IMG/VR virus record: IMGVR_UViG_3300032285_003393
Coordinates: 37,704 to 101,703 of that record
DNA: 64,000 nt
DNA from: a virus
Direction: 5' to 3' (one strand)
Shown: piece after piece, positions 1-64,000 of the stretch
How the letters are laid out: every line of letters starts with the position of its first letter
Numbering within the stretch: the first letter of the stretch is position 1
The notes under the pieces: generated by a model
The model's input: only the letters and a program-made list of their open reading frames with translations
The model's database searches: none
Told to the model about the DNA's origin: nothing
Translations under genes and position numbers: made by a program

Positions 1-567
1 ACCAATTATATTCATTGTATTGGTAATTGCTATAGGTAACCCATAGGTTCTCCAGTATGAAAAACAAATATCTTCTTGTGCTGCTTTTGATGCAGCATAT
101 GGATTACTTGGAAGATGTAAGTCAACCCACTCTTTATGCTCATAACCTTCTTCAGCTGGGCCGTAAACCTCATCTGTTGATACTTGAACAATCTTTTCAA
201 TTGAAGGCTGTGTTCTTGCCCAGTCTAGAAGATGACAAATTAAAGCAACATTATTAAGAATAAAATTTGCTGGATCTTCAATACTACGCTTAACGTGGCT
301 TTCACTTGCTACATTAACTACATAATCAATTCGTCCCCACATTGCTGATGTAACAGGAGACACGGGAGCTGTTAAGTCTGTTTTAATTACTTTAACACGT
401 TTAAATGCATCTTCAATTCCATCTGTAGCAACTCTAATTCTATCTTGTATGCCTTTATGAGTAAAGGTTGTTGGACATACTATTTCCCAGTCTGTATTAA
501 CTAGGAAGTGTCGTAAGACGTGGCTTCCAACAAAGCCTGATGCTCCTGTTAGTAATACTCTTTTCAT
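1..567 (-). CDS. NAD-dependent epimerase/dehydratase, dTDP-glucose 4,6-dehydratase (RmlB/RfbB)-like; runs off the left edge
   Basis: Not in the ORF track; translated by hand from ATG at 567: MKRVLLTGASGFVGSH...ASESHVKRSIEDP...VSTDEVYG...PSNPYAASKAAQE, i.e. GxxGxxG, STDEVYG and YxxxK extended-SDR motifs. Confidence 0.9.
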   Translation of the reverse strand, partial: MKRVLLTGASGFVGSHVLRHFLVNTDWEIVCPTTFTHKGIQDRIRVATDGIEDAFKRVKVIKTDLTAPVSPVTSAMWGRIDYVVNVASESHVKRSIEDPANFILNNVALICHLLDWARTQPSIEKIVQVSTDEVYGPAEEGYEHKEWVDLHLPSNPYAASKAAQEDICFSYWRTYGLPIAITNTMNIIG

Positions 568-1184
568 TAAAAATTATCTCCCAAACATTCTTCTATATTG
601 ACCCATGTGTTTTCTTCACACATTTTTTGATAAATGGATCCATCGCTTGTGCCTTCATAACGATACCAAAAGTTATACTTAGCCCATAAATCTTTATGTG
701 CTACTAACTGCATGGCATCAATATTACATAATACTGGTGGAATTCCTCTAAAAGGTTGTCCATTAAAAGCTTTATAATGCCTTACTGTAAAGATTATTAT
801 ATCAGATTTTGTTTCTTCTATTTTGTTTTTAATAGTTTCAAAAGCATTTGTCTCAAATTGATTATCTATATTAAACTGAATATAGTAATCACATTCTGGC
901 AAATTCTCATATGCATATCTCATAGCATAATCTCTAGAGTAATGACCCCATTCACCTTTCCATTCAGGTGTATTTATTATATTAGGTGTTATGCCTAATT
1001 CATTAAATCCCGCCTCTTGATCGTAAGGATATTTTTTAGGACCATCATGACAAATAACAATATCAAAGTTTTGATATGTTTGTGCTGCTATTGTTTTAAG
1101 ACCTTCAATCATTCCATTTCTAGGGACGTGATTCTCATAATCTACAGCAATAATAGCAAATCTTGGGGGTTTTACCTCCGCCAT
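567..1184 (-). CDS. Glycosyltransferase family 2 (GT-A fold)
   Basis: QTYQNFDIVICHDG and YYIQFNIDN motifs, typical of a GT2 N-terminal domain. Confidence 0.8.
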   Translation of the reverse strand: MAEVKPPRFAIIAVDYENHVPRNGMIEGLKTIAAQTYQNFDIVICHDGPKKYPYDQEAGFNELGITPNIINTPEWKGEWGHYSRDYAMRYAYENLPECDYYIQFNIDNQFETNAFETIKNKIEETKSDIIIFTVRHYKAFNGQPFRGIPPVLCNIDAMQLVAHKDLWAKYNFWYRYEGTSDGSIYQKMCEENTWVNIEECLGDNF

Positions 1185-1828
1185 TCGTTTTGTCTCCTTC
1201 TTTCTAATTCCCAGCCTCTACAAGAATAATCTGCAGTTGCTCTTTTTTGATCTAAATAGGCACGGTTTGCTTCAAATGTATAACCATTCCTAATTGCATA
1301 ATGAACATCGCTATTTATTGTTAAGGAATTTCCAAAGCTTTCTACGGGAACAATATCTCCTAGTACACCGCCTTCAGCAATTATTCCTTCCAAGGTCATT
1401 CTCTCTTCATAATCATTATCTTCAAAATAAGCTGGATAAATATACTCATCAAATAGACCTACACGCTTTACAATATTCTCTCCAAGAGTGAAACAATTGT
1501 AAGATGCAGTAGATCTTACCATCCTATCTGAATTGCTGAGGTCGTTAAACTTTGGCAATGTTTCAGGTAAGAATTTTGTATCTACAGATGAGAACATCCA
1601 GTATTGAGCATATGGATAAAGCTTAATACCTAAATTCCAAGAACCAGATACACCTAAGTTTGAAGGAAGATTTAAAACTCTAACATTTAAATCTTCTCTC
1701 TTAGATTCATACTTTTCTTCACCATTGTTAATAATAAGAATTTCTTCTATTGGATAATCAATAGAAGCAAGTGCTTGATCTAATAGGTCATACCTATTTA
1801 AAATTGGAATTATCAGTACTGGAATCAT
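1172..1828 (-). CDS. Glycosyltransferase family 2-like, paralog A
   Basis: IPILNRYDLL, ILIINNG, NLGVSGSWNLG, VGLFDEYIYPAYFEDNDY. Confidence 0.8.
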   Translation of the reverse strand: MIPVLIIPILNRYDLLDQALASIDYPIEEILIINNGEEKYESKREDLNVRVLNLPSNLGVSGSWNLGIKLYPYAQYWMFSSVDTKFLPETLPKFNDLSNSDRMVRSTASYNCFTLGENIVKRVGLFDEYIYPAYFEDNDYEERMTLEGIIAEGGVLGDIVPVESFGNSLTINSDVHYAIRNGYTFEANRAYLDQKRATADYSCRGWELERRRQNEWRR

Positions 1829-2448
1829 TTTTGTTTTTGCACAGCCAATACTATATTGTCATACAAGCCATAAATATCATCTTTTACCATATCATTCATA
1901 TTGATTAAAAATACTTTGTGTCCCATTGATTCCAAGCTTTTTGCAAACTCTACTGCCTTTTCTTCATCTTGAAGTTTAATATCTTCAACTATGTACCAGC
2001 CTCCAATATTTAACCATTTTGGAAACGTTTTATTTAAAGTATCAACAATATTTTCCCACATGTGAGAACCATCGTCAACAATCATTTCATATCTTTGACC
2101 CTTTAGTATATGATAAACATAGTCAAAAGATGGAAGAGAGTTCTGGTCTACAAATAAAGTTCTAATATTATGCTCCTGGAATAAAAATGCTTGATTATTA
2201 TCCAAGCCTACAACATCTACTCCCTGAAAGATTTTTCTCCACGATCTAAGTGAAGCTCCTTGATAAACTCCAACTTCAAGAACATCATTTACAGTATCTT
2301 CATCTTTAAACAATGCTGCATAAACATCATGATAGTTGTGTCTGTCTGATGATTTATCTGCCCCATATTCTTCAAATACACTTTTAAATCTTTCAATTTT
2401 TTCTTTTGTTGGGGTCCCTGTATATTCATATAGGTCTTTTAAAACCAT
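1825..2448 (-). CDS. Class I SAM-dependent methyltransferase (sugar O-methyltransferase-like)
   Basis: DK..HNY, VLEVGVYQGASL, IVDDGSH, GGWYIVED motifs; start moved to ATG 2448, which has an AAGGAG RBS. Confidence 0.8.
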   Translation of the reverse strand: MVLKDLYEYTGTPTKEKIERFKSVFEEYGADKSSDRHNYHDVYAALFKDEDTVNDVLEVGVYQGASLRSWRKIFQGVDVVGLDNNQAFLFQEHNIRTLFVDQNSLPSFDYVYHILKGQRYEMIVDDGSHMWENIVDTLNKTFPKWLNIGGWYIVEDIKLQDEEKAVEFAKSLESMGHKVFLINMNDMVKDDIYGLYDNIVLAVQKQK

Positions 2449-3080
2449 TCGTTTTCTCTCCTTCTTTTTAAGTTCCAGCCTTTGCAAGTATAGTCACCGC
2501 TCAAAACTTTAGAACGATAATAATCTCCATTAAGCTGATATGTTTTATTGTTTTTTATAGCAAAGTTTTCATTGCTTCTAACTGTTTGCGATCCGCCGTG
2601 TGCATCAATTTCTGCTCCATGTACGGGAGTTGTTTCAATTCCCAACTGTGTTGCTCTGTCATTATAATCATTGTCTTCATAATAAGCGGGATATATATAT
2701 TCATCAAATAATCCAACTTTTTCTACTACTTGCTCACCTAATGAAAAACAATGAAATCCTGAAACTAATTTAAATTTATCTGGACCACTTTGAGAACAAA
2801 TTTTTTCTAAAGTCCCAGGCATAAAACTTGTATCGTTTGACGATATTAACCACCAAGGTTTATGAGGATAGCTTTTAATTCCTAAATTCCAAGATCCCGA
2901 TGTCCCTAAATTTGATGGCATATTTAAAATTGTTATATTTAAATGTGAGAAATTAGGCTCATATTTTTCAATACCATTATTAATTATTAAAATATCTTCA
3001 ATTGGATAGTCAATTGAAGCAAGTGCTTCATCAAGTAAATCATATCTATTTAGCACAGGAATAATTAGTGCTGGAATCAT
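2439..3080 (-). CDS. Glycosyltransferase family 2-like, paralog B
   Basis: Near-identical termini to 1172..1828 (MIPALIIPVLNRYDLLD...VGLFDEYIYPAYYEDNDY...GWNLKRRRENEW). Confidence 0.8.
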   Translation of the reverse strand: MIPALIIPVLNRYDLLDEALASIDYPIEDILIINNGIEKYEPNFSHLNITILNMPSNLGTSGSWNLGIKSYPHKPWWLISSNDTSFMPGTLEKICSQSGPDKFKLVSGFHCFSLGEQVVEKVGLFDEYIYPAYYEDNDYNDRATQLGIETTPVHGAEIDAHGGSQTVRSNENFAIKNNKTYQLNGDYYRSKVLSGDYTCKGWNLKRRRENEWF

Positions 3081-3220
3081 TTCTTTTTTAATCCATACTT
3101 CTCTAGGTATCTTACTATTGTCATATGGCTACATCCCGCTTCTTTAGCAATTGTAACCACATCTTTTCTTTGAACTATATATCTACTATATAGCCAATCT
3201 TTATTCTCATACAGCTTCAT
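3077..3220 (-). CDS. Small helix-turn-helix DNA-binding protein (47 aa)
   Basis: Hand translation MKLYENKDWLYSRYIVQRKDVVTIAKEAGCSHMTIVRYLEKYGLKKK; HTH pattern; overlaps both neighbours. Confidence 0.7.
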   Translation of the reverse strand: MKLYENKDWLYSRYIVQRKDVVTIAKEAGCSHMTIVRYLEKYGLKKK

Positions 3221-3767
3221 TTACTGCCCACCATGCGATCCCTGTTGCATCTGCAACATTGTTGTTGTCTGTATTAACCCCAAGTGTTCTGACAAAGTCT
3301 ATTGTTTTTTGTTTTCTTTTTTCTCTGACTTTGTTTTTGTACCAGGAATCTGTTTTTCCTGGGAACTCTTTTTTGACGGCTTCCTTTTCAGATTTTGTAA
3401 AATTAGGATTGTTGATGAAGCCCTGCCATTTAAGCGGGTGGACTTCAATAATTTTGATATCATTATCTATCAACTCCCCTATAATTGTACCAAACACATA
3501 GGCCATTTTCAAACCAGTTGCTACTGATTTTACTGAAACTGCTGCTTCTAAAGCTATAAAGTCATAATCTAAATATTGTTTTACAGAATGTACTTTCTTC
3601 TTTGCATCAAGAATTCTTTCATACACACTATCTCCTTCAAAAATAACTTCTCCCCATTTTACAGGTTTGTTTTCATCCATAAGACAAAAAGCTATGCTAT
3701 GGGTACTTGCATCTATTCCTAAAACTTTCTTTGCTTTAGGCTTTACTAAGTCAGATAGAGAACCCAT
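3207..3767 (-). CDS. ruvC: RuvC-like Holliday junction resolvase
   Basis: VLGIDAS, IALE, and C-terminal NNVADATGIA acidic catalytic motifs. Confidence 0.8.
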   Translation of the reverse strand: MGSLSDLVKPKAKKVLGIDASTHSIAFCLMDENKPVKWGEVIFEGDSVYERILDAKKKVHSVKQYLDYDFIALEAAVSVKSVATGLKMAYVFGTIIGELIDNDIKIIEVHPLKWQGFINNPNFTKSEKEAVKKEFPGKTDSWYKNKVREKRKQKTIDFVRTLGVNTDNNNVADATGIAWWAVNEAV

Positions 3768-4041
3768 TTAATATCCTCAACACTTCTTGTCTTTCATTTT
3801 CACGCTCTTTTGATAAGCATGATCCACAAATATCTCCTGCATTATACATGGTTAACTCAAACTCACAGCCTCTATTTTTGCAATACCTTTTCTTGCCTGC
3901 AAGCCTTTGCTTTCTATCTTGATACTTCTTTTTAATATTAAGATTAGTAGCAATCTTGCAACACTCATCTGAGCAATATTTTTGGTTATGAGTTCTAGGC
4001 TCAAATTTATTCTTGCAAGGCTTATATGCACATTTAATCAT
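3751..4041 (-). CDS. Cys-rich (zinc-binding) hypothetical protein
   Basis: CAYKPC, QKYCSDECC, CKNRGC, CGSC; overlap-coupled with neighbours. Confidence 0.65.
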   Translation of the reverse strand: MIKCAYKPCKNKFEPRTHNQKYCSDECCKIATNLNIKKKYQDRKQRLAGKKRYCKNRGCEFELTMYNAGDICGSCLSKERENERQEVLRILNGFSI

Positions 4042-4823
4042 TTTGGAACCACCATCAAAGGATACTCTACATCCCCAAGATCATTTTTCATTTCTTTCCA
4101 GCAAACTTTCTTGACTGGACAATACGAGCAAGGCATTCTTGTTTTGCTCTCTGAAGGTCTATTTGGAAGAGTTTGATCTTGATAAAGCTTATAAACTCCA
4201 CGCAACCAGTCAAAAACATAATCAATAATCTCTTCATTTTTTTTATCAAAATTAATTAAAATCCAAAGTGCTGAATTATCATTTTTATTCTCATAAAGAA
4301 AAGCCCCTTGCTTATATCCTTTTATCTTCATGTAAGTAAGCAATTGAACTCTATGGTTGTCTGTTGGCTGAAGAGTCACTGATTTAGAAGTCCAGACTTC
4401 GTCTTTAGCAGATTTAATTTCTATTGGGTATTCTGCTTCTCCATCAGTTATAAGTGTATCCATAAATCCATGGATTGGTGGATCATCGTATGTCATATCA
4501 ATTTCATGAGCAACAACTTTATAAGTCTTATCCATCTTACTTAAACGTTCTTGCAAACGATCATGGACATAGTTTCCATTTTCCATGTTTGCTTTACCCT
4601 GTGCAGTTGCAGTATCTTCAAACTCTGCTCCATTAAAAGCAATATACCAGTACCTAGCACAATTACCATGACCATACCCTATTGTTGATGGGGCAAAGGT
4701 TTTCTTTTGAGTAAATCCCGCTTTGCTTTCGTAAGTACTATTAAACTCTTCTGCAAGCTTATAAACATTAAGACCTTCCTTAACGCTATCTACTCTTTTA
4801 TTTACTAATCTTCCAATACCCAA
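4038..4823 (-). CDS. Cas4-like PD-(D/E)XK exonuclease with Fe-S cysteines
   Basis: N-terminal C (GNCARY), GFMD...IEIKS, QLLTYM, C-terminal CSYCPVKKVC. Confidence 0.8.
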   Translation of the reverse strand: MGIGRLVNKRVDSVKEGLNVYKLAEEFNSTYESKAGFTQKKTFAPSTIGYGHGNCARYWYIAFNGAEFEDTATAQGKANMENGNYVHDRLQERLSKMDKTYKVVAHEIDMTYDDPPIHGFMDTLITDGEAEYPIEIKSAKDEVWTSKSVTLQPTDNHRVQLLTYMKIKGYKQGAFLYENKNDNSALWILINFDKKNEEIIDYVFDWLRGVYKLYQDQTLPNRPSESKTRMPCSYCPVKKVCWKEMKNDLGDVEYPLMVVPK

Positions 4824-5153
4824 TTAAGCACCAAACCTAGCTGAATACTTTAATGCATCAACTAGTTTGTCAATAGCATCTGCTGCAGTATAGTAGGTAT
4901 TCTTTCTTTTTGAAGCTTCCCCACCTTTTTCAAAGGTAGTGTAATATCTTGCTTGCATAGCAAACTTAGAACTGATTGCTTGTAACTGGACAATAAGCGA
5001 AGGAGCTTTAGTTGATGGAACATCAGGCTTAGTAATTAATTTAATTATAAGGTCTAACGCTGCATCTAAATCTTTGTCATTCATAAACTCAGACATATCG
5101 TTGAATTCTGTAACAACACTAACCTGTTCTATGACTGTTGGCTGTTCCGCCAT
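4824..5153 (-). CDS. Hypothetical protein
   Basis: 109-aa helical ORF in operon with GGAGG RBS. Confidence 0.65.
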   Translation of the reverse strand: MAEQPTVIEQVSVVTEFNDMSEFMNDKDLDAALDLIIKLITKPDVPSTKAPSLIVQLQAISSKFAMQARYYTTFEKGGEASKRKNTYYTAADAIDKLVDALKYSARFGA

Positions 5154-5440
5154 GCTTCCTCCATCTGTTCAAATAATGACCACTCAATTACTGCAAGTCT
5201 AGTTTTTTGTTTTTCTTCCCCAAGTATTAGTTTTAAGACTGGATACTTTTCACGAGATACTTTAAATGTATCTGTACATATCTTTGCCCAGATTTCTCTA
5301 CTGATGGAAATAGACTTTGAATATTCTTTATAATCTACTACAAAATCATTCCAGATAGCATCACCTTTTTGATAAGCTCCACGACCTGAATTTTTTTGTG
5401 CCTTTGCACCGTCACGCTTTACTTCTCCTCTTTCAGACAA
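5129..5440 (-). CDS. Holliday junction resolvase-like PD-(D/E)XK nuclease (Hjc type)
   Basis: E...NSGRG..KGD....VVDYKE motif; TTG start. Confidence 0.6.
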   Translation of the reverse strand: MSERGEVKRDGAKAQKNSGRGAYQKGDAIWNDFVVDYKEYSKSISISREIWAKICTDTFKVSREKYPVLKLILGEEKQKTRLAVIEWSLFEQMEEAWRNSQQS

Positions 5441-5612
5441 AAGATTGCTCCGATCTGTGATTATTCTTACAGATCCAAAACATTAAACCTTTGTTTGAAT
5501 TCCACCAAGCAAAGTCAACATCAAGGTCGCAATATTTACATCCATAACGACCATACAACTTTTCACAACCTGGTTCATCTTTAGGCTGCATGAAATTACT
5601 AATTTTGCTCAT
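5433..5612 (-). CDS. Small zinc-ribbon hypothetical protein (59 aa)
   Basis: Hand translation MSKISNFMQPKDEPGCEKLYGRYGCKYCDLDVDFAWWNSNKGLMFWICKNNHRSEQSFV; fills the gap and overlaps both neighbours. Confidence 0.6.
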   Translation of the reverse strand: MSKISNFMQPKDEPGCEKLYGRYGCKYCDLDVDFAWWNSNKGLMFWICKNNHRSEQSFV

Positions 5613-6603
5613 AAATTTTTGTTTTCAACTCTTCAACTATTTTTGGGTTCTCTCTTAGATACTCTAAGGTTTTAGCACGTCCTTGAAAACGCTCTTCCCC
5701 TACTGTATACCAAGCTCCACCCTTTTGTATTTTGCCCATCATTTCAGAAACATCAAGGACTTCTCCAACACTGTCAACCCCAAGATTTTCCCCTTGATAG
5801 TAAAAGTCGTATTGACCAGAAAGGTTAGGGGGTCCAAGCTTATTATAGTCAATGATCCAGTTAACGGGCCTACCGACTTTTTGTTCAATAATCTTATCGC
5901 CAACTTGTATGCCTGATTTAATAGCATTTGCTTCGGCTTCTGAAGACCAGAGCTTAATGACTGTTGATGAGAAAAACTTAACCGCCATTCCCCCTGTTGG
6001 AATATGAGAGGCATGCATAGATCCAAACTGATTCCTTTGTTGGGAGATAAGAACAAGAAGTGTATTTTTGTTTGCATAATTAAGCATTTTGACTGCATGT
6101 GTCATATCCTTTGCTTCTGCACCAATTTGCTTGGTGTCTTCAAGTTTCTTTAACTCTGAACTATCTTTTTCAAAATAAATAGCTGGAAGTAATGCTGATA
6201 TAGAATCTACAACAATAATGTCAACTTCTGCTTCCATAAGTTGCTGAGCAATATCAACCATATCATTGATTGTTTTTGCTGGGGAATAGATAAGGGAAGA
6301 TGAATCTACTCCCAGCATTTCAGCCCACTTTGGATCGTAAGATGCTTCTGCATCAATCCATGCACAAGTCTTGCCTTCTTTTTGAGCCATTGCAATCATT
6401 TGCAAACAAAATGATGACTTACCAGCAGACTTGTTGCCCCAAACTAAAATCTGGCGACCAAACCCTAGTCCGCCTTTCAAAGCCATATTTAATCCAATAC
6501 TTGGAGTTTTCTGCTTTTTTGATTCTACGGTTGTTGCTAGCTGGACTCTTTGCCTTGTTTTTGCATCAAGTCTAGCTAAAATATCTTCTGCTAATATTGC
6601 CAT
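5599..6603 (-). CDS. recA: RecA/UvsX recombinase
   Basis: Walker A GNKSAGKS, WIDAE, IIVVDSI, GGMAVKFFSS, GGAWY. Confidence 0.92.
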   Translation of the reverse strand: MAILAEDILARLDAKTRQRVQLATTVESKKQKTPSIGLNMALKGGLGFGRQILVWGNKSAGKSSFCLQMIAMAQKEGKTCAWIDAEASYDPKWAEMLGVDSSSLIYSPAKTINDMVDIAQQLMEAEVDIIVVDSISALLPAIYFEKDSSELKKLEDTKQIGAEAKDMTHAVKMLNYANKNTLLVLISQQRNQFGSMHASHIPTGGMAVKFFSSTVIKLWSSEAEANAIKSGIQVGDKIIEQKVGRPVNWIIDYNKLGPPNLSGQYDFYYQGENLGVDSVGEVLDVSEMMGKIQKGGAWYTVGEERFQGRAKTLEYLRENPKIVEELKTKIYEQN

Positions 6604-6617
6604 TTTATTCCTAACTA

Positions 6618-6938
6618 TTAAAATTTGTTGCCATGCAGATTTGCACGACTTTTATTGATATTATTCTTTTCTTTAATGATTGAATCAATATCGTGTGTTA
6701 TATCTCCATGTTCTAGCATGGCAGCATATAGATCAAGAAGTCTGATGATTACATCAGCCATCTCTTCTACAATTTGTTGAGACCCTTTATCTTTACGGAT
6801 AGCTTCCAAAACTTCAGTAACTTCCGAATGCACAAGAGCAAGTTTATTACCCACCTTGTCATAGTTATATTCGCCATCCCAAAAACCTTTTGATACAGAT
6901 ACTTGGTGAAAATTACTTGCTAGCCTGTTCAGCTTCAA
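6618..6938 (-). CDS. MazG-like nucleotide pyrophosphohydrolase
   Basis: LALVHSEVTEVLEAIRK...EEMADVIIRLLD. Confidence 0.82.
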   Translation of the reverse strand: MKLNRLASNFHQVSVSKGFWDGEYNYDKVGNKLALVHSEVTEVLEAIRKDKGSQQIVEEMADVIIRLLDLYAAMLEHGDITHDIDSIIKEKNNINKSRANLHGNKF

Positions 6939-7182
6939 TTGCTACCTCTTCTTGTACAGGTAAATCAGTAAGATCAAACTTTACAGAGCCGTCTTCAAAC
7001 TGTTCAACTTTAATTGTCTTTGCACCGTAATTTGCAACAAGGTCTTCAACCTTAATTGTTACAGAACCAATTGTGTGCAAAATAGCAGCCAAGATTTGGT
7101 CTACAGAAATGTTTACATTTTGATTTTCTGGAGCTTGCTCTACTGCTTCTTGTGTTACTTCTGTTGTTGTCTCTTCAGACAT
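6913..7182 (-). CDS. Acidic hypothetical protein
   Basis: 89-aa ORF, AAGGAG RBS, coupled to dnaE stop. Confidence 0.6.
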   Translation of the reverse strand: MSEETTTEVTQEAVEQAPENQNVNISVDQILAAILHTIGSVTIKVEDLVANYGAKTIKVEQFEDGSVKFDLTDLPVQEEVAIEAEQASK

Positions 7183-10100
7183 TATGATATCTCCTTTATG
7201 AATTTAGTACCATCATCTAGCATCCCGATGGTTGGAATGCAGAAAGAACCTGGTTTCATTTTCCCAAGTGCCAGTGTGTAAGTTTTTGGAAACGCAATCA
7301 CACGAAACATTTCTTTCTGCTCGTTGCAATATATGATGTGTGCCATCATTTTATTTGCCTTTGTTTTGTAATGGGTAAAGTCCACAACATAACTCTTATT
7401 TTCTGGAATACCCAAATCTTTATTGTGTAGATAGTTTACAAAAGGATCATCCTTTTTGTTTACTATGTCCTCTATTGTAACATACTTATGAATTCTATTA
7501 TCGCCAACAAGGAAAAAATACATGACTCCCGTCTCAATTTGTGTATTTTCTGTATGGAAAATACCAATAGAACCTGTATCATCTACCAGCTCAACACGGG
7601 ACCAGCCCTTGCCCTTCTTAATAGATTTTACCATAGCACATAATACGAAAACGCCTTCTTCAAGAAAATCTTCTAGTGGGTTAATCTGAGATTTAATATA
7701 TGGAGTAATCCCACGAGTATCAAACTTAGGTATACTTAGATATTCGTAATACTTCTCAGATTCTTCACCAGTTCGTGGATTATCCTCAAACGTTGCTGCT
7801 CCGATAATGTTGAGCGTAGATACTGCTCTTGAGTTGATTCCTGATCTTTTTGTTCCAGCCACTTCCAAAAGGTGAGCATATGACTTGAATGGTCTTGCAT
7901 TTATAATCTTCTTTCCTATATTTTCTGATATGTATTTTACATTAGAAAGACCAAATCTAATAGAATTACCTTGAATAATAAAGTCCAGCTCAGATTCATT
8001 TACATGTGGCAATAGTACTTTAATGCCAAGTCTCTTTGCTTCCAGCAAGTATTCTGTTCTGGTATCCTTATTGCCTTCGTTTTTCAACAAAGCAAATACA
8101 AATTCAAGTGGATAATAATGCTTTAGCCAAGCTGTCCAATAGGAAAGCATTGAATATGCTACAGCATGCGAACGGTTAAATGAATACCCAGCGTGTGCTT
8201 CAAAATCATGCCATAGATGCTCAGCATCTTCTTTGCTGATATATTGACGAGCACCCTCAATAAACTTATCTTTAAATACGTCAAACTCTCTTGCATCTTT
8301 CTTTTTACCAATAATCTTACGAACCTTATCAGCTTCAGACCATGACATCCCACCCAAGTGTACGCAAGCTTGCATAACCTGTTCCTGATAAATAATAACT
8401 CCATAGGTACGTTCTGTAAATGGTTGCATTATTGGATGAACATATTTAACTATTTTCTCCCCACGCTTGCGAGCAAGGTATTCGGCTCCAACAGTGTTCA
8501 TAGCACCTGGACGAACAAGAGCATTTGAAGCAACCATGTCTTCAAACTTATCTACACCCATTTTAATAAGAAGATTTGTGTATGGAGTTGCTTCTGCCTG
8601 AAACACACCTTTGGTAAAACCATTTGATAAATCTTCAAATACTGCTTTATCATCTAGTGATAAACTATTTAAATTAATATTCTTATTATGTCTATCTTTA
8701 ACTATCTTTAATGTATCTTGAATAACAGATAAAGTTTTAAGTCCAAGTACGTCAAATTTAATAAGACCTATCTCAGCAGCTTGATCCATATCATAAGCAA
8801 CAACAGGAACTCTTCCACTAACGTCATCGCTATTATCACTTCTGGTTTCAATCGGGGCATAAGTTGAAATTGGATCTTTAGCAACAACAACGCCTGCAGC
8901 ATGAATACCCACGCTACGGATGCGACCACGAAGATTAGAGGCAAACTCAATAACTTCAGGATATTTTTGCTTAAACCAGTCAACATTGCTATTAGATTCA
9001 AACTCTTCAAATGTCTCAACTCCTTTTAATGCTTTGTTAACTTCGCCAAGTGGAACATTAAATACACGAGCAGCATCACGAACAACACCTTTATCTTTAA
9101 AATATTGGTATGTTGAGATTGATGCTACATTTTTAAACTTCTTGCGAAGGAATTCTTTTACTTCTCCACGTCTACGATCCATAAAGTCTGTATCAATATC
9201 AGGAAAGTCATTACGCTCAGGATTAATAAAACGGAAAAATAGCAAGTCATATTCAATTGGATCTACTTCCGTAATTCCAAGTAAATAGCATACCAAAGAG
9301 CCTGCTGCTGAACCACGTCCTGGGCCAACCATAATTTCATTTTCTTTTGCCCAGCTAACCATGTCACTAACAACAAGGAAGTAACTGCTAAAATCTTTAT
9401 CCTTGATAACTTTTAATTCTTCTTCAAGTCTTTCTTTGTACACTTCACTATCTAATTTCTTTTCTGAAAGAGATAGATTACACAATTCAACTAACTGATT
9501 ATGTGCATCCTTTTTAGGTTTTGGAAGTAGTTGCAAATTCTCATGAAAATCATAGTCTCCAACTTTTTCTGCAACTTCCATTGTGTTTAAGTAAATATCT
9601 TCAGGCCACTCTTTTCCAAAGTCAGACTTAATCTCATCATAGGTTTGGATATAAACATTGATATCCTGAAAACTGATAGGACGATCTGGATAAAGATGAT
9701 TAAATCTGTCAAAGATATTTTTAATCTTTTTACCAGAGTCGTAGTCTGTTCCTTCTGCTTGGTTTGGCTTAGTTGATAAAATTAGAAGTGCTTCTTCAAG
9801 TGCTTTTTGGTCTTTTGTTGCATAATGGCAATCGCCAGTAGCAATAAGTTTAATACCCAACTTATCTGATATTTGTCGCAATCCATCATTAACTATTTTG
9901 TCATTATGTGATTGAACTTCAAGATAAAAGTCGTCACCAAATCTATTAACAAACCAGTTAGCATATACCATTGCTTTATCAATATCATCATTTTGTAAGG
10001 CTTTAGCAATAAGCCCATTCATACATCCAGATAATACGATGAGCCCATCCCCATATTCATCAAGAACTTCTAGGTCAATTCTAGGCTTACGGTAATATCC

Positions 10101-10451
10101 TTCTGTCCATGCAATTTCAGATAACTTCTGAAGATTCTTTAAACCCTCATTATCCTTAGCAAGTAAAATAATGTGATTAAATACCTGAGTATTATCATCA
10201 CGACTTTTAATATCACGCTTATCAAAACGATCTGTAGCCGATATATAGGCTTCTAGACCGAGTATTGGCTTCATCCCCAGCTTTTTAGCTGCAATCTGCA
10301 TATCTCTATGAGATGACAGTGTTCCATGATCTGTAATAGCTAACGCCGTTTGCCCTGCATTTTTTGCAGCAGTCAATAACTCTTCAGGGGAACACAAGCC
10401 ATCCATTAATGAATAGTGCGAGTGCACATGTAGATGTGTGAAATTCACCAA
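7182..10451 (-). CDS. dnaE: DNA polymerase III alpha subunit (family C)
   Basis: PHP domain HLHVHSHYS/TDHG, GPGRGSAAGSLV, PDIDTDF, KFDVLGL, YSFNRSHA; no intein visible. Confidence 0.97.
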   Translation of the reverse strand: MVNFTHLHVHSHYSLMDGLCSPEELLTAAKNAGQTALAITDHGTLSSHRDMQIAAKKLGMKPILGLEAYISATDRFDKRDIKSRDDNTQVFNHIILLAKDNEGLKNLQKLSEIAWTEGYYRKPRIDLEVLDEYGDGLIVLSGCMNGLIAKALQNDDIDKAMVYANWFVNRFGDDFYLEVQSHNDKIVNDGLRQISDKLGIKLIATGDCHYATKDQKALEEALLILSTKPNQAEGTDYDSGKKIKNIFDRFNHLYPDRPISFQDINVYIQTYDEIKSDFGKEWPEDIYLNTMEVAEKVGDYDFHENLQLLPKPKKDAHNQLVELCNLSLSEKKLDSEVYKERLEEELKVIKDKDFSSYFLVVSDMVSWAKENEIMVGPGRGSAAGSLVCYLLGITEVDPIEYDLLFFRFINPERNDFPDIDTDFMDRRRGEVKEFLRKKFKNVASISTYQYFKDKGVVRDAARVFNVPLGEVNKALKGVETFEEFESNSNVDWFKQKYPEVIEFASNLRGRIRSVGIHAAGVVVAKDPISTYAPIETRSDNSDDVSGRVPVVAYDMDQAAEIGLIKFDVLGLKTLSVIQDTLKIVKDRHNKNINLNSLSLDDKAVFEDLSNGFTKGVFQAEATPYTNLLIKMGVDKFEDMVASNALVRPGAMNTVGAEYLARKRGEKIVKYVHPIMQPFTERTYGVIIYQEQVMQACVHLGGMSWSEADKVRKIIGKKKDAREFDVFKDKFIEGARQYISKEDAEHLWHDFEAHAGYSFNRSHAVAYSMLSYWTAWLKHYYPLEFVFALLKNEGNKDTRTEYLLEAKRLGIKVLLPHVNESELDFIIQGNSIRFGLSNVKYISENIGKKIINARPFKSYAHLLEVAGTKRSGINSRAVSTLNIIGAATFEDNPRTGEESEKYYEYLSIPKFDTRGITPYIKSQINPLEDFLEEGVFVLCAMVKSIKKGKGWSRVELVDDTGSIGIFHTENTQIETGVMYFFLVGDNRIHKYVTIEDIVNKKDDPFVNYLHNKDLGIPENKSYVVDFTHYKTKANKMMAHIIYCNEQKEMFRVIAFPKTYTLALGKMKPGSFCIPTIGMLDDGTKFIKEIS

Positions 10452-10467
10452 TACTCCGTCTATTTAA

Positions 10468-11139
10468 TTACCACTCAACTGATGATGATGTTGCTGATTC
10501 TGGAGAACTGTCTGAAGTCACTCCAAAATAAAAGTTTTCTTGATCTGTATAAGGAACATCACGAACTGCTGTCTTTTCCAAGTCAAACAATTCATACTTA
10601 TCAAAATCAATTGGCTTTACGTCTGCAGTTGGAAGAGGAATGATTGAATAATTTGTATCAGTCTTTTCCCCAGTACGCTTTAGCTTCCAAATAAGGTTTG
10701 TGATGCTTCCAGTTTCAGTTGCATATGAACTAATTTCAGGGGTAGCAGACTTTGGTCCAGTACCTTGAGAGAAAATTGCAACGTATGGCTCTTCTGCACC
10801 ATCGTCAACAAGTACGTTCATATAAAAACGTGGACGACCTTTCCAACCTGCTTTAGGGTCTTTTCTATGCTGCTCGCAACCAAAGCATGAACCTTGGTCT
10901 TCAATTGTGCATAGTGCCTTACGGCGGTAGTCTTTTGGATTTGTATGTTCAATTGCAATAAATCCTAGTCCTGCGTTTTGATTATAATTTGCAGAGTCTG
11001 GATCAATTTCTTGCAAGAAACGAATTTTAACTGATTGTCCATCTTTTAATGCTAACCATCTTCCCTTTGGACCATCGGAAGATGATGCTGGCTTGTCCAT
11101 TGCCTTATTAATTGCTTGTAGACCTTTTACTATTCCCAT
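10468..11139 (-). CDS. Single-stranded DNA-binding protein (gp32-like)
   Basis: Position between polymerase and primase, KIRFL, Cys cluster, acidic/aromatic C-terminus (SSSVEW). Confidence 0.7.
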   Translation of the reverse strand: MGIVKGLQAINKAMDKPASSSDGPKGRWLALKDGQSVKIRFLQEIDPDSANYNQNAGLGFIAIEHTNPKDYRRKALCTIEDQGSCFGCEQHRKDPKAGWKGRPRFYMNVLVDDGAEEPYVAIFSQGTGPKSATPEISSYATETGSITNLIWKLKRTGEKTDTNYSIIPLPTADVKPIDFDKYELFDLEKTAVRDVPYTDQENFYFGVTSDSSPESATSSSVEW

Positions 11140-11190
11140 ATATATATCTCCTTTGTAATGGGCTATATGATGCCCTGTATACCTATTATA

Positions 11191-12153
11191 TCACCAATTA
11201 ATATATTCAAAATTGGTTACAGCATTTTTAATGCATTGTTTTATTTCTTCCTCTGTGAGATCTCCCACATCTTTTGCATCATTTGGATAGACAATGCCTT
11301 CTGCATATGCTGCCCACATGATATTTTTATTCTTGAGTTTTGAAGAAATTTCTCTACCCAATTTTCTACCTGCTTCATCTGCATCTGTTGCAATTATAAT
11401 TGATGAAGAATACTTGTTTAGATTCATTAGATTTTCTTTAGATAAACTTCCACCCAGGGTTGCAATAACATTTGGATACCCTGCCTGATGAATTCTAATT
11501 GCATCAAAACTAGACTCACATACAATTATTGTTGAGCTTGTTTTCTTTGCTCTGTGCAAATTAAACATTGTCTGGCTTCTAGGGAGGTTTGTACTGTTTT
11601 TAAAACGCTTACCCTCTATAGATCTTCCAACAACTCCCACAGGAATCCCTGTTGGACTATGTACAGGAACAATTACCATATCTTGGTTATCTGAATAACC
11701 TAACTGGAAGTGTGCCATTGATTCCTGAGTTATACCACGAGATTCAAAATACTCTTGTGCTCTTTGAGAACCTACTAGATTGCTATATAAACTATCAAGT
11801 AATTCTTGAGAGAAAGGTTCAAACTCTGGTTTTTCTGCAAGTAGTTCTGCCAAGTCTTCATCAAAAGTATTGTCTGCTTCTTTTTTCATTGTAGCAATTA
11901 AACGTAGGGCTTGGAAATAATTAAGTTCCCCCACCTTTTGAATAAGATCCATTAGACTACCTCTAGCATCGCAAGATGGGTTGTAACAGACATATAAACC
12001 TTTTTCGTATGAGATTGCAAAAGAAGGCGTATAGTGATTATTGTGGAATGGGCATAAGCATAAAAAATCTGTGCTTGTCTCTGATGATATACGCAGACCA
12101 ATAATATTTAAGATTTCTTTTAATTGTTTTTTATTGTAGGTTTCTGTCATCAT
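11191..12153 (-). CDS. dnaG: DNA primase (CHC2 zinc finger plus TOPRIM)
   Basis: CPFH...C..C, VCESSFD, ATDADEAG, KDVGD. Confidence 0.9.
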   Translation of the reverse strand: MMTETYNKKQLKEILNIIGLRISSETSTDFLCLCPFHNNHYTPSFAISYEKGLYVCYNPSCDARGSLMDLIQKVGELNYFQALRLIATMKKEADNTFDEDLAELLAEKPEFEPFSQELLDSLYSNLVGSQRAQEYFESRGITQESMAHFQLGYSDNQDMVIVPVHSPTGIPVGVVGRSIEGKRFKNSTNLPRSQTMFNLHRAKKTSSTIIVCESSFDAIRIHQAGYPNVIATLGGSLSKENLMNLNKYSSSIIIATDADEAGRKLGREISSKLKNKNIMWAAYAEGIVYPNDAKDVGDLTEEEIKQCIKNAVTNFEYINW

Positions 12154-12186
12154 GAGACTATCATATCAGACAAAGATATTACTTGT

Positions 12187-12465
12187 CTACCTCTTATAAA
12201 ATTGTTGTCCAGAAAAGCCTTCAATATCAAGTGCTTTTTTCTTTCCAACGTAAACTCCAAACATTTCTAGGTAAAAGCTATAATTATCTTTTTTTTCATT
12301 ATATGTTAATGAGAACTGTGATTCTAAATCCAGAACTGGGACATAGCCACGATCACGCATTTCTTGCAAAAGCAATTTTTCATGCATTTCTCTGACTCTG
12401 ATTACTGCTGCATCATCTTTAAAAACTCCAGAACGTATGAAGCTTCTAATATTTTTCTTTAACAT
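12187..12465 (-). CDS. Hypothetical protein
   Basis: 92-aa ORF directly after a TATAAT -10 element. Confidence 0.6.
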   Translation of the reverse strand: MLKKNIRSFIRSGVFKDDAAVIRVREMHEKLLLQEMRDRGYVPVLDLESQFSLTYNEKKDNYSFYLEMFGVYVGKKKALDIEGFSGQQFYKR

Positions 12466-12507
12466 AATAAGATAATTATACTAAAGAGTAAGTATATTAC
12501 ATAGATT

Positions 12508-13740
12508 TTATTGCTGTTGTATATCCATTTCGTAGATTTCGTTTACAACACCACGATTTAAATCCCAATCTAAATAAAATGCAAAATCTGTACCATGACG
12601 ATTTTTACGAGATACAATCTCCATAATGTTTGATTGTGGATTCTTATGAACTGCAATAGCCATATCAGCATCGTATTCAATTGCTTTTGACCATGCAACT
12701 TGTGATAGCAATGGTGGAGCATCTTGATCTGAAATATCATCCATAGTTGCAGCGGTGATATCAATTACTGGAATGTTATTACGCATTGCAAGTAATTTGA
12801 AGTCACGAGAAATATTACGGTTACGCTCAACTTCTGACTTTGCACCAGATGAATCATTAAACAACTGATGGTAATCAAGAATAACCAAGTCTGGCTTATA
12901 CTGGTCAATCTTAGCTTGAACAGTATTTGGAGTTACTTGACCTTGGCCTTCATTTGATATAAGAATAAATTGTTGCTTATCAGTAAACTTATTTTCAGCC
13001 CATGAATGGAAATCGTCTGTGCTCACCATACCTCTAGAAAAATCTGAAGCTCTAAATAATCCAGAACCCATCATGGTATAGATACGGTCACGCATATTTT
13101 CAGGTGACATTTCAAGAGAAATGATCATAGGCTTAAAACCCTGTTCCCAAGCCTTACAAGCCAAATAAGAGGAGAACCATGTCTTACCCCTACCTGCCCA
13201 TCCAATCATGACGATAAGGTGTCCTGGAGCCATTCCTGTAGGGTAAGCAAGGTCTAGTGCCTTAAACCCTGTCTTAATTCCTGGACTACCGCCCATGATT
13301 GCAGAACGCTCACGAACCTTTTCAAAATGATCTTCTGCAAGCTTGAAGTCAGTTAAATCAATATCTCTAACTTCACCAGTCATTCTAGACAGGCCGTACA
13401 ATTCTGATTGAATATCTAGAAGGACTCTTTTAGCAGAATTATTCTTTAGACTTACTCCATTACGCATAAGTATATCTTTTAATCTTGAAGTCAAGAATTC
13501 ATTCTTAAGTGTATCTAAGTAATAACCTGTTTCTCCTTGTACGGATTCAGGCTCAAAATCTTTAAACTTTTCTTGTATGACAGAAATATCAGGAACAGCA
13601 CGAAACTTTAGATAATAAGACTTTAGTCCTTCCCACACATCTCTGTGGGAAATAAAAATTTCATCTACATTATCTGTAAGAACTGTTGCAATGTCTTTAT
13701 TCTTACAAACTGCTGAGATTACGGCTGCTTCACTGTTCAT
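12508..13740 (-). CDS. dnaB: Replicative DNA helicase
   Basis: GWAGRGKT, ISLEM, ILDYHQL, IEYDAD, KNRHG. Confidence 0.93.
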   Translation of the reverse strand: MNSEAAVISAVCKNKDIATVLTDNVDEIFISHRDVWEGLKSYYLKFRAVPDISVIQEKFKDFEPESVQGETGYYLDTLKNEFLTSRLKDILMRNGVSLKNNSAKRVLLDIQSELYGLSRMTGEVRDIDLTDFKLAEDHFEKVRERSAIMGGSPGIKTGFKALDLAYPTGMAPGHLIVMIGWAGRGKTWFSSYLACKAWEQGFKPMIISLEMSPENMRDRIYTMMGSGLFRASDFSRGMVSTDDFHSWAENKFTDKQQFILISNEGQGQVTPNTVQAKIDQYKPDLVILDYHQLFNDSSGAKSEVERNRNISRDFKLLAMRNNIPVIDITAATMDDISDQDAPPLLSQVAWSKAIEYDADMAIAVHKNPQSNIMEIVSRKNRHGTDFAFYLDWDLNRGVVNEIYEMDIQQQ

Positions 13741-14062
13741 TAAATTCCTGTTCTACTAGTAACTTTGTATTCTTTCGTAGTGTTTCTCTATACTTTTGAT
13801 CTTCAATAAGATTGATTAAACTAATATCTAGCTTGTCAAAATTATACAAGAACCAATTTAACGGATGGCCGTATCTACTACATTTGAAATAATATTCAAG
13901 CAATTCTTTTGCACGATTAAATCCTACGGTATCAATAACATCTTGCATAGCCCATTTTTCTCTATAACGATTAATTATAGGAACCTTGTTGTATTTGCTT
14001 TTGTAAAGAGCAACATACAGGGATACTAGAGCGTAGGCCTGTTTTGCATCCTCTTTAGACAT
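13730..14062 (-). CDS. Hypothetical protein (possible helicase loader, by position)
   Basis: 110-aa ORF overlapping the dnaB start. Confidence 0.55.
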   Translation of the reverse strand: MSKEDAKQAYALVSLYVALYKSKYNKVPIINRYREKWAMQDVIDTVGFNRAKELLEYYFKCSRYGHPLNWFLYNFDKLDISLINLIEDQKYRETLRKNTKLLVEQEFNEQ

Positions 14063-14271
14063 TATTTATTCCTTTTTAGTTCCGACTCTATTTCAGTTAC
14101 TTTTTCAACTAATTTCTCTTCAACAAATTTATATACACGATCAGTTGCGGTACTTGTATTTTCTCCGCTTCGGACAAAGTCTTCTACTCCGATACCTATC
14201 TTAATGCTTTCATAATTACCTAAATTACGAGTAAATTGTAATTCTACCTTAACGCTAGTCTGATTCGTCAT
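14062..14271 (-). CDS. Hypothetical protein
   Basis: TRNLGNYESIKI motif seen in small phage proteins; start moved to ATG 14271 (GAGG RBS). Confidence 0.6.
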   Translation of the reverse strand: MTNQTSVKVELQFTRNLGNYESIKIGIGVEDFVRSGENTSTATDRVYKFVEEKLVEKVTEIESELKRNK

Positions 14272-14503
14272 CAACATCCTCACTTGATTTCTTTGGTTCA
14301 ATATCCATTATACCGAATCCCGTTTTAAATTTCTTCACACTCTTATCAGATAAATGTTGATATAACATCATCAATCTGTCTGAGATAGCAATTATAGCAT
14401 CTAGGTCTTCCTTTTGTAAAGCCAATTCCATAGCTTCTTCTAAAACTTTTAAAGCCAAATGTAAGGCATGCTTTGCTTCTTTATTTATTTTATCATTTAC
14501 CAT
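14255..14503 (-). CDS. Hypothetical protein
   Basis: Helical ORF coupled to the upstream stop; start uncertain (14503 or 14518). Confidence 0.5.
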   Translation of the reverse strand: MVNDKINKEAKHALHLALKVLEEAMELALQKEDLDAIIAISDRLMMLYQHLSDKSVKKFKTGFGIMDIEPKKSSEDVDDESD

Positions 14504-15012
14504 TCTGGTGCTTTCCAAACTGGGACAAATTCCCCATCTTTATTTTTTGCGTATAAAACTGTTTCATTTCTAAGCATAGCCTCTAACTCCGCTTTTGAAG
14601 GAATATTGCTTGCAGTGATCTCTCCATCTTTTCTAGGTCTTCCTATATGAATTGTTTTAAAGAATTCCCGCATTTCCTTAATATCCTCATCTGTAAAGTA
14701 ATATCTGCCTAGTCTAGTCTTATCCTCTAGGGCATGTGCCTGTTGTGGTCTTTTAATTTCGCCACTTCTTAAGTGTCTTTTAATTGTATCAGAATGCCTA
14801 TTAAGAAGCTTTGCAGCTTCTGAGATGGAGTAAGCGTGTTGTTTATTTCTTAATACATCAGAATAATTATAAGCAACACGCTTCTCTTCAGCAAAGTTCC
14901 ACGCAATCATAACGTCATCAGGACGGTTAACATGAAGTGCTTTATGCAAATCTCCGTTTAAATAAAAATACAGGATTGTCTGTTTAATATTTTTTCTTTT
15001 TTTTGTAACCAT
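14497..15012 (-). CDS. Helix-turn-helix (MerR/Xis-like) DNA-binding protein
   Basis: YSISEAAKLLNRHSDTIKR...RYYFTDEDI; start moved to ATG 15012. Confidence 0.75.
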   Translation of the reverse strand: MVTKKRKNIKQTILYFYLNGDLHKALHVNRPDDVMIAWNFAEEKRVAYNYSDVLRNKQHAYSISEAAKLLNRHSDTIKRHLRSGEIKRPQQAHALEDKTRLGRYYFTDEDIKEMREFFKTIHIGRPRKDGEITASNIPSKAELEAMLRNETVLYAKNKDGEFVPVWKAPEW

Positions 15013-15143
15013 ACCGTAAATTCGTTTGCGTCTTTCTTTACTATCCACCTTTTGCCACATGCAACGCAAAAGAGATCAAATCTAAGTTTTTGAGATAAAA
15101 CCCGATCTATAAAAACCCTGCCATTGCACTTGCTACAGAACAT
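14958..15143 (-). CDS. Zinc-ribbon protein
   Basis: CSKC...CVACG. Confidence 0.6.
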   Translation of the reverse strand: MFCSKCNGRVFIDRVLSQKLRFDLFCVACGKRWIVKKDANEFTVWLQKKEKILNRQSCIFI

Positions 15144-15148
15144 TTTGC

Positions 15149-15439
15149 CTACTTAGCAGACTTCTTTGTTGTCTTAGTTGCTACACTGTCAATCTTTTTG
15201 GTAACAGTAGATGTAGCCTGCTCTGCGACCCAACCGAAAGCTGGATCCTTCTTATTCACAAATCGTAGAACGACTGGAACAAGTGATGCCCATAATGTGT
15301 TTGCAACAAGTGCCCACTCATGTGTACCAAAGCTAAATAGTCCTACATGTGTTGCACTTGAAACGATTGCTGCTGATACAACAACCTGACCAAGCAAATT
15401 ACGAACATAAGATTCAATCATAGCTTGATTAATCTTCAT
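15149..15439 (-). CDS. Putative holin / small membrane protein
   Basis: Two hydrophobic segments, SYVR, NKKDPAFG and a basic C-terminus. Confidence 0.6.
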   Translation of the reverse strand: MKINQAMIESYVRNLLGQVVVSAAIVSSATHVGLFSFGTHEWALVANTLWASLVPVVLRFVNKKDPAFGWVAEQATSTVTKKIDSVATKTTKKSAK

Positions 15440-15454
15440 ATTATTTTGTCTCCT

Positions 15455-16210
15455 TTAGACACTAAATATCTTACCATCAACCACACAAGTGTAATCTCTA
15501 GTAATTTGTATTAACTGCATATGCGGATAATCATTAACCACATGGGCTATTGCGAACCCCGCCTGCCAGTTTTTTTGTATGCTATAGTCCATTTGATCTT
15601 CATCACAAAGATGACCAATCTCATAACCACGCAATTCCTGACCAGATAAATTGTACGTCTGGTAGTATGCTCCCATTCTATGGGAATGTCCACGAACTAA
15701 GGAAATTCCCCAGTTGTTTACATCGTTACGCACAGATTCTCCAGAGTGTTTAGATATGGACTCGCCATGGTGACCGTACATGTCGCCAAAACGTTTAACT
15801 GGAGGTTCATTGTAATGATGCCAGTTAAAGCCATGCTTTGTATATTCGTAGAGTGTATCTGGTGTAACGAAATCTAAAAATGTGGGAGCCTTTTTTGCAA
15901 GGTAATCCCCGTGTCTTGTCCATCCATGATTACCATCGTGAAAATGGCAATCAGCTTTTGGAACAATTTCTCTAATATCTGATAGGAACTGTCTTGTTCC
16001 AGCAACTCCGCCTTCCATTATAGAGGCAAGTTCATCTGGTGTTCCATCAGCCCAACGTGATGTAGAATCAGCATCATCTATATCGCCAAGCAGATCTACT
16101 GCTTCTGGCTTCCACCACTTCATAACTTTTAAGAAAAGCTCAACTTTTCTAGCATCATGACGTGGAAAGTGAACATCTGAGACCATCATCCATTTGAGGT
16201 CATTTGTCAT
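15455..16210 (-). CDS. Calcineurin-like metallophosphoesterase
   Basis: SDVH, LGD, DGNH, HHG, GHSH motifs. Confidence 0.88.
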   Translation of the reverse strand: MTNDLKWMMVSDVHFPRHDARKVELFLKVMKWWKPEAVDLLGDIDDADSTSRWADGTPDELASIMEGGVAGTRQFLSDIREIVPKADCHFHDGNHGWTRHGDYLAKKAPTFLDFVTPDTLYEYTKHGFNWHHYNEPPVKRFGDMYGHHGESISKHSGESVRNDVNNWGISLVRGHSHRMGAYYQTYNLSGQELRGYEIGHLCDEDQMDYSIQKNWQAGFAIAHVVNDYPHMQLIQITRDYTCVVDGKIFSV

Positions 16211-16273
16211 TTAAAACCCTTCAGTTTTTATTGTTAGATATTATTATGTACTATTATATTTTATAAGTCAATA

Positions 16274-16708
16274 CTACTCGTAGCAAATTGCAGTAATATG
16301 AACATATGCAGAGATTCCACCTTGTGGAATTGTGCTTGTTGTAATTGTATGAACATCAAAGCTCATAGCAAAAGATGTAGTATCAATACTTGTTAATATT
16401 GGAATCATTGGTCCAGGAGCACTTGAGCATTCTACAATAGCACTAACAACTGGTTTATTTTTAAATGAATTTGGTGGAACTACAAGATCCAGCGTCTCTT
16501 TTGCACCATTAATTGTAATTGGGACTGTTGTTTGAAAAACAGACATTGACTGGATAGTTCCAGTTCTTAAAAATGGAAATACAGACGCAGAAGCATATTC
16601 TCTACCCTTATAATAATATTGCCCAGTATTCAAATACTGCTCAACTGTTGCAACCTTTGACTGGATAGAACTTATTGTTGTTGCATCTATAACTACGTTA
16701 CTTGCCAT
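16274..16708 (-). CDS. Hypothetical protein, probably tail-associated
   Basis: Beta-rich 144-aa ORF at end of tail module; AAGGAG RBS. Confidence 0.55.
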   Translation of the reverse strand: MASNVVIDATTISSIQSKVATVEQYLNTGQYYYKGREYASASVFPFLRTGTIQSMSVFQTTVPITINGAKETLDLVVPPNSFKNKPVVSAIVECSSAPGPMIPILTSIDTTSFAMSFDVHTITTSTIPQGGISAYVHITAICYE

Positions 16709-16733
16709 TTTTCTCCTTTTTGTATATTATACA

Positions 16734-16925
16734 CTATGTTAAATTAGGGACTACAAATATATACCCTACAGACCAATCTGAGACAGCATTATTGTCCGCC
16801 CCGACAGCCTGTACCTGAACTACATAAGAAACTCCAGGTTTTAAATTTTGTAATGTTACAGCAGATGACGGGATTATTTTTCCGCTAGCGTCTACTCTGT
16901 TTTGTCCAGGAACTGAAAGTACCAT
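16734..16925 (-). CDS. Small fibronectin type III-like protein
   Basis: LQNLKPGVSYVVQVQAV...SDWS FN3 signature. Confidence 0.6.
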   Translation of the reverse strand: MVLSVPGQNRVDASGKIIPSSAVTLQNLKPGVSYVVQVQAVGADNNAVSDWSVGYIFVVPNLT

Positions 16926-18907
16926 TATGTCACCTGCAGATGATATTCAATGTCCATCTGCTGACCAGTATTTTTTATAATTGGATTAGTAAACAAAGAT
17001 CTACTTGTAAGTTGATATTCTGGAGGCATAATAACAGTAGTAGAAGAAACAGCTTGGGCTGGAGCTGTTAATGTTGCAGAACCTGTAGTTGAATTAGAAA
17101 CTACAAATGTATTTCTAGCTGTTATTGAATAAATGCTGAATGTTCCACTGTATCCTGTTCCAGTTCCGCCAGATACTCCTGAGATAGCAACATTATTTCC
17201 AGCAGCAAAGTTGTGAGATCCTGCAGTTGTATATGTTACAAAACCTGCTGATGGAGTTGATGGAGATACAGATGTTATAGAAAGAGTTCCTGCATAAGGA
17301 TGTCCAGTCCAATAATCATTTGTTATTATTTTTAATGAATCTAAATAAATATACGATGGGCCACCAGTTAAAAGATTTATACTCATCTGATTAATTGTTA
17401 TTCCATTAATTGGATAATTAGATGGCAGCGGGATTCTTGCAACATTTAAACCAATATTGGTTACTATTCCAGTTGCACTGCATACGAATGGAGAAGAAGA
17501 GTTGTTATTATCTGATAAGTTAATAGTTATAGAAGTGCTGTTAGAAGCAGTTGGAGAATAATATAGTAGCAATAAACTATCTGAAGATGAAAATTGTGTA
17601 GCATCAACAACAATATTATTTAATGTTACCGTATCTGTTGAATTTAATTTAATGTTGAATGCTCCATACGAACTTGGTTGAATAATAGATGTTGAATTTA
17701 ATGATAATGTACCAGCGTATCCATATTGAGTTGATCCAGTTGTATTTGATGTACCCATTGTAACAACAACCTGATAGTTACCATTTACCTGATAAACAAC
17801 ACCTGAACCTGAAGGAGCTAAGGTGCTTCCTGTTGCTGCAACTGTACTATCTATATAAACGTTACTTCCAACTTTTAATCCCGCCGTATTACCAACATTG
17901 AATACAACATTTGTTGTTCCTGTATACCATGTATATCCTGATTGTTGAGATAGAGAAGATCCATTAATCTGGGTTTGACCAACTACTGGAACTTGGGACG
18001 ATGTTGCTGTACTTGTCCATTGGCTCAAAGATGAATCTGTATTTGATTTTTCTGAGAACCCCGTAATATTTTTTATAGCAGCATTATTTGCTTGCTTTAA
18101 GTTAATTGGCAAAGCTCCTACTTCATATATTCTTGCAGAAAGATTTGGGTCTAGTGATGCTTTTAAAACTATTTCATTATTATAAATTGCATTACCCAGT
18201 TCGTCTGAGACTACAGAAAGAATTGCACTGTTTCCGCTAATTGATGTCAATGAAACATCTGTTGAAGTTTTAGAATATACAGCTTGATAAGCATATTTTT
18301 GAACAGCGGTTCCGCCTGAAACATAAGATCCCGTAGCTGAATTAACAACTGTAAATTGAGTTGTAGAAGCACTAGCTATAGTTCCAGTAATATTATACTG
18401 AGTTGGATTTACTCCAGATACAATCACAGTCTCGCCTGCTACAAATGAATTATCTGCAGTAAACGTTACTGTTCCAGCAGTTTCTGAAATATTAGTAATA
18501 TTTGCTTGTAGTGCAGAGTATGATGTTAGATTGTAAGTTCCATTAAATGTTGAATCAACACCAGTGACTTGCACCTTATAGCTATTATTAAGAATAGGAG
18601 TTGTTATTGATTTAAATGACAAATATGCAATATTTGAAGATATCTTTTTATTTAACAAAGTATATCTAGGGCTCATCTTTACATATGATTTTAATGTAAT
18701 TGGCATTCTATCAATTTCATAATACAGCTCTTTATCTGAAATAGATGGGGCAACTGCCATTGCACCAATTGCAATAGATCCCGCCCAGTCAATGCTTGAC
18801 TTAACAAGATGTCTATTAATCAAATAGAAACCATTAGTTGTTATTAGGTTATCCCTTTCAGCAACTATCTCGCCATCTACCTTTATTACATATCTACCTT
18901 TTATCAT
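16925..18907 (-). CDS. Minor tail protein with repeated beta domains
   Basis: N-terminal NLITTNG...IAIG...LYYEIDR and C-terminal IKNTGQQMDIEY, interrupted by Ser/Thr-rich inserted domains. Confidence 0.7.
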   Translation of the reverse strand: MIKGRYVIKVDGEIVAERDNLITTNGFYLINRHLVKSSIDWAGSIAIGAMAVAPSISDKELYYEIDRMPITLKSYVKMSPRYTLLNKKISSNIAYLSFKSITTPILNNSYKVQVTGVDSTFNGTYNLTSYSALQANITNISETAGTVTFTADNSFVAGETVIVSGVNPTQYNITGTIASASTTQFTVVNSATGSYVSGGTAVQKYAYQAVYSKTSTDVSLTSISGNSAILSVVSDELGNAIYNNEIVLKASLDPNLSARIYEVGALPINLKQANNAAIKNITGFSEKSNTDSSLSQWTSTATSSQVPVVGQTQINGSSLSQQSGYTWYTGTTNVVFNVGNTAGLKVGSNVYIDSTVAATGSTLAPSGSGVVYQVNGNYQVVVTMGTSNTTGSTQYGYAGTLSLNSTSIIQPSSYGAFNIKLNSTDTVTLNNIVVDATQFSSSDSLLLLYYSPTASNSTSITINLSDNNNSSSPFVCSATGIVTNIGLNVARIPLPSNYPINGITINQMSINLLTGGPSYIYLDSLKIITNDYWTGHPYAGTLSITSVSPSTPSAGFVTYTTAGSHNFAAGNNVAISGVSGGTGTGYSGTFSIYSITARNTFVVSNSTTGSATLTAPAQAVSSTTVIMPPEYQLTSRSLFTNPIIKNTGQQMDIEYHLQVT

Positions 18908-19773
18908 ATTGTCGCACTTATCCTATAGTTATATTTTATTGCACCATCAACAGAATCAAACTTTAAATCTGCTGAATAAACTGTTGATGAAAAATCAGTT
19001 GTTGACGTAGATGTTCCTATGTGTACACTTTCTGTAATAACAGATGGGTTAAAAGAATTTGGATCTATATATAGATTTTCTGGCGTATCAAGGGCATACA
19101 CTGGAGCTGGAATTGCTGATGGAGGCTGTGGTGTATCTTGAGTATTAGTAATGATTGAACTATTTTCTTGAATTGATGCTGCTCCACCATTCCCAGCCAT
19201 CAGATATGAACTTCCAGTATTTGTATCTATTACTGATGACCCACCCATGTTTGATGATACTAGTATATCACCTAAAGAATTATTTGAATTTAATAATGCG
19301 GAACCCCACGGACCTGGGCCATAACCCACATCCCAATAAAGCTTCCATCCAGTTTGTGGATAGTACCTATAATGTTGATGAGGCCCAGGGGCTGTGGTTG
19401 GTTGTGGAGGAATCTGAGATATTCTCCAAGCCTGAAAATCTTGACTTGTTGGAACACGACCATATTTTGCTTTAAAAGCTGCACTATTGTGTGGGTCATC
19501 TGGATTTACAGTACCAACATCTAATACACTGGTAGGGGCTGATACTGGCTGTGTATAACTTGAAACGTTAGTACTACTTGAAGAGGTAGTTTGAGTAGAT
19601 GAAGATGTTCCACCATTTGATCCAGATGCTGCTAAAATACCAGATAGGGTTGTTGTATCAACAGTAGTCCCAGATAACTGAGCTGTTAAGTTTGGATCTG
19701 AAAAAGCAGATACAGGATTATATGGTGTAGGAGTTCCGCCACCATCAACTAACATTGTTCCTGGAAGATACAT
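18904..19773 (-). CDS. Hypothetical protein in tail module (Ser/Thr/Pro-rich)
   Basis: 289-aa ORF, GGAGGGAG RBS, FN3-like C-terminal end. Confidence 0.55.
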   Translation of the reverse strand: MYLPGTMLVDGGGTPTPYNPVSAFSDPNLTAQLSGTTVDTTTLSGILAASGSNGGTSSSTQTTSSSSTNVSSYTQPVSAPTSVLDVGTVNPDDPHNSAAFKAKYGRVPTSQDFQAWRISQIPPQPTTAPGPHQHYRYYPQTGWKLYWDVGYGPGPWGSALLNSNNSLGDILVSSNMGGSSVIDTNTGSSYLMAGNGGAASIQENSSIITNTQDTPQPPSAIPAPVYALDTPENLYIDPNSFNPSVITESVHIGTSTSTTDFSSTVYSADLKFDSVDGAIKYNYRISATI

Positions 19774-19806
19774 TAGACTCCCTCCTTCATCTTACTATTA
19801 TACCAT

Positions 19807-22800
19807 TTATTCAAAAATCATGGGTTTTAAAACTAAGTGTGTGGTAAGACCTTCATTAGATGTTTGACTTATTGATTTAACAAAATAATAAGCAGTTTTT
19901 TGAGTTCCTATACGCTTTAAAGTATATGTAAACTTACAAAAATCTCCAAGTTGCACTAGTGGATTTCCAAAGACTTGAATGGATATTTCTTTATGGAACC
20001 CGTTTAAAAGTGCTGCAGAATCAAGAAGAATTCTATAGGCATCTGCTTCTCCTTGAATCCAGTCTGTAGTCATTTGAACAGAAGTATTAGCATATCTTTT
20101 ATCAATAACCTTTTGTATTGTCACTGGGTTTGTTAAAAATTGATAATTAGACTGTATCTGTAATGGAAATACTGTTAAGTTCCCCACGCTGTCGCCTGGG
20201 GCTTTTAGCCACAATAATTCATTATGGTTGTTTGAAACTACGAATCTTGATCTAAACGGGGTGACAGCCAAATTAGAATATGACCCATTCCATGCATCTA
20301 CTCTTTGTAGAATTAAATTAGTTAAATTATCTTTAGTTGTAGCAACTCCATAATAAATTTTTTCTATGGTTGCAGTAGTTGGAAGAATAGGAGATAAAGA
20401 ATGCTTTACGTCATAGAACTTGATGCCACGAATTTGAGGTTTTGCTTGCCATAAATAATGATCAACAAAATTTGGTAGCCCATGAACAAGATTGTCTAGG
20501 AATGTCTCTGAATTAAAATGATATCTTGGAAGATAATTAAAATCTGCTTTATTATTTAATTTGTCAATTACTGGAAAATTAGAAGCATAAATTTCAGTAA
20601 ATTTGACAGAAGCTGTTCCAGCTGCTTTACATTGTACAAATGCTCCAAAATTGGATGAAGTATTTGGAATTAAGCTTGATAGGTTATTTGACAATTGCAA
20701 TTTTGCAATTTCTCTTCCATCAATATAAATATATAAAAATGGGTTTGACATGTAGACTGAAATTCTATGATTGTATCCATCAAATAAATCCATTACAACT
20801 GTTTGGCTATATGTCTTTACAGTTTTATTTATACCATTATCAGAAATATACTTTTGAGCAGTTCCGCCTGGGCTTCCAGATGTTAATTCAATTAATGTGT
20901 TATTCTTACCGTATCTAGAAAATGTCAGGAACTGGGCTGCAGTAGTATCCCCATTGACAACATTAAAGAAAAGACCAGCTTTTGTTTGCCCCGCATGTCT
21001 GTAAGTTGAATTAAACTGAACTGCAAAATAATTATAATGCTTAGAAAGTTCATTTGGAGATAATAGTGTTGAACTATTTATTGTAGAATTTGAAACTTTG
21101 CTTGTGCCATATGTGAATGCCACTCCATCTCCAAGGGTAGATAATGACACTGAAGATGCTCCGCTTGACATCTTGCCAGACAAAAAGTATCCTGATGGAT
21201 TAATTGTTCCAGGGATTTCGCTTGTTCCTCCAGCTGCACTGTCATAAATATTATGATCTTTTATTGGAGTATTGTATTTTCCTCTCATAACACCCACAGC
21301 TTTGCCAGTAGGATAATATCTTATCTCATCAAAAGATTTGCCTAGGGAACTGACGTAGTCTTTTATCTCTTTCACTGCATTGTCAATATCAGAAGGCATA
21401 GTAATAATTTTATTGATAGTTAAGTTTAGATTATTACTTGGAAAAAATGTATATTCAAGTCCTTCATAAGATATAATCTCTGAGCCTACAAATACATCTC
21501 CATGGTTATTTCCGATGGTAGTTGCCATATTCAAAATAATTGATGGATCAAAATTAAAATAGTTTTGATAAGAGTTCATTGATTTAGATATTTGTGTACA
21601 TGGCAAGGCTGACTCTGTATCTTCTTGCCAGACAGTCTTTACAGAATCTTTTTTCTTTGATATAAGACCAACTTGAGAATTTAAATCTGAAACATAATCA
21701 CTATATAAAGTATTAGGCATTCTATAACTAATAACTACTTTTCCGACCTTTGGACCAATATTTTCATTAAATGTCCCTGGAATAATATTTGCAGTATAAC
21801 TTATTCCATCTATAGTTTCTGCTCTATCTCCTACAAAAAAGTCTGGAATAAAAGTTGAAGAATTAAATTTATTCATAATTGATTTAAGGCTTATAAAATT
21901 CAATATCCCATATTCATCAAAAAATCCTGAAATCTGATGAGATATAAATAGACTTTGTAAAATATCAAAAAGTGTTATTGTTTCGTCACACCAGAAATAA
22001 TTAATTTTTGCTTTTTGATCTACAGCCTCAGCTAGGCTATCATAGTTATAATCGCTGAATCCAGAGATGTTTAATAGATCTGTTATGATTTCTAAAAGCC
22101 CCGCATTTGTAGCAGAATACTGAGGTGCTGTCATTGCCATCATTAGATATTTTGCCTGATCAAAGCCATTGATAGCAACTGAATCAATATCATTAATGTC
22201 CCATGAGTCTGAATAAAATACTCCTGAAGGAATCTTGTCTGAAAATGAATTTAATGGAGATGAATAAAAACATGAGAACTTTACTCCCTGTCTCATTAAA
22301 TTATAAAACGTAGCTTCTGTTGAATCGTTTTCAAAAATAGTAAAGGGAAGTCCATTATAGTATACTGGGATATTACTTACTGATAAGTTTAAGTTATTAG
22401 AACTTATATAGCCAATTGGGAAAGAATTATCTGATCCTTGAGAAACTTCTTTATTAATTGTTTTATTAAGCAACAAAGGAGAAATATCAATTTCTAATCT
22501 AGGAGATATCTCAACTATGCCGAATGTTGTTGCAGATAAACTATTTTGAGTTTCAATATATACATTATCGGTATTAGGGGTTATACCAGTTATTTGAAGC
22601 TTTATTCCTTTTATTGCTACATATAAGTTTGAACCAGAGTAGGTTTGAATTTGTCCATTTTGGTTTAGCTGTGGGGGAGCTCCCCATTGTGTTTGAGACC
22701 AGGAAGATCCATTATAATACAATACAGCAGTCCCGTCATTTCCAAAAGTTAAATTAGAAATTATTGTAGTATCGCCCGAAGATGTGGTTATTATTACTGA

Positions 22801-24195
22801 ATTACCAGTAGCCTTTGAATAGAACTTGTCCATCTTCAAAACTATTTTATTTATTTTAAGATAGGTATCATAGTAGGATTGAATTCCTGTTGTTGTTAAA
22901 CCTGGTTGAGAAACATAATATTTAAAATTATCATATATAGATGGAAGATATTGTTTAAATGGATATGCATTCTGAACAATAATTTCAGGATTTTGAGTAT
23001 AAAAAGAACAAGGTCTTTCAACTTGATTCCATGATCCATAATTAACATATCTTGATTGATCTGTAGAAGGCAATAATGGATTTAATAAAGATTCGCCTGG
23101 ACGTGCTGGATTAAAAACAGAATCTGTTGGATAGTAAGAGTTAAATAAACAATCATATTCGGTTACTTCATAAATTTGAAAATTGTCAGCATAAAAATCA
23201 TACCCTTGATATTCCGCATAAGAGTTTAATGTTATCTGAATATTATTAAATGAATTAGTAGCAGAAGATGTTCCAAACCAAACCTCCACCTTTTTCCAGC
23301 TAGACGGGTCTACTAGTGCTGTTCCTGATGGCACATAGTTTTCAGAATTTGCATCGTCAAAAATTTTTGTAAAGTAAAAGGCATTTTTTAATGTTGCACC
23401 ACTATAGCATTTTACCTCTGGACTGATATATACTTTATTAGTAAAGTTTGCAGAAGGATATTTGTTATTATTTTGTCCAGTAACTATATTATCTGTAAAA
23501 GTAACAATATTTCCTGTACTAGCAACAGTAGTTAAATAGATTGGATTATTATCATTTTGTATACTTGATCTGTATATCTCGTATCCAGATGCTCCCGTTG
23601 AAGTTGCTATGTCTAATATTACCTGTGAATTTGAAAGATTAGAAAATGTTATTTGATCTGTAAAACCTGAATAGTCTAGACCATAGGATTCCCCGTCCGA
23701 ACCAACAGTTACAACTCTATAATACCAAGTAGTAGTTCCTGTTGGAGATCCAGGGTGTAGGGCTACTGGAGTGCCAGTGTAGTCACCAATTGATATAGGA
23801 GTCCCGTATGTTTGAATAGTTTTTGATTTTAAATAAAAAACAGCTTTGTAGTATTTGCTGCTTGGAGTTGAGGCTACAGTAATTGAAGCAGAAGTTATTT
23901 TGTCTCCATTGCCTATAACATGAAACTGGGGACAAGTTGCAGATGGTCTAACATCAGTAATTCTTCCTGCTGCTGTTGATACGGTAGAACTATTTAAAGA
24001 TGTCCATGAACCACTTTGAGATAAGTTAAGTGATGGATTTAAAGAAGATAATAAATCTCCACTTGTTGATGAAGCAGTAACAGATGGAGAATAGAAAGTA
24101 TTATAGTTCCATTCTGCATATACATTTGGAATAAGATTGATTGCTGAAGATGAAGCAAAGACTTGCTTTGCATTAGTATCGGTTACATTTAGCAT
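19807..24195 (-). CDS. Large minor tail / baseplate hub protein
   Basis: 1462 aa, second gene after TMP; FFDEYG and C-terminal GNPLVQLGD hub-type motifs. Confidence 0.75.
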   Translation of the reverse strand: MLNVTDTNAKQVFASSSAINLIPNVYAEWNYNTFYSPSVTASSTSGDLLSSLNPSLNLSQSGSWTSLNSSTVSTAAGRITDVRPSATCPQFHVIGNGDKITSASITVASTPSSKYYKAVFYLKSKTIQTYGTPISIGDYTGTPVALHPGSPTGTTTWYYRVVTVGSDGESYGLDYSGFTDQITFSNLSNSQVILDIATSTGASGYEIYRSSIQNDNNPIYLTTVASTGNIVTFTDNIVTGQNNNKYPSANFTNKVYISPEVKCYSGATLKNAFYFTKIFDDANSENYVPSGTALVDPSSWKKVEVWFGTSSATNSFNNIQITLNSYAEYQGYDFYADNFQIYEVTEYDCLFNSYYPTDSVFNPARPGESLLNPLLPSTDQSRYVNYGSWNQVERPCSFYTQNPEIIVQNAYPFKQYLPSIYDNFKYYVSQPGLTTTGIQSYYDTYLKINKIVLKMDKFYSKATGNSVIITTSSGDTTIISNLTFGNDGTAVLYYNGSSWSQTQWGAPPQLNQNGQIQTYSGSNLYVAIKGIKLQITGITPNTDNVYIETQNSLSATTFGIVEISPRLEIDISPLLLNKTINKEVSQGSDNSFPIGYISSNNLNLSVSNIPVYYNGLPFTIFENDSTEATFYNLMRQGVKFSCFYSSPLNSFSDKIPSGVFYSDSWDINDIDSVAINGFDQAKYLMMAMTAPQYSATNAGLLEIITDLLNISGFSDYNYDSLAEAVDQKAKINYFWCDETITLFDILQSLFISHQISGFFDEYGILNFISLKSIMNKFNSSTFIPDFFVGDRAETIDGISYTANIIPGTFNENIGPKVGKVVISYRMPNTLYSDYVSDLNSQVGLISKKKDSVKTVWQEDTESALPCTQISKSMNSYQNYFNFDPSIILNMATTIGNNHGDVFVGSEIISYEGLEYTFFPSNNLNLTINKIITMPSDIDNAVKEIKDYVSSLGKSFDEIRYYPTGKAVGVMRGKYNTPIKDHNIYDSAAGGTSEIPGTINPSGYFLSGKMSSGASSVSLSTLGDGVAFTYGTSKVSNSTINSSTLLSPNELSKHYNYFAVQFNSTYRHAGQTKAGLFFNVVNGDTTAAQFLTFSRYGKNNTLIELTSGSPGGTAQKYISDNGINKTVKTYSQTVVMDLFDGYNHRISVYMSNPFLYIYIDGREIAKLQLSNNLSSLIPNTSSNFGAFVQCKAAGTASVKFTEIYASNFPVIDKLNNKADFNYLPRYHFNSETFLDNLVHGLPNFVDHYLWQAKPQIRGIKFYDVKHSLSPILPTTATIEKIYYGVATTKDNLTNLILQRVDAWNGSYSNLAVTPFRSRFVVSNNHNELLWLKAPGDSVGNLTVFPLQIQSNYQFLTNPVTIQKVIDKRYANTSVQMTTDWIQGEADAYRILLDSAALLNGFHKEISIQVFGNPLVQLGDFCKFTYTLKRIGTQKTAYYFVKSISQTSNEGLTTHLVLKPMIFE

Positions 24196-24947
24196 TAAAT
24201 CTCCGTGAATTGCATTGAAACATTAACATAATCAGTTAAGGTAAAACGTTTTACAACTTCATACTGGAAATTAGTAATAAAAGCTGTATACAATTCTGTT
24301 CCCTTTCTAGGTGTTGCCGTTTTAGTTGTCCCGCTTGGAGTTGCTATGCTTATATTAGAAACTGCAAATTGTGTTGAAGTTACAGCATTAACTATGTAAC
24401 TTCCATTATACTCTACTGGAAATATTCCTGCGATGTCTACAACTTGCCCAGCCGATAATCCATGTGCTGAACTTGTTGTATATGTTACTGATCCAGTTGT
24501 AGGGGTAGATAAAGAATACCCTGGAGTTATTGTAGAAATAGTTAAAGGGGTTAATGATGTACCAGATTGAGATGAAGAAAAGTTTCCAGATGCTACTGTA
24601 TCTGTTGAATTAATTACTCTCACATATATAGGTTGAAAAACATACTTATTGTAAAATGCTTTCATAAAACCTGCTCCATAATTTCCATCTGTAGTTGGAG
24701 CAAATGGACCTGTTGATCCTCCTCCTGTATAAAGAGTAGATGATGCTGCTGGAATATATTTCCAGGAGACATCTATAACATTCTTACTGGCAATAACAAA
24801 TTTTCTCATAGTTCCGTTTGCCATTCTTTGAGATTGTTCAATTCTCATAGGGTTACTATTGATAGCATCTCTATTGTCATCTGTTAACTTATACCAAGTG
24901 CTGTTATCTGGAGAAATCCAAATTCCTGAGTCTATTGAACGTGCCAT
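24195..24947 (-). CDS. Distal tail protein-like (first gene after TMP)
   Basis: RMANGTMRKFVIA motif, position; carries an inserted beta domain. Confidence 0.65.
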   Translation of the reverse strand: MARSIDSGIWISPDNSTWYKLTDDNRDAINSNPMRIEQSQRMANGTMRKFVIASKNVIDVSWKYIPAASSTLYTGGGSTGPFAPTTDGNYGAGFMKAFYNKYVFQPIYVRVINSTDTVASGNFSSSQSGTSLTPLTISTITPGYSLSTPTTGSVTYTTSSAHGLSAGQVVDIAGIFPVEYNGSYIVNAVTSTQFAVSNISIATPSGTTKTATPRKGTELYTAFITNFQYEVVKRFTLTDYVNVSMQFTEI

Positions 24948-27900
24948 TATACTGTTCTCCTAGTTTGCTGCTTACTAGCAGCTTGATTAAGTTTTGTAAG
25001 TACCAAATTAGCAATATGATTAGAATCTGATCCTTGTGGTGGGAATAGATTTATAACATTTCCACCGACTGAAGTTGAACTATTTACTGCATCTGAAATT
25101 GATGCTGTTGCAAATGAACCTAGAGATGATGGAACTTTATATGTCTTATTATTTATAGCATCCATAAATGCTGTACCATATTTAGTCACCGAACCTGCAT
25201 TAACAACGTATTCTCCATTTGAAAGCATTGCTGGAATTGAATCAGATGTTCCTGTTCCAGCTCCAATTAGCAATCCAGTAGCTGCGTGAATAATTCCGCC
25301 CCTTGCTTTTTTAACAGGGTCAGGAGCTACTACAGTAGTTGATACAGCAACACTTAAGTGGGCTATAGTTACTGGACCAACAATTGTAGAGTTATTTGCA
25401 GCAATTGAACTGCTACCCTTAACAGTAGTATTTGAAGCACCAGTATTTGTTACTGTATGATGTCCTGTATTTGAAACTGTATGATTTCCAGAATTGGTTG
25501 TTTTGTGAGCTCCACTATTTGTTGTTGTATGTGCTCCAGAGTTTGTAGTCTTATGTGCTCCAGAGTTTGTTGTTGTGTGTGCTCCACTATTAGTAGTCTT
25601 GTGAGATCCAGAGTTTGTTGTTGTATGACTTCCTGTATTTGTAGTTGTGTGATTTCCACTATTTGTAGTTTTATGGTTTCCTGCATTAGTGTTTGTTTGC
25701 TCTCCAGTGCTTTTGTTATCTATTTTTCCAGAGTTTGTATTTTCTACTTTACCTTTATTTTCAACTTTTGTTGTTTTTGTAGAATTTCCTTTACCACCAC
25801 TTAATAATAATCCTAATAGTTGACCAGCTAAATCTGTTCCAAATCCCCATGCTCCTCCAGACAAAGCACCTGCAGTAGTTCCTGCTCCAGGAACTACTGA
25901 TCCTACTACAGCTCCTGCTCCTGCTGAAATTGCTGTTGATTTACCAAGTTCTGTAGCACTAAATTTACCAGTTTTCTGTGCATTTTGAAAAGCATCCCAA
26001 GTACTCAGTGCTGCTCCTACTGGACCAAGGACTTTAGTTGTTTTAGCAACTACTTTTCCAACTGTTCCTTTTGCAACTTTTTTAAGAATACTTGTTGGTT
26101 TTGATAATACTTTTTTAGCTGCTGTAATAGGAGCCGAAATCTTTTTAAGAATTCCTTTGCCAGTGTCAAATATTGATTCTAGTGCTGCAGGAACTTTAAT
26201 TTCAGGCCACTTTAATTTACCAAACCATTCTTTAAGTCCTACAAGCCATTTTGGTTCTGTAAACTCAGGCCACTTAAATCCTTCTAACCACTTAGGCTTT
26301 AGGAATTCAGGCCATTTAATATTTTTTACCCATTCAGGCTTTAGGAACTCAGGCCATTTAAATCCTTCTAACCACTTTGGTTTCAAGAACTCAGGCCATT
26401 TAAACTCTTTTAACCATTTTGGCATTAATTCTGGAATAACTGGAATAACTGGTTTATCTGCTGGGGTAGGGAGAGTTCTATGTGATATGTCAAATGCATC
26501 TGCAAACTTTTTCGCCTCTGGGCCTTGTCCAATTTGTGCAGCTGCTAGGGCTTCTAGATCTTTTTGAACTTTAGCATTTGCTGCTGCTGCAGCTGCTTTT
26601 TGTTCTACACTTGCAGTTCCAGATTTCTTTGCGTTTAACTTATCAATTTCTGCTTGCAAAGCATCAATCTTATTTTGAGATGATCTATCTGCATTAGCCT
26701 TGGCATTAGCCATAGCGTCTTTAGTCTTTTGAATATTTAGGTTTTGTTGTGCAACAGCCATTTGCAAAAGATTTCCAGATCCTCTTGCTTTAACAACATC
26801 TGCTTCAAGATTCATTTGTTGTTGCTGTGCTTCAATGTTTCTCATCTGAGCATTATAAAGCTCATCTCTCTTTTTTACCTCATCTTGAATTGTCTTAATC
26901 TTCTTTTCATTTGCCTTAACTGCAATTTCATCATCTTTAGTAAATGTATCACCTTGAGCAATTTTATTTAATTCATCTGCTTTTGCTTGATCAGCTGACA
27001 ATTGTGCTTTTGCCTTTTCAACATCCGCCTTAATTTTATCTTGATATGTAGCAAATGCGGTTCTAAATTGATCAAGATGTGTAGAAGCCCAGTCAATTGC
27101 ATTTGTTGATTGGAAAAACCCTGCAGCGAATGCTTGATTTAATTGAATAATATTTTGTAGTGATGTTCCATTCTTATCAAGTTGTTCATTTAATTTAGCA
27201 AGTGCTGGATTAGATAAAGAAACTTCTTTATTCCATAGACCGAATGATTCTCTTGATCCTAGCAAGGCCTGAGCGAATGCATCTAACTTTGTCTTACCCT
27301 TGTCTAGATTTGCTAGATATGTTGGACTTACCAATTCTTCATATGAAGTTGGTTTTGATGTAAGTTGTTTAAGAAGTTGAGATTGTCCAAGTGATTGATA
27401 GTAACCAGTATCTTTTGCTTTCAATGAAGGCATCAATGCCCCTAAGCCTAGGTGGGCAATATTAGATATATTACTCTCACTTGTCCTTCCAAATATAAGA
27501 CCTCTTATTTGATTTGATAAACTGTTTGCTCCTTGAGATTGAGCTGTTCCTAATGCTTGCCCCGCCAAAATTTGTTTTTGTAGCGTTGATGCTTTTGAAA
27601 TATTATCATAAGCTTGCGTCAACTTATCAGCAGAAGATGTTGCTTTCTTTTGAGAATCAGATAATTTATCATAAGTTTTTAGCTGAACATCTTGCATTTG
27701 AATTTGAGTTTTTAAAGCACTTGAATCTGTTATTCTATATGAATTAATTTGATCCGCAGCACTTTGATAATTTTTAACAATTGCATCACTTGCTTGCTTT
27801 GCTGCTTCATCTGAATTTTTAAATGCTAGTTGCAACCCACCTAATGCTGCTGTTAGACCACCTACTGCCAGTCCTACAGGACCTGCCATTCCTGCAAACT

Positions 27901-30900
27901 TGCTAAATTGTAAAACCATTGCTGCAGTTGATCCCATTGCTATAGCAGATTGAGCTGTACTCTGAGCACCAGAAAGATCTTTTCCTCCTATTTGGCTTGG
28001 AACCATGCTAATTGCCATAGGTGCTAGCATTCCCATTCCCATCATTGCCATAGGGTTACTTGCTGCATTTTTCAATCTTGATAGAGGGCCAAGTGGTGCT
28101 GGGTTCATTCCTGGTCGTAATCCTGGCATGCCTAGGAATGTCTGTGTGCCAATTCCTGGCAAAGACATTTGACTAAATCCAGATGTAAGGTTGCTGCCAG
28201 CTTTTCTACCAGCAGCTAAAGATAACTCTTCTAGAGGAATAAATACTTTTTTGTTGAATCCTCTTTCAACACTTCCTGTAATTGCAGGTAATTTTAACTC
28301 TAATTCTTGTTGAACTGCAGTCATCAATTGAGATGCTGAAGTTGTAACCATTGGAGCATGTTTTTCAAGTCCATGAGCTAATCCAGAATCAATATCTTTT
28401 GAAACTAAAATTGCTTCTTGAGAATCAGAATTTGCACGAACTGCTCTTCTAACTCTTTTTATTAATCTTTTTCCTAAGCTTTCTGCATATGTTTCTGCTT
28501 CGCCTGTACCAAACGATCCTGGAACGCTTCCAGATAATGTTGATATTGCAGCCTCTGGAACACCAAATCCAGTTTTCATTATAGATTGAGAATAAGGAAT
28601 TAATTCTCCATTTGGATTTCTCCAGAATGTCTCTCCTGTTCCTTGACGAAGTTCTCTTTCAGAACCAGTTCCCCTATATTGTTGACCTCTTGTTGCAACA
28701 ACATTTGCAAATACATCGGGCAATGACATTTGTCCACTTGCTCCAGGAACTGCAGTTTGGATTCCGCCTAATTCTCTTCTCATCACACTTTCTGTAAATG
28801 ATTCAAAACTTTGTTGTCCAGGGTTGCTTCCAAATATTTTTCTAGGTGCTCTATCTTGCATTCTTGCAAGACGTTCTTCTGCTTTTGCACGACGCTCTAC
28901 TCTATCAATTAATTTTTGATATGCAGCATCTAGCTTACGGTCTGTTTCTACTTGATCTGTTCCATCTGGCATTATTCTTGATGCTACTTTTTTCATCAAT
29001 GCCATAGGATCTAATTTTTCTCCACCCTTACCAGTTAGCTGTGGGAACAATCTCAACTCTTGAAGAACTTCTTCTCCTGTTGCTCCGCCTGCACCTCTTC
29101 TTGTTAACTGATTTAGTCTTGCAGTACCACCCATAAGTGCTCCTGCGGTTGAAGTATCAATTCTTTCTAATCTTCTTGCTGGGCCTATAAGTCTTTCATA
29201 AACACTTGTTAAAGCAGATAAGATTCCTCCAGATTGCTCTGAAAAAATATGAAGTTTCTGAACAGTAACATCCATAAAGTCTCCTGCATCTGTAGCAAAA
29301 AGACCTTTAGAGTATCCTGGAACTTTATTACTAATAATTGAATTAATTAAAGATCCATACTTTGAAGATTGTGCTTTAGGAATTACTGTTTCGCCTGGAG
29401 TAAGCATTGCTGCATAAGTATCTTTGTTTCCAGTCCCTGGAACAATTCCTCCTGTTGCCATTTTTGGAAGATGAGTTAAAGGAGATTTTGCTCCACCCAT
29501 AGGCATACCTGCTGCAGCTGCTTGAGCAGCAGCAAGTGATTCAAATTGTAAAGTTAATTGTCTAATAGATGCATTTAAAATATCAAAAGCTTTTGCATTT
29601 GATGTAATTGCTTCTGGCATTAAGTCTAGTTGTCTTCTTGCTGCAACCATTCCAAGATCTAGGTTCTCGTAGAAGTTTCTTAGATTTTGTACTCCCGCTG
29701 CAAACTTACTCTGAGTTTCAGATGCTTGTTCCATTCCTTGACGGAACATTCTAATATAATTAGCACCCTTCATCAAGTTACCAATTAAGTTAGCAAATAA
29801 ACCTGTAAGCATTAAGATAGGACCAATTAATACTAATCCAGCAAATCCGCCTCCAAATACTTTACCTAGCAGGCCTGCAACTGGGCCAAGAATATGGGAC
29901 AGATTTTGGAACATTTTTAGAACCTTGTCTACAATATTTCCAATTCTTGTAAATGAATTTAAAAATGCTTCACCCATTGGAAGAAGATCTGCTTTAACAG
30001 TCTCTATCATTCTCTTGAATTGACCACTTGCAGATTCTGTTTGTGTTTTTAATTCGTTTGAAGCAAGTGTTGCTAATTCTGTTGTAGACGCACCCATCAA
30101 GTTAAATACTGTTTGTGTTTGACTTCCAGCTTTATTTATATTGTCAAGAAGTGCTTGTACTCTTGCAAACTGGAATTTACCAAACATCTTTTCAATTAAT
30201 TGTGCCTGTGAAAGTCTATCTAAATTCTTCATTTGATCTGCTAGAGCTTTTAACATTTGAATAGGAGCCCCGCCAGTTTTTGTTGCTATTGATTGAAGAT
30301 CAATGTTATATTGTTTAAATGCAGTTTGTGCATTTTTTGTTGGATTAATAAGAGAAGATAATGCAGACTTAATTGCGTTTGCACCTTGTGCTGCAGGAAC
30401 TCCTGCTTCTTTCATTGCAACCATCATTGCTGCAGTATCTTTAAATGATCCACCTAATTGCTGAACAATAGGTCCAACTCTTGGAATTGCATCAACCAAA
30501 TCTTGAAGAGATGTTGAAGTTTGGTTTTCAACTGCGTTAAGAAAGTTAACTGCTTCTGATAATCCTTGTGTACTTAACTTATATACATTTTGTAAAGATA
30601 CTGTTGCTTGCATTGCTTGTTGATGATCTAACTCTCCAAGCGTTGCGAGTCTTAATGATTCTTTTGTTGCATTTAATAGTTTGCTTCCCTCAAGGCCTGT
30701 TGCAGCTAAGTCTGCTGCCATGGCAGCCGTGTCTTGCATTGAAGTTCCAAGGGTTCTTGCTAATTCATTCCCTAGTGCCTGAACATCTGTTCTAATTTGC
30801 TTTAATGCTGCTTGAGTTGGCTGAATAAGACCAGTGCCATATACTTTTTGCATTCTAGTTAATTCTTTATCAACTGTATTAAATGCAGTTGCAATGCTCG

Positions 30901-31480
30901 CACCAAACATAGCGATTGGCATTGTTAAGCCTACGGTTAACTGACGGCCCATCCACTGGGTATTTTTACCAAAATCAATAAGTTTCATAGAACCGTCATG
31001 AAGTGCGGTATTCAATGCTTTTTGATAGAATATAGCTTTTTCTTGTGCTGTAACAACACCATTAATATCTGTAACTAGTTTTGCATATCCAGGACGAAGG
31101 GGATCAGCGATTGCTACAGATCTATTTATTCTTGCTTGCTGTTGAGATAGAACGTCTAGCTCTTTGGATACTCCATTTACGTTATCCCGCCAGATTTTAT
31201 AATATTGATTTAAACTTAATTTTCCAGCTTCAAGTTGCTTACCAAATTTGGTAACACTATCAGTCATTGCAACATGCTGAATTGTAAATGCACGGGTTGA
31301 TTGAATTGCACTATCAAATGCTGATTGTGCACCTTTTATTTCGGCTGCTATTCCAGGAGCAAATGGCCCACCGACAGAAACTTTCTGTAGTGAAGCCATT
31401 GCTTCTTTAAGTTTTGTTACCTCTGCATATACCTGTTGGAACTGTGCATTAGCAACAATATTTAATTGAATATTATTCAA
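24947..31480 (-). CDS. Tape measure protein (TP901-family core)
   Basis: 2177 aa helical; GRQLTVGLTMP, NFLNAVENQTS; two GG..G.G..D...AMLxxGE.V motifs; follows tail chaperones. Confidence 0.93.
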   Translation of the reverse strand: MNNIQLNIVANAQFQQVYAEVTKLKEAMASLQKVSVGGPFAPGIAAEIKGAQSAFDSAIQSTRAFTIQHVAMTDSVTKFGKQLEAGKLSLNQYYKIWRDNVNGVSKELDVLSQQQARINRSVAIADPLRPGYAKLVTDINGVVTAQEKAIFYQKALNTALHDGSMKLIDFGKNTQWMGRQLTVGLTMPIAMFGASIATAFNTVDKELTRMQKVYGTGLIQPTQAALKQIRTDVQALGNELARTLGTSMQDTAAMAADLAATGLEGSKLLNATKESLRLATLGELDHQQAMQATVSLQNVYKLSTQGLSEAVNFLNAVENQTSTSLQDLVDAIPRVGPIVQQLGGSFKDTAAMMVAMKEAGVPAAQGANAIKSALSSLINPTKNAQTAFKQYNIDLQSIATKTGGAPIQMLKALADQMKNLDRLSQAQLIEKMFGKFQFARVQALLDNINKAGSQTQTVFNLMGASTTELATLASNELKTQTESASGQFKRMIETVKADLLPMGEAFLNSFTRIGNIVDKVLKMFQNLSHILGPVAGLLGKVFGGGFAGLVLIGPILMLTGLFANLIGNLMKGANYIRMFRQGMEQASETQSKFAAGVQNLRNFYENLDLGMVAARRQLDLMPEAITSNAKAFDILNASIRQLTLQFESLAAAQAAAAGMPMGGAKSPLTHLPKMATGGIVPGTGNKDTYAAMLTPGETVIPKAQSSKYGSLINSIISNKVPGYSKGLFATDAGDFMDVTVQKLHIFSEQSGGILSALTSVYERLIGPARRLERIDTSTAGALMGGTARLNQLTRRGAGGATGEEVLQELRLFPQLTGKGGEKLDPMALMKKVASRIMPDGTDQVETDRKLDAAYQKLIDRVERRAKAEERLARMQDRAPRKIFGSNPGQQSFESFTESVMRRELGGIQTAVPGASGQMSLPDVFANVVATRGQQYRGTGSERELRQGTGETFWRNPNGELIPYSQSIMKTGFGVPEAAISTLSGSVPGSFGTGEAETYAESLGKRLIKRVRRAVRANSDSQEAILVSKDIDSGLAHGLEKHAPMVTTSASQLMTAVQQELELKLPAITGSVERGFNKKVFIPLEELSLAAGRKAGSNLTSGFSQMSLPGIGTQTFLGMPGLRPGMNPAPLGPLSRLKNAASNPMAMMGMGMLAPMAISMVPSQIGGKDLSGAQSTAQSAIAMGSTAAMVLQFSKFAGMAGPVGLAVGGLTAALGGLQLAFKNSDEAAKQASDAIVKNYQSAADQINSYRITDSSALKTQIQMQDVQLKTYDKLSDSQKKATSSADKLTQAYDNISKASTLQKQILAGQALGTAQSQGANSLSNQIRGLIFGRTSESNISNIAHLGLGALMPSLKAKDTGYYQSLGQSQLLKQLTSKPTSYEELVSPTYLANLDKGKTKLDAFAQALLGSRESFGLWNKEVSLSNPALAKLNEQLDKNGTSLQNIIQLNQAFAAGFFQSTNAIDWASTHLDQFRTAFATYQDKIKADVEKAKAQLSADQAKADELNKIAQGDTFTKDDEIAVKANEKKIKTIQDEVKKRDELYNAQMRNIEAQQQQMNLEADVVKARGSGNLLQMAVAQQNLNIQKTKDAMANAKANADRSSQNKIDALQAEIDKLNAKKSGTASVEQKAAAAAANAKVQKDLEALAAAQIGQGPEAKKFADAFDISHRTLPTPADKPVIPVIPELMPKWLKEFKWPEFLKPKWLEGFKWPEFLKPEWVKNIKWPEFLKPKWLEGFKWPEFTEPKWLVGLKEWFGKLKWPEIKVPAALESIFDTGKGILKKISAPITAAKKVLSKPTSILKKVAKGTVGKVVAKTTKVLGPVGAALSTWDAFQNAQKTGKFSATELGKSTAISAGAGAVVGSVVPGAGTTAGALSGGAWGFGTDLAGQLLGLLLSGGKGNSTKTTKVENKGKVENTNSGKIDNKSTGEQTNTNAGNHKTTNSGNHTTTNTGSHTTTNSGSHKTTNSGAHTTTNSGAHKTTNSGAHTTTNSGAHKTTNSGNHTVSNTGHHTVTNTGASNTTVKGSSSIAANNSTIVGPVTIAHLSVAVSTTVVAPDPVKKARGGIIHAATGLLIGAGTGTSDSIPAMLSNGEYVVNAGSVTKYGTAFMDAINNKTYKVPSSLGSFATASISDAVNSSTSVGGNVINLFPPQGSDSNHIANLVLTKLNQAASKQQTRRTV
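25430..25765 (-). repeat. In-frame 24-bp (octapeptide) tandem repeat in TMP, consensus N(S/T)GxH(K/T)TT
   Basis: Ten consecutive His-bearing units plus four degenerate flanking units. Confidence 0.92.
26195..26422 (-). repeat. In-frame 42-bp (14-aa) tandem repeat in TMP, PKWLEGFKWPEFLK
   Basis: Four full units plus one degenerate unit. Confidence 0.92.
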
Positions 31481-31483
31481 CCG

Positions 31484-31801
31484 TTAACCCTCCACAACAT
31501 GCCCAAGACCTAAACCTATTCCGAATCCATCTTGTGATGCACGGAATCCCTTGATCTTAGTAATATCTTCATCTTCTGCAGATGAACCTTCTTCTAAGTC
31601 TACACCTTGCAGTGCAGCTAGAAACTTTTTATCTCTTGCATCCTTATCATGAATAGCTTTCAAAGTTAGCATGAGTTCTTCAACAGATATTGAAGATTCT
31701 AGGTCTTCGTAATTCTTCCAAGTTCCTGTAAGAAAAACTTCAGATTCTAGAGTGGCGAGATCTAGAGATTCCCAGCTAGATTCGCCCCTGGGAAGTTTGG
31801 G
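31484..31801 (-). CDS. Tail assembly chaperone, -1 frame extension (GT-type product fused to 31762..32103)
   Basis: -1 frame is open from the slippery site: PKLPRGESSWESLDLATLESEVFLTGTWKNYEDLE...GFGIGLGL; lies between chaperone and TMP. Confidence 0.82.
   Translation of the reverse strand, partial: PKLPRGESSWESLDLATLESEVFLTGTWKNYEDLESSISVEELMLTLKAIHDKDARDKKFLAALQGVDLEEGSSAEDEDITKIKGFRASQDGFGIGLGLGHVVEG
31754..31801 (-). promoter_or_regulatory. Programmed -1 frameshift signal: C CCA AAC heptamer plus downstream stem-loop
   Basis: X XXY YYZ heptamer at 31801-31795 in the correct frame; GGCGA-AUCUAG / CUAGAU-C-UCGCC stem begins 8 nt downstream. Confidence 0.8.
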
Positions 31802-32103
31802 TCATCATCATTAAGTTTCAACCCTCCTGCAACTTCAAGAACTTTCATGAGTGTAGGAATTTCAATGATGTTTTCAAACTCCTCTTTATCAAGAGCAAGT
31901 TCTGGAGCAAACTGTTCCATACAAACCATTCCAGCTTCAATGAAAATTTCCATTGCTTGCTCTTCGGTCTCTACGGATTTGTCCTGTAGTTTTTTAACTA
32001 CCGCTAAAAATTTCTTTAAGTGTTTAATTGTTAATGGTTTAATTGTAATTGTTTTTTCGTTTGAGAGCTTGATTTCAAGTGTCTCATATACTGTTGTTGG
32101 CAT
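31762..32103 (-). CDS. Tail assembly chaperone (G-type)
   Basis: Position between tail tube and TMP; ends at a slippery heptamer. Confidence 0.85.
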   Translation of the reverse strand: MPTTVYETLEIKLSNEKTITIKPLTIKHLKKFLAVVKKLQDKSVETEEQAMEIFIEAGMVCMEQFAPELALDKEEFENIIEIPTLMKVLEVAGGLKLNDDDPNFPGANLAGNL

Positions 32104-32146
32104 TAAATCTCCTTTGTCCTAATAAGAATTATAGCAAAATATATAT

Positions 32147-32188
32147 AAAAAACATAAATACCCTTCATTTCTGAAGGGTATTTATGTT
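32147..32188 (-). terminator. Intrinsic terminator after the major tail gene
   Basis: Perfect 17-bp inverted repeat 32151-32167 / 32172-32188, GAAA loop on the minus strand, U-run follows. Confidence 0.88.
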
Positions 32189-32202
32189 AATACTAAAATG
32201 TA

Positions 32203-32916
32203 TTAAAGAGAGTTGTAAACTCTATCTACGATAACACCGTATTCTGCACCATCGTATGCATCGGCATCGTCTGGTAAGCAACGGAACTGAACTGGGAATA
32301 CAGTTGCAGTATCACGCTTCAATGCGTGAGATGTTGTTTCAACCTGTACGACACGACGTGCTACATAAACACGCTCTTTGCCAGGCAAAGAAGTTACTGC
32401 TGATACATCAACTCCACCGATTGTTCCTGGAGCATTTCCAACGATAACTAGAGAACGCTCTACTGGAGCATCTCCCAAAGCACCTGAAGCAAGCTTCAAA
32501 GTTGCTGTGCTGTTAGCTGGAGTACTTGTCAATGTAGTAGAAGTTGAACCTGTAGATCCACTGTAAACAGTGTATGAATCTGCCTGTCCGAATACTACAT
32601 GGATGTTTTCAAGAGTTGCCTCTGTTAATTCTGTCTTAAGCATAACTTTAATTGTTTGCTTGAAAAGACGTGCTGCATCAAGAAGTTGATCAACCATAAC
32701 TTCACCATAACCTGGCTCGTATGAAACTTCAAGACCTGCGGTTGTATAACCTAAGTCTCTCCACTTTGATCCTGTATTGAGATATCCTGCTGCTTTTTGT
32801 GATCCCCAAGCGAGGTCACCCGCACCAGGAACTGTTGTTGGACGATTTGAGCCAGATGCTGTACTCATGTAGATCTGTGCTGCACCAACGATAATATTTT
32901 TTACATTTGCTGCCAT
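32203..32916 (-). CDS. Major tail (tube) protein
   Basis: NIIVGAA, LGYTTAGLEVSYEP, VDQLLD, LTEATLENI; strong RBS; own terminator. Confidence 0.85.
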   Translation of the reverse strand: MAANVKNIIVGAAQIYMSTASGSNRPTTVPGAGDLAWGSQKAAGYLNTGSKWRDLGYTTAGLEVSYEPGYGEVMVDQLLDAARLFKQTIKVMLKTELTEATLENIHVVFGQADSYTVYSGSTGSTSTTLTSTPANSTATLKLASGALGDAPVERSLVIVGNAPGTIGGVDVSAVTSLPGKERVYVARRVVQVETTSHALKRDTATVFPVQFRCLPDDADAYDGAEYGVIVDRVYNSL

Positions 32917-33006
32917 TTATTTATTTCACCACCTTTATTTTTATAAAGTTTGACATGAAATCTTCCTCGTATGATAATAATAGCATAGCGAAAGAATAAA
33001 GCGAAT

Positions 33007-33513
33007 TTAGAATCTTCCGTTTGCTTGTGTTTTCCTAGAATAGGAGTATGAGAAGGAAATTGTGCCTATTTGGTAATCGCCTTCTGAGCTGAATGGCTCT
33101 GGGGAAAAGATTGAGTCTACCATTAAATGATGAAAGATAAATGCTGAAGCCCCGCCTAAATAGTCATTTACGTCTTTTGCACTCTCATCATATCTTCTGA
33201 ATAGGTCCTGCATGAAGTTTGTAAGTTCATTGACTTTTTCATAATTCTGAGATATAACTGAGATGGACATACCTTCTTCAGTCATCCACCATTGAACTGG
33301 AATTGGCTTTACCTCATAGTCATATATCATGTAAGTTTTACCTGGAAGTAGGTTATTGAACTCTGGAACCTGTTGAGAAGGGATAATTGGGACTAATGGG
33401 TCATCAAATCCATCTGCATAATAATTTTGGATATCAAGCAATCCAGCCTCTTTTATTTTGGCCCAAACATATTGCCTAACTTGAGATGATGCTATATTAG
33501 AATAAATTGTCAT
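33007..33513 (-). CDS. Tail terminator / tail completion protein
   Basis: Position immediately upstream of the tail tube gene. Confidence 0.6.
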   Translation of the reverse strand: MTIYSNIASSQVRQYVWAKIKEAGLLDIQNYYADGFDDPLVPIIPSQQVPEFNNLLPGKTYMIYDYEVKPIPVQWWMTEEGMSISVISQNYEKVNELTNFMQDLFRRYDESAKDVNDYLGGASAFIFHHLMVDSIFSPEPFSSEGDYQIGTISFSYSYSRKTQANGRF

Positions 33514-34236
33514 ATTACAGATTGATCGTTAGAGTATTGACGAAGCAAATTAATTATTGCTTGTTTAACTTCTCTTGATCCTGCCCCTTTCTTATTTAAA
33601 ACTTTAACAGTTTCATTGTCTATTGCTTCAATAATTCCAGATCTCTCTAGAACTGAATTCAATTTTGTATCAAACCAACTATTGAAAAATTTTTCAAACG
33701 AGCCCTTTACTTGTTTTCCTCCAGGGTAGTAATTTCTTATTACAGTTCCTGCTGCTATAAATCTAATTTTGTCTCCGTCTGGAATCGGTAAGTTTTTTGA
33801 AGCTCTATAGATAATAGGTTTTCCAGATTCCATTACAGATGCTTTGTCCTTAAATACATGCTTTGAAGCTACGGACTTTCCAGTTCTTCCTGATTCTAAC
33901 AATCTTGGATCAACTGGAACCTTATTCTTTGATTTAACAAAACCTGGATTTACAACTAGTTTTCCACCAGTACTGCTTTTATTATACAAGAAATAAAGTC
34001 TACCCATTGGCATTCCTGCTTGCTTCCATTCATAGATATGATGATATTTTTTAGGGTTAGCCTTTGCTTCTAAATCCATTGCTTTTTTAAAGGCTTTTGC
34101 GCCTACAACAAAAACGGCATTTGCTAATTCTTCCAAAACAGCAGGAGTTGTGAGTTCTTTAACTCCTCCTACTTTAAGATTAATCTCTCTTTCAATATTT
34201 GTGATATCAAAATCATTCGCCCGTATTGTTATCATT
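33510..34236 (-). CDS. Neck / tail completion protein
   Basis: HHIYEW motif, position in the head-tail joining block; start uncertain. Confidence 0.55.
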
Positions 34237-34662
34237 TTGTACATGCACCCTCTGAAGTATGACTTCATAATAAGAAATTCTTCCGAACGGATCTAAGACC
34301 GCATGAGACGCTGTTACTTCAAAAATTGTGTCTGGAGAATTAATTCTATCAATTTCAATATATACTTGCTTGCCATCATTTGTTCTAATATTATGGATTC
34401 TCCAACGCTTAGACATTGGAACAAGACACTTCATTTTTAACTGAAGTTTTTCATCATACTCATTATGCTTACCTATGTCAAAGCGTTTATTATCATATCT
34501 ATTTCCGCCACCAGAAGACTTTAGAGGCTCAATCTTACATTGAACTGTGTCATGATACAGCCATTCTCTTTTTACAGTTCCACTGATTGAAGATTGATTA
34601 TTCTGCTGCTTATAAATCTGAGCAGTCATATTCATGACACTTTGAACAATGGAATTATTCAT
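34213..34662 (-). CDS. Head closure / head-tail adaptor protein
   Basis: Position and beta-rich stopper-like sequence. Confidence 0.6.
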   Translation of the reverse strand: MNNSIVQSVMNMTAQIYKQQNNQSSISGTVKREWLYHDTVQCKIEPLKSSGGGNRYDNKRFDIGKHNEYDEKLQLKMKCLVPMSKRWRIHNIRTNDGKQVYIEIDRINSPDTIFEVTASHAVLDPFGRISYYEVILQRVHVQNDNNTGE

Positions 34663-35612
34663 TAAATTATCACTATTCCAATATTTCTATAACTATCAAG
34701 AATTGAATCTACAATTGCATTACCAGTTCCGTTAAATGCTCCCTTGGATAACTCAAAAGACATTTCACTTAAACTAACTTTCTTTAAGTATTTTTGTCTC
34801 CATTGTGCATCTTGAGCTAGGTAGTCTCCAGCCAATATTACTGTACATCTTCTTATATCTTGAGGAACATAAGGCCAACCTTTTTCCCCATAAACCATGT
34901 AACGGTATCCAGATCTGAATCTTCCGCCATAAGTGACTGTAGGGTCAAATGATGGTTCATAGTTTAATATTCCTAGACTATCATTATTGATAATTCTTAT
35001 AGCCTTATATGTTGGAGTTAATTCTACATCCCAGCCAAAATTGTTATATACTGGATCTTGAGTATAGTCAAGAGCAAGAACTCCATTTTCATAAAGCTTT
35101 TCAACGGATAGCATTCTTTCCACTAGTTCTAGTGCGTCAGAGTCATTTCCAAATATCTCTTGCTGCCCCCAGGTTCTGCCGAATGTCTGCTGTGCATAAT
35201 TTTCAATTTGCATACGAGCAATAAATTCTGCTGCCTGAATCTCATCAACGCTTTTATAATTAAGATCAGAAGGTCTTGTCCCAAAGTTAAAGTAATTAAC
35301 TATGTCAGACACAGAAGCGTATGGGGTATAAACCTCATAAAAGTCTTCCTGAGTAGTTGCATGTCCATTTATAGAATAAGACCAAGTTACCTTTAAAATT
35401 CTATTTAATGTTGTATAGGTTGTTGGGAAAGCAATAGTATACTTGCCTATTTCCTCATCGTTATATGCAACTAGGTTACTTGCTATTACCGTGTCTGGGT
35501 AATCTGCATCAACAACTGTGGCAACAACACTCCCGTCAGCATTTGCTACTTCTTCATTATCATATATGACTAACTCTAGGGTATCTGTTGTACCACGAAT
35601 AATTTGATGCAT
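34662..35612 (-). CDS. Head-tail connector with N-terminal Ig-like domain
   Basis: PYASV, IENYAQQTF, GWPYVPQDIRRC, TGNAIVDSILDSY. Confidence 0.7.
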   Translation of the reverse strand: MHQIIRGTTDTLELVIYDNEEVANADGSVVATVVDADYPDTVIASNLVAYNDEEIGKYTIAFPTTYTTLNRILKVTWSYSINGHATTQEDFYEVYTPYASVSDIVNYFNFGTRPSDLNYKSVDEIQAAEFIARMQIENYAQQTFGRTWGQQEIFGNDSDALELVERMLSVEKLYENGVLALDYTQDPVYNNFGWDVELTPTYKAIRIINNDSLGILNYEPSFDPTVTYGGRFRSGYRYMVYGEKGWPYVPQDIRRCTVILAGDYLAQDAQWRQKYLKKVSLSEMSFELSKGAFNGTGNAIVDSILDSYRNIGIVII

Positions 35613-35625
35613 TTACTACCTCCGT

Positions 35626-36012
35626 TTAATTATAAAAGTCTTGAACCTCTCTTGGAGTTGCTGGACGGAATCCTGGCTCTGTATCAAATATCTTTTGGGC
35701 TTCTCCCTCAGACATCGCTACAAAAGGATGTTCTTGGGTAAATGTGTATCCATAGACTGTATAAGAAGGATTAGCTTTATCCATTCTAACTAGGATTGTA
35801 TTTGATTTTTCAAGAGCTACCTTGCCCTGCTTTTTAGGTTGTTCAAGTTCAACCTTTTCTGAACCACTAAACTTAGCATATTCATTGTAGGTAATTCCCT
35901 CATCTTGCATCGCTAGGATAATAGCTTGTTTTGATGCTTTCTCTGGGATATCAATACCAAAATTTGTTGCAATCTTTTTTAATTCTGAAATTTTCATTGT
36001 GTCAAAAGACAT
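35626..36012 (-). CDS. Hypothetical protein with N-terminal HeH/Rho-N-like motif
   Basis: MKISELKKIATNFGI...KQAII; GAAAGGA RBS. Confidence 0.55.
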   Translation of the reverse strand: MSFDTMKISELKKIATNFGIDIPEKASKQAIILAMQDEGITYNEYAKFSGSEKVELEQPKKQGKVALEKSNTILVRMDKANPSYTVYGYTFTQEHPFVAMSEGEAQKIFDTEPGFRPATPREVQDFYN

Positions 36013-36056
36013 TGTATTTCCTTTCGTTCTGAATAAATTATACCATTTATGTAATT

Positions 36057-36093
36057 AAAAGAGTAAGGGGAGCATATAAATGCCCCCCTTACT
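36057..36093 (-). terminator. Intrinsic terminator after the major capsid gene
   Basis: 14-bp stem AGUAAGGGGGGCAU / AUGCUCCCCUUACU; its single irregularity is a G-U pair on the minus strand; followed by CUUUU. Confidence 0.85.
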
Positions 36094-36112
36094 TTGCACC
36101 TTAAAGGTTATA

Positions 36113-37270
36113 TTAGAATGTACCTCTAGCACCAGTGTTTGGATTAGATACCAAAGAACCGTGTGTGATAGAACCGAAGGAACCGAAGCTTGTGCCTGAT
36201 ACCTTAACATTCTTTACAATTACATGTGCGTCATAGTTTTCAAATGCACAGCCAACACGGATAAAAAGAGTATACTCAATTGTATCCTTCTTTGGCTGGA
36301 ACAGACGATAGACTACAACATCACGCTTGATACCAACGATGAAGTTCTGTGGGAATGTTAGGTGAAGATCACCGAACAAACCAGCAGATGCATCGTAACC
36401 TGAGTCACCGATTGCACGGCCTGCTGAGTCACGAGTTTCATCCATTAGAGGAACGTTGATTACTGGAATGCCGAAGGCAAACGGAGTTGTTGATCCTGGG
36501 CCACCTTCGTTAGCGACTACGTCACCACGAATTACGCCTGAAGCGATATCCCAAGGATTAACTGAACCTGCATTCGCTGTAAGATTATATAGATAATCTT
36601 GTACGAGGTTTGACCCTACGAAGAAGCGAAGTTGGTTACGACGTTGCTTGTACTTACGAGGCAAGGTCTTGATTGCTGTATTGAATACAGCCTTATCTAG
36701 TCCCTGTCCGTTACCGTCAACAACGTGTGCATTTGTAAGAGCTTGTGAGCGGAAGCCAGCGAATGCTGACATCAATCCACTACCACTACCCTTTCCATTA
36801 ATAAGAACATCTTCAATGTCATTACCTGCCTGTGTTGCCATCAGACGTGCAATATGATCCTCTAGATCTGGACCTTCAATATTGTCTTCTAGAGACTCTG
36901 CTGAAAGTTCCCAGTCAAGACGCAACTTGCGTGTTGTTAGAGAAATCTTAGAAAATGTTGCACCTGCTGCAGTTCCTGCTGTGTCAATTCCTTGTGCATA
37001 ATCACGAGGATTGTCTTCAGCTGCAACTGTCATTAAACGCTGTCCAACTGATACACGATCAATTTCTGTTGTATTTGAACGCATACGAATTGTACGAGCT
37101 GCCTTTGCGAGAATTGTTGCATCCCACATGTAATCAAGGAAACGATTTGCCTGATCTGGGTATAGGAGACCTGTACCTGAACCAGTAACGTTATCTCCAG
37201 ATAGATTAGGATTTGGAGTTGTTCCTAGATTTGTTGTGTCAATTACTTTTTGTAAAAGTTCATTGCTCAT
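36113..37270 (-). CDS. Major capsid protein (HK97 fold)
   Basis: GLLYPDQANRFLDY, LEDNIEG, NDIEDVLING, LPRKY; follows protease; strong RBS. Confidence 0.92.
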   Translation of the reverse strand: MSNELLQKVIDTTNLGTTPNPNLSGDNVTGSGTGLLYPDQANRFLDYMWDATILAKAARTIRMRSNTTEIDRVSVGQRLMTVAAEDNPRDYAQGIDTAGTAAGATFSKISLTTRKLRLDWELSAESLEDNIEGPDLEDHIARLMATQAGNDIEDVLINGKGSGSGLMSAFAGFRSQALTNAHVVDGNGQGLDKAVFNTAIKTLPRKYKQRRNQLRFFVGSNLVQDYLYNLTANAGSVNPWDIASGVIRGDVVANEGGPGSTTPFAFGIPVINVPLMDETRDSAGRAIGDSGYDASAGLFGDLHLTFPQNFIVGIKRDVVVYRLFQPKKDTIEYTLFIRVGCAFENYDAHVIVKNVKVSGTSFGSFGSITHGSLVSNPNTGARGTF

Positions 37271-37303
37271 TATTTATTTCACCACCTTTTTTTTTGTTGA
37301 TTT

Positions 37304-38716
37304 TTATAGGTTTTGGACTCCGAGGAAGGATCCTTGCCAAATACTTTTTTGTATTTTTGTGTCTCTTGGTGAGTTTTCAACTTCACCAATTGACTTTTTT
37401 ACTGCAGTGTCGCTTTCATAAGATTCAAAACGCTTTTCAAGAGATTCAACTCTCTTGAAGAAGTCGGCGATATGATTCGTGAGACCCATAAGCTCTTTTT
37501 TAATATCTTCAACTGCGTTTGTCATTTCAGAACGTGCTGATTCTACTGAATCAACAGATTTCTGTAGTTTAGAATCTACATCTGCAGAATTCTTATTTAT
37601 TGCTTCACCAAAGAGGTTTTGCAGATCTGTCAACATCTTTGCAAAAGATTCAGTTGAATCTGCGAGTGTGACTGATTTTTCTACGGCATCCTCTGATGCT
37701 TCTTCTGCTGGAGCTTCTGCTGCTGGAGCTTCTGCTGCCTCTACTGTTTCTGCTGGAGTTTCTACAACTTCATCAGAAGGTGTATTTGTTTCATCTGTCA
37801 TTTTATTACCTCCTTTACTGAGTGAAGCATCTGCATCACTCTTATTTATTTTTGTTCCATCATTGAACAAAAATTTCTCGTTAGGGTTTTGGTCAGGATA
37901 AAGATTAATTGTTTTATTTGAATCAACAACTCCTGCGTCACCTTCTTTTGTTGTTGCTGCATGGTCTGGACCTGGAGCATCATCTTTCTTTAAATAAGAA
38001 TCAATTACTTTTTGAATTGAATATGCTTTTTCTGTTTCAGAACTTTCAATCCAACCGATTGAATTCATTCTTGATCCACAGATAACACAATCTTTTGTAT
38101 CAGACTTTGTAGTTGATGCAATTTGATCATGTGAGCACCAGAACACATTTTCAATATTTGTATCTGCTGCCATTCCTTTAAAAAATGTAGTTCCATCAGA
38201 TAATTTCTGAATGGATAAAATACTTGCTAGTGGGTTTGCTGGAGAGTCAACCAAAGATAATTCCATAAGATCATATTCTTTAATGATTCTACGTTCTTTA
38301 TCTGATTCTGCATCTCCTGGTTCAAATGAAGACTGAACAATATTTCCACCAATTGAAAATCCCGTCATTGTTCCATCAAGAACTTTTTCCCATGTGTCTT
38401 GTGCGCCTTTTGAAACATAAGCGTTTACATAAATACCTTTGTATGTAATTCCAGATTCTTTATCAAAGAAATCTTCTGGATGAAATGAAACAACTTTTCC
38501 TACCGCTACTGGAGCATGCATTTCACGGAGGTTTCCTCTAAAACGTGCAAATGCTTTTTCTGATGCTTCTGATGTTACAACATCTCCATGACGGTCAATG
38601 TTATCTAATGTAGCAAATCCAGAGACAGTTCTCTTTTCCTTATCAACCTTTGTGATAGGAAATGATAGGTTTATTCTTGATTCACTATTACTGAAATTTG
38701 CTTTATTGATTTTCAT
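37304..38716 (-). CDS. Prohead protease fused to scaffold-like acidic/coiled-coil region
   Basis: VSGFAT...DRHGD, REMH, GFSIGG, ELSLVDSPAN; internal Cys ribbon; AEAPA-rich linker. Confidence 0.9.
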   Translation of the reverse strand: MKINKANFSNSESRINLSFPITKVDKEKRTVSGFATLDNIDRHGDVVTSEASEKAFARFRGNLREMHAPVAVGKVVSFHPEDFFDKESGITYKGIYVNAYVSKGAQDTWEKVLDGTMTGFSIGGNIVQSSFEPGDAESDKERRIIKEYDLMELSLVDSPANPLASILSIQKLSDGTTFFKGMAADTNIENVFWCSHDQIASTTKSDTKDCVICGSRMNSIGWIESSETEKAYSIQKVIDSYLKKDDAPGPDHAATTKEGDAGVVDSNKTINLYPDQNPNEKFLFNDGTKINKSDADASLSKGGNKMTDETNTPSDEVVETPAETVEAAEAPAAEAPAEEASEDAVEKSVTLADSTESFAKMLTDLQNLFGEAINKNSADVDSKLQKSVDSVESARSEMTNAVEDIKKELMGLTNHIADFFKRVESLEKRFESYESDTAVKKSIGEVENSPRDTKIQKSIWQGSFLGVQNL

Positions 38717-38771
38717 ACTAAGTAAATAATAGCAATAAAGTTGTTAAACTCAAAATATACAACAACTCTTT

Positions 38772-40331
38772 TTACTTTACTTTCCTACCTTCGCCTTTTC
38801 TAGCCCGCCCAGAAACTGCTTCTTCTGGTGCTGCTGCTCGTTGTTGATCTCTTGCACGACTGTCTGTTATCTGTGCCTTATCTTCAGATTTGTCTCCTGC
38901 ACTCAAATCAAGGACTTCTTGACCTGAATCTATTGGGTTCATTCCCATACGCATTCTAATTTCATTAGGCAAGATTACCTGAGTCTGTAGATAAATCTGG
39001 TCAATTTGAGCTTGTGCCAATTCATCTGTAAGAGTAAGTTCATTGAACTTAAGCGTAAAGGCATTAGTAAATTCAGCAATAATTCTATTTATTTGAATCT
39101 CTAAAGCATCTTGTGCTGGACGTGTAACCTGCTCTTTAAATATCTTATCATCTAATGGGCTAGGCGTTCCGTAACCAATTTTTGAAAGAGGGGTTCTATG
39201 TGAAATAAGTATACGATCTCTATTTTCCAACGCATAGTTCTTAAAGGAAGAATCCTGCATTCCCGCTTCTATAGCCTTCATGTCAAATTCAACACGAGAG
39301 TTTTCTCCATCTGAAGGAAGTGGAATATAAAGAGTTCTGTGATTTCTGCCCCTTAAGCCAATCTGGAAAAATTCAAGAAGTTTACGCTCTGAATCTGCGT
39401 TTAACTTAGCACCCTTTACAGTAATGATGTAGCGTGGGACTGCTTTGTTCTCAAAGTAATCTAGGTTATATCTTTGTGCAAATTCATCTCCCGCTACCGC
39501 ATTCTTTGCAGATAGGATATCTGGCACTCCATAGTAAGTATTTGTTGGAGTATATTTCTTAAAATGAATAACTTCGTTAGGACGAGGATCTGTGCCTATT
39601 TGGTCCTGTGTGGTCCTATCGCCGAAGTTTCTGAAATAGGTATATCGGTTGTATACAACCTGCACAAAACCGTCTCTATGACGGCGTATACGCATTGTAA
39701 TGGCAGGTATATGGCCTATGTATCCAATATCTCCATTTGACGTACGACCAATTTCAAGATATCCGTTTCCAGTAACTTCATAATCTGTATAAACCTTTTT
39801 AATAACTTCTTCAAATGAATCATCTGAGTTTAAAGATTCAATCTTTTCTCTCATAGAAACCTTTGCTCTAGAAATGCTTCTGCGTAGTTTATCTAACTTC
39901 TTTTCATCTTCAGATGCATCTTCTAATTTATCAAGAAGTCTTTGAGTTTCTTCAAACTTATACCCTAAACCAACAACATTTGAAGTTTTGGCATTAATTG
40001 CAGCATGGTGATATGGTGAAATATCAAATAGCTGTGCCAAGTACATAACGTTGTATGGGGGTTGTACAATTTGAAATAATGAATAACCTGTAAGATCTAG
40101 CGGGTCAAGTTTCTTAGACTTTGCATCTCCCTGTCCCGTAAATGCTTTTTGTAAACGACGAGAAGCGTTACGGCGGAAATTAGAATTTAAGCCATCAAGC
40201 TTTAAAATTTCGTTGGCATCTGCCATAAATGGATCGCCAAAATCATTTTCAGATGTTGTGTATGCAGTACCTAATTGTACTTGAATACCATTGTCATCAT
40301 CGTCATCTGCAATATTTGCTGTATGATTCAT
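38772..40331 (-). CDS. Portal protein
   Basis: GNGYLEI, NEVIHFK, YYGVPD, YFENKAVP, PNEIRMRMG. Confidence 0.92.
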   Translation of the reverse strand: MNHTANIADDDDDNGIQVQLGTAYTTSENDFGDPFMADANEILKLDGLNSNFRRNASRRLQKAFTGQGDAKSKKLDPLDLTGYSLFQIVQPPYNVMYLAQLFDISPYHHAAINAKTSNVVGLGYKFEETQRLLDKLEDASEDEKKLDKLRRSISRAKVSMREKIESLNSDDSFEEVIKKVYTDYEVTGNGYLEIGRTSNGDIGYIGHIPAITMRIRRHRDGFVQVVYNRYTYFRNFGDRTTQDQIGTDPRPNEVIHFKKYTPTNTYYGVPDILSAKNAVAGDEFAQRYNLDYFENKAVPRYIITVKGAKLNADSERKLLEFFQIGLRGRNHRTLYIPLPSDGENSRVEFDMKAIEAGMQDSSFKNYALENRDRILISHRTPLSKIGYGTPSPLDDKIFKEQVTRPAQDALEIQINRIIAEFTNAFTLKFNELTLTDELAQAQIDQIYLQTQVILPNEIRMRMGMNPIDSGQEVLDLSAGDKSEDKAQITDSRARDQQRAAAPEEAVSGRARKGEGRKVK

Positions 40332-40666
40332 TAGATTATCCCCATTTTTTTCTTATTTACTAAATCTTCTTTAAGTGCTGGAATGTCCCATTCATCTGCT
40401 ACAAGTCCCCACTCTAATCTTTGCTTTTGAAGTTCGTACTCTTCATCAGTAACTGGTCTATGACCTGATTGCCACAAGGGTTTACCCTCTTCAATTCCAT
40501 AATCTTTTGCAAAATTACGCAATGCATTTATTTTGGTAACATCTCCTTTTGTAGCATAGATGCACATATAGTTTCCATCTTCGTCTGTAACGACTTTACC
40601 ATCAGGCATCTGCCAGAGATAGACCCCGTAGTTTACCTCTTCTACTTCAGTTACTTTCATTTTCAT
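40331..40666 (-). CDS. Hypothetical protein upstream of portal
   Basis: 111-aa ORF, apparently leaderless, stop coupled to portal start. Confidence 0.65.
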   Translation of the reverse strand: MKMKVTEVEEVNYGVYLWQMPDGKVVTDEDGNYMCIYATKGDVTKINALRNFAKDYGIEEGKPLWQSGHRPVTDEEYELQKQRLEWGLVADEWDIPALKEDLVNKKKMGII

Positions 40667-40713
40667 AACATCATTTTACCATTTCTGTATATTTAAACAT
40701 AAAAAATAGACTA

Positions 40714-43700
40714 CTATGTACCAATTTTATGTGGAATAGGCATATCTTTTTGCATATCAAAGTTTACGGGGATAGAGGTTGTATCCATGTAGTTATCATT
40801 GGATGCAATAGAAGTACTATTATATACAAATAGACTAAACCTGTCCAGGGCATCTTTCTGAGTCATTCTTGTTTCCCAGATATTAATAAATCCATAACTT
40901 GCTTCTGGGCCTATATCTGTAGATGTACCATTTAAGTATATATCTCCAGCATAAGGAGCTTCTGAGTCTATGTAGACTCCCAGTACGGTTCCCGCTTCTA
41001 TCATCCAAGCATCTGTATATATTATTTGTCCTGATGCGTTTGCTAAATTTAGTGCTGGGGCACAAAGACCAGTTCCAGATGAAGTTCCAGTTGTAGACCC
41101 TGCTATTGTAAACTGTGTAGTATTTAAAACTGTAACAGATTTACTTGTTTGATTATATCCTGTTGGAGTAAATCCTGTTATTGTTACTATATCTCCTGTT
41201 GTCAATCCATGTGCTGCTGCACCTTGTGTTGTATATGTAATGATAGTACCATTTCCAGAAGCAGTTGATAAATTAACATTTGGAGTATTGCTTAATCTTG
41301 CAACTAAGTTCTTTGCAGATGTAGCTCCTGTTACTGTTACTCTTGCAGATGCTCTTGTCCAAGATCCTACTGTTAAAGTTGCTGAAGTTGAATTTGAAGT
41401 TGTAGCTCCAGATGTTTCTGCTGTAAGTGAAACTGTTCTTCCTGCTATTGTTGATCCTGCAGGAATATAAAAATATGCAGAAATAGTATATGTTCCTGAT
41501 GCCAATGTCGCTGGAGTATAAGCAATATTTGAATCTGTTGTGCTTGACATTGTTACTCTACCACTATACGTTCCAGAGTATTGATATGTTGAATTTCTTA
41601 CAACACCACTTGTTTGTGCTGATGACCATCCAGTATTGTTTGTTTCAAATGATGGATTTGTAATTAAATCAGTTCTATTTAAAATTACAGAAATGTGTAA
41701 AGGGTTATATGGATTAACAGAATAAACTCCAGTTACTTCTGAGGCAGCTGCTGCACTTGCAGCATTTTCAATTGTATATCCATTTATATAAACAGATTTA
41801 ATGTTTGAATTCCAGCCAAATCTGCCATTTGAATCAGTATACAAATCTGGATATCCTGCAATTGTAGAATCTCCCACCAAGATCTTTTTTGATTGATAGT
41901 TGGTATCTCCCCTAAACCAGAAATCTAGCCCTGCTATATTTTTATTATAAACATTTTTAATCTTTGCATAGCCTGGGATAGATGAGTCGCTACTGCTATA
42001 TGCAAATAATAAACCTAGATTATTTGGTCTTGCTTGAATTGGCTTACTGTGATTCTTTATTGTAAAAGATGTACCATTTGCACTTCTTGACCCTGGAGTC
42101 AATAAGAAAGATTCTCCATCTGAATAGAAATTCATGTTTCTGTAGAATCCAATAGATAAGTTGTTAAAGGATTGATTAGTATCTTGAACATCATATTTAG
42201 TAATCATTGTCACTCTAATTCTCATATTGGCTAATTTATTAGAGAAGTTAAATCCTGTGATTGGCCCACCATTTCTTGATAAGGCATACCAGTTTTGCTC
42301 TTGATGGGCTACAGTTGGGTCATTAAAAGAATATTCTACAAGACAGTTGTTTGTTGAATTCCAGTCCACCTTAGACCCCGCAATTGAATCAAGTGCTGAA
42401 AGAGGAAGTGTAGTAATCCAGTATCCCATTTGATAAACTGGAAAAGATTGTGTAGAAGCAACAGAGTTATACAAATCATAGTAGTATTGTAATGGACAAG
42501 AATATTTGATTATTCCATTCCAAGGATACCCGTTTGAATAATAGTATCCATTTATATATTTATTTGTGAAGTCTGATACATACACATCTGAAATTCCTAA
42601 ATATGAGAATATGCTTGAGTTTGCAAGTAAGTTAGATAAATCGTTTCCATTATGATAGCTTTGACCTACTGTTAATATGCTATTTGAAGCAAAAACAAAA
42701 GTTTGAGAATATGGAGAGCTTTGAGTTGTTATATCACTTAAAGATACTGAACTTTCTGATACTGCAGATATAACTGTCAATATGGCAGAATTATTTGTTA
42801 GAGATACTGCTATCTTGTGATAAGGCTTTGTATAGTTTGGAGTAACTGAACCAATAGTAGTGATTGTTCCTCCATTAAGGACATCATAATATTTTAGGTT
42901 ATAAGTATTGCTTGATCTATCAATAAATAGAGTAGAAGATCCATTTACATTACTTATTGCAAATATATATTCATCAGGATGAGATACCGATGGTTCTACA
43001 ACTAGGCTAATAGTGCATGGGTTTGATGATAGTTTTCCAAAATCATTAAAGTCAAGTCCCGCCTTTCCTCCAATCCAATCTGCTCCAGATCCGTCTGAAG
43101 GAACTGACAATACACTTGTTTTATCTAAGTTGTTAAAACTTATTCTATTTATTTTTTGAGGTTGCAATCCAGTTGATGAAATATTGAGATTATATATATC
43201 AGAATAATCGTTAAAATCTTTATTTGAAAAATTCTTTGAGTAAGCAAAATTGCTAGTATTTTCTTCTAGGTCAAATATATGGTTTCCATATTGTATAGAA
43301 TCTTTAACTGGCTTGTTGTCATAGAACGCCCATTTAATGTGATTAGCAAGCTGCCTTTCAGTAAGGATATAATCATAAAATGTTAAGTTAGACAATAATA
43401 CATATTGGTTATTCTGTAGCTGCTGAGTTCTTAGTGTATTAGTAGATGGATCAACATATGTAAACCCACCAGAGAATCTAAATATCATGTTATAGTAGTT
43501 GTTTAGAATATTTGCGTCTTGATATAAACCATTTCCTACATATGCAGAAATACCGCTCTTTCCATTAATAGAAACGTTAATTGTTTTATTGGAATATGTA
43601 ACATAGATATGCATTGGAGAGTCTATATCGCTTACTACAGAATAGGCTTTATCATATGACCCATCAGCTTGTGGAACGTAAAATTCAATAGAGTTTGTTT

Positions 43701-44304
43701 GTTGATTATAAAAAACAGAAGCGTAGTTATTAAAGTATTGTGTTCCAGAAAGTGAAGTATAGTACCCAATTGAAATCAAAAGTATCTTTGGATAAGAATT
43801 AATGCTGCTTCTAAAACCTATATCTGATCTATAGTTATTTGTAGCAAAACTATCGTAGGTAGTAAAATCTAGCCCCTGCCCGTCTTGCCAATCTAATGAC
43901 AACCAAAACTCTGCTGCCCAAGTGTGCGGGTTTGAAGATGGAACAAAAACATCATAAACGTTTTTAATTTCAATAGACGAAGATGCTCCTAATTTTACAG
44001 AAGTTTGGTTTCCCATAACTATAGGACTAAAGTAACTTAATCCTGTAAGATATGGAGTATTGTTTTTTGCAGTTTGATCAATAACCTTCAATGTATTAAT
44101 TGAAGCATAATTTGAAAAAGAACTGTACAGATTTCCATATGTACTATCATGTGGGTCTCCAGGGACTGGGGAGATTAAACGATTTACTCCATACCCACCG
44201 CCATATGGATTATAATTTAAATTTAAATCGTAATATTTATAATCGCTATCAATAGGAAAATATCCTAGAGGGTTGTCTCTATTTACTGAATAAAAATATG
44301 ACAT
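40714..44304 (-). CDS. Large virion protein with LamG-like and carbohydrate-binding (CBM4/9-like) domains
   Basis: DNPLGYFPID N-terminus, AAEFW, LITNPSFETNNTGW...YTISAYFY...WTRAS. Confidence 0.65.
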   Translation of the reverse strand: MSYFYSVNRDNPLGYFPIDSDYKYYDLNLNYNPYGGGYGVNRLISPVPGDPHDSTYGNLYSSFSNYASINTLKVIDQTAKNNTPYLTGLSYFSPIVMGNQTSVKLGASSSIEIKNVYDVFVPSSNPHTWAAEFWLSLDWQDGQGLDFTTYDSFATNNYRSDIGFRSSINSYPKILLISIGYYTSLSGTQYFNNYASVFYNQQTNSIEFYVPQADGSYDKAYSVVSDIDSPMHIYVTYSNKTINVSINGKSGISAYVGNGLYQDANILNNYYNMIFRFSGGFTYVDPSTNTLRTQQLQNNQYVLLSNLTFYDYILTERQLANHIKWAFYDNKPVKDSIQYGNHIFDLEENTSNFAYSKNFSNKDFNDYSDIYNLNISSTGLQPQKINRISFNNLDKTSVLSVPSDGSGADWIGGKAGLDFNDFGKLSSNPCTISLVVEPSVSHPDEYIFAISNVNGSSTLFIDRSSNTYNLKYYDVLNGGTITTIGSVTPNYTKPYHKIAVSLTNNSAILTVISAVSESSVSLSDITTQSSPYSQTFVFASNSILTVGQSYHNGNDLSNLLANSSIFSYLGISDVYVSDFTNKYINGYYYSNGYPWNGIIKYSCPLQYYYDLYNSVASTQSFPVYQMGYWITTLPLSALDSIAGSKVDWNSTNNCLVEYSFNDPTVAHQEQNWYALSRNGGPITGFNFSNKLANMRIRVTMITKYDVQDTNQSFNNLSIGFYRNMNFYSDGESFLLTPGSRSANGTSFTIKNHSKPIQARPNNLGLLFAYSSSDSSIPGYAKIKNVYNKNIAGLDFWFRGDTNYQSKKILVGDSTIAGYPDLYTDSNGRFGWNSNIKSVYINGYTIENAASAAAASEVTGVYSVNPYNPLHISVILNRTDLITNPSFETNNTGWSSAQTSGVVRNSTYQYSGTYSGRVTMSSTTDSNIAYTPATLASGTYTISAYFYIPAGSTIAGRTVSLTAETSGATTSNSTSATLTVGSWTRASARVTVTGATSAKNLVARLSNTPNVNLSTASGNGTIITYTTQGAAAHGLTTGDIVTITGFTPTGYNQTSKSVTVLNTTQFTIAGSTTGTSSGTGLCAPALNLANASGQIIYTDAWMIEAGTVLGVYIDSEAPYAGDIYLNGTSTDIGPEASYGFINIWETRMTQKDALDRFSLFVYNSTSIASNDNYMDTTSIPVNFDMQKDMPIPHKIGT

Positions 44305-44316
44305 TTAGCCCCCTAA

Positions 44317-45093
44317 TTATTGTGCAATCTTTGAAAGTCTCCATGTAACGTTAGTGGTAGTTGCATCAGTAACTGTAACTTGAAGAATTGCATTAGAAGC
44401 TGAATAGGATGCAAGAACATTCACTCCCGTCATAGAAGCACCAATTTCAACAATGCCATATTCAGAACTACTAACTATAGTAGATCCATCTGTAATAACA
44501 CGAATTGTTGATGCTCTGACTTTTGTTCCCTGTTTCATTTGTAAAAGATATTCAATTCCAATAAAAGAAGAAACAGCAACTGTGTCAATTGTAGTTGCTG
44601 TATTTGCTGTAAGCGTTCCAGAGGTTTGCGAGAAGCCAGTTCCCGTACCTGTTCCTGGGGTAAATGTTGGAGATGCCCAAGTTGGGGCTCCACCAGATAC
44701 TGTTAATACATAACCATTTGTTCCGATACCCAGCCAAGATGGGATACCGCTTGCGACAGAAAGTATTGATCCTGAACCGCCAATACTTAAAGTTGTTGCT
44801 GTTGATACTGCTGAGCCGTTAGAGCCAGCATAAATTATATCTCCCTTTGTCGTGAAGGGGACTGCTAAAGCTATCTGGGCATCTGCATAACCTTTGGTAG
44901 CTGCATGAGTGCTTAGTGTTGGAGTTCCAATTGTTAGCGTTCCGCCAGTCTCTCTGTACGGAATAGTATTTATCGCTGCAGTTGTTGTTATTTGGTTATC
45001 TATAGTTATTGCTAAGTTATAAATATCCGAAGGAACATCAACAGAGTCGGTAGATAGCGGATAAGGGAACCCCTTGGATGTTGTAGATGCCAT
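44317..45093 (-). CDS. Tail fibre-like structural protein
   Basis: TSKGFPYP, AATKGYAD, TTKGDIIY, GTNGYVLTVSGGAPTW fibre motifs. Confidence 0.65.
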   Translation of the reverse strand: MASTTSKGFPYPLSTDSVDVPSDIYNLAITIDNQITTTAAINTIPYRETGGTLTIGTPTLSTHAATKGYADAQIALAVPFTTKGDIIYAGSNGSAVSTATTLSIGGSGSILSVASGIPSWLGIGTNGYVLTVSGGAPTWASPTFTPGTGTGTGFSQTSGTLTANTATTIDTVAVSSFIGIEYLLQMKQGTKVRASTIRVITDGSTIVSSSEYGIVEIGASMTGVNVLASYSASNAILQVTVTDATTTNVTWRLSKIAQ

Positions 45094-45141
45094 AAAAGTA
45101 TTATACCAAAAATAGCCTGAAAAGCATTTAAATTGTTAGAA

Positions 45142-45168
45142 TATAGTGCATGTTATCCATGCACTATA
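45142..45168. terminator. Intergenic stem-loop, probable terminator
   Basis: Perfect 11-bp inverted repeat TATAGTGCATG / CATGCACTATA, 5-nt loop, just after the 45177 stop. Confidence 0.6.
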
Positions 45169-45176
45169 CAATAACA

Positions 45177-45419
45177 TTACTTTGATGGAGTATCTGCAGC
45201 AGGAGTTGATTCTTCAACTGGTGCTGACGGATTTAATAGATAATCAATGTACTCTTTTGTCCACTTTTCAGCTTCATCAAAATCAGCCCAAGGCATTCCT
45301 AGTGGGTTAACTGGTTGACGCAAAAATGGAGCATCATTTTCATTCGGATTATCATCATTCCAAATTTCAACGACATTATCTTGATTAATATCGTATCTAT
45401 AGTTTTCTATGTTTTTCAA
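45177..45419 (-). CDS. Small acidic protein, possible fibre assembly chaperone
   Basis: TTG start at 45419 with GGGAGG RBS; PFLRQP..P.G.PW...EAEKW pattern. Confidence 0.55.
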   Translation of the reverse strand: MKNIENYRYDINQDNVVEIWNDDNPNENDAPFLRQPVNPLGMPWADFDEAEKWTKEYIDYLLNPSAPVEESTPAADTPSK

Positions 45420-46099
45420 GGTGCTATTCCCTCCCATGTTAGTTTCATCATTTTGTGATGTGTTACTTGAACTGTTGGATCAAAGTAAACCTCAAATCCT
45501 AGTTCATTTACTCTATGACACCACGAAGTGTCTTCTCCCATTATAGCAAATGGTAATTCTTGTCCGTCTGGTCCTTTAATTATATCATTTGATGCCTGAA
45601 ACCATGGTCTTGATAGGCTTTCAAAAACTCCGTTTTTTACACAGATAAAACCAAAACCTGCTGAATAAATCTTTTCAATTTCCTTCAAGTCCTTAACCTC
45701 TTCATAAGAGAAAGGCCTTCCAAATTTTTCTTTGTGTGCAACTACGGAGCCATTAGCCAATAGGTAGGCTCCAGAGATTACATCTTTGTCTGATGCATAT
45801 AATTTAATAACATCTTCTGCTTTCCAAGCAATATCGGAATCAATCCACATTATTTTATCATAGGTTATATCACCTTTAAATGGGCGAGAATCAAAAGGAT
45901 TCATCTCTGGCCCACCATTTAATGTCATCTCTCTAGCATCTCCTACATGAGAAGAATATTCATTTGAGTATCCCCAAGTAATACCTGCTTTATTTAATTC
46001 GTTGGCGGTCTCTAATAAACTTTTAACATATGAACCCATCAATGAATGTCCTGGAGTACAGATCATTAGATTGACATGATTTTTAATTTCTTTTGTCAT
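45416..46099 (-). CDS. GT-A fold glycosyltransferase-like protein inside the fibre block
   Basis: IMWIDSDI (DxD), VISGAY, AGFGFICVK, GEDTSWC, DPTVQVTH. Confidence 0.75.
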   Translation of the reverse strand: MTKEIKNHVNLMICTPGHSLMGSYVKSLLETANELNKAGITWGYSNEYSSHVGDAREMTLNGGPEMNPFDSRPFKGDITYDKIMWIDSDIAWKAEDVIKLYASDKDVISGAYLLANGSVVAHKEKFGRPFSYEEVKDLKEIEKIYSAGFGFICVKNGVFESLSRPWFQASNDIIKGPDGQELPFAIMGEDTSWCHRVNELGFEVYFDPTVQVTHHKMMKLTWEGIAP

Positions 46100-46116
46100 T
46101 TTACCTATTTTTCTAT

Positions 46117-49100
46117 TTAAGCATTTACCGAATATAAAGAGAATATAGACGGATAATATGTATTTGTTGTCGTAGTATTAATTGTACCAGATGCTAAATT
46201 ACCATTTTTATTAGCAATAAGAACTCTTCCAGTGCTTGGGTTATAAGCAACATTGTGATTATATGTAGATATCACTGATGCTTCAGATGGCAATGTTAAT
46301 GTAGACAAAGTTCCAGCTGAGGGGTTTAAAATAGCTACCTGTGCTGCATTTATAGAATATTTATTTTGTTTAGCATTTGTTGCAATTATAAATGTTGAAC
46401 CTGGTCCTGCATTTACTGATACTGGAGTTGAATAACATTCCATGTACTGATTGTAACCAGTATTGCCATAATAATAAGCTGCATAGAAACTAGCTGAAGT
46501 TAGATGATTAGCAGCGGGAAGAAAATATGAAGTCCATGTAATACTATCTGTGGATGTAAAAATATTTGCAGTTGTTCTAGAATTTGTCACAACACAAATA
46601 ACTCCTGTTGTTGAATTATAAGATACATCAACAACTCCTGCAGTTCCCATAGCTGTATTAAAATATACATTTGAATTTAATATACTTAAGTTTGCTGAAT
46701 AATTTAAGCTAGATGCTAGTGATCCATTATATGCATAAAAACTTGATCCTTGACCATTTGGACCACCCCCGTTTGCAGTTATAAATGAACTTCCATTATA
46801 AGCAATAGAATTTATTCCACCTAATTGTGTAGAGTTTGTTGCAAGAGTTACAGCAGTCCATGTAATTAAATCTGTTGATTGTTGAATTCCACCTGTTGTA
46901 AAATCAGAAGATCTGAAATTTGTAAATCCTAAGTAGTTTTGATTCCATATACTTGACTGATAAGAATAAGTAGATCCTTGTTGAGAACCTAACATATACG
47001 CATAATTTGAGATAGATGGCTTAGTTACATGATTAGAATATGTTGCATAGTATTTTCCATTTAAATAATCTAAATCATTAATTTGATATCCGATTGTAAT
47101 GCCAGATGTTCTTGCTGTCCAAGTTGTTCCATCAGTAGATGTATATATATTTCCTTCAAGAGTTCCTACAACATATGTTGTATTTAAATATGCAACAGAA
47201 GTAATAGTTTCAAGAGTAGTAGATAAAGAACGTGCAGTCCATGTTATTGTATCTGTTGATGTGTATAGCCTTCCGCCTAAACCTGCAGCAAGATAGAGAT
47301 TGTTTCCATAAGCTACAGAATTAATTTGTAAAGATATAGATTCAAGAGAAGGATCAGCAACAGTTGATCCAGTATTTATAGGACTATATAGATAATAACT
47401 TGCAGTTGAAGTAGCCATTGTTGGATAATATGTCAAGCCGTCGTTGCTGGAAGTACTTGCGTTTATAGTATAAGATTCATTTGTAATATATCTAGTTGCC
47501 CATGTAGAACCATCAATAGAAGTTGGAGTAATAATTGTTCCATTAGATGTACCCAGTATAACTGGATAAGCTGATGATGTATAGGTGAATGGAAGGGCTG
47601 TATTTATGCTTGATGTAACTCCAGATGATCTTACTGTCCAAGTGATACCATCGGTAGATGTTGTCAAGGTTCCACTATCGCCTGCAGCAACAAATAACCA
47701 TTGTCCATTTGCTTGAGGTCTTCCAGTAATTACTCTAATTGCAGTTGTTCCAAAGCCAGATGTTCTAGAGTTCCAGGTTGTTCCATCGGTAGATGTTGAT
47801 AAAGAACCATTATCTCCACCGATTATATATAAACCTGCTCCATATGCAATAGCTCTAATTGCATTTGCACCAAAACCAGATGTACGGGAAACAAAAGTTG
47901 GAGAACTCCATGTAGTATTTGTACTTGCATATGTATAAAGTGCTCCTGCTGCTCCGCCTACTAAGTATAGATTGTTGGCCCATACAAATGCATTCCATGT
48001 TCCAGCTAATGACGTTGTTGCAGCTGCACCGAATTCGCTTGTTGAATATTGATATAAAGTTGATGCACTTGCAATTAATATTAAAAATCCTGCAGTATTT
48101 GGAGCATCGCAAACAAATGGAGTTGTTGTATATGAAGTACTTGAAGCAGTCCAGGCATTAGTATAAGCTGTTGAAGTATGGCCAAAGACCTTTCCAGAAT
48201 TATCAAGAAGTCTAGTGTAGTTATTTGGAGAAGAATATGAACTAACAAAATAAGTATATGTAGGCACAATAAGCGGAGGAGATACTGTCATAATTGAGCC
48301 ATAGTTTGTACCATTTACATATATTCTTAATCCTGCTGGGGCTCCAGGCATCGGGGTACTACCAAAATTATAATTTGAAGTATTCACATATGGGTTTGCA
48401 GTTAAACCTACTATATGAGATCCATATGGCAAAATTCTATGTGTAAAACCATAAGTAGTACTATAGCTTGCTAAATATGAAGTATTCATATTATTCATAG
48501 CAGTCCATGTTATTCCATCAGTAGATCCATAGAGGTTCTGGACGACTGTTGCGCCTGTTGGTAATGGTAGAGCATAAAATGTTGTTCCAATTACTGTAAA
48601 GTTATAGTTTGATCCGCTTGCTGGTTGCGTCGGATTTGTCCAAGTAACTGCATCTGTAGAACGATAAAAAGTAGCAGTATTGTAGTTACTAGCAAGAAGA
48701 AAAGCAGTTCCATTATGAACAACATTTGATCCACATACGCCAGTTGCAGTAATTGTAGTCCATGTAACTGCATCTGTTGATGTAAAAATAAAGTTAACTG
48801 CACCAGTTGATCCACCTGCTGCAACATATTTACCGCCACCATATGCTAAACCGACTATGGAAGGTTGAGTTGGTACAGTTCCAAAAGCCCATGTAACTGC
48901 ATCCGTACTGACTAAAATATTACTTGATGCGCTTCCTTGTCCAAGACCAATTACATATTTTGTACCATATACTCCATTATATGCAGTAGAAAAAGCTGCA
49001 GAAGTAAATCTTTGTGTCCAAGTTATTGTGTCTGTAGATGTATATAGAAAACCAGCTGAGCCATTATACATGGTAGCAATCCATAAGTTATTTAAATAAT

Positions 49101-49893
49101 GTATTGTAGCGTAGCCTACTGTGTCACTTGTTGCAGTTACTGGCATTGTTCTTGCTACCCAGGTAGCTCCTCCGTCTGCAGATACAAGTAAAGTATTTAA
49201 ATATATTGCTGAAAATGCAGCTATTAATCCATTTCCTGCAGTAGCAAATGATGCTTGTTTATCAGTTTTATTGCCACTTCCACCAATAAAAGCATTGGCT
49301 GAAACAATTTGTGTTGGTACTACTGATGAAGCATTCAATGGATTTTCACTTGTATCTATAACAGTTAAATTATTTTCTATGGTAATTACTCCTTGACTAT
49401 TTGAAAAAGATATGAGCCTACCATCTTTTGTAAGAATATAACCTTGTCCATTTGATCCATTACCAGATAGTAATTGATTTGTTGCATTTGCGCCACTTGT
49501 GGCAGAATAATATCTTGGAGTAATACTTGCAATTGCAGGAGCATTGTTTAATACTGGTCTTGCTGTTGCAGAAGTATATGGATATGTAACTGTTGGGATT
49601 GTTCCGCCAGTAATTGAAAGTGTTGAAGGAGTTGATGCATAAAAATAAACTGGAGCTCCAGTAGAACTAAATGTTCCAGATACATTTCCACTTCCAGTAA
49701 ATGTATAATTTATGGGAACTCCTGGATTAGTACCTACTCCATCATCAATGATATCTGCTGTAATAGCATACTTTCCAGCTGCCAGCGTTCCATTATATGT
49801 ATATGTTCCAGTTGGCTGATATGTTGCAAAAAGCTGAGCCGTTGCATTTCTTGGGCTAGAAGATGGGGATGAAGGATAGGTTGACTGTGCCAT
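46117..49893 (-). CDS. Beta-propeller repeat protein (Asp-box/BNR-like), probable receptor-binding or virion appendage
   Basis: Many (T/V)STD(G/A/T)xTWT repeats preceded by AYGxxxY blades. Confidence 0.75.
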   Translation of the reverse strand: MAQSTYPSSPSSSPRNATAQLFATYQPTGTYTYNGTLAAGKYAITADIIDDGVGTNPGVPINYTFTGSGNVSGTFSSTGAPVYFYASTPSTLSITGGTIPTVTYPYTSATARPVLNNAPAIASITPRYYSATSGANATNQLLSGNGSNGQGYILTKDGRLISFSNSQGVITIENNLTVIDTSENPLNASSVVPTQIVSANAFIGGSGNKTDKQASFATAGNGLIAAFSAIYLNTLLVSADGGATWVARTMPVTATSDTVGYATIHYLNNLWIATMYNGSAGFLYTSTDTITWTQRFTSAAFSTAYNGVYGTKYVIGLGQGSASSNILVSTDAVTWAFGTVPTQPSIVGLAYGGGKYVAAGGSTGAVNFIFTSTDAVTWTTITATGVCGSNVVHNGTAFLLASNYNTATFYRSTDAVTWTNPTQPASGSNYNFTVIGTTFYALPLPTGATVVQNLYGSTDGITWTAMNNMNTSYLASYSTTYGFTHRILPYGSHIVGLTANPYVNTSNYNFGSTPMPGAPAGLRIYVNGTNYGSIMTVSPPLIVPTYTYFVSSYSSPNNYTRLLDNSGKVFGHTSTAYTNAWTASSTSYTTTPFVCDAPNTAGFLILIASASTLYQYSTSEFGAAATTSLAGTWNAFVWANNLYLVGGAAGALYTYASTNTTWSSPTFVSRTSGFGANAIRAIAYGAGLYIIGGDNGSLSTSTDGTTWNSRTSGFGTTAIRVITGRPQANGQWLFVAAGDSGTLTTSTDGITWTVRSSGVTSSINTALPFTYTSSAYPVILGTSNGTIITPTSIDGSTWATRYITNESYTINASTSSNDGLTYYPTMATSTASYYLYSPINTGSTVADPSLESISLQINSVAYGNNLYLAAGLGGRLYTSTDTITWTARSLSTTLETITSVAYLNTTYVVGTLEGNIYTSTDGTTWTARTSGITIGYQINDLDYLNGKYYATYSNHVTKPSISNYAYMLGSQQGSTYSYQSSIWNQNYLGFTNFRSSDFTTGGIQQSTDLITWTAVTLATNSTQLGGINSIAYNGSSFITANGGGPNGQGSSFYAYNGSLASSLNYSANLSILNSNVYFNTAMGTAGVVDVSYNSTTGVICVVTNSRTTANIFTSTDSITWTSYFLPAANHLTSASFYAAYYYGNTGYNQYMECYSTPVSVNAGPGSTFIIATNAKQNKYSINAAQVAILNPSAGTLSTLTLPSEASVISTYNHNVAYNPSTGRVLIANKNGNLASGTINTTTTNTYYPSIFSLYSVNA

Positions 49894-49894
49894 T

Positions 49895-50722
49895 TTATGC
49901 TATGGTTACTCCTGAAATGTTAAATGTAACTGCGGGGTGTGAAGCTGTTCCTACTATATTCTTTGTAGCTGCCACCACTTGCTTAAGATCAAAAAATGCT
50001 GTTGAGTTTGGATTAAGTGTTTGTTGATAGTTTGTATTAAACTGATCAAGAACAAGAGAAAATGTTTGAGGGGCAGACGTTGGATTAGAAACCAAGATGT
50101 TTGTAGCAATTGCTGTAGTTGCTGAAGCAACCTGATAAATTTGAGGATATTTTCCTACTGCTGCTGTTGTTGATGTAACTGCAGTTGTTGCTGCTGTTTG
50201 AGTAGATACAGAATAAGAAAATGTTGTTGTAGTTGGAACTGCAATAACTTGAACCTGTAATCCATCATAAATAGTATCACCAATTGTTACTGCTACTAGA
50301 TCTCCCACCACAAAACCGTGAGCAGATGCGGTAGTAAGAGTTGCTACATAGTTTTGAACAACTTTATTTGAAACACCTTTACCAGATGCTGCTGCACCTG
50401 TTGCTCCAACTCCATATAGATAAGATATTCCATTTGGAGATACTGCTGCAGAAGTTACGTTAGTTGCTGTTTTTGCATAGTTAAATGTATAAGCACCAGT
50501 TGTACCTCCAACTGCACATACTACAAATGATCCATCAAATGTGGAGTCTACACCTGTAACTGTGACAATTGAACCTACTGCAAATGGATTTGCTCCACCT
50601 GTAGCGTTTGTAGTAATTGTTGCTACGTTTGATGTTAATGCTTTGTTGGTAATTGAAGAAATTGTTGGTGTTACACCAAGAAGGGGATTACCTCTATATA
50701 ATGATACTGCGGTTGTTGCCAT
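49895..50722 (-). CDS. Virion protein with two repeated beta domains
   Basis: NKALTSNVATIT...VTVTGVDSTFDG and NKVVQNYVATLTT..HGFVVGD units. Confidence 0.6.
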   Translation of the reverse strand: MATTAVSLYRGNPLLGVTPTISSITNKALTSNVATITTNATGGANPFAVGSIVTVTGVDSTFDGSFVVCAVGGTTGAYTFNYAKTATNVTSAAVSPNGISYLYGVGATGAAASGKGVSNKVVQNYVATLTTASAHGFVVGDLVAVTIGDTIYDGLQVQVIAVPTTTTFSYSVSTQTAATTAVTSTTAAVGKYPQIYQVASATTAIATNILVSNPTSAPQTFSLVLDQFNTNYQQTLNPNSTAFFDLKQVVAATKNIVGTASHPAVTFNISGVTIA

Positions 50723-50829
50723 TAGCTATACGCTCCCATGATTACAAGGAGCTCAATGTCTTTACCATTAATTTGGATTTGGCCACCAGTCTGGATGCCA
50801 TTTTTTACTTTAAAGTCTGTATCTGCCAT
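50722..50829 (-). CDS. 35-aa fibre-motif mini-protein
   Basis: Hand translation MADTDFKVKNGIQTGGQIQINGKDIELLVIMGAYS; upstream TGCTATAAT and AAGGGGA; TAATG coupling to next gene. Confidence 0.6.
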   Translation of the reverse strand: MADTDFKVKNGIQTGGQIQINGKDIELLVIMGAYS

Positions 50830-50894
50830 ATTGGTTCACTGTCCCCTTTACGTTATGAGTTTATTATAGCATATAGTTTGCACGATACAAACTA

Positions 50895-52379
50895 TTACCA
50901 AGCACCCATAATATCCATAATTTTAACTTCGTCTGCAAGCATTGCTAGTGTTACAGAATTTGCTGCTGGTGTGCTTGAAGGGTGAACGTGATCTGCTCTT
51001 GCAGGTATTGTTGAGATTCCAGCTGATGCCGTTCCAGATGTTGAGCCTACAGTTGAAGAAAGCAATGAACCAGCAAGTCCAGATGCAGAAATTGTTGATG
51101 TGGTAGAAAATGCTCCTGCTCCAGAAAGAGTTGCTATATTTGTGTTTCCCGCATACCATTTAAAAGATGAAGTTGAACTATCAATAGATTGCCAGAAAAC
51201 CCCACTATCTATACCTAATGCATAGTCAGCTGCTGATGTAGCTAGAGAAGGATATAAAACAATTTTAGTTCCTACTGAACGAGTTAAAACTGCAGGAGCA
51301 GCTAATCCTGTACTATTAAATTCAAGTCTATTGCTTGTTGCACCATTTAAATAAATTTGTCCGTTACCAGTAACATCAGTTCCTGTAAGAGTAGATATTA
51401 TTCGTCCATTAAATGTTGTTGTTCCATTAAGAGCAATTGTAGGTGTTGTTCCAGCGGTAGTTCCAATATTAATTGTTGTAATAGAACCAGTTGAACCATT
51501 TGTACCAATATTAATTGCTTTAGTTCCAGATGTTGTAGCACCTGTAAGAATATTTACAGTTCCTGCTGTCGCTGTTCCCGTTCCACCCAAAGTTAGCGTT
51601 CCAGATGTTATGGCTCCACCAATTTGAATTGTTCCAGTAGTCAATCCTGTATTCCAAAGTGCTGCAGTTCCAGTAGTAGTTAAAGATGTATTTACAGTAT
51701 CAATTACAGGAGTTGTAATAGTTGGAGATGATCCAGTTATAATAGTTCCTGATGAAGGTAATGTTGCACCATTAATAGATGTTACTCCAGGAAGGGAAGT
51801 GATTGTTCCTGTACCAGCATTTATTGCAATTGCTTGTGTGCCAATATAAAATGTTTGATTATTTAATGGAACAGTCCCAGTTGTTGCAGGAAGCGTAATT
51901 GTAGTTCCATCAGTTCCCGCTAAAGTAATAGTATTTGATACTGTTAAAGTTTTAGAAGTAGTTCCTCCAGCAATAGAAAAACCTGTGGCAAGAGCAGTTT
52001 CAGTAAGTGGGGGAGTATATGTAGATCCAGATCCAACTCCTCCATTTGCCAACAAATATTGACTTGAAGTTCCACCTGGAATTGCAAAACCTGAAGCAGT
52101 TACTGTTGATGGAACTGCTAAAGCTCCTGAATCTGTAAGATCAAACAGTGTAGTTGTATATCCACTATTTACAATTTGTAAACTACCCGTTGAGTTTATT
52201 CTAAAATATTTATTTGGATTTGTAGCAGAGCCATATGTATTAGTTGCTTCAAGAAATCCATGATACCCAGTTCCGCCACGTTGATTATATCCAGTAGCTT
52301 TAATACTAGAGTTTGACCCATCACCACCTGTAACAACAACAATGGGTATATTTGCATTGGCTAAAAATTTCTTTGTCAT
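50895..52379 (-). CDS. Tail fibre-like protein
   Basis: Thr/Gly-rich, MTKKFL N-terminus, ARADHVHP motif. Confidence 0.7.
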   Translation of the reverse strand: MTKKFLANANIPIVVVTGGDGSNSSIKATGYNQRGGTGYHGFLEATNTYGSATNPNKYFRINSTGSLQIVNSGYTTTLFDLTDSGALAVPSTVTASGFAIPGGTSSQYLLANGGVGSGSTYTPPLTETALATGFSIAGGTTSKTLTVSNTITLAGTDGTTITLPATTGTVPLNNQTFYIGTQAIAINAGTGTITSLPGVTSINGATLPSSGTIITGSSPTITTPVIDTVNTSLTTTGTAALWNTGLTTGTIQIGGAITSGTLTLGGTGTATAGTVNILTGATTSGTKAINIGTNGSTGSITTINIGTTAGTTPTIALNGTTTFNGRIISTLTGTDVTGNGQIYLNGATSNRLEFNSTGLAAPAVLTRSVGTKIVLYPSLATSAADYALGIDSGVFWQSIDSSTSSFKWYAGNTNIATLSGAGAFSTTSTISASGLAGSLLSSTVGSTSGTASAGISTIPARADHVHPSSTPAANSVTLAMLADEVKIMDIMGAW

Positions 52380-52400
52380 ATCACTCCTATTATACCATTT

Positions 52401-52431
52401 GGGGGATTAGGGATATATTCCCTAACCCCCC
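52401..52431 (-). terminator. GC-rich stem-loop after the long fibre gene
   Basis: 13-bp stem with one G-U pair on the minus strand, 5-nt loop; no U-tract. Confidence 0.6.
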
Positions 52432-52455
52432 GTATCAATTATATTATCTTTTCAA

Positions 52456-55400
52456 TTATCCAACTACAACTACGTTGTAAGTTGTGGTATTTGCAGGAGC
52501 AGTAGCAAAAGTTACTCTTACCTGCGTTGTTGAAATTCTATTAATATCAACCTCAACCTCATCATATTGTGTATCTGGACCTGCTGAAGTTTGATAAACT
52601 TGGCAAGAAATATCACGAGTTCCAAGACTGTGAGTTAATGTAAACGCTGTTGTTGTATTATCTCCAGTAATTGTTCCTGTATACTTCTGAGCTGGAGTTC
52701 CAGACAAAGAGATTGTTGCTGCAGCAGAACCGTTATATGTAGTTGTGCTGATTGTTAATCCAGTTCCTGCAGAAAGGTTAAATAGATTTGAACCTAGTGC
52801 AACTCCAGAAATCGTGCTATTTGCAAGTTGAGTATTACTAATACCTGCAGACTTTACAGCTACCGCACCAGTTGTTACTGTGAATGTATTTGTATCAAAT
52901 GATGCAATACCCTTTACAGTAGTTGTTGCATCTCTAACATCCGCAGAGACTGTTCCAGTAACACGACCATATGAATCTACAGTATGTGATTGAACAAAAT
53001 TAATTCCTGCAGTTCCTGTTGTATTTGTTTGGGATACTGTTGCAAGATCAATGCTATCTGGGTTGATAACAATTCTTCCAGAGTTTGCTGTAGTAACGTT
53101 GAAGATATTACCGCTTCTTGTTAAACCGTCACCAGCTGTAATATCTGATGCTCCTGAGAATTGTGACCAGTTAACTGCTGATGTACCAACAGTGGTTATT
53201 ACTGAAGTAATAATCCATCCTTGACCACCATTTGCAGTACCATTTACTACATAAGTAAGATCTCCTTGGCCGAGCTCTGGAGTTTGATCATTATCAGTTG
53301 CACGAGTAAATACAAACGATGTAGTATTTCCAATTGCACCAACAGAAGTTACTGTATATATACCATTTTGTAACGCTGCTGCTTGATTCTTAATCAAGAC
53401 TCTATCATTAACAGTTAATGATTGGCCATCAATTGTAATAGCAGTCCAGTTAGTTGATGTTGCTATTGTTAAAGTAGCTCCAACACCTAAAGTTCCATTT
53501 GCATAAGTTGTTGTTATCGTTCCGCCAACTAAGTTACCTGCTGTACCAAGTGCTGCTGTAGTTGCATATAGAACTGCATCATGAGCATTTACTCCAGATG
53601 CTATTCCATCAACATAAGACTTTGTAGCAACGTCTGTTGAGTTTGTAGTTGTTCCAGAAAGCGTAATCATTGTTGCAGAGAAGTTGCCAGAAGCATCACG
53701 CTGAACAATTGCACTATTTGTATTATTGCTTGTAGCAGTTGTCCATGTTGGGGTAGATGCTCCAGCGGATGTTAATACCTGACCAGATGTCCCTGCAGAT
53801 GTAAATGCATAAGCAGTTCCAGTTCCTACCGCTACAGCTCCTGCTGTTGGAGTAGCAGAACCGTTTGTACCACCCTTTGCAATTGAAAGAGTAGTAATTG
53901 CTGGTTCGTATGCTGTAGAAGCAGTAAATGCTGCAGAACCAAGTGTTCCACCTGCACCAATATTAAGTGTGCTTCCATCTGTTCCAGCTAATGTTAGCGT
54001 ATTGCTAACTGTTAATGTTTTAGAAGTTGTTCCGCCCGCAATTGTAAATCCCGTTGCTCCAGCGGTTAACGTTAAACCATTAAATGTTGTAGAAGTAAGA
54101 TTACCTGTTGAAGGGGTAAATGTAAGTTTTGTGGATGTAGTCTTCTGTGGAAGGTTTCCAGTATTTGCTGTTACCCATGTTGGATACACAGCAGAAGAAG
54201 TTGCTGTATCTTCTGTAATTGCTGTATTGGTTGCATTTGTTGCAGAACCCACAGAAAGTGAAGATTGGTTCGTCCAGCTTGGAGCTGCAGCTCCACCAGA
54301 AAGAAGAACTTGGTTAGAAGTTCCTGCTGCTGATATCGCAAGAGCAGAAGATCCAGAGTAAACAATTCCGCCATTTACTGCTGTAAGGTTAGCATTTGTA
54401 CCACCTTGTGCAAGTGTTGCTTGTCCGCTAAATCCTGTGATTGAAGAATCGGTAAATGCAATTGTTTTACGAACTGTTGATGGGCTAAAGTAAAGGTTAG
54501 TTCCATCAAATTCCATTGCTCCCGCAACAACTGCTGTTGTATTTGTTCCTGAAACAAATTTAAGTGGAGCGTTAGATGTTGATCCTGTAGGAAGAGTTAC
54601 TGTTCCTGTAAATGTTGGGGAAGCAGAGAAAACAAGAGTTCCGCTTCCAGTTTCATCAGTAATAGCTGATGCTAAGTTTGCAGATGTTGGAGTTGCAAGG
54701 AATGTAGCAATACCTGTTCCAAGTCCTGACACTCCAGTAGAGATAGGAACAGTAACTGTTCCACTTCCGCCTAGTGATATTGATGTTCCGTTTACTGTTA
54801 CAGAAGAGTTTGCAAGCATTGTATTTGTAACAGTTGCTGAATCTCCTGTTGTAATTACTGTACCAGTTGTTGCTGGCAAAGTGATTGTTGTTGAACCAGC
54901 TGTTGCTGATGCTTTAAGATTTGTTGTTCCCGATGTTGAACCTGAGAAGTTTGCTCCACCTCCACCAATTGTTGGTGTTGTGAGTGATGGGCTTGTTGCA
55001 AATACTAATAAGCCTGTACCAGTTTCATCAGATACTGCTGATAATAAGTTAGCAGAAGAAGGAGTTGCTAAAAATGTCGCTACTCCAGTACCTAATCCTG
55101 TGATTCCAGTGCTTACTGGTACTTGAATTGTAATGTTGGCAGTACCATCAAAAGATACTCCATTAATAGTTCTTGCTGTTTGCAAAGCAGTTGCTGTTGA
55201 AGCATTTCCTGTAATGCTTGAATCTGTAAATGCAATTGTCTTTGTAGCAGTTCCGTTATAGAATTTTAGTGTTCCTGTATTATTCCAAGCATCTCCAGAT
55301 GCTGGTGTAGTTGGGTCTGATCCAGTAGGAATGTTAATTGCTGCTGCAGAAGTTGTAGATGCAGTAAGAGTTGTCTTACCTGGTAGAGTTACATTTGTAG

Positions 55401-55695
55401 GGAGGGATAATGTAATTGTACTTGATGCTGCATTAACGGCAATCTGATTTGAAGTTCCCGCAATTGTGACTGCTCCAGTTAGAGAGTTAAGAGAAGAGAC
55501 TGCAGTTGACCCTGATGTAAGAGCAACCCAGTTTCCTGTACCTGCTGCGGTTGAATAGTATAGAGTTGAGTTACCAGTATTGTAATAGAGTTGTCCTGAT
55601 GCTGACGCACTTGGAGCTGATGCAGCTGATTGCTGCCTTGCGTTGATAAGTTGATTACCACCTAAATCAACGTTTACTAAAAATTTCTTTGACAT
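52456..55695 (-). CDS. Long tail fibre protein
   Basis: MSKKFLVNVDL, TARTINGVSFDGTANI, DVATKSYVD, DRVLIKNQ...NGIY, HSLGTRD fibre modules. Confidence 0.8.
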   Translation of the reverse strand: MSKKFLVNVDLGGNQLINARQQSAASAPSASASGQLYYNTGNSTLYYSTAAGTGNWVALTSGSTAVSSLNSLTGAVTIAGTSNQIAVNAASSTITLSLPTNVTLPGKTTLTASTTSAAAINIPTGSDPTTPASGDAWNNTGTLKFYNGTATKTIAFTDSSITGNASTATALQTARTINGVSFDGTANITIQVPVSTGITGLGTGVATFLATPSSANLLSAVSDETGTGLLVFATSPSLTTPTIGGGGANFSGSTSGTTNLKASATAGSTTITLPATTGTVITTGDSATVTNTMLANSSVTVNGTSISLGGSGTVTVPISTGVSGLGTGIATFLATPTSANLASAITDETGSGTLVFSASPTFTGTVTLPTGSTSNAPLKFVSGTNTTAVVAGAMEFDGTNLYFSPSTVRKTIAFTDSSITGFSGQATLAQGGTNANLTAVNGGIVYSGSSALAISAAGTSNQVLLSGGAAAPSWTNQSSLSVGSATNATNTAITEDTATSSAVYPTWVTANTGNLPQKTTSTKLTFTPSTGNLTSTTFNGLTLTAGATGFTIAGGTTSKTLTVSNTLTLAGTDGSTLNIGAGGTLGSAAFTASTAYEPAITTLSIAKGGTNGSATPTAGAVAVGTGTAYAFTSAGTSGQVLTSAGASTPTWTTATSNNTNSAIVQRDASGNFSATMITLSGTTTNSTDVATKSYVDGIASGVNAHDAVLYATTAALGTAGNLVGGTITTTYANGTLGVGATLTIATSTNWTAITIDGQSLTVNDRVLIKNQAAALQNGIYTVTSVGAIGNTTSFVFTRATDNDQTPELGQGDLTYVVNGTANGGQGWIITSVITTVGTSAVNWSQFSGASDITAGDGLTRSGNIFNVTTANSGRIVINPDSIDLATVSQTNTTGTAGINFVQSHTVDSYGRVTGTVSADVRDATTTVKGIASFDTNTFTVTTGAVAVKSAGISNTQLANSTISGVALGSNLFNLSAGTGLTISTTTYNGSAAATISLSGTPAQKYTGTITGDNTTTAFTLTHSLGTRDISCQVYQTSAGPDTQYDEVEVDINRISTTQVRVTFATAPANTTTYNVVVVG

Positions 55696-55711
55696 TTATA
55701 TTTCTCCCTTT

Positions 55712-56062
55712 TTAGGATAGATAAGCGTAACCAGATACAGGAACTGAAAATGTTAATATAACATCAGTACTATCTATGTACTCTATACTTCCTTCTATTG
55801 TATTTTGCCCATAATCCTGTATTGTAATCGCAGGATGATACCCAAGATTATGGTTAATATTCCATGTAGCTGATTCAGATTGTTGCTCATATCTAAAAGA
55901 TCCTCCAGATGTACCTGCTGGTCCTGTTGATCCTGTTTGCCCAGTTGCGCCTGTATCGCCTTTTGCGCCTTGAGTGCCCTTTGTAGCGACAGTGACTTTG
56001 TTAGTCTTCTGTGTTACATTGACTTTTTCTGTTTTCTGAATAACTGTTACTTTTTCAGCCAT
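55712..56062 (-). CDS. Short collagen-like fibre protein
   Basis: Gly-X-Y run GTQGAKGDTGATGQTGSTGPAG, then WNINHNLG domain. Confidence 0.7.
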   Translation of the reverse strand: MAEKVTVIQKTEKVNVTQKTNKVTVATKGTQGAKGDTGATGQTGSTGPAGTSGGSFRYEQQSESATWNINHNLGYHPAITIQDYGQNTIEGSIEYIDSTDVILTFSVPVSGYAYLS

Positions 56063-56418
56063 TAATTTATAACTCCTGCATCTACGTTAAACCAGCCTCT
56101 GTGAATAGTTGTTGCTATCCCGCCAGAGCTGATAGTTTGTAATTGAAATGCACTTTTAGGAAAAACAAATTTTTTTGTTTTTGCTGGACTAATATTAACT
56201 GTAAATTTTCCATTTACCGAACTAGTTACAGTAACACCATCACCTATAGTGCAGGAAGCACAAAGAATTTTTCCACCTGGTTTGTCTTTTACTTCCATAA
56301 TAATTTGATATCCTTGAAGATTTATTGGTTGTGCAGGATCTGAATCGTCAGTTAATTCAAAATCAAGGACAAAAGAATCGCCCTGGATTACATCATAATT
56401 CTTTTCTTGTATAGCCAC
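56062..56418 (-). CDS. BppU-N-like / baseplate adaptor domain protein
   Basis: IQGDSF, PINLQGY, GKFTVNISP, C-terminal GWFNV; GTG start. Confidence 0.6.
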   Translation of the reverse strand: MAIQEKNYDVIQGDSFVLDFELTDDSDPAQPINLQGYQIIMEVKDKPGGKILCASCTIGDGVTVTSSVNGKFTVNISPAKTKKFVFPKSAFQLQTISSGGIATTIHRGWFNVDAGVIN

Positions 56419-56480
56419 AAATCACCCCAAATGATTATCAAATTGTAGTATGATTATAGCATTTAATTTTGCAAAAACAT

Positions 56481-56515
56481 AGAAAAGTCCCGCTTGCATA
56501 GCAGAGGCGGGACTT
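56481..56515 (-). terminator. Intrinsic terminator after RNR
   Basis: AAGUCCCGC...GCGGGACUU stem followed by a U-rich tail on the minus strand. Confidence 0.85.
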
Positions 56516-56530
56516 ATCAATATAATTCTA

Positions 56531-58465
56531 CTAGTTAGCACCAATATCTACAATTTCACATTCTCCAGATACACATGCTAAGGCTTGAGTGCCTGTTGTT
56601 GAATCTTCTAACTCGTATAGAGACAGATTCTTCCAATCAATGCTTTTTGGCATTTTTTCAACCATCTCTAGATACTGCTCTCTTGAAACTTCTTGGTACG
56701 GAGCCTGTACATATGTGTGTTCTGAGTAAGGGAGGAAAGAAATTCCAGATACCTCATCAAAATGCTTATATACCCATGCTCCAACTTCCATCCATTCATC
56801 TTCCTTTACAGATACTGTAATTGAAGGCTTATGCTCACACCAATGTCGCTGGTATACAAGCCATACTTCTAATTGCTGAATTGCAGTTAGCTTATCTCTT
56901 GTAATAGCATTTGATGGAGCTTTCACGGGAAATGAAAATACTGTTGTATCATTTGGCTTCATAACGTCATCTTCTGATGGAATACCCGCATCCTTTAAGA
57001 ATTGAGTAATTGGATCTTTCTTGTCCCCACGGACTGTGCGAATATAGTAATCTGAATGCCAAGCATGCATTCCTGAAGAAACCCCGACCAATTGGGAAAC
57101 TGTACCCGAAGGCTTAACACAAGTTACTGCTGCTGAGGCGGGAATCCCAATTTTCTCTGCCTCTTCAATGTTTACATATACTGCCCATTGACGAAGATTA
57201 CTTAGAATATCTCCAAGCTCTTCTAATCCTTCTTGCCCAGAGAAAAACTTATGTCCAAATTGTCCTGTTAAAGAAACTCCAAGTAATCTTTCTTCTTCTG
57301 TGTTATCTTTCCAAATCTTACGAATATACTTAAAGTCAGTAAGAGTTGATTGCCATGTTCCTAGAATTGAAGCAAGACGAACTTTATTTGTAACATCTTC
57401 AACTGTGTCTTCTTCACGCAATACAACTTCTGAAAGATTACAGAATTGATATGGACGAAGAATAATCTCAGAACAAGGATTAGTTCCATAATGAATGTCT
57501 GGGCTTCTACGACCAAACTTTGCTGCTTGCTTTTGAGCTGCTGCAACATTATAGATTCCACGTTCTCCTGACTTTGAATCATAAAGAGATTTCCACTCTG
57601 CAATAAATTGAGCCATTTCTGGTTTACGAGAATATGCTACAGAGTTATTTGACAATGCACGTTGTGAGTTTGATTCCCACCAGTTACCCGCCTTTGCTGC
57701 TGCCATTTCAATATCATTAATATTTGAAAGCGAAATCATAGCAGAACGACGAACTCCACCAACAACTACAACTTCTCCGATTTTACACATTATGTCATGT
57801 GCTTCAATTGGCTTTAGTTGACGACCAAGTGCTCCTTTAAAAACTTGAATTGTAAAATCAAAAAGATTTACAAGTGGTTGTGGCCCTGAAGATCTACCAC
57901 CCATAGTTTTAAGACGTGCACCAGAAGGACGAACCTTACTAATATCAATCTGAGGAATTTGTCCTGCCCAAAGCAATCCTAGAAGTTCACGATAAGCTTT
58001 TGCCCATCCCTCCTTAGAATCACCAACTGTAATTGTTGTTTCTGACTTTTCAAGTTTTTCTGGAAGTGCTGGGAGCTTGTTAATGTACTTATATTCAACA
58101 GAGAATCCTACTCCTGTTCCACACATCAAGATATACATTGCTTCATCAAATGATCTAGCACTATCTACTGGCATAAATGCACAGTTATAACCTGAAACAT
58201 TTTCTCTTTCAAGTGCAGCACCTGCTGTCATAACAGAACGCATTGAAGGCATTACATTGCGATTAAACACTGCATCCTTCAACTCGTTAAGAATTTTATC
58301 ACTTGGAACATATCCATGCTTTTCACGCAATTGGATAACCATAAAGTTAAAGTAACGATCTACAGTTTCTTTCCAAGTTTCTCTTCTCCCCTCATCTTCA
58401 AGCCATCTTGCATAGCGAGACAAAGCGATAAAGTTTTCATATGGATTTTCAATAGAACCGTTCAT
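56531..58465 (-). CDS. nrdJ: Class II (adenosylcobalamin-dependent) ribonucleotide reductase
   Basis: YNCAF, GGVRRSA, GTNPCSEI, FCNLSE, TCVKPSGT, C-terminal ACVSGEC; no small subunit gene nearby. Confidence 0.93.
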   Translation of the reverse strand: MNGSIENPYENFIALSRYARWLEDEGRRETWKETVDRYFNFMVIQLREKHGYVPSDKILNELKDAVFNRNVMPSMRSVMTAGAALERENVSGYNCAFMPVDSARSFDEAMYILMCGTGVGFSVEYKYINKLPALPEKLEKSETTITVGDSKEGWAKAYRELLGLLWAGQIPQIDISKVRPSGARLKTMGGRSSGPQPLVNLFDFTIQVFKGALGRQLKPIEAHDIMCKIGEVVVVGGVRRSAMISLSNINDIEMAAAKAGNWWESNSQRALSNNSVAYSRKPEMAQFIAEWKSLYDSKSGERGIYNVAAAQKQAAKFGRRSPDIHYGTNPCSEIILRPYQFCNLSEVVLREEDTVEDVTNKVRLASILGTWQSTLTDFKYIRKIWKDNTEEERLLGVSLTGQFGHKFFSGQEGLEELGDILSNLRQWAVYVNIEEAEKIGIPASAAVTCVKPSGTVSQLVGVSSGMHAWHSDYYIRTVRGDKKDPITQFLKDAGIPSEDDVMKPNDTTVFSFPVKAPSNAITRDKLTAIQQLEVWLVYQRHWCEHKPSITVSVKEDEWMEVGAWVYKHFDEVSGISFLPYSEHTYVQAPYQEVSREQYLEMVEKMPKSIDWKNLSLYELEDSTTGTQALACVSGECEIVDIGAN

Positions 58466-58540
58466 TTATTATTAAGACCTCTTTCAAATAGTATAGAGCA
58501 TAAGTTTACCACAGAAACTTTTCTAAATCTAAACTGGATA

Positions 58541-59542
58541 TTATTTTATGATATTTGCGTAAATTTGCTTTAATCTTGCTACTGCAGGTTTTGTAACTTC
58601 AATCCAGTCATACTCCCTATGCAATTCAAAAGCACTTCTAAAAGTTTTTTGTAAAATAGAATCATATTCTAAAACTGCATTTTGCATTTGTTCTTTTAAA
58701 TTTTCTTTTTCTGGTTTCATCATCATTCCTGGATGTATTTCTTGCCAAGGTGAATTCATATACCTTGAATCAACTCTCCAAGTTATGTATTTATAGTAAT
58801 CAGCCCAACCATCAGTTGATATAACTGGCATTCCAGAAGCTAGGGCTTGCATAGGTTGAAGCCCCCACCCTTCTCCCCATGAAGGATAAATGAATACATC
58901 ACAAAGTGCGTGAAGTCCAATCATTTGCTCGTTTGTTAAATAATTATCTATTGTAGTTATATTATCATATGCAGCAGCGGGGGAACTAAGAAAACCATAT
59001 TTAGGATCTTTTACTTTTACAGTATTCATACCATTAGACTTTAATACAAGTTTATAATCAGGGTTATTCCCATATAGTTCTATAAATGCTTCGGTAACAA
59101 GGTGAGCATCTTTTCTAGAGAATGGTTCACCAACATGTAAAAATGTAAATGGTTTATGGGAAGTTTTTCTAAGTGTTGGAATCCATTCTGAATTAATTCC
59201 ATGCTTGTAAACAAAAACATCTTTATTAAAAATATTTTTAAATATATCTGCAACCCAAGGTGAAGTTGCCCAAATTTCATTTCCACGCAAAATATTTTTT
59301 TGCCAGTCTGGATGTAATCCAGTACTTTCCCAAGCTGAATAGATTATCTTATAACTATTAGGATTATTAAACACATGACCATTAGGATGATCAAAAGAAA
59401 TTTCTATATCTGCATTTGGAGAATTAATTTCTACTTCAACACCAAGATGTTTAAATGAGTTATATATATTATATGCAGCTTGACCATAGCCTAAATTTGT
59501 ATCCATATTAGCAAATGCTGGTCCAGTTAATGATATTAGCAA
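58541..59542 (-). CDS. Glycosyltransferase family 4 (GT-B)
   Basis: GYG, WEST, FLHVG...RK, DVFIYPSWGEGWGLQPMQALASGMPVI. Confidence 0.88.
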   Translation of the reverse strand: MLISLTGPAFANMDTNLGYGQAAYNIYNSFKHLGVEVEINSPNADIEISFDHPNGHVFNNPNSYKIIYSAWESTGLHPDWQKNILRGNEIWATSPWVADIFKNIFNKDVFVYKHGINSEWIPTLRKTSHKPFTFLHVGEPFSRKDAHLVTEAFIELYGNNPDYKLVLKSNGMNTVKVKDPKYGFLSSPAAAYDNITTIDNYLTNEQMIGLHALCDVFIYPSWGEGWGLQPMQALASGMPVISTDGWADYYKYITWRVDSRYMNSPWQEIHPGMMMKPEKENLKEQMQNAVLEYDSILQKTFRSAFELHREYDWIEVTKPAVARLKQIYANIIK

Positions 59543-59562
59543 CTATGCTCCCTTGTTTTTCT

Positions 59563-59581
59563 TATTATATCATGCTACAAT
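59563..59581. promoter_or_regulatory. Overlapping divergent extended -10 promoters at the strand switch
   Basis: TGATATAAT on the minus strand and TGCTACAAT on the plus strand, back to back. Confidence 0.6.
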
Positions 59582-59617
59582 TATTCTTACCTGTCAGTAA
59601 AACGAGGAGGTAAGGGA

Positions 59618-60250
59618 ATGAGAAAATATTCAAAGTTCCATCTAACACTAGTTATATTGATAACTATGGCTAATTCTATGTTTGGGGTCCCAGGGTTTCA
59701 ACATGTAGAAAAAGCGACAGCACTTGACTTTAAAAATCAAGCTATGTATAATAAAAATATATCTAATATATATAATAATATAAATATTAAATATATAAGT
59801 ATTAAATTATATAATATAAATATATTAAATAATATTAATAATAATAAAACAAAACTGAATAATACACTTAGCTTCACAGAAAAAACTGAGATCTTAATGT
59901 ATTCTATTAAACAAGTTGAATCTAATGGCAGGTATAAGGCTAAATCAAAATGGTCTTCAGCTTGTGGAGCATATCAGTATATGCCCATCACTTGGAATAA
60001 CTATAAGGGTTTCAAAAACGCATGTCTAGCCCCTGAGTGGGCACAAGATGCCAGAATGCGTGGAGAAGTTAAGTATCTCTGGAAAAAGTATGGCGATTGG
60101 TCTAAAGTCATCGCTGCACATTATTCGCCAGCCTACGCTGGGGATAAGTCCAAATGGGGTAAATCCTGGGGCGGACTTAGCATAAGAGAATATGTTCATC
60201 GTGTGCAAACAAGAATGAACAAAATAATAGTAGGCTTGGCTACTACATAA
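59618..60250 (+). CDS. Secreted lytic transglycosylase-like (SLT/lysozyme fold) protein with Asn/Ile-rich linker
   Basis: N-terminal signal-like segment; ESNGRY, ACGAYQYMPITW, QD, AAHY motifs. Confidence 0.8.
   Translation: MRKYSKFHLTLVILITMANSMFGVPGFQHVEKATALDFKNQAMYNKNISNIYNNINIKYISIKLYNINILNNINNNKTKLNNTLSFTEKTEILMYSIKQVESNGRYKAKSKWSSACGAYQYMPITWNNYKGFKNACLAPEWAQDARMRGEVKYLWKKYGDWSKVIAAHYSPAYAGDKSKWGKSWGGLSIREYVHRVQTRMNKIIVGLATT
59724..59752 (+). promoter_or_regulatory. Near-consensus sigma70/sigmaA promoter internal to the transglycosylase gene
   Basis: TTGACT (59724-29), 17-bp spacer, TATAAT (59747-52). Confidence 0.7.
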
Positions 60251-60258
60251 TTAAATAG

Positions 60259-60284
60259 GTGGGGGGATGTAAAAGTCCCCCCAC
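60259..60284 (+). terminator. GC-rich stem-loop after the transglycosylase gene
   Basis: GTGGGGGGA / TCCCCCCAC 9-bp stem just after the stop; no U-tract. Confidence 0.6.
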
Positions 60285-60306
60285 TCCTACTAGAGAGTTA
60301 AATAAA

Positions 60307-60510
60307 ATGCAACTAGCAGTATTTATAAAAAAGCAATTATCAGATGATCCATATATGTGTATCAATCAAGATCATGCTATGCCCCTAGTTGCTAAAATTA
60401 ATATTGAGATGGAAATAGAATTAAAATGTTTTACAGGATATTGTGATTTTAAAATAAAACCTGGTATTAATACATATGAAAAACTTTTGAAAGAATTCCC
60501 TAGTGACTAG
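60307..60510 (+). CDS. Small Cys/His hypothetical protein
   Basis: CINQDH...CFTGYC; start moved to ATG 60307 because the ORF-track start lies in the hairpin. Confidence 0.6.
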   Translation: MQLAVFIKKQLSDDPYMCINQDHAMPLVAKINIEMEIELKCFTGYCDFKIKPGINTYEKLLKEFPSD

Positions 60511-60961
60511 ATCTTGCGGGGAATGTACTAAATGCTGTGAAGGTTATCTTCATGGTGAATCAGATCTTGTAATGAAAAATGGGAAGACATTTAAATTAGG
60601 TGGTGCTCCATGCCCAGTTCTGCAAATTGGCAAAGGATGCACAGATTATGAGAATCGCCCAGATTCGCCTTGTAGAGGCTTTGTTTGCGAATGGATAAGA
60701 CAACCGCAGGCATACCCTGAAGAAATGCGTCCAGACCGCATTCAAACCATTTTTTCACTGCAGGAAGTGGATGGCATACCATACCTTAGAATCACTGAAG
60801 CTGGGGCTAAGTTAGATGCAGAAGTTTTATCTCACGGAGTTAAACTTGCTTTGCTTAACAGAGCAAATATCTATTGGGAAGTAGACGGCAAGATGCACTG
60901 GTTTGGAAATAAAGATTTTATTCAAGCACTTAATAAGTACAAGAAGGAGAACCTGAAATGA
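60503..60961 (+). CDS. YkgJ/CxxCxxCC family metal-binding protein
   Basis: CGECTKCC, CPVL, CTDYENRP..CRGFVC. Confidence 0.78.
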   Translation: MTRSCGECTKCCEGYLHGESDLVMKNGKTFKLGGAPCPVLQIGKGCTDYENRPDSPCRGFVCEWIRQPQAYPEEMRPDRIQTIFSLQEVDGIPYLRITEAGAKLDAEVLSHGVKLALLNRANIYWEVDGKMHWFGNKDFIQALNKYKKENLK

Positions 60962-61146
60962 GCGATGAAAAAATGGAAGCCCTTCAAGAATTGATCGCTG
61001 GAATATATATTCAACAATTAAGAATATACGACCTATTAGCCGTCCTGATAAGTGAGCGTCAGCCTGAAAAGATGAAAGAATTAGAAAAATTACATGAGGC
61101 GGGGCAAGTACTATGTCCTGATCCTGCCCTGAAATTAGAAGAATAA
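60958..61146 (+). CDS. Hypothetical protein
   Basis: 62 aa, AAGGAG RBS, ATGA overlap. Confidence 0.6.
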   Translation: MSDEKMEALQELIAGIYIQQLRIYDLLAVLISERQPEKMKELEKLHEAGQVLCPDPALKLEE

Positions 61147-61164
61147 TGATATAATGATATTATC

Positions 61165-61443
61165 ATGACTCCACAGGAGATTCGCAGCAGAATTGATAAG
61201 ATGAAGATGAAATCTGGCTGCGTCATCTGTGGATACAATAAACACCCTGCAGCCCTATCTTTTGACCATCTAGATCCGAAAACTAAATATAGAAATAAAA
61301 ATGGCAAGTCCGTACAGGTAGCCGACATGATTAAATCAGGAAGATTTGCCTGGACTACTATCTTGACAGAAATTAGAAAATGTAGGATACTTTGTACAAA
61401 CTGCCATATGGAGGAGACTCATCCGAGACCTGATTTATTATGA
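61165..61443 (+). CDS. HNH endonuclease
   Basis: CVICG...FDHLDP...KCRILCTNCH. Confidence 0.85.
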   Translation: MTPQEIRSRIDKMKMKSGCVICGYNKHPAALSFDHLDPKTKYRNKNGKSVQVADMIKSGRFAWTTILTEIRKCRILCTNCHMEETHPRPDLL

Positions 61444-61667
61444 ATAATATATACTTAATTTGCTTAACATTGTTCAACTTCGTCCTATTTACAAATCTGC
61501 AAAAAGTGAGGGCGGAAAGTGAAAAGAACAAAATATTTTTTGAAGAATTGCCAATAGTGCATGAAGCTATTAGAACAAATAGCAATGATGCCATAGGGCA
61601 GGAATCTGTATTATTTGCAGATAAGTGGTTCTATAAAGAAGATCTCCAAGTAAGAGTAAGGTTATAG
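61440..61667 (+). CDS. Hypothetical protein with N-terminal hydrophobic segment
   Basis: 75-aa ORF, ATGA overlap with the HNH gene. Confidence 0.45.
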   Translation: MNNIYLICLTLFNFVLFTNLQKVRAESEKNKIFFEELPIVHEAIRTNSNDAIGQESVLFADKWFYKEDLQVRVRL

Positions 61668-61811
61668 GGTCAAATAAATTATATAAGGCCAATAGAGAGC
61701 CTTTTAGCTATATACCCTAGGGAAAGTATGTTCTAGACAGGAACAGTATTTCCAGAAGGCTTTCAGCCTTTATCCCGCCAATTAAAATAGAAAGTTGATA
61801 TACTGTATATA

Positions 61812-62597
61812 ATGGATGATTTAAATTTTACTGAGCATGATGATTTTGTACTCATATCTACAGATAAGTACTCATTCTTCGTTAAGAAAGATAATCTAAT
61901 TAATCTTAAAGATGGTCTTACTATGCACTATGAGCATAATGAAAAATTAACTAATGCTAGTGATGAAGACCTTGCTCAAATGCATAAAAAAAGACCTAAG
62001 AGGTCTGCTATAGACGAGATTAACTATCAGATAGAGAGAAAAGGGTTTGATAGTCAGATTATAGTCCCAAATCAATTGCTATCCCGCCTTCCTTTACAAT
62101 CTCAATCTAGAAATAGAAATGGTAAGCAACATATAGCCAATAAGAGATGGAATTTTGCTCTTAAAAATAGATTTGAAAAAGCTATTGCTCTAAATGAATA
62201 TTATAAAAAAGAATCTGCTTTTGTACAGACATTTTTAGAGCCAGATGAGCTATATTCACTTCCTAAAGGATCTTGGAAAGTTTCTCCATGTCATATTTAT
62301 CCTGCTTTGACTAATAGAGATGAGAACTCTTGGACTTCCGACAAAATTTGTAGAGATCTAGGTATCATGAATAAAGGTTATGAATACACTAAAGAGTCCC
62401 CACTTAAAGGTAGACATGCTATAAATAAAATGGAAGCTCTTGCAGCATTTAGATATATGTCTAAACTTGAATGGAATCAGATGTCTGCAACTCGTAAGGC
62501 CATGTATTATATTCTATGGTTTAGAATTAAGAATAATTTTTATGAGAAGTTTGATATCACCGATATTGGATTACATTTGTTTGATCCCGCCAATTAA
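61812..62597 (+). CDS. Hypothetical protein (261 aa)
   Basis: Long ORF 7 nt after TGATATACT; no family recognised. Confidence 0.65.
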   Translation: MDDLNFTEHDDFVLISTDKYSFFVKKDNLINLKDGLTMHYEHNEKLTNASDEDLAQMHKKRPKRSAIDEINYQIERKGFDSQIIVPNQLLSRLPLQSQSRNRNGKQHIANKRWNFALKNRFEKAIALNEYYKKESAFVQTFLEPDELYSLPKGSWKVSPCHIYPALTNRDENSWTSDKICRDLGIMNKGYEYTKESPLKGRHAINKMEALAAFRYMSKLEWNQMSATRKAMYYILWFRIKNNFYEKFDITDIGLHLFDPAN

Positions 62598-62721
62598 TTC
62601 TACTACTGCATGAATTTCAATTGGAGAAAATGTTAATAATTTTATAATTTGTATGATCCACGTTTTTGAAACAATTTAAAATTAGACATAGTGTGCCCAT
62701 ATGTCTAAAAATAGAGGTTTT

Positions 62722-62737
62722 TGTGACCTATCTCACA
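62722..62737. promoter_or_regulatory. CRP/FNR-family (CRP/GlxR-type) binding site
   Basis: Exact TGTGA-N6-TCACA upstream of a promoter. Confidence 0.6.
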
Positions 62738-62778
62738 AAGATTTTTTTAGAAATGTCCGAATTGTACGCATTTTGAAC

Positions 62779-62807
62779 TTGAAAATGTCAGTGGTCTGTG
62801 TTATAGT
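62779..62807 (+). promoter_or_regulatory. Early-type promoter P1
   Basis: TTGAAA, 17-bp spacer containing TGTCAGT, TG-n-TATAGT. Confidence 0.7.
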
Positions 62808-62836
62808 TACACTATAACAATTAAATAAGAATAAAT

Positions 62837-62910
62837 CCTAGATGAGCCTCTGAGCCTTAGCAAATAATCCGAAAGGTGAGCCTAAGCAAATAAGAGCAAA
62901 TAATTCTAGG
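62837..62910 (+). ncRNA. Candidate structured leader RNA with three identical internal loops; family not recognised
   Basis: Nested stems CCUAGA/UCUAGG, CUC/GAG, CUUAG/CUAAG, CC/GG capped by GAAA, separated by three UGAGC / CAAAUAA loops. Confidence 0.65.
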
Positions 62911-62961
62911 CAAGGAAATAAGTTAGAAAGTCTAACTTAATTAAATGAAAGGTTCATAATA

Positions 62962-63192
62962 ATGAATACTAATAATTACTATAATGAAATCCGTACCGAA
63001 ATCGGTATAGAGTTTGGTCTAGAGTCACTAGGCTATGGTGTAAAGGATACTCGTATCCCCGTCCGTATTGCTCAGCGAATTGCTGATAAGTACCCTAGCG
63101 ACTTTTCTAATGGTCGCTTTAATGTAGTGCTTAATCCTAAAGCAGTACTAATTGCTAAACGTTACCGCTCCCTAGTTATGGGGGTTAAGTAA
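62962..63192 (+). CDS. Small hypothetical early protein
   Basis: 76 aa, GAAAGG RBS. Confidence 0.7.
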   Translation: MNTNNYYNEIRTEIGIEFGLESLGYGVKDTRIPVRIAQRIADKYPSDFSNGRFNVVLNPKAVLIAKRYRSLVMGVK

Positions 63193-63335
63193 TGTCATAC
63201 TCTTTTGATAAAACCTATGACCGATGGGCTGAATTGTCCGATGGTTACCAATCTGTACTAGATGAATTGGCTAATGATGAATTACCCGATGTCTTTATTC
63301 CCGTTTCTAATTTTGATGTAGAGGAGATACTATAA
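63192..63335 (+). CDS. Small acidic hypothetical protein (47 aa)
   Basis: Hand translation MSYSFDKTYDRWAELSDGYQSVLDELANDELPDVFIPVSNFDVEEIL; TAATG coupling. Confidence 0.65.
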   Translation: MSYSFDKTYDRWAELSDGYQSVLDELANDELPDVFIPVSNFDVEEIL

Positions 63336-63491
63336 ATGAAAATCACATACTCGTTATGGCAAGGGGCTAACCTATTGTCTACAGGTAACACCGCCAATAA
63401 ACCCGAAGAAATCCTAGAGGTTATTAGCGAATTAAATAAACTAGGTAAGGGCTTTACCTATAATGTAAGAGCAGTAGAGGTAAATAAATAA
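63336..63491 (+). CDS. Small hypothetical protein (51 aa)
   Basis: MKITYSLWQGANLLSTG...VEVNK; GAGGAG RBS; abuts upstream stop. Confidence 0.65.
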   Translation: MKITYSLWQGANLLSTGNTANKPEEILEVISELNKLGKGFTYNVRAVEVNK

Positions 63492-63664
63492 TGATGACTC
63501 GTAAAGACTATGTAAAGGTTGCTGATATTCTTTCAGGATATTCGCATGCGATGATAGATAACTTTTGGTGGGAAGATTTGGTAAATGATTTTGCTTTAAT
63601 GTTTGAGCAAGATAATCCAAACTTTAATCGTGAACAATTTACTAAAGCTTGCGAATTAGATTGA
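63491..63664 (+). CDS. Small phage protein of the MTRKDY...DNPxF..F..AC type (57 aa)
   Basis: MMTRKDYVKVADIL...FEQDNPNFNREQFTKAC; GAGGT RBS; TAATG coupling. Confidence 0.72.
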   Translation: MMTRKDYVKVADILSGYSHAMIDNFWWEDLVNDFALMFEQDNPNFNREQFTKACELD

Positions 63665-63716
63665 ACATGATCACAGTAAGGTAGTTGATAATTCAACTAT
63701 TTTGCTGCGCCCCGCC

Positions 63717-63792
63717 TGTGGTGTAAATCACAAAAATAAATCTACGACACGCCCGAAAAACACCCCAATTTGTCAGTCCCCCATGCTATAAT
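63717..63792 (+). promoter_or_regulatory. Early-type promoter P2 with upstream CRP-like box
   Basis: TGTGG-N6-TCACA (63717-32), TGTCAGT (63771-77), TGCTATAAT (63784-92). Confidence 0.7.
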
Positions 63793-64000
63793 TCCTACAT
63801 AACAACAACAAGAAAGGTTCATCACTATGAACACTGTTTATCTGATTGACTACATGTATGAGGGTCCTCTTACTGTTGCATTTTCTACACTAGAAAAGGC
63901 TCAAGCCTTTATCGCCAACAACGAGCATATAGCGGACATGCTTAGTGTGATTAGTATCACAGTAGATGAAGTCTAAAAACACCCCAATTTGTCAGTCCCC
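63756..64000 (+). repeat. Identical 26-bp direct repeats bounding a mini-gene (second copy cut by the window edge)
   Basis: AAAAACACCCCAATTTGTCAGTCCCC at 63756-63781 and 63975-64000. Confidence 0.92.
63827..63976 (+). CDS. Small hypothetical protein (49 aa)
   Basis: MNTVYLIDYMYEGPLTVAFSTLEKAQAFIANNEHIADMLSVISITVDEV; AGAAAGG RBS. Confidence 0.72.
   Translation: MNTVYLIDYMYEGPLTVAFSTLEKAQAFIANNEHIADMLSVISITVDEV

Follow-up and report, generated by a model that had tools for sequence, protein, structure and literature searches.

An A/T-only tract behind a probable in-gene promoter in a predicted phage lytic transglycosylase gene: DNA with two apparent jobs and a possible replication origin

The 5′ part of a phage gene for a predicted lytic transglycosylase appears to do two jobs at once: it encodes a conserved peptide and it forms an A/T-only DNA element, and the case that both are under selection is well supported by comparison of related sequences. 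That an element acting at the level of DNA exists in this part of the gene is very likely, and it probably includes a working promoter of the sigmaA/sigma70 type. The use of this promoter and the adjoining easily melted DNA as a replication origin is a tentative reading, weighed below against other explanations. The evidence for two-job DNA goes beyond that of a first reading made from the letters of the sequence alone (the sequence-only reading), which had proposed a candidate origin here. The window, that is, the whole stretch of 64,000 nucleotides that was analysed, comprises bases 37704-101703 of the 101,703-bp IMG/VR record IMGVR_UViG_3300032285_003393, a genome of 36% G+C. Positions below are those of the window unless marked as genome positions.

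58541..59542, minus strand: GT4-family glycosyltransferase gene, the first gene of the minus arm and a conserved neighbour at the junction
59543..59617, strand not applicable: divergent promoter hub of 75 bp, defined by consensus match and by aligning 24 loci of the clades A and B
59553-58 and 59576-81, plus strand: putative rightward promoter P1, with -35 TTGTTT, a 17-nt spacer and TGcTACAAT carrying the -10; assigned by consensus only
59569-64, minus strand: -10 of the putative leftward promoter PL, within TGaTATAAT; assigned by consensus only
59618..60250, plus strand: predicted secreted lytic transglycosylase gene, GH23/Rpf-like, 210 aa, the first gene of the plus arm
59724..59752, plus strand: predicted internal promoter P2, with -35 TTGACT at 59724-59729, a 17-nt spacer and -10 TATAAT at 59747-59752
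59747..59849, plus strand: A/T-only tract of 103 bp with 2 G/C (C at 59764, G at 59799), codons 44-77
60259..60284, plus strand: GC-rich hairpin of 9 pairs (7 G-C) without a U-tail, 9 nt past the stop codon

The genome is taken as a circular assembly because the 101,703-bp record has a 123-bp end overlap, and such an overlap was seen in two assemblies. It is organized in two arms: a plus arm of small genes runs from genome position 97.3 kb across the record ends to 14.7 kb, and a minus arm runs from 97.2 kb down to 14.75 kb. Replisome genes for a Cas4-like nuclease, RecA, Pol III alpha, DnaG and DnaB are located at window 4-14 kb and head genes at 34-40 kb. Neither a replication initiator gene nor features of lysogeny were recognised among the phage ORFs scanned, and a phage RNase H or FEN-type exonuclease was not found. 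The host is almost certainly an actinobacterium, since WhiB is encoded by the phage and by four relatives (5/5 related genomes). The metagenomes that yielded relatives come from humic lakes, such as Trout Bog. Cultured relatives could not be found; in tblastn against phage records only the RNR gene matched, to Streptomyces and other phages. Isolates of Nanopelagicales phages exist (PMC10202952). Relatives of the transglycosylase gene comprise 98 protein clusters, 129 viral contigs and 40 metagenome contigs, and their contig ends differ. We refer to the window-like sequences as clade A and to those 35-40% identical overall as clade B, with the subclades A′ and B′.

We predict that the product of the gene is a secreted lytic transglycosylase. 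A strong AGGAGG precedes the ATG, and the N-terminus resembles a signal peptide (approximately codons 1-35); it is followed by a segment rich in N, I, K and Y (codons 44-77) and by the catalytic part (approximately codons 86-210), with Glu101. While no Pfam match passed the threshold, a profile search detected phiKZ gp144 with an E value of 0.001, and in Foldseek all top matches of the C-terminal part were Slt, MltD, phiKZ gp144 or Rpf, with a probability of ~1 and E values above 1e-3. The alignment of relatives has E101, S113, A115, G117, A118 and Q120 invariant. The protein thus combines a lysozyme-like fold with a catalytic Glu in an E-S motif and a subsequent GA.Q-type motif, as in GH23-type enzymes. 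The full extent of the gene is easily missed: gene callers began it at M17 in the genome of the window, and seven clusters of relatives start at M94, so that annotations of several assemblies carry a truncated version. The hairpin behind the stop codon is a probable terminator. It occurs at the same place in all clade A loci with differing stem sequences, and clade B has a comparable hairpin ~40 nt further on. For this reason, the transglycosylase gene looks like a single-gene unit, and P2 does not seem to feed the downstream early genes.

The tract lies 130-230 bp inside the gene and encodes YNKNISNIYNNINIKYISIKLYNINILNNINNNK in the window. It is the most AT-rich 100 bp of the 101.7-kb genome and the easiest DNA to melt there, and no other 103-bp window with 12 or fewer G/C occurs in the whole 101,703-bp genome. 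In all four complete genomes this place is the AT extreme, with 2-5 G/C per 100 bp versus 12-18 in the next-best window. The tract is single-copy per genome, and the element is always found in the first plus-strand gene, 74-85 bp from the divergent switch (all four complete genomes). Several statements of the sequence-only reading could be confirmed directly. A TTGACT-17-TATAAT promoter (59724-59752) indeed points into a 103-bp block with two G/C (59747-59849), the block stays free of stops in codons 44-77 of the ORF at 59618-60250, and it is close to the sole real strand switch of the window, at 59542/59618. A random A/T-only run would remain stop-free over 34 codons in one frame with p ~0.011, that is, (7/8)^34. 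From 59753 onward, the plus strand has 58 A to 37 T. Tandem Repeats Finder (TRF) reported periods of 9, 15 and 23 nt within the block, the first two being multiples of three, and a second TATAAT is located at 59810. No iterons were found at the tract, only low-complexity self-similarity. Two further candidates were rejected: an antisense ORF over the block (46 aa, hydrophobic), which is open over 56-70 codons in 5/6 clade A loci, over 34-36 in locus L014 and over 27-45 elsewhere, and an inverted repeat, AGTTAT-ATTG-ATAACT at 59651-59666, where relatives have GTA for ATA.

Comparison of the relatives separates the constraint on the peptide from that on the DNA. The segment reads VYNKNISNIYNNINIKYISIKLYNINI in clade A and IVYNKNILYINKYNNLVNIKDIINIDYNNIL in clade B, and Y44, N45, I48, N50, N53, I57, K58 and I60 are nearly invariant over both clades; AlphaFold models it as helical with low to moderate confidence. 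The segment was correctly placed by the sequence-only reading between the signal segment and the catalytic domain, but rather than the drifting linker envisaged there it appears to be a conserved peptide with a protein-level constraint of its own. Likewise, homologs of clades A and B keep the -10 and the AT content as had been anticipated, but the expected drift of the peptide was not observed, the pattern of the peptide being conserved even in B′, which lacks the AT richness. Under the refuting condition named in that reading, this conservation speaks against an element made of DNA alone. Six amino acids that can be encoded with A and T alone (N, I, K, Y, F and L) account for 91% of the block residues in clade A, and this near-complete confinement would permit an overlapping DNA element.

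The choice of codons points to such an element. Encoding the window peptide with the codon usage of the genome would give 10.9 +/- 2.5 G/C in 34 codons, whereas two are present (p ~2e-5). ATA accounts for 6/9 Ile codons in the block versus 27% genome-wide, and AAC, ATC, AAG and TAC are each used at 14-37% elsewhere in the genome. Among ~50 distinct relatives, third-position G+C in the block is 0.04 in clade A and 0.10 in clade B versus 0.26-0.29 in the rest of the gene. The core bins of clade B reach 0.00-0.01 (for example, 0/400 and 0/391), and third-position G+C is ~0 over more than a thousand codons. Of the sites that vary within the block, 59% (A) and 36% (B) switch only between A and T, compared with 12% and 7% for the catalytic part, and the length of the block core varies little. 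Within the block, codons 44-52 (TATAAT plus 27 nt) are frozen, with synonymous-difference fractions of 0.010 (B) and 0.077 (A) versus 0.43 and 0.38 in the catalytic part, and the two clades are identical over the first 16 nt of this zone. Codons 53-77 show synonymous differences of 0.17-0.24, but within A/T only. The earlier notion of dual-use DNA thus gains weight from the codon test, the third positions and the synonymous conservation of the promoter hexamers.

P2 matches the consensus at 11/12 positions and is the best sigma70-like match within 54-64 kb; its predicted start is near 59759. Its letters fall in the codons L-D-F ... Y-N. In clades A and A′, nearly all members have TTGAC-17-TA[TC]AAT via synonymous conservation of the L-D and Y-N codons, an exception being locus L011 with TTTGCA at 18-nt spacing. 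The synonymous-difference fraction is 0.06-0.08 over codons 37-52 in clade A and 0.01 over codons 44-52 in clade B, as compared to 0.38-0.43 in the catalytic part. Clade B retains TATAAT in 36/38 distinct sequences and has no -35; instead, a perfect TGTGA-N6-TCACA is found exactly 70 nt upstream of TATAAT in 35/38 distinct sequences. This site falls within the codons of the membrane segment, where the use of GTG, CTC/ATC and ACA preserves it, CTC and ATC being minor codons in this genome. By analogy, the clade B site and -10 would form an activator-site layout like that of T4 middle promoters. Genome-wide, 21 sites match the promoter consensus at 11/12 or better, versus 7.3 +/- 2.7 in shuffled sequences, and 19/21 are oriented with the gene arm (10/10 on the minus strand, 9/11 on the plus strand). 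The resemblance of P2 to the consensus therefore goes beyond chance. Eight other near-consensus sites were checked against the list of gaps and all were intergenic, while P2 lies inside a conserved gene.

P2 is located 170 bp downstream of P1, and PL is 190 bp away from the P2 module. The core of the hub that contains P1 and PL is nearly invariant across the 24 aligned loci of clades A and B. The extended -10 elements of P1 and PL share the CATG at 59571-74, and since the two promoters stand back to back with this one common sequence they probably cannot be occupied at once. A TGTCAGT box at 59592-59598 was rejected as a promoter element, as no TAnnnT hexamer occurs at 16-bp spacing.

The subclades offer a natural comparison. 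In B′ the segment reads TISYSSDVLYINKYMNLVTIKDMITID and the hydrophobic pattern of the peptide is kept, while TATAAT has become TACAGC and the block contains 19-31 G/C per 100 bp, with a third-position G+C of 0.37 that is not below the rest of the gene. It follows that the peptide does not need A/T codons, and that there is no intrinsic mutational bias at this place. In every B′ locus with the junction covered, the intergenic region measures 315-632 bp instead of the usual 40-85 bp. The insert brings several conserved boxes, an AT-rich stretch of ~55 bp beside the leftward gene and, ahead of the transglycosylase gene, a consensus TTGACA-17-TAC[GT]AT promoter. The in-gene promoter and the A/T tract were thus lost together after the junction was rebuilt in B′. 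As this is a single evolutionary event, the joint loss is suggestive and not statistical. No extreme AT island occurs within a 73-kb genome fragment of B′, where the best window has 11-13 G/C per 100 bp; the extreme tract is therefore dispensable or replaceable. Subclade A′ keeps the promoter and has a 21-nt G/C-rich insert directly after TATAAT, with a run of G6-7 on the non-template strand, followed by a shorter A/T run of ~55 bp.

Conceivably, the element serves to start replication. In this model, RNA polymerase would start near 59759 and transcribe into the most easily melted DNA of the genome, while negative supercoils from the leftward promoter 190 bp away would further destabilise the tract. 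The transcript would be A-rich, because of the excess of A over T on the plus strand of the tract, and A-rich RNA is the more stable orientation for an RNA-DNA hybrid. Either this RNA or just the opened duplex could then become the entry point for the DnaB/DnaG/Pol III-alpha replisome, with forks leaving co-directionally with both gene arms; the module would act like oriF and oriG of T4 and the primary origins of T7. In the sequence, a -10 promoter reads into the element, and the A+T-rich DNA downstream is constrained in composition, its distal part varying only between A and T, as expected of a T4-type origin. That the scanned ORFs include no recognised initiator gene also favours this reading. 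The origin is the single most likely specific job for the element, since no other reading accounts at once for its uniqueness, its extremity and the promoter. In its fullest form the proposal is slightly more doubtful still: an R-loop or open-duplex origin would be set in frame in a cell-wall enzyme gene, conserved over more than 100 contigs of freshwater actinophages, and would work together with a DnaA-box module or in its place.

A serious rival locus for the origin is present in the same genome. Five perfect DnaA boxes lie within 245 bp at genome 15014-15257, two of them 11 bp apart, in a 479-bp non-coding gap of 31% G+C located exactly at the convergent switch and the skew maximum, 19.4 kb from the A/T tract. 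The equivalent gap of relatives G001 and G002 has 3-4 perfect boxes, and that of G004 a weaker cluster. At the tract, on the other hand, no perfect DnaA box occurs within 700 bp, and the three boxes with one mismatch correspond to chance density; the oriC arrangement of a DnaA cluster adjoining an unwinding element is thus absent there. The cluster is a more canonical origin candidate than the tract. The gap is a candidate for a canonical origin or, alternatively, for a DnaA-controlled or injection-stop region.

In the GC skew, the inflection that the sequence-only reading would place at the site was not found: the raw cumulative minimum lies 13-19 kb left of the tract in each of the four complete genomes, and after detrending the minimum is 43-56 kb away. 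The cumulative maximum is at the convergent switch. The local skew does change sign at the tract, but the orientation of the genes by itself would produce this change. As the effects of fork direction cannot be told apart from those of gene orientation, we rejected skew as evidence either way. Of the original proposal of an origin overprinted on an enzyme gene, the overprinted DNA element therefore stands, while the origin is weakened by the DnaA-box cluster and the missing AT island of B′. The failure to find a phage RNase H or FEN-type exonuclease, iterons or adjacent perfect DnaA boxes also counts against it, as does the constraint that the peptide has of its own.

Alternatively, an AT-binding nucleoid protein, Lsr2 of the host or an analogue from the phage, could nucleate on the tract and thereby gate the early hub. 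We regard this as rather unlikely, at about the same level as the expression-related reading discussed further below. A silencer would be recruited at the transcription start and cover P2, P1 and PL; in clade B the CRP/GlxR-like site would serve to relieve it, and in clade A the strong -35. Host Lsr2 is to be expected, given the actinobacterial host inferred from WhiB in five related genomes: Lsr2 occurs throughout the actinobacteria and prefers AT-rich DNA (PMC8406272). Targets of CgpS/Lsr2 show a distinct GC drop at the transcription start site, long AT stretches seldom interrupted by G/C, and A/T steps, and transcription-factor sites at the binding maximum counter-silence (PMC7002338). The tract has all of the published target sequence features (PMC7002338), and clade B has its fixed CRP-like site 70 nt upstream. 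Furthermore, gene-specific control would agree with the single tract per genome and with its position on a secreted muralytic gene that could do harm, and loss of the tract in B′ beside a new regulatory insert fits a replaceable regulatory role. However, no Lsr2 domain was found in five phage genomes, and a 57-aa 'RGR' ORF matches neither Pfam nor solved Lsr2 and has no longer homologues. In addition, silencing leaves the conserved in-gene promoter unexplained, and 2-5 G/C per 100 bp exceeds what known targets need. If the tract were a silencer site, the phage would be deliberately maintaining DNA on which a defence protein of its host nucleates.

A comparably low likelihood applies to the idea that the element is an expression device, in which P2 would give a ~525-nt single-gene transcript with an unstructured A/U leader, yielding an isoform or a boost. 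The isoform would be a signal-less catalytic domain made from an internal Met (M94 in clade A); alternatively, P2 would boost rightward transcription since P1 overlaps the leftward promoter. The conserved terminator-like hairpin after the gene agrees with this, so that P2 would serve this gene only, and so does the back-to-back placement of P1 and PL over their common CATG, which makes them probably mutually exclusive. In B′, moreover, P1 gains a consensus TTGACA and separates from PL while P2 decays. Hardly any clade A sequence lacks M94, the exact start assigned to the proteins of seven clusters (117-119 aa), but these short ORF calls may only reflect gene callers avoiding a stretch of odd composition. 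No Shine-Dalgarno sequence precedes M94, the codon for E91 varies between GAA and GAG, and the Met that clade B conserves stands at a non-homologous position. Lacking a conserved Shine-Dalgarno and a homologous Met in clade B, an internal start at M94 was set aside as only a minor rival. Neither version of the idea needs 100 bp of A/T-only DNA or explains the genome-extreme status of the tract.

It is improbable that the DNA has no function of its own, the peptide alone being selected, with the A/T content arising from N/I/K/Y codons plus slippage or mutational bias in a low-complexity repeat and the promoter by chance. Conservation of the peptide is high even between proteins of 35-40% overall identity, the peptide is modelled as a helix with low to moderate confidence, two of the TRF periods are multiples of three, and A/T-rich DNA easily yields TATAAT, as the copy at 59810 illustrates. 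This account is contradicted by the near-zero third-position G+C in over a thousand codons, by B′, which keeps the peptide pattern at 0.37, by the small length variation of the core, and by the -35 and -10 held at 17-nt spacing through synonymous conservation. Least probable of all is another single-copy DNA site overprinted on the gene, be it a pac site for headful packaging, an injection signal or a partition signal: pac sites inside coding sequences do occur (P22 gene 3, SPP1 gene 1, P1 pacA), and one copy per genome, the circular assembly and the differing contig ends of relatives fit circular permutation, but the pac sites known so far are found within the small terminase gene or next to it, whereas the neighbours here are a glycosyltransferase and early genes, a terminase was not located by Pfam or PHROGs searches, and the conserved promoter would be left unexplained.

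Whichever function applies, the tract pinpoints the control hub of lake actinophages that carry whiB and form a large, uncultured group, and it represents an exceptionally clear natural example of one DNA carrying two codes, with B′ showing the constraint lifted. The A/T tract and the DnaA-box cluster provide two concrete candidates for the replication origin of these phages. Should the tract be the origin, the T4/T7 design of a promoter plus an unwinding element would extend to phages with a bacterial-type replisome.

Several known systems resemble the element in part. In the primary origin of T7, the promoters phi1.1A/B read into a 61-bp AT-rich region, T7 using its own RNA polymerase, and the reading of a promoter into AT-rich DNA is the likeness with the present module. 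The lambda origin, which includes an AT-rich segment, lies inside gene O, encodes an inter-domain linker and needs nearby transcription, and the lambda iterons are bound by the protein that gene O itself encodes. The AT-rich segment inside a coding sequence is shared with our phage; in contrast, no iterons or flanking direct repeats are present at the tract, and the gene encodes a predicted lytic transglycosylase, a cell-wall enzyme unrelated to replication, and not an initiator. With regard to oriC-type origins, it is the DnaA-box module in the AT-rich non-coding gap of the same genome that shows the likeness, whereas the tract has only boxes with one mismatch. The targets of Lsr2/CgpS are similar in the GC drop at the predicted transcription start, the long A/T stretch, the A/T steps and a nearby transcription-factor site (PMC7002338). 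Unlike those targets, the tract lies inside a coding sequence and appears to be kept by purifying selection, not as a by-product of foreign base composition.

The comparison with oriF (uvsY) and oriG (34) of T4 also includes clear differences. The phage tract is about twice as long and lies in frame in a conserved peptide; the replisome, moreover, is of the bacterial type (DnaB/DnaG/Pol III alpha), and a phage RNase H was not found. Nevertheless, the T4 origins are built alike: over ~100 bp, an activator site or -35 and a sigma70-type -10 are followed by an A+T-rich unwinding element (PMC3016281). The T4 unwinding elements need composition rather than a specific sequence (PMC3016281). Moreover, three active T4 origins sit at sites of transcriptional divergence, and oriF and oriG share this nearness to divergence with the element of the present phage (PMC3016281).

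At the convergent strand switch of the window's own genome (L144), outside the window itself, we found five perfect DnaA boxes within 245 bp. The words were TTGTCCACA, TTATCCACA (three times) and TTTTCCACA, with 11 bp between two of the five boxes. The site is a non-coding gap of 479 bp with 31% G+C, and it coincides with the maximum of the cumulative GC skew. Clusters were likewise present in related genomes (G001, G002 and G004), as listed here:

DnaA-box clusters in the window's genome and its relatives
L144:15014-15257, five perfect DnaA boxes
G001 27139-27259, equivalent cluster
G002 40440-40641, equivalent cluster
G004 67570-68089, weaker cluster

The gap in L144 is a candidate for an origin or control region that depends on DnaA. 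The skew also set apart a block within the minus arm (window 40714-55695), where it was zero to positive, in contrast to the rest of that arm. This block holds six large minus-strand ORFs of 1196, 258, 1258, 275, 494 and 1079 aa, five of which had no Pfam or PHROG match, while the sixth gave only a weak tail-fibre match. Searches of the whole genome against Pfam and PHROGs recognised no terminase.

At the divergent switch, two back-to-back extended -10 promoters share one CATG, and this core was nearly invariant across clade A (the window-like relatives) and clade B (35-40% identical):

Extended -10 pair at window 59553-59581
TGcTACAAT, rightward
TGaTATAAT, leftward

The two promoters are probably mutually exclusive. 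Downstream, the transglycosylase gene has in its 5′ leader a TGTCAGT box (window 59592-59598) that is kept in clade A; no TAnnnT hexamer stands at a spacing of 16 bp downstream of this box. The signal-peptide codons at window 59636-59665, TTC CAT CTA ACA ... GTT.TA TTG ATA AC., hardly differed in nucleotide sequence among the ten loci of clade A and its subclade A′; TTC and CTA are minor codons, yet they were kept. An extra constraint on DNA or RNA may act here, just 3′ of the rightward promoter P1.

Within the membrane-segment codons of the same gene, the clade B locus L017 contains a perfect CRP/GlxR-type palindrome, TGTGA-N6-TCACA (L017:3005-3020). Of the 38 distinct clade B loci, 35 have it at this position, exactly 70 nt upstream of the in-gene TATAAT. 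It is preserved through the use of GTG, CTC or ATC, and ACA as codons, of which CTC and ATC are minor ones in the window's genome. In subclade B′, where the TATAAT is lost, the palindrome had decayed in half of the loci. The divergent junction of B′ carries an insert of ~255 bp (L036:2626-2958 and the aligned B′ loci) with conserved boxes, namely ATTTAAAGATTTTAGGCAAAGC, after which comes a C-rich run, and AAAAGCCCCCACAAACCT, as well as a consensus promoter; in L041 and L043 it includes an additional small minus-strand ORF. A mobile promoter cassette is one possible identity of this insert, a small RNA another. In the B′ genome fragment G006 (L146), AT content was highest in two windows, both copies of a T-rich repeat starting AAAAAATTTGCAGCTTTT:

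T-rich repeat copies in G006
L146:16815-16914, 11 G/C per 100 bp
L146:18088-18187, 11 G/C per 100 bp

A GC-rich hairpin (window 60259-60284) begins 9 nt past the transglycosylase stop codon. Because its pairing is maintained among relatives whose stem sequences vary, it is likely to represent a tail-less terminator. The GTG-started ORF at 60259-60510 probably has its true start at the ATG at 60308.

In four A′ loci (L012, L013, L015 and L016), the TATAAT, which forms the Y-N codon pair, is followed immediately by a 21-nt insert (locus positions ~3120-3145) encoding L-T-S/K-A/V-A/T-G-G. Within the insert, 6-7 consecutive G on the non-template strand are conserved, and the A/T run that follows is shortened to ~55 bp. 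G clusters located just past a transcription start are known to nucleate R-loops.

Follow-up and report, generated by a model that had tools for sequence, protein, structure and literature searches.

A rod-shaped element of repeated internal loops with covarying stems in predicted early leaders of a large group of uncultivated phages

The lambda nut sites, of which there are two per genome, lie at the promoter-proximal head of the early operons and comprise boxA and boxB, with N as the protein, and the recognition element of boxB is its GNRA-like terminal loop. The CsrB/RsmZ sponges are free-standing sRNAs that have terminators and repeat a short motif (GGA), the site of the protein CsrA, in hairpin loops; the scaffold is variable and homologues differ in copy number. 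Conserved irregular RNase III hairpins are carried by the early mRNAs of T7 and SP82/SPO1. The sites of the virulent phages T7 and SP82 are located between genes, with a single loop flanked on both sides by helices of about 10 bp; in a T7 R1.1-type substrate the one internal loop interrupts roughly two turns of helix that is mostly Watson-Crick. The put RNA of HK022 binds the zinc-binding domain of the RNA polymerase beta' subunit and suppresses pausing and termination without a protein factor. The put RNAs (putL and putR) are about 70 nt in length, are located after early promoters, number two per genome, need no protein, and act on the polymerase of their own transcript, and their fold is a V of two neighboring stem-loops with a short triplex, in which conserved bulges and loops matter (PMC9378689).

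Here we describe a 74-nt element, predicted to form an RNA hairpin that we refer to as the rod, at positions 62837-62910 of a 64,000-nucleotide stretch of DNA (the window), which corresponds to bases 37704-101703 of the 101,703-bp IMG/VR virus record of an uncultivated phage of about 100 kb. It contains three copies of one small internal loop, UGAGC / CAAAUAA(U), and resembles put in its ~70-nt size, its place after an early promoter, and its low copy number. It is, however, a single nested rod of repeated identical loops with variable copy number and not a V shape, there is no sequence or model similarity to put, and its host is not enteric. With nut it shares a promoter-proximal place at the head of an early operon and a hairpin with conserved linear flanks (5', AAUUAAAUAA; 3', CAAGGAAA), but the pattern of conservation is the opposite of that in boxB, with a terminal loop that varies (44 apical hairpins) and internal loops that are invariant; no boxA consensus was found, and no N-like gene among the 35 early ORFs scanned. 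As in the CsrB/RsmZ sponges, a short motif is repeated on a variable scaffold in numbers that differ among homologues, whereas the sites of the rod are internal loops nested in one rod within an mRNA leader. The T7 and SP82 RNase III sites are likewise irregular hairpins with asymmetric internal loops that are located in the early region and are few per genome; the rod differs from these in its helices of 2-6 bp, in having up to three 5x7/8 loops, and in being promoter-proximal.

Architecture of the rod and its leader

A first-pass annotation made from the sequence alone proposed four stems (P1 to P4), a closing GAAA tetraloop, and three identical internal loops, the third with its strands swapped. 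All of these segments are present base for base, with TGAGC at 62843, 62851, and 62877 and CAAATAA at 62861, 62887, and 62897, and ViennaRNA returns the same structure as both the minimum free energy (MFE) and the centroid fold. A C-G pair was also proposed to close each loop, and this holds for the rod in the window but not as a universal rule, with G-C or A-U beside the flipped loop in homologues. The order of the segments is CCUAGA-UGAGC-CUC-UGAGC-CUUAG-CAAAUAAU-CC-GAAA-GG-UGAGC-CUAAG-CAAAUAA-GAG-CAAAUAAU-UCUAGG. The linear 17-mer TGAGCCTWAGCAAATAA is present twice as compared with 0.09 expected occurrences, such that the repeats are beyond chance. The features of the leader are as follows; the loop strands and the 3' strands of P1, P2, and P3 were seen directly in the sequence.

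62722..62737, + strand: CRP-type box, a perfect TGTGA-N6-TCACA, upstream of promoter P1; the first such box in the cassette array
62779..62807, + strand: promoter P1, TTGAAA-17-TATAGT with a TG extension; predicted transcript start near 62814
62819..62828, + strand: AAUUAAAUAA, conserved single-stranded 5' leader segment (67/104 elements)
62837..62842, + strand: stem P1, 5' strand CCUAGA; pairs with 62905-62910 in the MFE fold; covaries in homologues (CCUG/CAGG, CCUAG/CUAGG)
62843..62847, + strand: loop 1, strand a, UGAGC; the same in homologous leaders
62848..62850, + strand: stem P2, 5' strand CUC; pairs with GAG at 62894-62896; CUGU/ACAG in L004 and L011
62851..62855, + strand: loop 2, strand a, UGAGC
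62856..62860, + strand: stem P3, 5' strand CUUAG; pairs with CUAAG at 62882-62886; axis of the two-fold symmetric unit
62861..62868, + strand: loop 3 (flipped), strand b, CAAAUAA + U
62869..62876, + strand: stem P4, CC (62869-70) / GG (62875-76), with the GAAA tetraloop at 62871-74; apical hairpin, varies freely among homologues
62877..62881, + strand: loop 3 (flipped), strand a, UGAGC
62882..62886, + strand: stem P3, 3' strand CUAAG
62887..62893, + strand: loop 2, strand b, CAAAUAA
62894..62896, + strand: stem P2, 3' strand GAG
62897..62904, + strand: loop 1, strand b, CAAAUAA + U
62905..62910, + strand: stem P1, 3' strand UCUAGG
62911..62918, + strand: CAAGGAAA, linear 3' flank, conserved in CCUAG-type elements of homologous leaders
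62919..62939, + strand: second leader hairpin, perfect 9 bp (62919-27/62931-39) with loop AAG; also in related leaders without the rod
62947..62964, + strand: SD GAAAGG (62947-52) and ATG (62962) of a 76-aa early ORF, neither of which is sequestered by the rod

The location of promoter P1 places the start of transcription near 62814, such that the rod would begin at about +23 in a leader of about 148 nt; the perfect 9-bp hairpin and the ribosome binding site noted in the first-pass annotation are also in place beyond the rod. The AAUUAAAUAA segment is typical of this promoter class with or without a rod, and has 226 occurrences, with an element following in 67. The loop of the second hairpin usually exposes an SD-like AAGG or AAAGG in homologous leaders, and this hairpin may be a standby or decoy ribosome site.

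Several other features of the region were noted. A 9-bp inverted repeat, TGTTATAGT-tac-ACTATAACA, at 62799-62819 in the window covers the -10 box and the predicted P1 start, and similar palindromes lie over the -10 in most promoters of the P1 class in related contigs, and this overlap suggests a DNA operator. A box, CGACACGCC / GGCGTGTCG, is located in either orientation just upstream of the -35 region in most cassette promoters (at 63746-63754 in the window, and at many related loci), often within a GC-rich hairpin without a U tract. No family could be assigned to the product of the 76-aa early ORF, for which an AlphaFold model gives three helices with a pLDDT of 60. Autoregulation by this protein was considered and set aside, as it has no family and the model is too poor for a structure search.

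Comparative evidence for the fold

The folding energy of the rod (-12.1 kcal/mol) is the same as that of shuffled sequences (-12.06 kcal/mol, z = -0.02; ViennaRNA), and thermodynamics alone therefore gives the fold no support. Inclusion of the second hairpin gives z = -1.04, and the five rod examples tested are no better than shuffles (z of 0 to -0.6). In view of this weak stability and the very short stems, non-canonical pairs or a bound partner must hold the loops in place.

Homologues of the 76-aa ORF have leaders that can be compared directly. L004 and L011 have triple rods and L009 has one module, and in these leaders the loops are constant and every stem is changed with compensation (P2 to CUGU/ACAG and P3 to CUAC/GUAG), with P4 replaced by ACUA-GAAA-UAGU or CCGA-UUA-UCGG. 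The constancy of UGAGC is an independent observation in these leaders, which were found via the 76-aa protein, whereas the larger sets described below were collected on UGAGC itself. The rod is absent from the homologous leaders L005, L008, L012, and L013. A fourth module lies outside the window at G000:378-408 (CCUG-UGAGC-CUUA-GAAA-UAAG-CAAAUAAU-CAGG), with the loop as in the rod and different stems.

A pattern search of IMG/VR, in which three loop strings were fixed and P3 complementarity was not demanded, yielded at least 119 loci; among the matches listed, the fourth loop string is present in 97, and P3 is perfectly complementary in 95 of these 97. The module recurs with compensating stem changes in more than 100 related phage contigs. 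The 80 unique double units fall into seven types by P3 and 30 by outer stem, with 44 different apical hairpins, and the outer stems are fully paired in 62 of the 80 as compared with 12% in a control in which strands of different units were cross-paired. A set of 77 distinct double units aligned with MAFFT from sequence alone has a covariation score of 0.534; shuffles give 0.140 +/- 0.012, with none of 500 as high, and slid partners 0.05-0.17. Both sides change in 10 of the 11 pairs of the double unit. GC/GU/AU series are common in the stems, and these wobble series together with the frequent GNRA apical loops point to RNA; counts of G.U versus A.C on the MAFFT alignment are confounded by register shifts.

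We judge the fold to be real from this comparative evidence, that is, the homologous leaders and the IMG/VR units, and not from its energy. The pattern anticipated in the first-pass annotation, of stems that vary around invariant loops, is borne out by covariation of all four stems in the homologues and at at least 95 further IMG/VR sites. It was also anticipated that a double-stranded DNA operator or iteron would keep the linear repeats in homologues and lose stem complementarity, and the opposite is seen: stem complementarity is kept and the linear repeats diverge, which excludes a dsDNA operator and indicates a folded single strand. The spacers of the repeats evolve as reverse complements (CUAC/GUAG etc.), and in the single module at G000:378-408 the linear 17-mer is split by 7 nt and yet the module is still perfect.

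The consensus of the module is an asymmetric internal loop, 5'-(R)UGAGC-N-U... / ...A-N'-CAAAUAA(R or U)-3', with a CGAAUAA variant in a minority of copies. The first pair past the loop is mostly C-G, and also G-C or A-U, and the second is almost always U-A; extra flanking purines covary as A.G or G.A at 40 of 79 clear-stem outer junctions and at 43 of 59 clear-stem inner junctions. Modules are arranged singly (a-hairpin-b), nested (a-a-hairpin-b-b), as a symmetric pair (a-P3-b-hairpin-a-P3'-b), or as a triple, and the commonest unit has two loops related by two-fold symmetry about a helix of 4-5 bp; this helix, P3, is constantly 4-5 bp in length in the symmetric pair, and the nested spacer P2 is 3-9 bp. 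We know of no natural counterpart for a small loop block that works in both orientations and nested. Among the 44 apical hairpins GAAA, GCAA, and GUAA loops are common, and at L065, L116, L052, and about 30 other loci the apical hairpin is the TGTGA-N6-TCACA (CRP-type) palindrome of the directly following promoter, such that in many double units one stretch doubles as RNA stem and DNA site.

The loop, with its GAG and UAA letters, may resemble the UAA/GAN internal-loop motif. A K-turn, which is a three-nucleotide bulge followed by tandem sheared G.A/A.G pairs, was rejected because strand b (CAAAUAA) has no G where one is required. A pseudoknot partner for the loop was also considered and rejected, with TTATTTG absent nearby and the occurrences of GCTCA inconsistently placed.

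Distribution and genomic position

The rod was not initially recognized as a known riboswitch or ribozyme, and an Rfam 15 cmscan of 61500-64000 agrees, with no match at or near the gathering score and, at E<=10, no match but a chance SNORD42 elsewhere. Among 50,697 phage records, blastn found nothing significant with either the region or just the rod as query. R1, a covariance model of the single module, has no match in 301 sampled actinobacterial genomes, three other genomes, or the Streptomyces phages Sham and Gilson; its third match in G000 (8120-8185) is inside a coding region and is not a module, and a pattern scan of bacterial genomes, in which all of the matches listed (120) are chance, is uninformative on hosts. 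The loop strings and the motif were not found in the literature searched, and by these comparisons the rod matches no RNA family described there or in Rfam 15. Fremin et al. (2023) reported 8,495 novel candidate structured RNAs from IMG/VR intergenic regions, identified by covariation (PMC10690425), which are similar to the rod in data source (IMG/VR) and in type of evidence (phage intergenic covariation); the main text of that paper does not describe the motif, which may be among its 8,495 unnamed candidates. All true instances have one promoter architecture, and the motif therefore belongs to one large clade, within which it is patchy, several large relatives and several homologous leaders being without the element.

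The gene content suggests that the phage host is probably actinobacterial, as a WhiB-like gene (PF02467, 37.3 bits; L256, G000:22977-23150, minus strand) and a GP88-family gene (PF17338; L261:4581-5303) both point to such a host. The capsid protein is 55% identical to its Streptomyces Stanwilliamsviridae counterpart and has relatives encoded on at least 597 IMG/VR contigs, and the hosts of the group are probably abundant lake actinobacteria. The phage has a G+C content of ~35%, and a DUF932 gene is located at L261:8552-9583. The record has a 123-bp terminal overlap. Near-identical promoter cassettes (AACACCCCAATTTGTCAGTCCCCCATGCTATAAT) are repeated at 63758-63800 and 63977-64000 of the window, the latter continuing at G000:100-140, and one of these copies is inside the overlap, such that the 'direct terminal repeat' may merely mark a circular assembly. 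A candidate replication origin, with three perfect DnaA boxes (TTATCCACA) and three one-mismatch boxes within 240 bp, is located outside the window at L261/G000:15014-15249, in the non-coding gap where the early array meets opposite-strand genes; a further perfect DnaA box is at G000:2629.

A promoter-like site lies within 80 nt upstream of 93 of the 104 unique elements, and the end of the -10 box is 19-46 nt upstream of the first UGAGC. Spacing between element and start codon is less strict (22-140 nt, sd 28). The element is in the 5' UTR and on the sense strand only, with an SD downstream of it in 90 of 116 cases, and it never pairs with the SD. A second promoter (TGTCAG type) within 40 nt downstream of the element is present in 23 of 102 cases, which argues against control of the translation of the next gene. 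The ORFs after the element, of 30-100 aa, belong to more than 30 unrelated families, and no Pfam family was found for these small ORFs. Near-complete genomes of ~100 kb carry one to three elements (a triple and one single in G000, and one each in G154-G157), with additional elements, where present, clustered within ~2 kb.

In all five genomes examined the strands switch divergently 0.3-4 kb before the element, which occupies one of the first three promoter cassettes in a co-directional array of small early genes with 10-25 promoter-like sites; in G000 and G155 this is the very first cassette. The initial placement of the rod at the head of the early region is supported. In G000 the co-directional array extends for ~19 kb, from ~97.3 kb across the record end to a strong intrinsic terminator at L261/G000:14770-14800 (CCCCCACGG-loop-CCGUGGGGG and UUUUU, -18.8 kcal/mol). 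Within the array terminators are only weak, an example being the hairpin at 63682-63699 of the window, and a simple scan found no excess of intrinsic terminators (9 versus 8.5 expected); a second scan gave 13 terminator-like hairpins on the sense strand and 40 on the other. Every cassette of the array has its own promoter.

No N-like or other RNA-binding protein was found among the 35 early-array ORFs in Pfam or PHROGs scans, and a 44-aa basic ORF (G000:2442-2573) resembles the L5 gp78 cluster as an Atlas lead only. Paralogous proteins of 36-73 aa with a DnaJ-like CxxCxGxG...CxC zinc motif are very common 0.07-3.5 kb downstream of elements, and a family with an HGG(V/I)K motif is very common in related early arrays. 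The zinc-finger mini-proteins were considered as a partner and rejected, as they are acidic and nothing ties them to the element.

Possible functions of the rod

We tentatively favor a nut/put-like element on the nascent first early transcript, the most likely of the readings considered. The sense strand, almost certainly as RNA, folds into a rod with one to three structured asymmetric internal loops, which would be complete before the polymerase is about 100 nt beyond promoter escape, at the head of the ~19-kb early array. While still nascent, the transcript of the first early promoter(s) would present a multivalent recognition platform with one binding site per loop, and the symmetric two-loop unit, with its axis through the 4-5 bp helix, would suit a symmetric dimer. 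The rod would act on RNA polymerase either directly, by binding to it, or through a factor that it delivers, and would thereby alter the elongation properties of that polymerase. The fold, its modularity, its place, its copy number, and its indifference to the downstream gene are observed; we infer the action as RNA, the binding of a partner, and the effect on transcription. In favor of such an element are the tight link to the transcript start, the head-of-array place, a copy number of one to three per genome, and the lack of dependence on the gene downstream; the absence of a terminator excess, the presence of a promoter in each cassette, an architecture unlike put and unlike nut, and the lack of an RNA-binding partner among the 35 ORFs argue against it. 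The analogy with nut and put drawn in the first-pass annotation thus stands for promoter-proximal position and copy number, and does not for architecture or for an accumulation of intrinsic terminators. It is also possible, if doubtful, that the modules constitute a new modular RNA class, a self-sufficient protein-free or dimer-binding unit that would reprogram host RNA polymerase or neutralize a host RNA-binding or defense protein; its scope would be a unit usable in either orientation and self-nesting, at the head of the early array in a very large group of freshwater actinophages.

Ranked below the nut/put-like element, and nearly as likely, is a multivalent RNA decoy or sponge that would be expressed at once from the first early promoter and bind one protein copy per loop, thereby sequestering a host RNA-binding, RNase, or defense protein or buffering a phage protein. 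Module number and arrangement vary freely (single, nested, symmetric double, triple), and free variation in module number is typical of sponge RNAs such as CsrB/RsmZ; the element is also independent of the downstream gene, is located at the head of the earliest transcripts, and in many contigs is followed by a next gene with its own promoter, such that the rod is like a separate unit. A sponge is, however, less readily reconciled with just one to three loci per genome of one to three modules each, or with the lack of a terminator or defined 3' end after the rod; moreover, absence of the motif from the 301 sampled actinobacterial genomes leaves no host mimic in sight, and to our knowledge actinobacteria are without CsrA, Hfq, and ProQ. 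A location in the 5' UTR, on the sense strand only and upstream of the SD in 90/116, with invariant loops and a symmetric site pair that suit a dimeric repressor, would also fit a post-transcriptional operator, at which a phage protein (RegA/RegB-like or Com-like) or a host protein on the loops alters translation or decay of the immediate-early mRNA; immediate-early phage genes often need shut-off. We regard this as rather unlikely given the loose start-codon distance, an SD that is never occluded, the unrelated downstream genes, and the second promoter that often intervenes and from which many transcripts would escape control, and the ~20 unpaired A/U-rich nucleotides before the rod argue against a 5'-terminal stabilizer.

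A rod with internal loops and two-fold pseudo-symmetry, found only a few times per genome in the region for early host takeover, is reminiscent of the RNase III hairpins of T7 and SP82/SPO1 early mRNAs, and a dimeric RNase III-type enzyme could cut it as a quasi-continuous rod. Processing of this type is nonetheless improbable, as the Watson-Crick helices of 2-6 bp are far under one helical turn, the 12-13 invariant loop letters exceed RNase III needs, and the element is promoter-proximal and not intercistronic. Two readings are less probable again, and we would give little weight to either. Invariant internal loops, variable stems, and tandem sites are features of a tandem small-molecule or ion aptamer (riboswitch-like, with one ligand per loop), and the CRP-type boxes at neighboring promoters would tie early expression to host physiology, but there is no expression platform (neither a terminator nor SD sequestration), no link to one gene class or pathway in the more than 30 unrelated small ORF families downstream, and no Rfam match, and twelve conserved letters are few for a natural aptamer. 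The other is a single-stranded DNA hairpin of the non-template strand, acting as an R-loop origin, a primosome site, or a REP/MITE-like mobile hairpin, the dsDNA operator being the weakest form of a DNA element. Covariation cannot separate RNA from sense-strand ssDNA, C-GAAA-G mini-hairpins are very stable in DNA too, and the element is patchy in homologous leaders (present in two as a rod and absent from four) with few copies per genome; a likelier origin, however, is the DnaA-box cluster 14.6 kb away (G000:15014-15249), nearly all elements are within a predicted transcribed leader and in the orientation of transcription, and G.U intermediates are common.

Whether as a nut/put-like element or otherwise, the rod marks the very first predicted early transcripts of a large phage group, and its building block, of about 13 invariant letters and one covarying purine-purine pair, works in either orientation and nested. 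At 31 nt, the single-module hairpin is of a size suited to NMR or crystallography, and knowledge of the partner of the rod could supply synthetic biology with a compact, orthogonal module of the RNA-protein or RNA-polymerase kind. Identification of that partner could show how uncultivated phages begin the takeover of their hosts.
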